Shown here piece by piece: positions 1 to 21,523 of a DNA stretch of 21,523 nt; position 1 is the first letter of the stretch, and every line of letters begins with the position of its first letter. A program made the position numbers and the translations under genes. Source of the stretch: Candidatus Micrarchaeota archaeon. Lineage in GTDB: Archaea > Micrarchaeota > Micrarchaeia > Anstonellales > Anstonellaceae. The stretch spans positions 1 through 21,523 of the forward strand of contig DUFS01000027.1 in assembly GCA_013331805.1 (NCBI GenBank). The letters are read 5' to 3'. The notes beneath the pieces were generated by a model. That model was not told where the DNA came from. It saw only the letters and a list, made by a program, of their open reading frames with translations, and did not search any database.

Positions 1-1
1 A

Positions 2-1378
2 TTCATGAACTCGCTTCAAAAAGGGAACAGTTTTTTTCAGAGGAGGCAAATCCCCAAGTTTCAGCAGCATGGACAGCAGCATTTGCTCTGAAGATTTCAG
101 GCTTTTGGTGATGAATCCCCTGGTGATGGCCTGGAAAAGTTCGAGCTCGTCCCTGACCAGCCGGGTAACGAGGAAATCCTTGCGCACTTTCTCGGTGGCG
201 TTTTTCCCAATGGCTTCTGCTTCCCGCTTGTGCTTCAGCAGGTAGCTTATCTTTGTTGCGCAGTCGTCGATTCCATCGCACAGGAGTCCATTGACTCTGT
301 TTTCTATCTGGAGTGGGATGCCGCCCACCCGGCTCGCCACTACCGGCTTTCCCTTCCACATGGCTTCGGTGACGGTAAGGCCGAACCCCTCTCGGAGAGA
401 TTTTTGCACCACCACGTCCGCCCTCCTCTGCAGCGCGTTTACCAGCCTGTCGCTCTGCACGGTCAGGAGGGAGATGTCCTTGTCCTTCTCGGCTTCGGAA
501 TAGGCGTTCCTGAAAATTGCGTCCCCTTCCGGGTCATCTGCCGCCATGCCGCCCATCAGGACAAGCTGGCAGTCGATTTCCTTTTTCACCTTCCTGTACG
601 CGTGTATCACGCCTAGGGGGTCCTTCCAGGGGTCGAAACGGGAAACCTGAAGTATCATGGGCTTCTGCGAATCGATTCCGTTCCTGCTAAGCTCCCTTGC
701 CACCTCCCAGCTTGAGAGCCTGCGGTTTTTCTCAGATAGCGGGTCTATTGCGGGAGCCATGAAATAGTGCGGCTTTCGAAGGGAGGTTTTGTACTTTCTT
801 GCAGAAACCACTATCGCCTCGTAATCGTTGAGGTATTTTTTCAAATACCTCCAGGTTTTCCTGTTCGGGGAAGTGAGGTCCAGATGGCATCGCCAGACCC
901 ACGGCTGCTTCTTCTGCAACTCTGCAAGGCTCAGCAGCAGCGGAAGAGGCTTGTATAGCGAGGGCGACTCCCTCCTGTAATGCGCCACCATCCCGCATGG
1001 CTGGGGGTCATCTATGACGACCATGTCGTACCATTCAAGATTCATGAAGCTGGAGTTCTGGGAGATGGTCGCCTCGTAAGTCGTGATGTCTTCGCTGGTC
1101 AGCTCGACTTTCATCCCCTGGAGGGAATTGTGCATCTTCTTGGTTACCATGAAAAAGTCCCTGTCACCTCTCAAGAGGCGCCATTCGGTTTTCAGGCCGG
1201 CTTCGTTCAGAAGCGGGATGTAGGATGTGAGCATCTCCGCGACGCCTCCCCCGTAATAGGTGGAGTTCACGTGGACCATCGATTTTTCCGCAAGCTTTGC
1301 GCCCATCTTGTAAATCTGCTGCACGCAGTCTTCTCCGACGAACTCAGCGTACTTGTCAAGTTTTTTCAACTGCATCAT
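2..1378 (-). CDS. treT: Trehalose synthase TreT (GT4 glycosyltransferase), 3' end truncated by window edge
   Basis: Translated by hand; not in the ORF track because there is no stop before position 1. The frame is open for 459 codons from ATG 1378 (MMQLKKLDKYAEFVGE). TreT motifs: VHVNSTYYGGGVAEML, KKMHNSLQG, IDDPQP, WVWRCHLDLT, PAIDPLSEKN, QVSRFDPWKDPLGVI, QKSLREGFGLTVTEAMWKGKPVVASRVGGIPLQI. Its start overlaps the otsB stop (ATGA). Confidence 0.9.
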   Translation of the reverse strand, partial: MMQLKKLDKYAEFVGEDCVQQIYKMGAKLAEKSMVHVNSTYYGGGVAEMLTSYIPLLNEAGLKTEWRLLRGDRDFFMVTKKMHNSLQGMKVELTSEDITTYEATISQNSSFMNLEWYDMVVIDDPQPCGMVAHYRRESPSLYKPLPLLLSLAELQKKQPWVWRCHLDLTSPNRKTWRYLKKYLNDYEAIVVSARKYKTSLRKPHYFMAPAIDPLSEKNRRLSSWEVARELSRNGIDSQKPMILQVSRFDPWKDPLGVIHAYRKVKKEIDCQLVLMGGMAADDPEGDAIFRNAYSEAEKDKDISLLTVQSDRLVNALQRRADVVVQKSLREGFGLTVTEAMWKGKPVVASRVGGIPLQIENRVNGLLCDGIDDCATKISYLLKHKREAEAIGKNATEKVRKDFLVTRLVRDELELFQAITRGFITKSLKSSEQMLLSMLLKLGDLPPLKKTVPFLKRVHE

Positions 1379-2079
1379 CCCCAGGCAAGCTCATGTTTCA
1401 GGAACTGGAAGAGCATGCGCCCGCTTATTTTTCTCACGCCTTTCATCCTCGTTTCATGGGATTTTATCAGCGCGCCTTGGAAATTGGGAAGGGTCGACGC
1501 CTTCCGTATTGCCTCCCCGTCAGAATAGTCATCCCCTACAAACACGATTCGTCTGTTCCTGTTTCCTGCGGCAATGCCCCAGAGGACCTGGCTCTTTGTC
1601 TTCGCTTTTTTTGGGAGGAATTCGATGCATTTCCTGCCCCTTATCATCCTGGAACACTTATTCGCCTTGTCCAAAAGACTTGACAGCGCCATCATGATTT
1701 TCGCCTCGCGCATCCCAGATTTTCTGAAGTGCAGCGCAAAGCCCGATTTCTTGCTTTCCATGACAACCCCGCGAATGCCCTTCGCGAATTTTGCCGCCTC
1801 ATTTTCCAGATCAGCCATTGCGCGCGTTTTTACCAGTCCCTCATTGCCATGCAGCCCTATCACCCTGATGCCGCCGGCGCCCACGAGCTGGCGCTGCACG
1901 AAGTCTCGCGGTCTTCCAGTCAGTATTACTACTTTGGCAACGCAGGCGATTTTTTCAAGCTCCGCCTTCGTTTTCGCAGAAATTTTTGCCTGTGCTGGAT
2001 TCGGCACAACCCTTGCCAAGGTGCCGTCAAAATCCAGTATTACCAGGGGTTTTTTCGCCCTCACGCCGGTCTTTGCCAT
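1375..2079 (-). CDS. otsB: Trehalose-6-phosphate phosphatase (HAD IIB family)
   Basis: HAD motifs LDFDGTL, LTGR and FVGDDYSD, plus TPP-like GLHGNE, ESKKSGFALHFR and GRKCIEFLP. Start moved to ATG 2079 (MAKTG), about 21 nt downstream of a TATA-like box. Confidence 0.88.
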   Translation of the reverse strand: MAKTGVRAKKPLVILDFDGTLARVVPNPAQAKISAKTKAELEKIACVAKVVILTGRPRDFVQRQLVGAGGIRVIGLHGNEGLVKTRAMADLENEAAKFAKGIRGVVMESKKSGFALHFRKSGMREAKIMMALSSLLDKANKCSRMIRGRKCIEFLPKKAKTKSQVLWGIAAGNRNRRIVFVGDDYSDGEAIRKASTLPNFQGALIKSHETRMKGVRKISGRMLFQFLKHELAWG

Positions 2080-2100
2080 GGAGCGGTTGGGGGCAGGAGG

Positions 2101-2157
2101 AATAAAAACCGTTGGGCATCCGGGGCGCATGGGCGGTTTGCGAATACACATATAAAA
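2101..2157. promoter_or_regulatory. Divergent archaeal TATA-box promoters for otsB-treT and the MscS gene
   Basis: TTTTTATT on the minus strand (2108-2101) lies about 21 nt before the otsB ATG. TATAAAA on the plus strand (2151-2157) lies about 21 nt before ATG 2179. Both are AT islands in a GC-rich spacer. Confidence 0.6.
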
Positions 2158-2178
2158 GTTTGGCGCACACATGATGGC

Positions 2179-3015
2179 ATGCCAATCGAGGATGTCCTAT
2201 TGGGGCTTGGGCTTGACGCAAGGGACCTTGCAGTAGCCGCGCTGATACTCGTGTTCGGCTACATCATTGGAAAGACTGTCAAGCAGTTCATGCTCAAGAT
2301 ATCCGAATCGAGCGGAGTTCGGCAAAAACTCCGGTTCGGTATCGAGAAGGAGGTGAAAAAATTCGGCTTCAGCGTAGATTTCACCTACATGGGCGCCCTT
2401 GTCCTGAAATACGCCATATACCTGCTTGCGATATTCCTTGCCTTCAGGGCGCTGAACATCGAGATAGGCATGAACACCGTCCTGTTGCCCCTCATAGCTT
2501 ACATCCCAAATATCCTCGGCGCGGCAATCATCCTGCTCGTCGGAAGCGCGATAGTCGAGATAGTGGCGGACATAGTGAAATACAGGCTCCGCGACGCGAT
2601 TGACGAGAAAGCCGGCGAGATCGGGCCGATGAACATCTCGACGCCCATAGCGTCCTTGGTAAGGTATTTCCTTTACGCCATAATATTCATAACCGCATTT
2701 TTGCAGCTAGGCATTAGGGCAGAGGGACTGCTGGCATTTGTTTTGGCCGCCTCAGTGGTTTTCCTGGCTGCTGCAGCCATTCTTGCCGTCTTCTCCCTCA
2801 AGGACCATGTTCCCAACCTGACCGCGGGATTGTACCTCAGGCGGAGCAAAATAATTGGAACAGGTGACACGCTTACTGCCTGTGGCATATCAGGAAAAGT
2901 GGCTGGGATAACGACACTTGCGACGATAGTCAGAAACAAGGGCGGAACGCACTACCTCCCGAATGCGAAAATAACCGGGGGCGTTTTTTCAATAAACAGG
3001 AAGAAGAGGAGTTAG
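2179..3015 (+). CDS. Small-conductance mechanosensitive channel (MscS family) with extra N-terminal TM helices
   Basis: Several hydrophobic helices, a TM-helix-repeat-like IAYIPNILGAAIILLVG, and an MscS-like core FSLKDHVPNLTAGLYL..GD..ISGKVAGITTLATIV..YLPNAKI. Start moved to ATG 2179 because the longer ORF overlaps otsB antisense. Confidence 0.8.
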   Translation: MPIEDVLLGLGLDARDLAVAALILVFGYIIGKTVKQFMLKISESSGVRQKLRFGIEKEVKKFGFSVDFTYMGALVLKYAIYLLAIFLAFRALNIEIGMNTVLLPLIAYIPNILGAAIILLVGSAIVEIVADIVKYRLRDAIDEKAGEIGPMNISTPIASLVRYFLYAIIFITAFLQLGIRAEGLLAFVLAASVVFLAAAAILAVFSLKDHVPNLTAGLYLRRSKIIGTGDTLTACGISGKVAGITTLATIVRNKGGTHYLPNAKITGGVFSINRKKRS

Positions 3016-4289
3016 CCCTGCAAAAGGCCATTGTAGAGCTCAAGGTGCTCGCGGTACCCTATTTCCGAATCGAATTTCTCGCCGAAAATCCTCTTCCCCT
3101 CCTCCCCCATCCTCGCCCTTAGCCCCGGATCTTTGGCAAGAATGGTCAGCTTCCCCGCAAGCTGTCCTGCGTCCCCTGTCTCGAACAGGTAGCCGCTGAT
3201 TCCGTCTTTTATCTGGACCGGTATGCCGCCAATATTGGAGCCTACCACCGGCTTTCCGAACAGCATGCCCTGCGAGACGGTCAAGCCAAAGCCCTCGTGG
3301 ACGGATGGCTGCACCACGGCATCGCAGGTTGCGTAAAGCTTGTTCACTTCTGCGTCGGGAAGGTAGCCGGTGAAGACGGTTTGCCTTGAAACCCCCAGCG
3401 TATGGGCAAGAGAAACCAGCGATTCCCTGTAGCCTCCGCGTTCCTTGCCCATGAGCTTCTGCGTGAATGAGCCGTTGCCCACAAAGACGCACTTGGCTTC
3501 CGGAAACTGCTTTGCGACCGTTTCCATAGCCTGCACCAGTACTTCCTGCCCCTTGCGCGGGTCCATGCGGCTTACGCACAGTATGAGGAAGTCGCTCTTT
3601 CCAATGCCGAGCTTCTCCCTTGCGTCGTTTTCGCCCAGGACGGTGTACTCTCCTGCATCTATGAACGGGTAGATTCGGGTTATTTTATTGTCCGGAAGGC
3701 CGGCTGCGGACGCGGCGGACACGTATTCCTCGGTTGACAGGACCACGCGGTCGTAATCGGTCATGTAGCCCGCGATGAACCTTTTCCAATTGTCAAGCAT
3801 CCCGCCGCTGAAAGGTATGTGGAACGTGAAAACCTTGGGCACCGCAAGGTCCTTTAGCATGCCGGCAAGCGGGAGAAGCTGGAAGTCGTGGATGTGGAGA
3901 ATGTCAAATGGCTTGTAACCGTACGTGTCGAGCACGTATTCCTTTATCTTCCCACTGACTTTCAGATAGTCGGAAAATTCCGGAAGTGTCTTTGGGTCAG
4001 GGGCTATCTCCCCCGAAAGGTGGGTGGCGTTGAGCAGGCATTCCTTGAACCTCATATAGCCTGCCATGGTTTCTGTGCCGACCCCCTCCACGTTCGTGCG
4101 CAAAAGGGGTATGCCCGAGGAAAAATCTATGGCATCGAGATTCTGCGCCTTGAAATGCATCACGCGGAAATCATGGCCGTCCCGGATGAATCTTTTGCCC
4201 AGGGCATTGACGTATTTCGTAAGCCCGCCCATGAATGGCAGGAAAGATTGGCTTACGCTGCATATGCTCAGGTATTTGTCCATGGGCAT
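3012..4289 (-). CDS. GT4 (GT-B fold) glycosyltransferase, probably trehalose-related
   Basis: GGLTKYV N-terminal loop, DILHIHDFQLLPL..FTFHIPF, VSRMDPRKGQ and QPSVHEGFGLTVSQGMLFGKPVVGSNIGGIPVQI. TATA-like TTTTATA at 4312-4306. The start may be 4289 or 4283. Confidence 0.85.
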   Translation of the reverse strand: MPMDKYLSICSVSQSFLPFMGGLTKYVNALGKRFIRDGHDFRVMHFKAQNLDAIDFSSGIPLLRTNVEGVGTETMAGYMRFKECLLNATHLSGEIAPDPKTLPEFSDYLKVSGKIKEYVLDTYGYKPFDILHIHDFQLLPLAGMLKDLAVPKVFTFHIPFSGGMLDNWKRFIAGYMTDYDRVVLSTEEYVSAASAAGLPDNKITRIYPFIDAGEYTVLGENDAREKLGIGKSDFLILCVSRMDPRKGQEVLVQAMETVAKQFPEAKCVFVGNGSFTQKLMGKERGGYRESLVSLAHTLGVSRQTVFTGYLPDAEVNKLYATCDAVVQPSVHEGFGLTVSQGMLFGKPVVGSNIGGIPVQIKDGISGYLFETGDAGQLAGKLTILAKDPGLRARMGEEGKRIFGEKFDSEIGYREHLELYNGLLQG

Positions 4290-4326
4290 ATCTCCAGCGG
4301 CAAACTATAAAACCATGACGCGGAGT

Positions 4327-4344
4327 TGCCAGGTTATCCTGGCA
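4327..4344. repeat. Perfect inverted repeat TGCCAGG-TTAT-CCTGGCA (candidate operator or hairpin)
   Basis: 7-bp arms with a 4-nt spacer in the intergenic region, about 15 nt upstream of the GT4 gene's TATA-like box. Confidence 0.5.
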
Positions 4345-4402
4345 GAAGGTCTGATGCGTAGGAATCTAACCCCCTAGAGGCGATAGCCCTCACCTAGCTT
4401 TC

Positions 4403-4822
4403 CTACTTCTTTTCGGTAATCATCCTGTAGAAGTTGTAGGCAAGCACAATCCCTGCAAGCATCAGCGTGCCGTGGAAGCCGTAGTCTATGTAAAGCAGCC
4501 CCTGCGTGTCCATGCCGTTTGATATATGGAAGTTGTCGTGCGGCCACCATGAGACCATCAGCCACGAAATGGCCACAAATGACTGGGTCGCCATGCTTCT
4601 CATCTTCCCATCCATCCCGCTTATTGCCTTTCATCCGAAGTAGATGAATGCCGTTCCGGCTCCGAAGAAGAGAGCTTCTATTGCAGATAGCAGAATGAAG
4701 AAGGGCAACTGCGACTCAGTAGGATGGATGTCCGGGGATGGCTTCCACAGCACTGGGCCAAGCGCAAATGCCGGTATTCCTATCACGAAGGTCATCAAAA
4801 CCGCCTTTTGCCAATCTTTCAT
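4403..4822 (-). pseudogene. Small multi-TM membrane protein (139 codons) interrupted by one in-frame TGA at 4633-4631
   Basis: Track ORFs 4631..4879 and 4403..4615 share a frame: TTC GGA TGA AAG GCA ATA AGC GGG ATG reads FIYFG*KAISGMDGK. GAGGTG Shine-Dalgarno before ATG 4822 and TTAAATAAA at 4864-4856. The C-terminal half carries WWPHDNFH..YGFH. Confidence 0.7.
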
Positions 4823-4965
4823 CAAGAGCACCTCGTTAAAGCGCAGGCATTGGTGTTTATTTAAGATCTGACAGCGCAAAAATGGGTAGCCGCCAATATT
4901 CCAAATCAGGACTCCCGGGGCTGTAAACTCTTTTATTTTTATATATCCAAAATAGTATCGTGGAA

Positions 4966-5415
4966 ATGGGAATCAGGGCGCAGGGCGCAACCGAGTACAT
5001 AATTCTGGTTGGCATAGCCATGTTGGTGGCGCTCATAGGCATTGCCGCAATCAATTTCTTCAGCAATATGTCAGACTCCCAGCTAGTGCAGTCAAGCATA
5101 TACTGGGTGGAAGCGACCCCGATTGCTATCGTGGAGCACTCAGTTTCAAACTCCACAGGTGTCGCAAGCATCGTGCTGATGAACAACGACCCCTCTGAAG
5201 AGGTGACAATACTCCGAGTTGGATTGGGCAATGCAACAAACTCAACGCAGTTCATGCTCGGCTCAGGGAAGAAGGCCACCGTGTCTGTCGCAGGGCTTGG
5301 AACGGGGAAGGCCGGGGAAATCTACGACCTGAACGTGACAATCAGCTACAGGACGTCCAGGGGCTTGGTGAAGGTTCAGCATGGCAGCAAGAACCTGGTC
5401 GGAAAATACGCTTGA
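4966..5415 (+). CDS. Class III signal peptide protein (archaeal type IV pilin-like)
   Basis: MGIRA|QGATEYIILVGIAMLVALIGIA has a basic residue, a cleavage site, Q+1, E+5 and a hydrophobic helix, followed by a beta-rich domain with N-x-S/T sequons. TTTATATA at 4938-4945. Confidence 0.8.
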   Translation: MGIRAQGATEYIILVGIAMLVALIGIAAINFFSNMSDSQLVQSSIYWVEATPIAIVEHSVSNSTGVASIVLMNNDPSEEVTILRVGLGNATNSTQFMLGSGKKATVSVAGLGTGKAGEIYDLNVTISYRTSRGLVKVQHGSKNLVGKYA

Positions 5416-5424
5416 ATCCATCCA

Positions 5425-5441
5425 CTTTTTTTAATATTTTT
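5425..5441 (+). terminator. T-rich tract after the pilin-like gene (candidate archaeal intrinsic terminator)
   Basis: A run of Ts begins about 10 nt after the TGA, at the junction of two convergent genes. Confidence 0.35.
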
Positions 5442-6330
5442 GGGCAAGCTCGAGGACAAACCTGACATAGCGAGGGTCCCCGTTGTAGTCATAAACAGCC
5501 CAGAAGTTCTTTCCAGCCTCCTCAAAGCCTTCCATGTTTGTGGCCCCTTTCTTCATCAGGTATTGCGCAGTCAGGTATATTGAAGTTTTGAACGAGGAAA
5601 GCTCCTCCCAGCTTTTGCTTTCCGGGCGCTCAAGTTTCCTGTAAAGCGTGGACGGAAGGTACTGGCCCGGGAATATCGCGCCTTCCGATGAGCCCTTGAC
5701 CGAATAAGGGTCGACATTGTAATCCTTGCAGAGCCTCAAAAAATCCGCAAGCTCTTCCAGGATTTTCGCTTTTTTGCGCGGCTGGTTCTGTATTTTGGTC
5801 ATGAACAGGTTGAAAACAGGGTAATCCGCCTCAGCAAGCCCGAACTTGGTCTCAATGCCCAGGATGGCTGCGATTAGCTCTTTGGGCGCATTGTATTTTT
5901 TCTCCGCCTTTTCAAAGTCCTCCTCATAAAGGCCGATAAGCTTGGCAAACTTCCCCATCACCGCAAGCTCGAAAAAGTGGTTGTCCTCCTTGTATTTCAA
6001 ATACACTTTCTCGCTCATGGAATCATACTGGCGAAGCAGCCTTGCCCTGTTCTCTGCTTTGGAGGTTTTTTTCACTTCTTCTTTCTTCGGCCTGACGAAT
6101 CCTCCTTCTGGGATTGGCTCGGGCTTGGGGAATCCAAGAAGGCCGAGCCTGGCGTCACCGAACCACGCCTGCAGCCGGTTTTCCGAAAATCCGTTTTTCC
6201 TTAGGAAATCCATTGCTTCCTTCAAGGTTTTTTCTTCAGGAGGAATGCGGACTTCGCGCTGCTCTGCCACCCGTGTCGCATCAGGCTGGACGGTATTCAC
6301 TTTTAGTCTGCTTTCAATCTGAAAGAGCAT
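5431..6330 (-). CDS. Lytic murein transglycosylase, MltB/Slt35 (SLT_2) family-like
   Basis: KYNAPKELIAAILGIETKFG (putative catalytic E160), EELADFLRL, KGSSEGAIFPGQYLPST, AQYLMKKG and NFWAVYDYNGDPRYVRFVLELA parallel the ordered MltB motifs. Confidence 0.8.
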   Translation of the reverse strand: MLFQIESRLKVNTVQPDATRVAEQREVRIPPEEKTLKEAMDFLRKNGFSENRLQAWFGDARLGLLGFPKPEPIPEGGFVRPKKEEVKKTSKAENRARLLRQYDSMSEKVYLKYKEDNHFFELAVMGKFAKLIGLYEEDFEKAEKKYNAPKELIAAILGIETKFGLAEADYPVFNLFMTKIQNQPRKKAKILEELADFLRLCKDYNVDPYSVKGSSEGAIFPGQYLPSTLYRKLERPESKSWEELSSFKTSIYLTAQYLMKKGATNMEGFEEAGKNFWAVYDYNGDPRYVRFVLELAQKY

Positions 6331-6353
6331 GCTTTCCCTAATGCCTCAAAGTG

Positions 6354-6394
6354 TTTTTAAGGCTGGCTTTCGTGGCAGGCAAATAGGTTTTAAA
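6354..6394. promoter_or_regulatory. Divergent TATA-like boxes for the transglycosylase and membrane-protein genes
   Basis: TTAAAAA on the minus strand (6360-6354) and TTTTAAA on the plus strand (6388-6394) each lie about 23 nt from the respective start codon. Confidence 0.55.
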
Positions 6395-6417
6395 CATTTG
6401 ACAGGCTAACCGAATGC

Positions 6418-7353
6418 GTGAAGGGAAAAGCACTCCTGGCGCTCTTTGTCCTGCTTCCGCTGGTTTCTTCAGCGCAGGCTGGAAATCTTGCGAAGGAAGC
6501 AGAACCAATTGCCAAGGAGCTCCAGATGGCAATGGCTATCGGGGTGCTGCTCTGTTACATATTCGCAGCAGGAAGGATAGCCGACTTCCTCCAGTCTTCA
6601 GGCAGGAGCGTTTCGAAAAAAGAGATAATCTACGCGCCGATTGCCTACGTTCTCTTTTCCATGATCGGCGTGATTTTCTACTTCGGCTCTGGCTCATTTG
6701 CCCCTCCGCAAAACACCCTGATCACCAATGCAGTTTATCTGCTCCTCATACCGCTTGGGATTGCCATAGGTGTGGGCACAGTGGTGCTGCACTCATTTTT
6801 CCGGGACAGGCTCAATGCGGTGCAATCACTTGACCTTTCGATGAAAATTATCCTTGCCCCGATTTTTGATGGCATGAGGGGCTACTGGGTGGCCATTGGC
6901 GCTGCGGCGCTGGTTGTCTTCATCTCAGGCGCGTCATATTTCTCATCAGGAGGCAATTTCTCGCTGGTGACATTCGACTTCCTGCTTGCATCCATACTGG
7001 TCGCGATTTACTTCCTCTATAAGGCGTTCACCTCCAGGACCAACGAGGGAAGGGCGTCAAACATTGTGACGATGCTTACAGTTCTTTCCCCAAGCCTGCT
7101 CCGGCTCTATTTCAGGGAAATGGTCTGCGCATGGCTCACCAAAATACCGATTGATTTTTTCAGGTCCTGCCCGCTTGACCAGGTTGGAAGCGAAGTCACC
7201 CTGGCACTTTCCGTGGCAGCCACCCTGCTGGTGCTGGTTCCCGTCATACCGCTCATCTATGCCGTAATGGTCAATGCGCTTCGCGTTTTGAGCGTTCTCC
7301 AGGTGCTCACAAGAAAAGAGCGTGCCTTCAAGCCAGTTGACAAAACAGACTAG
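6418..7353 (+). CDS. Hypothetical polytopic membrane protein with N-terminal signal peptide
   Basis: GTG start, signal-like MKGKALLALFVLLPLVSSAQA, then about 7 hydrophobic segments. No family recognised. Confidence 0.75.
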   Translation: MKGKALLALFVLLPLVSSAQAGNLAKEAEPIAKELQMAMAIGVLLCYIFAAGRIADFLQSSGRSVSKKEIIYAPIAYVLFSMIGVIFYFGSGSFAPPQNTLITNAVYLLLIPLGIAIGVGTVVLHSFFRDRLNAVQSLDLSMKIILAPIFDGMRGYWVAIGAAALVVFISGASYFSSGGNFSLVTFDFLLASILVAIYFLYKAFTSRTNEGRASNIVTMLTVLSPSLLRLYFREMVCAWLTKIPIDFFRSCPLDQVGSEVTLALSVAATLLVLVPVIPLIYAVMVNALRVLSVLQVLTRKERAFKPVDKTD

Positions 7354-7431
7354 CGCCCTAGCCGGATCTGAAACCCAACCATATATATTTGTTGTCTGCT
7401 TTCATCCAATCGATGAATCTGGGGGTGCAAC

Positions 7432-8520
7432 ATGGAAATCGAACAGCCTAGCATTCTTGATGCCTCTGAGCCGGTTTCTAAAGCGGTAAACGAGATATCG
7501 AAAAGCGGGCTGCCCGTATTCATTGTGAAAAACGGCAAGTATTTCGGGCTAATCGACGAACGTTCAATAAGGCAGAGGCTTTCAAATCCCGACAAGGAAA
7601 AATGCGAAACCATCGCAGAGCGCACCCCTTCGCTTTCCCAGGATTCCACCGTCATGGATGCCTGCAACGCATTTTTCGCAGGACGATTCAAGGCAATTCC
7701 CGTTATTTCGAAGGGCAAGATAGAGGGAGCGATAACCAGGCAGACCCTGCTTTCCGAGCTTCTCAAGGAAAAAATGCTCTCCAAAAAGCGGGTGCTTGAG
7801 GTGATGACCTCTCCGGTGGCTTCAATTGACATATCTTCCACTGTCGGTCATGCAAGGAGCGAGCTTCGCAGCCACAACATCAGGCGACTGGTGGTGACCG
7901 AAGGGGGAAGGATAGCCGGCCTGCTTTCCGTGTTCGACCTTGCAAGCTTTGTGTCCAACCCGCGCCAGTCAAACGCATTCTACAGGGGAGGGGAAAAGAC
8001 CACAATGGACTCGCGCCCGATCTTGTCCTACGTGAAAAAGCAGGTCGAAACCATAAGCCCGACTGACTCGCTTTCAAACGCGGTTGCAAAAATGCTGGAC
8101 AAGCGCGTGGCTGCCCTCATCGTCTCGGAAGGAATGAGCCCTGTCGGGATTGTCACCGCAAAGGACATACTCCACGCAGCCCTTGCCTATGAAAAGAGCA
8201 CCCGCGTATTCGTGTCAGGCTTGCCGTACGAGAACCGCGATTACCAGTCGGAAATCGTTAAGGAGGGGGAAAAGCTCCTGGACAGGCTGGAGAAAAGCTT
8301 CGAGGTTTCCTCGCTTGTCTTCCACGTAAAGCGGGAGGGCGCTGGCTTTTCGGTGCGCTCCAGGCTGGACGGGAAAAAGTCGATAAACGCAAGCGCAAGC
8401 GATTTCAGGCTGGAGTCCGCGTTGCGCATGGTGATTGCCGAGCTTCGAAAGATGGCTGAAAAAAACAAAATGACAGGAGTTGAAAAAAAGAGGCGCGATG
8501 CCAAGCTGAGGGAGGAATGA
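7432..8520 (+). CDS. 4xCBS-domain protein with C-terminal HPF/RaiA-like domain (Hib-like archaeal ribosome hibernation factor candidate)
   Basis: Four CBS units (LPVFIVKNGKYFGLI; AIPVISKGKIEGAIT; RRLVVTEGGRIAGLLS; ALIVSEGMSPVGIVTAKDI). A roughly 105-aa tail follows a beta-alpha-beta-beta-beta-alpha pattern ending INASASDFRLESALRMVIAELRK. GGGGTG SD and ATATATAT upstream. Confidence 0.8.
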   Translation: MEIEQPSILDASEPVSKAVNEISKSGLPVFIVKNGKYFGLIDERSIRQRLSNPDKEKCETIAERTPSLSQDSTVMDACNAFFAGRFKAIPVISKGKIEGAITRQTLLSELLKEKMLSKKRVLEVMTSPVASIDISSTVGHARSELRSHNIRRLVVTEGGRIAGLLSVFDLASFVSNPRQSNAFYRGGEKTTMDSRPILSYVKKQVETISPTDSLSNAVAKMLDKRVAALIVSEGMSPVGIVTAKDILHAALAYEKSTRVFVSGLPYENRDYQSEIVKEGEKLLDRLEKSFEVSSLVFHVKREGAGFSVRSRLDGKKSINASASDFRLESALRMVIAELRKMAEKNKMTGVEKKRRDAKLREE

Positions 8521-9425
8521 TGGGGCTTGAAACGCAGCTGTGCAAAATGAAGCTTCGCAATCCCACTGTACTTGCTTCTGGCATAAGGGGGAACAACGCC
8601 CATCTTCTCATCCGCGCCGCCAAGGAAGGAGCTGGCGCGGTCACCTCCAAATCCTGTTCGCTTGCCCCGAGAGAGGGGCACAATAACCCGACCATGATAA
8701 ATACGCCCGAAGCAATGCTCAACGCAATAGGGCTTTCCAATCCAGGAGTCGAGGAGGAAATCGGCGAAATCCGGGCGGCTGTCATGGGCGCCAAAGTTCC
8801 GGTGATAGCCAGCATAGTCGCATTCTCAATTGAGGACTTTGGCAAGGTGGCTGAAAGGATTTCAGAGGCTGCGCCGCACATGATAGAGGTGGACGCAGCC
8901 TGCCCAAACACGCACCGCGAAGGCAGGATGTTCTCGGCCTGCGCCCAGGATGCCGCTGCCGTTGCCAAAGCTGTTGAAGAAGCCACAAACATACCCTTCT
9001 CGATGAAGCTCTCGCCCGATGTTCCCAACATTGGGGAAATCGCGCAGGCGTGCGTGGATGCTGGCGCAGATGCCATCACGGCAATAAACACCATGGGAGG
9101 CATGTACGTTGACGCTTACGCAAGAAGGGCGGTGCTCCACAACTGGTTCGGGGGGGTGAGCGGTCCTGCGTTAAAGCCGGTTGCGCTCAAGGCGGTGTAC
9201 AACATAAGGAAGGCGGTCGGCCCGAAAATCCCCATAATTGGCACAGGAGGCATTTCCACAGGAATGGACGCGATTGAGATGATCATGGCAGGCGCAAATG
9301 CCGTGGGCATCGGCTCTGCCGTGGTTCTTCGCAAAAACGTATTCAAGGGCGTCTGCAGTGAAATGAGCGCGTTCATGAAAGAGAAAGGCTACAAAAGGCT
9401 CTATGAGCTCAAGCTGGAAGAATGA
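8517..9425 (+). CDS. pyrD: Dihydroorotate dehydrogenase, family 1B catalytic subunit
   Basis: LRNPTVLASG, VTSKS, MLNAIGLSNPG, ACPN, KLSP, AINT, GGVSGPALKP and IIGTGGI; adjacent to pyrK. Confidence 0.95.
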   Translation: MMGLETQLCKMKLRNPTVLASGIRGNNAHLLIRAAKEGAGAVTSKSCSLAPREGHNNPTMINTPEAMLNAIGLSNPGVEEEIGEIRAAVMGAKVPVIASIVAFSIEDFGKVAERISEAAPHMIEVDAACPNTHREGRMFSACAQDAAAVAKAVEEATNIPFSMKLSPDVPNIGEIAQACVDAGADAITAINTMGGMYVDAYARRAVLHNWFGGVSGPALKPVALKAVYNIRKAVGPKIPIIGTGGISTGMDAIEMIMAGANAVGIGSAVVLRKNVFKGVCSEMSAFMKEKGYKRLYELKLEE

Positions 9426-10189
9426 TTCTCATGCTCCCCCAAGTCGCAACAGTCGCCAAAGCCGAAAAGGAAAACAGCACTGTAACAACACTCACTCTCA
9501 ACATCAGCTTGCCCAGGGCAATCCCTGGCCAATTCGTCATGGCCTGGCTACCCGGCTTTGATGAAAAGCCCCTCAGCCTCGCAGGGGCAAGCCCGGTGAA
9601 GATTTCAGTCGGGGAAAGGGGCCCGTTCAGCAGCAGGCTTTGCGGCTTGAAAAAAGGCGGCAAGCTCTGGGTCCGCGGCCCATATGGCAGGGGATTTGAG
9701 CTTGAGGGGAAAAAAATCCTCCTGGTGGGCGGCGGCTACGGCTTTGCGCCCCTGCGGTTCCTCGCGGACCAGGCAAGGAAAAAGAAAATAACCGCAACGG
9801 CAATCTGCGGAGCGAGGAGCAAAAGCCTCCTGATGGCGCCTGCTTCCTGCAAGACGCTATTCACAACCGACGATGGCTCTGCCGGAATCAAGGGCAATGT
9901 GCTTGCTGCAATGGAAGGGCTATTCGCCAGGGAAAAATTCGACACAGTTTACACCTGCGGCCCTGAGCGGATGATGGGATCGGTTGCCAGGCTTGCGAAG
10001 AAAAAAAAGGCGGATTGCCAGCTTCTCCTGGAACGGTACATGAAGTGCGGAATAGGTGTCTGCGGGCACTGCGCCTGCGGCGACAGGCTAGTCTGCTTTG
10101 ACGGCCCGCGCTTCGGATACGAAATGCTCTCCAATCCGGAATTCGAGCGTGTTTGGCGCGACAAGGCTGGTCACAAGGTGCCAATATGA
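9422..10189 (+). CDS. pyrK: Dihydroorotate dehydrogenase electron transfer subunit
   Basis: PGQFVM, KPLSL, RGPYGRGF, VGGGYG, TDDGS, CGPERMM and the 2Fe-2S motif CGIGVCGHC..C. Confidence 0.95.
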   Translation: MILMLPQVATVAKAEKENSTVTTLTLNISLPRAIPGQFVMAWLPGFDEKPLSLAGASPVKISVGERGPFSSRLCGLKKGGKLWVRGPYGRGFELEGKKILLVGGGYGFAPLRFLADQARKKKITATAICGARSKSLLMAPASCKTLFTTDDGSAGIKGNVLAAMEGLFAREKFDTVYTCGPERMMGSVARLAKKKKADCQLLLERYMKCGIGVCGHCACGDRLVCFDGPRFGYEMLSNPEFERVWRDKAGHKVPI

Positions 10190-11442
10190 TCCTTATTCAG
10201 GGCGGCAGGATTGTCACACCTGAGGGAATATCTTCATCCGACATTCTCATTGAGGGCGAAAAAATTGTGAGGATAGGAAAAGGCATCAGGCAATCCGGCG
10301 CGAAAATTATTGATGCAGGGGGGCTGTTCATCCTGCCCGGGGCAATCGACCCGCACGTTCACTTCCGCGACCCGGAGAATACTTCAAAAGAGGATTTTTC
10401 CACAGGAACGGCCTCTGCGCTTGCCGGTGGTGTGACAACAATAATCGACATGCCCAATTACCGAAATCCGCCCACCACCACCATTGCCGCATACAATGAA
10501 AAAAGGCTGATAGCGGCCTCCAAGGCGCGCTGCGACTACCAGCTGCGCTTCGGAGCTTCTGAGTCGAATTTCCAGGAAGCGGCAGGAAGCGGGGCGCCCT
10601 CGCTCAAGATTTTCCTTTCGGACACAAAAAGCGATCTTCAGTGCTCGCGCGAGGCGGCTGTGATGCATTTCAAGGCTTTCCCAAAAGGCAAGCCTGTCTG
10701 CGTGCATGCGGAGGACAGGGACAGGATTGAAAAGCGAGTTGGGAAATTCAGGTCCCAGTCGCAGGTGCAGGACAAGCTGGTTTCGCAGATCGCATGCGAG
10801 TTTTCGCTTCGCGAGGCAGGAAGGCTGGGCAGGCGCGTGCACATCTGCCACCTCACCACCGGGCTTGAGATCGAGCTTTGCCGCCGCTACAAAAACGCGA
10901 CCTACGAGGTAACTCCAAATCATCTTTTCATGTCCACTGATGACATCAAGCGCCTCGGGCCCCTGGGCAAGATAAACCCCCCGCTTCGGGACAGGCGCGA
11001 GCAGGCTGCGCTCTGGCGCAACCTGAATGACGACACCATAATCGCCTCGGACCACGCGCCGCATTTGATTTCGCACAAGCTGGAAGGCTCGCCAGGCTTC
11101 CCTGGCGTTGGCACATTGCTTCCGCTCATGCTGGATGCGGTGAATGAAAAGAGGCTCAAGCTTGAGAGCGTTGCCAGGATGTGCTCATTCAATCCTGCTT
11201 CTGCATTCCTCCTGCATGCAAAAGGCTCGCTTGCCCCTGGTTTCGACGCAGACATCGTGCTTGCGGACATGAAAAAGAAATGGAGGATAACTGCTGAGAA
11301 CCGGCTCTCCAAATGCGCCTGGACGCCTTTTGAGGGCAGGGAAATCAAAGGCAGGATAGAAAAAGTGCTGCTTCGGGGCAATCTTGCGTACGACTCCGAG
11401 GGCGTCATTTCCAAGCCTGGAAAAGGAAGGGAATTGCTTTAG
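10186..11442 (+). CDS. pyrC: Dihydroorotase
   Basis: PGAIDPHVHFRDP, GGVTTIIDMPN, VHAED, HICHLT, EVTPNHL, KINPPLR and ASDHAPH. Start moved to ATG 10186, which gives an ATGA overlap with pyrK. Confidence 0.93.
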   Translation: MILIQGGRIVTPEGISSSDILIEGEKIVRIGKGIRQSGAKIIDAGGLFILPGAIDPHVHFRDPENTSKEDFSTGTASALAGGVTTIIDMPNYRNPPTTTIAAYNEKRLIAASKARCDYQLRFGASESNFQEAAGSGAPSLKIFLSDTKSDLQCSREAAVMHFKAFPKGKPVCVHAEDRDRIEKRVGKFRSQSQVQDKLVSQIACEFSLREAGRLGRRVHICHLTTGLEIELCRRYKNATYEVTPNHLFMSTDDIKRLGPLGKINPPLRDRREQAALWRNLNDDTIIASDHAPHLISHKLEGSPGFPGVGTLLPLMLDAVNEKRLKLESVARMCSFNPASAFLLHAKGSLAPGFDADIVLADMKKKWRITAENRLSKCAWTPFEGREIKGRIEKVLLRGNLAYDSEGVISKPGKGRELL

Positions 11443-11459
11443 GTGCGCCTTTTCCCTGC

Positions 11460-11897
11460 TCACGAAAGCTCGAGCTTGACCTGTGCCGCTTCGCCAGGGG
11501 GAAGGGCGCTCACGTTTATGAAATAGGTTCCTGCCTTCCTTATTCTGCCAAGCCCCGACTCGGTCAGGTTGAAAGCGCAGGTTTTCACAATCTGCCGCTG
11601 CCCTGATGACGAGTCCACGGTTATAACTATGTCCTGCCCGTTCACCGTTATCCCCCTCAAATTCGGCGGCATCTCGATCTCGTCCACTATGGCCGCAGCG
11701 CCGCCAAGGTATCCCACCGAGTCTGCCAGGCTGGCGAGCCTCTGGGCTGCTGCCTCGGCCTTCTGGGCCGCTATGTCCTCGCTTGCCGCATTGGACCTTC
11801 CATGCGCATAGAAAAGAAGAGGAATCAGGAAAAGCAGCATGAAGCCGATAATGATGAGAAGCTCGTTTGAAATCTGCCCCCTGAAGATCATGCGCAT
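11460..11897 (-). CDS. Class III signal peptide protein (pilin-like)
   Basis: MIFRG|QISNELLIIIGFMLLFLIPLLFY has Q+1, E+5 and a hydrophobic helix, then an amphipathic helix (AAAQRLASLADSVGYLG) and beta strands. TTTTATA at 11920-11914. Confidence 0.8.
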   Translation of the reverse strand: MRMIFRGQISNELLIIIGFMLLFLIPLLFYAHGRSNAASEDIAAQKAEAAAQRLASLADSVGYLGGAAAIVDEIEMPPNLRGITVNGQDIVITVDSSSGQRQIVKTCAFNLTESGLGRIRKAGTYFINVSALPPGEAAQVKLELS

Positions 11898-11933
11898 ATT
11901 TACCAGCCAACCCTATAAAAGGTTCACTTCGCC

Positions 11934-13442
11934 CTATTGCGCCTGGCGCTGCGCGGATTCATAGGCAGCCTGCCTCACCCTCCTTTTTTTCTCATCGATA
12001 ACTGCAGTGACCAGGACCAGGAAGAACATGGCGACCAGCAGTATGATGAGCATGGGATTGAACACGAAGAAAAGCGCCTCGCGGTTCGCAACCACAAAGC
12101 CGTCCGCAAGGGCGCTTATGTTGAATATCGAGTGGATGACGACCGCAAGGAAGACGCCAGGCACAAAGGCAAGCCTCGCGAACTTTCGGAGCTTGGGAAC
12201 CCCCCTGATGTACCCGATCGTGGTTGAAATGGCGGCTGTGAAGCAGCCGTGGGCGAGCGTGTTGAAAAGCGAGCGGTAAACTATGAGCGTGCCCCAGGAA
12301 ACCAGCCCGATTTCAAAAGGGTTGGCCTTTGTCGAGAAATAAAACCAGTTTTCCACGAACGCGAAGCCCGCGCCGCAGGTGAAGCCAAGCAGAAGTCCGG
12401 TGAGCGTGTCATTGTACTCGTGGTGGCCGGACATGAAAAGCACGCCCAGCCCCTTCATTATCTCCTCGACCATGGGGGAAACCACGGTGGTCGCCACAAT
12501 GACATACGAGGCAAGCATGAAAGCCTTGAGCTCGGATGCCACGCTGGAGCTTATTATGAGGGAAAGCAGCGCCGCGAACATGCCCCAGACGAATATTCCT
12601 GCAAAGAACCGCAACGGCTTGCCCTCCTCCCTTTTTTCAAAGTACCAGGCTGCTGCAAAATAGAAGAATGGAACCGTGAATGACCCCACCGCGGAAAGCA
12701 GCATCACCTGCAGGGCGTTTTCCCATCCGCTGCCCTGCTCTATCCCCTGGAACATCAGGGCAACGAGCACCGAAACGCAGGCAAGCTCGGCGAGAAGCAT
12801 GACGGGGTTTATCATCACGTCCGCAAGCTTTTCCTCAAAAGGCCTGCCTGCAACCTTGGGGAAAACCAGCGTCGTTAGCGTGTACTCGTCCTCCTTGATG
12901 CCCGGGCTTCGGCTGGAGTAGGCGGTGTAGCCCACAATTGAAATCAGAAGGACCAACAGCGTTCCGATGATCGGGACATAAGTGGCTATCGCGCCTGACA
13001 GGCTCCGGTTTATTTCGCTCTCGTAACCGCTCCAGTCCTCCTCCACCCAAAAGTCGCTGCCATAAAGCTCCCCGTCGCCTCCCCTCCCAACGACCGCGTA
13101 GTGCGTTTTCTGCCTGGCCTGCTTCTCATAGCGCACCTCCACCTCAAGTTCGATGATGGTGGTGGAATCTGCAGGAAGCCCGCCCAGGAACTTGACGAAC
13201 TCCCACTCGCCGGAAGATTCCCGGATCAGGTAGACGGGCATTGCCATTTCAAACGGGTTTTCAGCCTGGATTTTCACGCCGATTAGCTGCGGGGAGCCCG
13301 TCAGCACGGTGTTCTCCATCGAAACCTCTGTGCGCAGGGCTGAAGTGTACTCCGAAAGCTCCCCGGCAAGATTATCTGCCGAATATGCCGCATTGGAAAG
13401 CAGCGCTAGCGCCGCGATTATCATGAGGGCATTTGGTCGCAC
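11934..13442 (-). CDS. PrsW-family intramembrane protease with N-terminal extracellular domain
   Basis: PrsW motifs PMVEEIMKG, GAGFAFVEN, AHGCFT and HSIFN, and many TM helices. A signal peptide and a roughly 130-aa soluble domain precede them. GTG 13442 chosen as start because GGAGG lies 7 nt upstream. Confidence 0.85.
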   Translation of the reverse strand: MRPNALMIIAALALLSNAAYSADNLAGELSEYTSALRTEVSMENTVLTGSPQLIGVKIQAENPFEMAMPVYLIRESSGEWEFVKFLGGLPADSTTIIELEVEVRYEKQARQKTHYAVVGRGGDGELYGSDFWVEEDWSGYESEINRSLSGAIATYVPIIGTLLVLLISIVGYTAYSSRSPGIKEDEYTLTTLVFPKVAGRPFEEKLADVMINPVMLLAELACVSVLVALMFQGIEQGSGWENALQVMLLSAVGSFTVPFFYFAAAWYFEKREEGKPLRFFAGIFVWGMFAALLSLIISSSVASELKAFMLASYVIVATTVVSPMVEEIMKGLGVLFMSGHHEYNDTLTGLLLGFTCGAGFAFVENWFYFSTKANPFEIGLVSWGTLIVYRSLFNTLAHGCFTAAISTTIGYIRGVPKLRKFARLAFVPGVFLAVVIHSIFNISALADGFVVANREALFFVFNPMLIILLVAMFFLVLVTAVIDEKKRRVRQAAYESAQRQAQ

Positions 13443-13461
13443 AATGGTTCCTCCTAAATCG

Positions 13462-15117
13462 CTAGAATGGAATCGGCACATACAATCCGATGTGCCTCAC
13501 CAGCCAGACCCACATCTTGTTAATTATGGAATTCCTCTTCTTGATTACATCCAACAGTTCCTTGAAGGCCTCTTTTTCCGCAGCCGCAAGCTTGGACTCC
13601 GTGATCTTGATGTGCTCCTTGCCGTCCACCACTGTCTTTTCCTCCTGCGAGCCTATCTGCTTGTTCGCCTGCGCGTACCAGGGGGGAAGCGAGGATTTCT
13701 TCTTTTTTATCGCAGTGATGAAGTCCTCGCTTGTCACCGCGCGCTGCTTGCCTGTCTTGAATGCGTCCCTCCAGGGGATGGCAGCCGCCTCCTCCACAAT
13801 GGATTTGAGGTCCGCGGACGCATAGCCAATGGTCGCCAGTGAGATCCTGTAATAGGTTATGCCGTGCACGGCAGGGACCTTTTTCACGTGCAGCTTGAGT
13901 ATGTCCGCCCTTGAAGTCGTGTCCGGCTCGGGTATGAATATGCTCTTGCCGAACCTTCCGCTCCTCCGGAGCGCCGGGTCCACGTCCCATGGCGCGTTGG
14001 TGGCGCCGACCACCAGCACATTCTCATTGTTGGATTCCACGCCGTCCATTTCGAAAAGCATCTGGTTGACCGCGATTTTCATGTATTGGGTGGACTGCTG
14101 CATATCCTCGCGCCTGCCTCCCAATGCCTCCACCTCGTCGAAGAAGACAATACAGGGGGGGTTCTTCCTGGCGGTCTCGAAAATGTTGTGCAGGTTCTTT
14201 TCGGTGTTGCCCACGTACATGTCCAGTATGTCCGAAATCTTTGCATTGATGAAAGCTGAGTTGCATTCGCCTGCCGCCGCCTTCATTATGAACGTCTTTC
14301 CGCATCCCGGCGGGCCGTAAAGCATGATGCCTCCCCCGGCAAGCTTCCCGTATGTCCTGGCAAGGTCGGGCTTGATGAGAGGATACACGATCGATTCGTT
14401 TATTTCCTCCTTCATCTTCTTCATGCCCGCGACTTCGGTGAACTTCATGGCAGGCTTGGTGAGGAGTTTTGCCGCGTTTATCCCCTGGTTCTGAGCTGCC
14501 TCTCCCACAGCCATGGTGCCCGAGCCGCCCCCGCCTGAGAGCTTTCCCTTTGCGATTTCGCGGTGGTTTACGGCCTCGGTGAACTGCGGATTGAGCTCAA
14601 TTGCCTTGTCGTAGTCCGCAATCGCCTTGTCCAGCTGGTTGAGGTAGTCGTACGCCAGGCCCCGGATATGGTATGCCTCGGAAAAATTCGGGTTGAGCTT
14701 GATAACTTCGGTGAAGTCCTCCACAGCCTTTTCATAGTCCTGCAGGCAGGCATAGGCGAGCCCCCTGTTGTAGAATGCCTTGAGGTACTTGGGGTTTATG
14801 GCAAGCGCGCGGTCGTAGTCCTCGATTGAGGCATTGAAGTCCTGCTTGCGGTAATACGCGTCCCCCCTGTTGTTGTATATCACAGGATTCTTGGGGTCCA
14901 GGTCGCACGACTTGGTGTAATCGGTTATCGCGCGGTCGAAGTTCTTGAGATTATAGTAGCAAAGCCCCCTGTTGAAATAGGCTTCTGAAAAAGTGGGATT
15001 GAGAATGATCGCGGTATTGTAGGCCTCGACCGCGCGCTCGTAGTCGCCCTTCTCGTAATAGGTGTTGCCCCTATGGTAATATGTGCGAGCATCGGTTGGG
15101 CTGGGCTTTTCCGCCAT
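13462..15117 (-). CDS. TPR-repeat AAA+ ATPase (single classic-clade AAA module)
   Basis: Five 34-aa TPRs, a Gly linker, Walker A GPPGCGKT, pore loop DMYVG, Walker B FFDE, SRH ATNAPWDVDPALRRSGRF and a hydrophobic C-terminal tail. Confidence 0.9.
   Translation of the reverse strand: MAEKPSPTDARTYYHRGNTYYEKGDYERAVEAYNTAIILNPTFSEAYFNRGLCYYNLKNFDRAITDYTKSCDLDPKNPVIYNNRGDAYYRKQDFNASIEDYDRALAINPKYLKAFYNRGLAYACLQDYEKAVEDFTEVIKLNPNFSEAYHIRGLAYDYLNQLDKAIADYDKAIELNPQFTEAVNHREIAKGKLSGGGGSGTMAVGEAAQNQGINAAKLLTKPAMKFTEVAGMKKMKEEINESIVYPLIKPDLARTYGKLAGGGIMLYGPPGCGKTFIMKAAAGECNSAFINAKISDILDMYVGNTEKNLHNIFETARKNPPCIVFFDEVEALGGRREDMQQSTQYMKIAVNQMLFEMDGVESNNENVLVVGATNAPWDVDPALRRSGRFGKSIFIPEPDTTSRADILKLHVKKVPAVHGITYYRISLATIGYASADLKSIVEEAAAIPWRDAFKTGKQRAVTSEDFITAIKKKKSSLPPWYAQANKQIGSQEEKTVVDGKEHIKITESKLAAAEKEAFKELLDVIKKRNSIINKMWVWLVRHIGLYVPIPF
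14581..15090 (-). repeat. Five tandem TPR units (34 aa / 102 nt period) within the AAA gene
   Basis: Units begin ARTYYHRG, SEAYFNRG, PVIYNNRG, LKAFYNRG and SEAYHIRG, and each ends in LNP, LDP or INP. Confidence 0.9.
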
Positions 15118-15151
15118 GGTCGGTCCTCTAGCCTCAGATATCCCGCTGAAC

Positions 15152-15160
15152 TTTATAAAA
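15152..15160 (-). promoter_or_regulatory. TATA box upstream of the TPR-AAA gene
   Basis: TTTTATAAA about 35 nt upstream of ATG 15117, with a GAGG SD-like element in between. Confidence 0.55.
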
Positions 15161-15211
15161 CATCCGCAGGCGTTTTACAGGCGTCGAAAAGCAATTCGGC
15201 CCGGATTAATC

Positions 15212-16378
15212 TCAGCCTGCCGAAGGCAGAGGAACCTGCCTCACTGAAACAAGCCTGGAAACAAAGCTTCCTTCTGCCTGGAAATCAAGCGAAAGGAGGA
15301 CCGACCCGTTCAATGCCTCGCCCGTCTGCTCGAATGTGGCCACAATGCCGTTGGTGCGGTACTTTCTACCGTCCTTTTCGACAAAGTCAGGGAGCCTTGC
15401 AGTGGAAGTTTTCCTTGAAACGGTTTTGGCAGAAATCCCGGAAGCGTTCAACTTTTCCACGAGCGAGAGCGAACGGTTTTCGCTCTGGTTTCCAAAGGTG
15501 GCAAGCGATGCAGGGAATTCCATTTCAAGGCCGGCTGCAAGGAGGTCTGCTTCTGCCCTGGACCGGTTCTCATATCCGTTCCTCACGCTCACTATGCCGG
15601 CCTGGGCACCGGTTATGTAATCCTTCCCTGCGGTTGAAAGTGCACTTAGCTGCGCACTGGTCGCATTCTGCTGCACGATTATGTAGGACTTTTCCTTGTA
15701 GGCCGCTCCTTCGGCAATTGCAATGGGCTTTGCCGCACTCCTGTCTTCCCAGGGGACTTCAACGCTGAAGTCAGCCTCCTTTTCGGCAACCAGGATCGCT
15801 TGCGCAGTTGCCCCCTGAACGTAAGAAGGAAGAATGACGAAATTCCCAAGCTGAGAAAGAACCCCGTTTTCCACCACTGCCACAAAGGTGGCAGCCGCAA
15901 CCGAGCCCTCGTCGAAAATCGGGCGCAGCTGGATGTTGAAGCTGGTCCCGTCCACTGTGGTCGAAATGTCCTGCGCATCCACCCTCAGCCTGGAAGGGGT
16001 GGAAATCATGGCAGTGGCAAGCACAGTAGCATTTGCCTTTTCGAATTCCATCGCTGCGGTTGGCGCATCTTTGCCTGATCTGAGGCTCACCACCAGGTTC
16101 TCGTCTTTTGGCACAGCATAAGTGGCTGCCCCGCTTTCAATGAGCCGCTGCTTTGCGTTCTCCACCTCATCCTGGTTTCCGCCGCCCACTATCACATAGG
16201 GCTCGTAGCGTACAATGGTGACATTGGTATTCACCGTGCCGGTCAGGCTTTCTGTTGCCGTTCCGCTGCCTCCGCCTGACGGGGTGTCGTCCTGAAGGAT
16301 GCCTATCGCAATGCCTTCTATTACGAAAATAAGCACTATGCCCACTGCAAGTAGCTTGTACCAATCCTTCTTGTCCAT
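15212..16378 (-). CDS. Hypothetical N-terminally anchored extracytoplasmic protein
   Basis: MDKKDWYKLLAVGIVLIFVIEGIAIGIL single TM or signal anchor, a Gly/Ser/Thr linker, and a large soluble domain with N-x-S/T sequons. Alternative start at 16408. Confidence 0.75.
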   Translation of the reverse strand: MDKKDWYKLLAVGIVLIFVIEGIAIGILQDDTPSGGGSGTATESLTGTVNTNVTIVRYEPYVIVGGGNQDEVENAKQRLIESGAATYAVPKDENLVVSLRSGKDAPTAAMEFEKANATVLATAMISTPSRLRVDAQDISTTVDGTSFNIQLRPIFDEGSVAAATFVAVVENGVLSQLGNFVILPSYVQGATAQAILVAEKEADFSVEVPWEDRSAAKPIAIAEGAAYKEKSYIIVQQNATSAQLSALSTAGKDYITGAQAGIVSVRNGYENRSRAEADLLAAGLEMEFPASLATFGNQSENRSLSLVEKLNASGISAKTVSRKTSTARLPDFVEKDGRKYRTNGIVATFEQTGEALNGSVLLSLDFQAEGSFVSRLVSVRQVPLPSAG

Positions 16379-16462
16379 GGATTTCCCCGGAAAACAAACC
16401 TGCGCCATATTTAATCCTTAATACCGCATATGGGCAAGACTGGATTATCTGACATAATAGGG

Positions 16463-16470
16463 TTTATAAA
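16463..16470. promoter_or_regulatory. Palindromic TATA box TTTATAAA in a divergent intergenic region
   Basis: 30 nt upstream of the FKBP ATG and reads identically on both strands. Confidence 0.55.
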
Positions 16471-16500
16471 ATAGGGCATTTTCGAGAAGGGGTTTGTAAA

Positions 16501-17139
16501 ATGGTAAGCGTGAAAAAGGGGGACCTGGTGCGGATAGAGTACACCGGCAGGGTTGCGGCAAGCGGCCAGGTTTTTGACACAACGGACGAGTCCCTTGCAA
16601 TGCAAACAGGCATTTTCGAGAAGGGCAGCACTTACGGCCCCAAGCTCGCGGTATTCGGGCACAAGGCGATAATGTCGGGCATGGAGGAGGCGATAGCTTC
16701 CTGCCCGCTTGGCAAAAGCGAGGAATTCATGATCTCGCCTGTCAAGGCATTCGGCGAGAAGCTTCCCCAGCTTATCCGAATGGTTCCCGAAAAGGAGTTC
16801 GCAAAACAGAACCTGCAGCCCGTGCCTGGCATGATAATCACGCTTGACGGCATAGCTGCAAAGGTGAAGTCAGTCACTTCGGGCAGGGTGGTGGTTGACT
16901 TCAACCACCCTCTTGCAGGCGAGTCAGTGCTCTACTCGCTCAAGGTGCACGAGGTAATCTCCGACCCCAAGAAAAAGATAGAGGCAATACTTGCATCTCT
17001 TGGCATTGCCGCATCAATAGCCCAGGCAGGATCCAATTCGTTAGTTTCCTTCAAGAATACCGACCCGCAGGAAAAAATAGAAGCCGCCAAGCGCGCGATT
17101 TCTGTCGCAGTGCCTGGGACAGAATTCAAAGCCCCCTGA
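16501..17139 (+). CDS. slyD: FKBP-type peptidyl-prolyl isomerase (SlyD-like, archaeal long type)
   Basis: KGDLVRIEYTG, VFDTT, SPVKAFGE, an IF insert, and VDFNHPLAG, followed by a C-terminal extension with no His-rich tail. Confidence 0.9.
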   Translation: MVSVKKGDLVRIEYTGRVAASGQVFDTTDESLAMQTGIFEKGSTYGPKLAVFGHKAIMSGMEEAIASCPLGKSEEFMISPVKAFGEKLPQLIRMVPEKEFAKQNLQPVPGMIITLDGIAAKVKSVTSGRVVVDFNHPLAGESVLYSLKVHEVISDPKKKIEAILASLGIAASIAQAGSNSLVSFKNTDPQEKIEAAKRAISVAVPGTEFKAP

Positions 17140-17638
17140 CCCGCTCCTCGGCTTTCATCCGTTTCAGCACAAACAGGACTTTCCTGGGCACCCTGGCCTG
17201 CCATTCCCTTCCCTGCCTCATCCTTCCCCTTATTTTCGTTGCATCGTAAACCGCACGCTTGAAGAAAGGAATTGCCCCCACTTCTCTTCCAGCCTTCCTC
17301 ATCAGCCTTTTTACCAGAGCATTATTCGAATAAGCCATATCGTATTTTGGCACATTCGCATCCACGTGCTGCACCCACCTATTGTTGTCATTCACGTCCG
17401 TGACTTGCGCAATCAGGCATTTTTTCAGCAAGCCCGCATCCTTCAACTGCCCCCTGACCATCCGGATCCTTTCGCTTGATGTGAAAGGGTTTTCAGGCTC
17501 ATATCCCTTGTCCGCGCTCCCTATTGCCACGATCACCTTCGAGCTTCGGGCGGCAATCCACCTCAGCGCCGACAGATGCCCCCTGTGGAAGGGCTGGAAC
17601 CTGCCTATGAAAAGCGAAACAGGCTTACTTCTTTTCAT
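17126..17638 (-). CDS. nadM: Nicotinamide-nucleotide adenylyltransferase
   Basis: FIGRFQPFHRGH, IGSA, NPFTSSER, WVQHV, SNNALV, ATKIR and WQARVP. Confidence 0.93.
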   Translation of the reverse strand: MKRSKPVSLFIGRFQPFHRGHLSALRWIAARSSKVIVAIGSADKGYEPENPFTSSERIRMVRGQLKDAGLLKKCLIAQVTDVNDNNRWVQHVDANVPKYDMAYSNNALVKRLMRKAGREVGAIPFFKRAVYDATKIRGRMRQGREWQARVPRKVLFVLKRMKAEERVRGL

Positions 17639-19190
17639 TTCTGCACCCTATGTTGAATATGCCCATTTTCAAATCCCTGTCTTTTTCAAGCTTGGCAAAA
17701 ATCTCGCCCATTACGGCCCTTTTCAGCTTCAGATACGCCTCCTTGCCCATTTCCACGTTGCCAACAGCATGGCGCAGGTTCTTGGCATTGAAGCAGAACA
17801 TTGAGTCGTGCACGTTCTCGCAGTTGTGGCAGAAATAGCAATCGGTGCAGGAATTCGAGTCAGAAACCTCAAAGCAGCGGGTCAGATTCTCCGAATTGTA
17901 GCATTTGATGCAGAATTTGGAAGACAGCACGGTGTCAGTTCCAAATACGTGTTCCGATTCCCGCGGCCAGAATGAGCATGCAGCGTATTTCGAGTAGGCA
18001 CAGAGGGATGAGAAGTAGCAGTCTGCCGCCTCGGCAATCACCCCGCAATCCACCATCCTGGCATTCTGCCTTATTACTATTTCAGGTGTTATCAGCCTAA
18101 TTTTTTCAAGGATTTTGGCTGCATTAGCAACCGAAAGGGCGTGTACCTCCTCATCTGCCAATTTTAGCTTTCCGACCTCATCAGCTTCGCCCATAGTGAC
18201 GCACGATTCAAGTATTGGCTCATGAAAAAGCAAAGGCGCCACGCAGACCTGGCGTTCGCTTATGGCGGATTTCACTTTTATTAATTCAGGCACGTGCCTA
18301 TAAAGCCAGGCTCGGTAGTTTCCAATCCCTGAAAGCTCCCTCCCAAAAAGCAGCCTTGAGCAATCCTTGAAGCGCTTTTCGATGTCGTTGGGGGCAGGCG
18401 AAGGCTCGAACGTCCTCACATCTTTCTTCTTTTTTACATTCCCGCCGACTATTTCGATGACCGATGTCACGTTCCGCTTAGCTTCAAGCGTTGTCCTTAT
18501 GTCTTCAACAAGCTTCACCTTCAGTTTCGAATATTCTTCGCGCGATAGCTGGCAATTCCCTATCATGTGCCTCCCGCTTCTCTGGTTGAAGCTGAACATC
18601 ATGTCCTGGCATCCGTCTATGTTCCCGCAAAAGAAGCATCCTGATGAGTGCTCAGTATGCACTGACTCGAACATCCTGCTGCTGCGGTGGCACCGGAATC
18701 CCCTGACCATGAACTTGCACTCGCCCATCGAGGTGCAGCCAAAGACATGCTCGCCATAGCGGACCATGCTGGAAAACGCAACGTACTTGCTGTCATAAAT
18801 GTCGCTTGATGCCTTCACAGCGTTGGCATTGGTGCAGCGGTTCGACTCGGACACTTCGGCTGAATTGCCAAGCACAATGCTGCCTGCATAACAGGCATTT
18901 TCCCCAAGCGCCTCAAGGATGGAATCCAAATCCTTCAGTTGGTTTATGCCCAGCCTGAACTTGCTTGCAAGTTTTTTGGAATATTCTTCGTTCTCATCGT
19001 ACCTTATGAAAGCCGCCCCAGGGCAAAAGTCACCCTCCGAAAGAAAAGCTTCTTTCCCTGACAGCGCGGATGGGCGGCTGGAGATCGGGTCAGTGTATTT
19101 TTTCAGGTATGCCGAAAATTCCTGAATCTCCCCTATCTCCTCACCGAATATGACCCTGCATGTGCTTTTCCAAGCCTGGTTGATATCCAT
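17625..19190 (-). CDS. Hypothetical Cys/Ser/Asn-rich protein made of two homologous halves of about 250 aa
   Basis: Long ORF between purH and nadM with visible internal duplication and short-period Cys spacing. Start is ATG 19190 or GTG 19199. Confidence 0.8.
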   Translation of the reverse strand: MDINQAWKSTCRVIFGEEIGEIQEFSAYLKKYTDPISSRPSALSGKEAFLSEGDFCPGAAFIRYDENEEYSKKLASKFRLGINQLKDLDSILEALGENACYAGSIVLGNSAEVSESNRCTNANAVKASSDIYDSKYVAFSSMVRYGEHVFGCTSMGECKFMVRGFRCHRSSRMFESVHTEHSSGCFFCGNIDGCQDMMFSFNQRSGRHMIGNCQLSREEYSKLKVKLVEDIRTTLEAKRNVTSVIEIVGGNVKKKKDVRTFEPSPAPNDIEKRFKDCSRLLFGRELSGIGNYRAWLYRHVPELIKVKSAISERQVCVAPLLFHEPILESCVTMGEADEVGKLKLADEEVHALSVANAAKILEKIRLITPEIVIRQNARMVDCGVIAEAADCYFSSLCAYSKYAACSFWPRESEHVFGTDTVLSSKFCIKCYNSENLTRCFEVSDSNSCTDCYFCHNCENVHDSMFCFNAKNLRHAVGNVEMGKEAYLKLKRAVMGEIFAKLEKDRDLKMGIFNIGCRNEKK

Positions 19191-19204
19191 CAAAACCACG
19201 AAAA

Positions 19205-20767
19205 TCAGTGCTTGAAGTGCCTCTTTTCCGTGAATATCATGGAAATGCCAAGCTCGTCAGCAGCTGCGATCACTTCCTCGTCCTTGATCGAGCCTCCGGG
19301 CTGCACTATGCAGGACACCCCTGCTTCGGCAAGCATGTCCACCGAATCTCTGAAGGGCAGGAAGGCGTCTGAAGCCGCAACCGTGCCCTCCAGGCCGAAC
19401 CCGTTCCTCCTGGCCTTGTCGATCGCGATCTTGCACGAGTCTATCCTGCTCATCTGCCCTGCCCCGTTCCCAACAAGCTGCAGGTCCTTCACTATGGAAA
19501 TCGCATTTGACTTGGTGTGCTTGACGAACTTGGTGGCAGCGTAGGCGTCCTCGATCTCGGGCTGGGCCGGTTTTTTCCTGCTCACCACCTTGGCGCTTGA
19601 CTTGTCGTATATCCCGGGGTCCCTTCCCTGGTAGAGCATGCCGCCTGTGATGTACCTGAAGTTCACCACGCGCTCCTCGCTCATGTCCCATATGTTCGAA
19701 ATGTCAAGGATTCGCCTGCTCCCCCGCTGCCGGAGAATCTGGAGCGCCTCCAGGTCATAGCCAGGGGCCACCACCACTTCGATGTACCTGGTGCCTATCG
19801 CTTTCGCAGTGGCTGCATCCACCTTTTGCGAAAAAGCTATGATGCCCCCGAAGGCCGACTCCGGGTCCGAAGCATACGCCTTGACATAGCTCTCCTCAAG
19901 CGTCTTTCCCTCAGCGCCGCCGCACGGGTTGTTGTGCTTGAGTATTACGGTTGCCACCTGGTTCTTGAACTCCCTGATCAGCCCGAACGCCGAATCAGCG
20001 TCCAGGAAGTTGTTGTAGGACATTATCTTGCTGCCCGCGTAAATTTTCGCATCGAAAATGCTGGTCCTCCCAAGAATCCGGTAGGCTGCGGCCTGCTGGC
20101 TCGGGTTCTCACCATACCGCAAGGGATAGGCTTTTTCGAATTTCATCTCCAGGAAATCGGGGAACAGCTCGGACTGGTCAAGGGCGGACAGATAGCGGCA
20201 TATCGCTGTGTCATATCCGCTGGTCCTGGCAAATGCCTTGAGCGCAAGCTCCCGCCTCTTTTTCTCGTCAATCCCGCCGCTCTTTTTGATAGCCTCAATA
20301 ATCCAGCCATAGTCATGAGGGTCGACAATCACTGTGACGTGCTTGTGGTTCTTGGCAGCTGCGCGCACCATGGCAGGCCCGCCAATGTCAATGTTTTCCA
20401 CAGCCTCCTCGAAGGAGGTGCCCTGCCTGCCCACCACATGCTCGAATGGATAGAGGTTCACCACCACCAGGTCGATAGAGTCGATTCCAGCGACCTTTGC
20501 CTGCTTCACGTGCTCCTTGCTGTCCCGCTTGTAAAGTATTCCGCCATGTATCTTGGGGTGCATGGTTTTCACGCGGCCCTCGAAAAGCTCGGACACCCCG
20601 GTGATTGCGCTGACCTCCTTCACTTTCAGCCCATGCTTTTCCAGGAACGCAGCAGTGCCTCCGGTGGAGATGATTTCCACGCCCAGGTTGGCAAGTTCAT
20701 TAGCAAAGGGAGCAAGGCCCTCCTTGTCCCAGACCGAGATTAAGGCTCGCTTGATTGCACTAGCCAT
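19205..20767 (-). CDS. purH: Bifunctional AICAR transformylase / IMP cyclohydrolase
   Basis: RALISVWDK, STGGT, GRVKTMHP, VVNLYPF, ENIDIGGP, LRYGENPSQ, SYNN, KHNNPCG, SAFGG, KSNAI, GAGQMSR, ASDAF, QPGGS and RHFKH. Confidence 0.97.
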   Translation of the reverse strand: MASAIKRALISVWDKEGLAPFANELANLGVEIISTGGTAAFLEKHGLKVKEVSAITGVSELFEGRVKTMHPKIHGGILYKRDSKEHVKQAKVAGIDSIDLVVVNLYPFEHVVGRQGTSFEEAVENIDIGGPAMVRAAAKNHKHVTVIVDPHDYGWIIEAIKKSGGIDEKKRRELALKAFARTSGYDTAICRYLSALDQSELFPDFLEMKFEKAYPLRYGENPSQQAAAYRILGRTSIFDAKIYAGSKIMSYNNFLDADSAFGLIREFKNQVATVILKHNNPCGGAEGKTLEESYVKAYASDPESAFGGIIAFSQKVDAATAKAIGTRYIEVVVAPGYDLEALQILRQRGSRRILDISNIWDMSEERVVNFRYITGGMLYQGRDPGIYDKSSAKVVSRKKPAQPEIEDAYAATKFVKHTKSNAISIVKDLQLVGNGAGQMSRIDSCKIAIDKARRNGFGLEGTVAASDAFLPFRDSVDMLAEAGVSCIVQPGGSIKDEEVIAAADELGISMIFTEKRHFKH

Positions 20768-20829
20768 ATAAGACGACCGTCCGATTATGCCTGATAGTGT
20801 TTTTAAACCTCTTTGTGCCTTGTTTTTCC

Positions 20830-21111
20830 ATGAACGAGTTCGCCGAAAAGAAGGCAGACAGGAAGCTTGTGGAGGAGCTTCTGAAAAAGCACCCCTCGCT
20901 CAAGCACGCGCATTCGCTTTCCATGTCCGAAGGCCCCATGCTCATAGATGAGACCAAGGGCATAGAAGTCCGCGCAAGGCAGCAGTTCGAAAAGTCTGTG
21001 AAAATCGAGCTTTCCGAAATCAAAAGGCTGAGGAAGCTGGTCCGCAGGTACAAGAAGCGCAAAGGCAGGCTTAGGGAGATCAAGGGCGAAAGGAAGGAAA
21101 ACAGGGACTAG
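20830..21111 (+). CDS. Small basic hypothetical protein (93 aa)
   Basis: Fills the gap between purH and the last gene. TTTTAAA at 20801-20807 lies about 22 nt before ATG 20830. Lys/Arg-rich C-terminus. Confidence 0.6.
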   Translation: MNEFAEKKADRKLVEELLKKHPSLKHAHSLSMSEGPMLIDETKGIEVRARQQFEKSVKIELSEIKRLRKLVRRYKKRKGRLREIKGERKENRD

Positions 21112-21117
21112 GTTTGC

Positions 21118-21522
21118 TCACTTGTCATCCAGGAAGTTGCCCGCCTCGGTCACAAAATTCCCATCAATGAGCATATGGCACGCGAATTTCTGGGGGTGTG
21201 TGTTCCCGATTTTCGAGTCCTCAAGAAGCGCACCATTGTTTGCAAGCATCTTTTTCAGTTCCTTCACGATGAGTTCCTTGTTTGGTTGGGAGGACAGCCC
21301 CAAAGAAATTATGTAGTCGAATTTCATGCCGGCAAAAGGGTCCTGATTTTTGGCAAGATTGTCGTAGCCTATGAACGAAATTTTCGGGACCACATCATTG
21401 TTCTCGAAATGCTTCTTGACCACAGAATTGCCTTCATAAGAGCCGGTCATCAGCACGTGAGCTATTGGTTTGTTGATTATCGGCGCAACCTCCAGGACGC
21501 TTTTCAGGGCAAAGAATTTTTT
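21118..21522 (-). CDS. Partial ORF (5' end outside window), class I SAM-methyltransferase-like
   Basis: The frame stays open upstream of the track start to the window edge (KKFFALKSVLEVAPIINKPIAHVLMTG). PFAGMKFDYIISLG and KELKKMLANNGALL resemble MTase motifs; motif I is degenerate. Confidence 0.5.
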   Translation of the reverse strand, partial: KKFFALKSVLEVAPIINKPIAHVLMTGSYEGNSVVKKHFENNDVVPKISFIGYDNLAKNQDPFAGMKFDYIISLGLSSQPNKELIVKELKKMLANNGALLEDSKIGNTHPQKFACHMLIDGNFVTEAGNFLDDK

Positions 21523-21523
21523 T

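Follow-up and report, generated by a model that had tools for sequence, protein, structure and literature searches.

A compact SLT_2 lytic transglycosylase homologue in an Anstonellaceae-type micrarchaeon

Peptidoglycan-cutting enzymes of bacteria and archaea

Slt35/MltB of Escherichia coli and SltB1 and SltB3 of Pseudomonas aeruginosa belong to a group that we take to be CAZy GH103, the 'family 3' lytic transglycosylases. Slt35 is described as having Glu162 as its catalytic residue (PMC8307938, PMC13134497), an EF-hand that stabilises the protein (PMC8307938), and a set of aromatic sugar-binding residues composed of Tyr117, Phe121, Tyr191, Phe192, Phe217, Phe226, Tyr259, Tyr338, and Tyr344 (PMC13134497). 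In archaea, lytic murein transglycosylases have been reported in three Micrarchaeota genomes, with a proposed action against bacteria (Chen et al. 2018, PMC5864196). Woesearchaeota and Pacearchaeota have giant extracellular proteins named 'murein-like lytic transglycosylase', described as fam00969 (Castelle et al. 2021, PMC8204110) and as GH23 (Vigneron et al. 2022, PMC9723730). The archaeon Halogranum salarium secretes the peptidoglycan hydrolases Woldo and Danwoldo, which have been demonstrated experimentally to kill bacteria; only 67 of the 210 archaeal homologues in that survey carry a known signal peptide (PMC12352652).

Here we describe a 299-residue protein encoded in a stretch of 21,523 nucleotides (the window) from a Micrarchaeota genome. 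The protein resembles Slt35, SltB1, and SltB3 in fold, in the catalytic Glu, and in the Ser/Gln/Tyr-Asn/Tyr set. It differs from Slt35 in having no beta domain (Slt35 chain 233-289), EF-hand, or lipoprotein or signal sequence, and from the whole group in being encoded by an archaeon in which murein synthesis genes were not detected. The enzymes of Chen et al. are alike in phylum, annotation, and proposed role, and may belong to the same family. The passage on them is a single sentence that assumes Sec export, whereas the 299-residue copy has no Sec or Tat signal, and it says nothing of which family they belong to or of their structure, phylogeny, or distribution (PMC5864196). The giant proteins are likewise described as DPANN proteins with a bacterial wall-cutting domain, in line with the same ecological idea (PMC8204110, PMC9723730), but those of fam00969 are described as multi-domain, of GH23/SLT type, and up to 3,000 residues long, compared with a single SLT_2 module here (PMC8204110). 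Woldo and Danwoldo are archaeal, of bacterial origin, and active on bacterial murein, as is proposed for the present protein; they belong to other catalytic families and carry zoocin-A-like peptidase, glucosaminidase, and peptidoglycan-binding domains together with Tat signals (PMC12352652), whereas the present protein has no binding domain or signal.

Such enzymes are already in print for Micrarchaeota and other DPANN archaea, including the three Micrarchaeota genomes (PMC5864196, PMC8204110), in agreement with a caveat of an earlier sequence-only reading of this DNA that peptidoglycan-active enzymes had been reported in some archaea. The 299-residue copy is a further example, not a new kind, and the gain is incremental because the general idea has been published.

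Family, fold, and active site

The features discussed below are as follows.
5431..6330, minus strand: gene for an SLT_2 (MltB/Slt35-type) lytic transglycosylase homologue, 299 residues (open reading frame, Pfam, AF2 model, and VIA-align)
5638..5976, minus strand: segment aligned with Pfam SLT_2, residues 119-231 (profile positions 57-168 of 292)
5851..5853, minus strand: codon of Glu160, which corresponds to the catalytic residue of Slt35 (Glu162) and does not vary among the 20 aligned homologues
6256..6330, minus strand: codons of residues 1-25, a polar N-terminus predicted to be disordered, with no hydrophobic segment (pLDDT and hydropathy)
6354..6360, minus strand: TATA-like box TTAAAAA, 24-30 nucleotides upstream of the ATG (judged by eye)

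The frame has no internal stop codon, and its translation contains ILGIETKFG, then GSSEGAIFPGQYLPST, and then NFWAVYDYNGDPRYVRFVLEL. The resemblance goes well beyond chance. Pfam SLT_2 (PF13406) matches residues 119-231 with 79 bits (E 4.8e-22), compared with a curated gathering threshold of 24.3 bits, and the gene scores 68.6 bits in a six-frame search of the genome. In a phmmer search of the PDB, the protein finds SltB1 (E 1.8e-13) and Slt35 (E 2.6e-11); a profile made from 20 homologues finds them with E values of 3.7e-50 and 2.6e-48, respectively. The scores against the NCBIfam MltB equivalog TIGR02282 (78 bits, cut-off 281.4) and against TIGR02283 (MltB_2; 48.3 bits, cut-off 248.45) are below the cut-offs. 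Judged by these profiles, the protein is a homologue of MltB and not an MltB equivalog.

The AF2 model (pLDDT 86.6, pTM 0.83) comprises both a lysozyme-like core and the N-terminal helical domain, in which residues 29-60 align. The best eight Foldseek matches are all Slt35 or SltB1-3 (E 2e-9, TM 0.62). In VIA-align, the model is superimposable on Slt35, SltB1, and SltB3 with Z 22.0-23.4 and rmsd 2.6-2.9 over 230-235 residues (5o8x: Z 23.4, rmsd 2.7, 234 aligned; 1d0k: Z 22.0, rmsd 2.6, 235 aligned), and the next family after this group reaches only Z 9.2. Goose-type lysozymes and one chitinase family have the core fold in common with the model (Z 7-8.5). The sequence-only reading had proposed an MltB-like lytic transglycosylase with three ordered motifs, and had suggested comparing a predicted structure with Slt35. 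The motifs occur in the order that it gave, the profile search identifies the family, and the comparison with Slt35 finds the lysozyme-like fold. Its numbering of the putative catalytic residue as E160 is also correct.

The Glu of ILGIETKFG, residue 160, lies in the G-[VI]-E-[TS]-x-x-G motif of MltB/Slt35-type enzymes and aligns with the E of GVETRWG in Slt35 (Glu162; the Slt35 chain index plus 39 gives the MltB residue). Residues E160, S214, Q223, Y282, N283, and Y288 align with E162, S216, Q225, Y338, N339, and Y344 of Slt35, respectively, and are invariant in all 20 sequences. By analogy with Slt35, the MurNAc-(beta-1,4)-GlcNAc bond would receive its proton from Glu160, and the 1,6-anhydro ring would be closed by the C6-OH of MurNAc. 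When the aromatic sugar-binding positions are mapped by sequence offset, five of nine are kept (Y113, Y224, Y257, Y282, and Y288), and N117, K189, I190, and S215 stand for Phe121, Tyr191, Phe192, and Phe217 of Slt35. K189 and S215 also depart from the consensus of the protein's own family, F and Y.

The beta domain, a third, C-terminal domain that in MltB/Slt35-type enzymes contributes to closing the substrate tunnel, is missing: alignment of the profile with Slt35 covers chain 25-232 and 290-316 and passes over about 57 residues. Glu and Asn are 123 residues apart here and 177 apart in Slt35; this spacing is 114-128 in the Micrarchaeota copies (13 of 19 measurable) and 184-217 in the named bacterial copies (6 of 7 measurable). 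The DxDxDG loop of the EF-hand is absent from the protein's clade, and LERPESKSWEEL occupies that site here; other archaeal homologues (in genomes G055, G044, G169, and G240) retain the loop.

Residues 1-25 of the model have pLDDT below 50. Even when the open reading frame is taken at its longest, its N-terminal 80 residues contain no hydrophobic segment (the 17-residue Kyte-Doolittle mean peaks at 0.31), and an in-frame stop codon lies five codons upstream of the ATG. Therefore, no Sec or Tat signal or membrane anchor is predicted. A signal peptide or anchor is also absent from the three nearest relatives, P0003 (of the same-genus genome G018), P0151, and P0004. These four anchor-less proteins are 36-47% identical, yet all their active-site residues are invariant. 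An N-terminal hydrophobic segment is present in 16 of 19 Micrarchaeota homologues (17-residue mean at least 1.45), with RR (Tat-like) motifs in some. Relative to its close kin, the 299-residue protein contains a 30-residue linker insertion.

Genomic setting and relatives

The host genome is a metagenome-assembled Micrarchaeota (Anstonellaceae-type) bin of 1.19 Mb in 83 contigs, 91.5% complete, with an estimated contamination of 1.31%. The contig with the gene (C21, 59.5 kb) is well binned, and the correlation between its tetranucleotide profile and that of the remaining bin, r 0.991, is the top value among 46 contigs. A contig from an independent run covers window positions 4297-7007 without a single difference, and neither joints nor loose ends are reported. 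Window positions 1-12330 are also covered collinearly, at 99.96%, by an 18-kb metagenome contig, and independent assemblies bridge both ends of the gene. The runs containing the stretch are groundwater and soil metagenomes; none of those listed is an RNA run.

In G018, the SLT_2 gene is followed by genes for CBS, pyrD, a pyrK-like protein, an amidohydrolase, o145, PrsW, and TPR-AAA; the order in the window is the same, so that a run of seven genes beside the SLT_2 gene is common to both. Homologues of the same genus occur on contigs of 441,876 and 249,353 b whose records are named Candidatus Anstonellaceae or Micrarchaeota archaeon, and P0003 and P0153 are Micrarchaeota/Micrarchaeia proteins according to NCBI. 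The records of these relatives, the synteny with a second genome, the bridging contigs, and a contig composition that fits the bin place the gene in a real archaeal chromosome, and a contig that is bacterial or chimeric across the gene, named by the sequence-only reading as a refuting outcome, is very unlikely. Its observation of a TATA-like box spaced like those of neighbouring genes also holds, by eye: boxes similar to TTAAAAA, of the form TTTAWA, lie 17-42 nucleotides upstream of the start in seven further genes of the window (GT4, the pilin-like gene, a 311-residue membrane protein, o145, TPR-AAA, FKBP26, and PurH) and before the G018 orthologue.

Genomes G004, G009, and G010 have a grpE-dnaK-SLT2 arrangement, and in G044 the gene lies beside a ribosomal-protein/SecY/Adk cluster. 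No conserved functional neighbour was found; only the block from CBS to TPR/AAA is kept, in common with G018. The pilin-like gene and the gene for the 311-residue membrane protein adjoin the SLT_2 gene here, and neither was found beside the homologues of the SLT_2 gene elsewhere. A small neighbouring protein matches Pfam Class_IIIsignal with an E value of only 0.62.

SLT_2 matches are patchy in the phylum (20 of 401 sampled genomes), and within the genus 5 of the 22 further genomes have the gene. A narrower alignment (A3) used in a locus search gave 3 archaeal and 8 bacterial loci; a single-protein scan of genome_contigs gave no relative. A metagenome scan with the anchor-less clade (A4) gave one contig identical to the window and 8 distant loci, with no further anchor-less members or conserved partners among them. 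A phage or viral origin is not supported: 50,697 phage records gave 4 weak matches, all to bacterial mltB or unannotated DNA, and IMG/VR gave no match to the gene.

A well-supported split in the tree, marked 95*, has all 17 Micrarchaeota rows and 2 NCBI-labelled Nanoarchaeota rows on one side and all four named bacteria on the other. The labelled archaeal rows, for which the sequence-only reading had suggested looking for a clade, are thereby separated from the named bacteria. Of 30 clusters of unlabelled homologues that were looked up, only 2 carry an organism name. The tree is unrooted, and more than half of the rows on its 'archaeal' side (22 of 41) carry no taxon label, so a single origin and the direction of transfer are not established by it.

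Substrate and possible use

FtsW/RodA, transpeptidase, and SLT (PF01464) genes were not found in the genome. The sole match to Mur_ligase_M is FolC, within a folate operon, and the pseudomurein ligase profiles fall below their cut-offs, both on FolC (pMurE, 41.8 against 600 bits; pMurC, 26.8 against 560 bits). As to salvage, searches gave no AnmK in the 91.5%-complete genome and no Amidase_2/AmpD, and MurQ is below its cut-off (27 against 302 bits, on a 575-residue SIS-domain open reading frame). Because murein synthesis genes were not detected in this archaeon, bacterial peptidoglycan is proposed as the substrate, and we infer that the enzyme is aimed at bacterial walls.

On balance, the protein is probably a compact, active lytic murein transglycosylase (SLT_2) of Anstonellaceae-type Micrarchaeota, encoded by an old bacterial gene that has been kept to cut bacterial peptidoglycan. 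The gene would have been acquired from bacteria long ago and retained in part of DPANN, and the substrate would be the peptidoglycan of neighbouring bacteria. The likely use would be to open or grip bacterial walls, whether in contact with a host, in antagonism, or to feed on lysed cells, and not to salvage sugars. In most relatives, the enzyme would be exported or membrane-anchored. The 299-residue copy has neither signal nor anchor, which complicates the idea that it acts on extracellular peptidoglycan; a contractile-injection sheath (PF04984) was not found in the genome. A rather doubtful but conceivable account is that the sub-clade composed of this protein, its G018 orthologue, P0151, and P0004 shed the anchor, EF-hand, and beta domain and kept the catalytic residues and a housekeeping locus. 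If active on bacterial walls, these proteins would then have to get there in some way not yet recognised, for instance in vesicles, across cell-cell bridges, or with a carrier protein.

The missing export signal, together with the missing EF-hand and beta domain, would also suit an enzyme retargeted to a non-murein glycan, for example a GlcNAc polymer of the cell's own or an archaeal host's envelope, or a chitin-like polymer, and used in glycan remodelling. The four altered sugar-binding aromatics point the same way, as do K189 and S215, at odds with the family consensus, and the core fold in common with goose-type lysozymes and a chitinase family. Retargeting is nevertheless unlikely, given that E, S, Q, Y-N, and Y, which align with the active site of Slt35, are invariant and that 14 of 20 sequences have a basic residue, K or R, opposite Arg188 of Slt35. 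To our knowledge, no SLT_2 enzyme has a non-murein substrate. Pseudomurein in particular is a poor candidate: no pseudomurein ligase is above cut-off, and its beta-1,3 talosaminuronic acid linkage does not suit SLT_2 chemistry. A nutritional role, in which peptidoglycan of dead bacteria is digested and the fragments imported for amino sugars and amino acids, is in keeping with a small genome of 1.19 Mb, as in dependent DPANN, with the exported or anchored state of the majority of relatives, and with groundwater and soil metagenomes rich in bacterial necromass. We regard it as quite improbable, since the 299-residue copy has no export signal and the salvage genes AnmK, Amidase_2/AmpD, and MurQ were not found or not above cut-off.

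In the anchor-less clade, the gene might instead be a decaying or non-catalytic relic of an acquired bacterial gene, perhaps retained through chance or for some role other than catalysis. Among the syntenic genes, SLT_2 differs most between the host genome and G018 (41% by tblastn, compared with 52-86% for the others), which would also fit relaxed constraint. Loss of the signal or anchor in four related proteins, the linker insertion, and a patchy distribution consistent with frequent loss can be read in the same way. This reading is quite unlikely: the frame is open, the model is confident, the gene has a TATA-like box of its own, its locus is retained in two species, and the active-site residues are invariant over the four anchor-less proteins. 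A bacterial gene that was mis-binned or joined by a chimeric assembly is close to refuted. SLT_2 is overwhelmingly bacterial (its 3 matches among 14 control genomes are all bacteria) and the bin is a metagenome assembly of 83 contigs, but independent contigs cross both gene borders without differences, the synteny extends to a second Micrarchaeota genome, and homologues lie within archaeal contigs of 249-442 kb, by dnaK or ribosomal-protein clusters. The composition of the contig as the best match to the bin, the low contamination, and the TATA-like boxes argue against it as well.

The known hosts of cultured Micrarchaeota are wall-less archaea. On the same rather doubtful account of the anchor-less sub-clade, action on bacterial walls would point to Anstonellaceae-type Micrarchaeota living on bacteria instead, and more broadly DPANN might have one old, vertically kept minimal SLT_2 clade in common. 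For most DPANN archaea, hosts and lifestyles are unknown, and a conserved murein-specific enzyme in an organism with no wall of that type is a rare sequence-level clue that some of them interact with bacteria. Expression and assays are much simpler with a 299-residue protein than with the giant DPANN murein hydrolases, and it could be a convenient test case; such a reduced SLT_2 enzyme, with no beta domain or EF-hand, would also reveal what the core of the family requires for catalysis. The two orthologues are 41-47% identical in protein sequence, a divergence at which synonymous sites are saturated.

Gene, fold, and active site of the transglycosylase

The transglycosylase gene and its TATA-like box occupy the following positions in the window.

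5431–6330, minus strand: transglycosylase ORF, 299 codons, ATG start
6354–6360, minus strand: TATA-like TTAAAAA, 24–30 nt upstream of the transglycosylase ATG

The three motifs quoted in the sequence-only reading are all present, in the order it gave, in the 299-codon frame. An in-frame stop lies five codons upstream of the ATG, and the TATA-like box ahead of it, judged by eye, fits this start. That reading also described the box as spaced like those of neighbouring genes. Boxes of the TTTAWA kind, judged by eye, lie 17–42 nt ahead of seven other gene starts in the window (GT4, the pilin-like gene, the 311-aa membrane protein, the 145-aa protein, TPR-AAA, FKBP26, and PurH). By the same criterion, a box also precedes the syntenic orthologue in a second genome, G018.

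The protein matches Pfam SLT_2 over residues 119–231 with 79 bits (E = 4.8e-22; cut-off, 24.3 bits). Its score against the NCBIfam MltB equivalog, 78 bits, is far below the cut-off of 281.4, so on these scores the protein is an MltB homologue, not an orthologue-grade MltB. Searched against the PDB, the protein alone (phmmer) finds Pseudomonas aeruginosa SltB1 (E = 1.8e-13) and Escherichia coli Slt35 (E = 2.6e-11), and a profile of 20 homologues finds them with E values of 3.7e-50 and 2.6e-48, respectively. An AlphaFold2 model from the 20-homologue alignment has a mean pLDDT of 86.6 and a pTM of 0.83, with pLDDT below 50 in residues 1–25 only. The top eight Foldseek matches of the model are all Slt35, SltB1, SltB2, or SltB3. 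VIA-align superimposes 230–235 residues on this group (Z 22.0–23.4, rmsd 2.6–2.9); the next-best family is MltF (Z 9.2). Domain search and structure prediction thus both bear out the proposed MltB-like identity.

Residues E160, S214, Q223, L258, Y282, N283, and Y288 are invariant across the 20-sequence alignment. In HMMER alignments (1d0k_A chain index + 39 = MltB residue), E160, S214, Q223, Y282, N283, and Y288 correspond to Slt35 Glu162, Ser216, Gln225, Tyr338, Asn339, and Tyr344. Glu162 is described as the catalytic acid of Slt35 (PMC8307938, PMC13134497). By positional mapping, five of the nine aromatic sugar-binding residues of Slt35 listed in PMC13134497 are retained, and the remaining four are replaced by N117, K189, I190, and S215. 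Of these replacements, K189 and S215 also differ from the consensus of the relatives, F (15/20) and Y (8/20), respectively.

The 20-homologue profile aligns to Slt35 in two blocks (chain 25–232 and chain 290–316), and the Slt35 beta domain (~57 residues) has no counterpart in it. The catalytic Glu and the conserved Asn are 123 residues apart in the window protein versus 177 in Slt35. This spacing is 114–128 in 13 of the 19 Micrarchaeota copies (the 13 measurable by pattern) and 184–217 in six of the seven named bacterial copies (the six measurable). The other unlabelled homologues comprise 38 of the short form, 63 of the long form, and 20 not measurable by pattern. Therefore, the short form is not restricted to the archaeal group. 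Slt35 also has an EF-hand loop, which is reported to give it stability (PMC8307938). This loop is retained in some archaeal copies; alignment and pattern comparison find none in the window protein or its clade.

Archaeal residence and phylogeny

The window covers bases 1–21,523 of a 59,522-base contig (C21). The genome comprises 1,189,147 bases in 83 contigs, with an estimated completeness of 91.5% and contamination of 1.31%. GC content is 0.527 for C21, 0.529 for the genome, and 0.497 for the transglycosylase gene, and the correlation between the tetranucleotide profile of C21 and that of the remaining bin (r = 0.991) is the highest among the 46 contigs of at least 10 kb. Contigs from four further public metagenome runs (groundwater and soil) revealed no joints or loose ends. 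One of them covers 4297–7007, and hence the gene and its flanks (5400–6400), with zero differences; others bridge 4339–5841, 5843–8500, and 5657–8500. In addition, an 18,073-base metagenome contig, possibly not independent of the window's source, is collinear with window 1–12330 at 99.96% identity.

The genes that follow the homologue in G018 encode a CBS protein, dihydroorotate dehydrogenase with its Fe-S subunit, an amidohydrolase, the 145-aa protein, PrsW, and a TPR-AAA ATPase, and their order is that of the window. Protein identity is 41% for the transglycosylase and 52–86% for the other syntenic genes. Three same-genus genomes, labelled Candidatus Anstonellaceae archaeon or Candidatus Micrarchaeota archaeon, contain homologues, of which two lie on contigs 441,876 and 249,353 bases in length, and two homologues carry the NCBI name "lytic murein transglycosylase" in Micrarchaeota or Micrarchaeia archaea. 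At a locus different from that of the window, grpE-dnaK directly precede an anchored homologue on the same strand in G004, G009, and G010 of the same genus (L015, L016, and L027), and the homologue in a further related genome, G044, adjoins a ribosomal-protein/SecY/adenylate-kinase cluster. Given the bridging contigs without joints, the synteny with G018, and the housekeeping loci in relatives, a bacterial or chimeric contig is very unlikely. The placement of the gene in an archaeal chromosome stands, and the composition of C21 agrees with it.

A search with the protein itself gives matches in 13 of 61 related genomes, a count that covers its own genome and 5 of the 22 others in the genus. The Pfam family finds matches in 20 of 401 genomes sampled phylum-wide (15 of 188 high-quality ones) and in none of three large families (0/76, 0/94, and 0/83). 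A search of 1.84 billion representatives returned 1,260 matches at E ≤1e-3, only five of them at ≤1e-30.

A FastTree phylogeny of 168 rows was built from all those hits of 180–450 aa, the 19 Micrarchaeota copies, and the seven named bacterial copies. An IQ-TREE quick tree of 81 rows omits the long-branched G290 and four near-duplicates, and its 60 unlabelled rows were hand-picked as clade representatives. In both trees, all labelled archaeal copies fall on one side of a split (SH-aLRT 95 in IQ-TREE). In the unrooted IQ-TREE phylogeny, this side holds 41 rows (17 Micrarchaeota, two NCBI-labelled Nanoarchaeota, and 22 unlabelled) and the other 40 (four named bacteria and 36 unlabelled). With support 99, the window protein clusters with the G018 orthologue and another homologue, P0002. 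Most rows are without label, and the topology is compatible with one old transfer into DPANN. Elsewhere in the FastTree phylogeny, MltB of a Thermoflexus hugenholtzii bin is near-identical to MltB of two beta proteobacterium bins (loci L018, L019, and L020 together; end branches 0.0065–0.017), which suggests that one of these bins contains a foreign contig.

Export signals and probable target

N-termini were surveyed on the longest possible ORF of the 19 full-length Micrarchaeota homologues, excluding the contig-end fragments G053 and G296. A hydrophobic stretch (Kyte-Doolittle 17-residue mean ≥1.45 in the first 80 residues) is present in 16 of the 19, with Tat-type RR motifs in several of them. 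The stretch of G240 is weak (0.94), and none is found by this measure in the first 80 residues of the window protein (0.31) or of G018 (0.09). P0151 and P0004, from other assemblies, likewise have polar, Q/E/K-rich N-termini. Judging from these sequences, the missing anchor thus characterises a small clade and does not stem from an annotation error. The clade consists of four proteins, 36–47% identical, with every catalytic residue invariant.

Putative lytic murein transglycosylases are already known from DPANN archaea, in line with the earlier caution that novelty depends on lineage and family. Chen et al. 2018 (PMC5864196) report a lytic murein transglycosylase, possibly Sec-exported, from three Micrarchaeota genomes and read it as pointing to activity directed at bacteria. 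Castelle et al. 2021 (PMC8204110) describe murein-like lytic transglycosylase proteins of large size in Pacearchaeota and Woesearchaeota and credit earlier mentions to Rinke 2013 and Castelle 2015. GH23-type enzymes are reported in Woesearchaeota (Vigneron et al. 2022, PMC9723730), and three DPANN bins from oxygen-deficient zones are reported to encode enzymes of this sort (mBio 2024, PMC10936187). Secreted archaeal peptidoglycan hydrolases are reported to kill bacteria, with a known signal peptide in only 67 of 210 archaeal homologues (PLoS Biology 2025, PMC12352652). In the accessible parts of the DPANN lytic transglycosylase literature, we found no description of a compact form lacking both beta domain and EF-hand, of a sub-clade without anchor, or of the single archaeal tree grouping.

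In the 91.5%-complete bin, FtsW/RodA, penicillin-binding transpeptidase, and SLT (PF01464) were not found, and the sole Mur-ligase match is FolC (285.8 bits; cut-off, 162.65), within a folate operon. No murein-making genes are seen, the locus is a housekeeping one in two species, and the relatives are mostly exported or anchored; the intact SLT_2 enzyme most likely acts on bacterial peptidoglycan by the Slt35 mechanism. By homology to Slt35, Glu160 would be the acid in cleavage, and attack by the MurNAc C6-OH would yield 1,6-anhydro-MurNAc.

The enzyme might serve mainly to feed the cell on wall fragments. Searches of the same bin gave no match for the salvage genes AnmK and Amidase_2, and MurQ gives 27 bits (cut-off, 302) on a 575-aa SIS-domain ORF. 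That salvage genes are not seen speaks against feeding as the main role and favours wall opening or attachment as the probable one. No contractile sheath was found in the bin either. The anchor-less copy, the changed aromatic residues, and the fast divergence jointly leave room for retargeting to another glycan, for loss of function, or for delivery by an unrecognised route.

Neighbouring genes

The genes adjoining the transglycosylase and its G018 orthologue are as follows.

4960–5415, plus strand: 151-aa protein, tail-to-tail with the transglycosylase gene
6418–7353, plus strand: 311-aa protein, divergent from the transglycosylase gene, signal-like at its N-terminus and with numerous hydrophobic stretches
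L025 (locus in G018) 10258–11442, plus strand: 394-aa membrane-anchored coiled-coil protein, adjoining the G018 orthologue

The N-terminus of the 151-aa protein, RAQGATEY followed by a hydrophobic stretch, resembles an archaeal class III (pilin-type) signal; its match to Pfam Class_IIIsignal is weak (E = 0.62), and no homologue was found beside the transglycosylase in the other genomes compared. The 311-aa protein matches no Pfam or NCBIfam family and was not found beside the G018 orthologue. The C-terminal part of the 394-aa protein gives faint transglutaminase-core matches only (E = 0.09–0.23). Farther along the window, ORFs 15212–16408 (minus strand, 398 aa) and 17625–19199 (minus strand, 524 aa) match no Pfam family at E ≤0.001. 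The TPR-repeat/AAA ATPase fusion (13462–15117, minus strand) is the best conserved protein of the syntenic block, with 86% identity to its G018 counterpart. Window 2–4289 holds a trehalose-related cluster with a TreT-type glycosyltransferase (TreT_GT1, 178 bits), a trehalose-phosphatase-like protein, a mechanosensitive-channel-like protein, and a second GT4 glycosyltransferase, which may point to synthesis of compatible solutes in an archaeon with a small genome.
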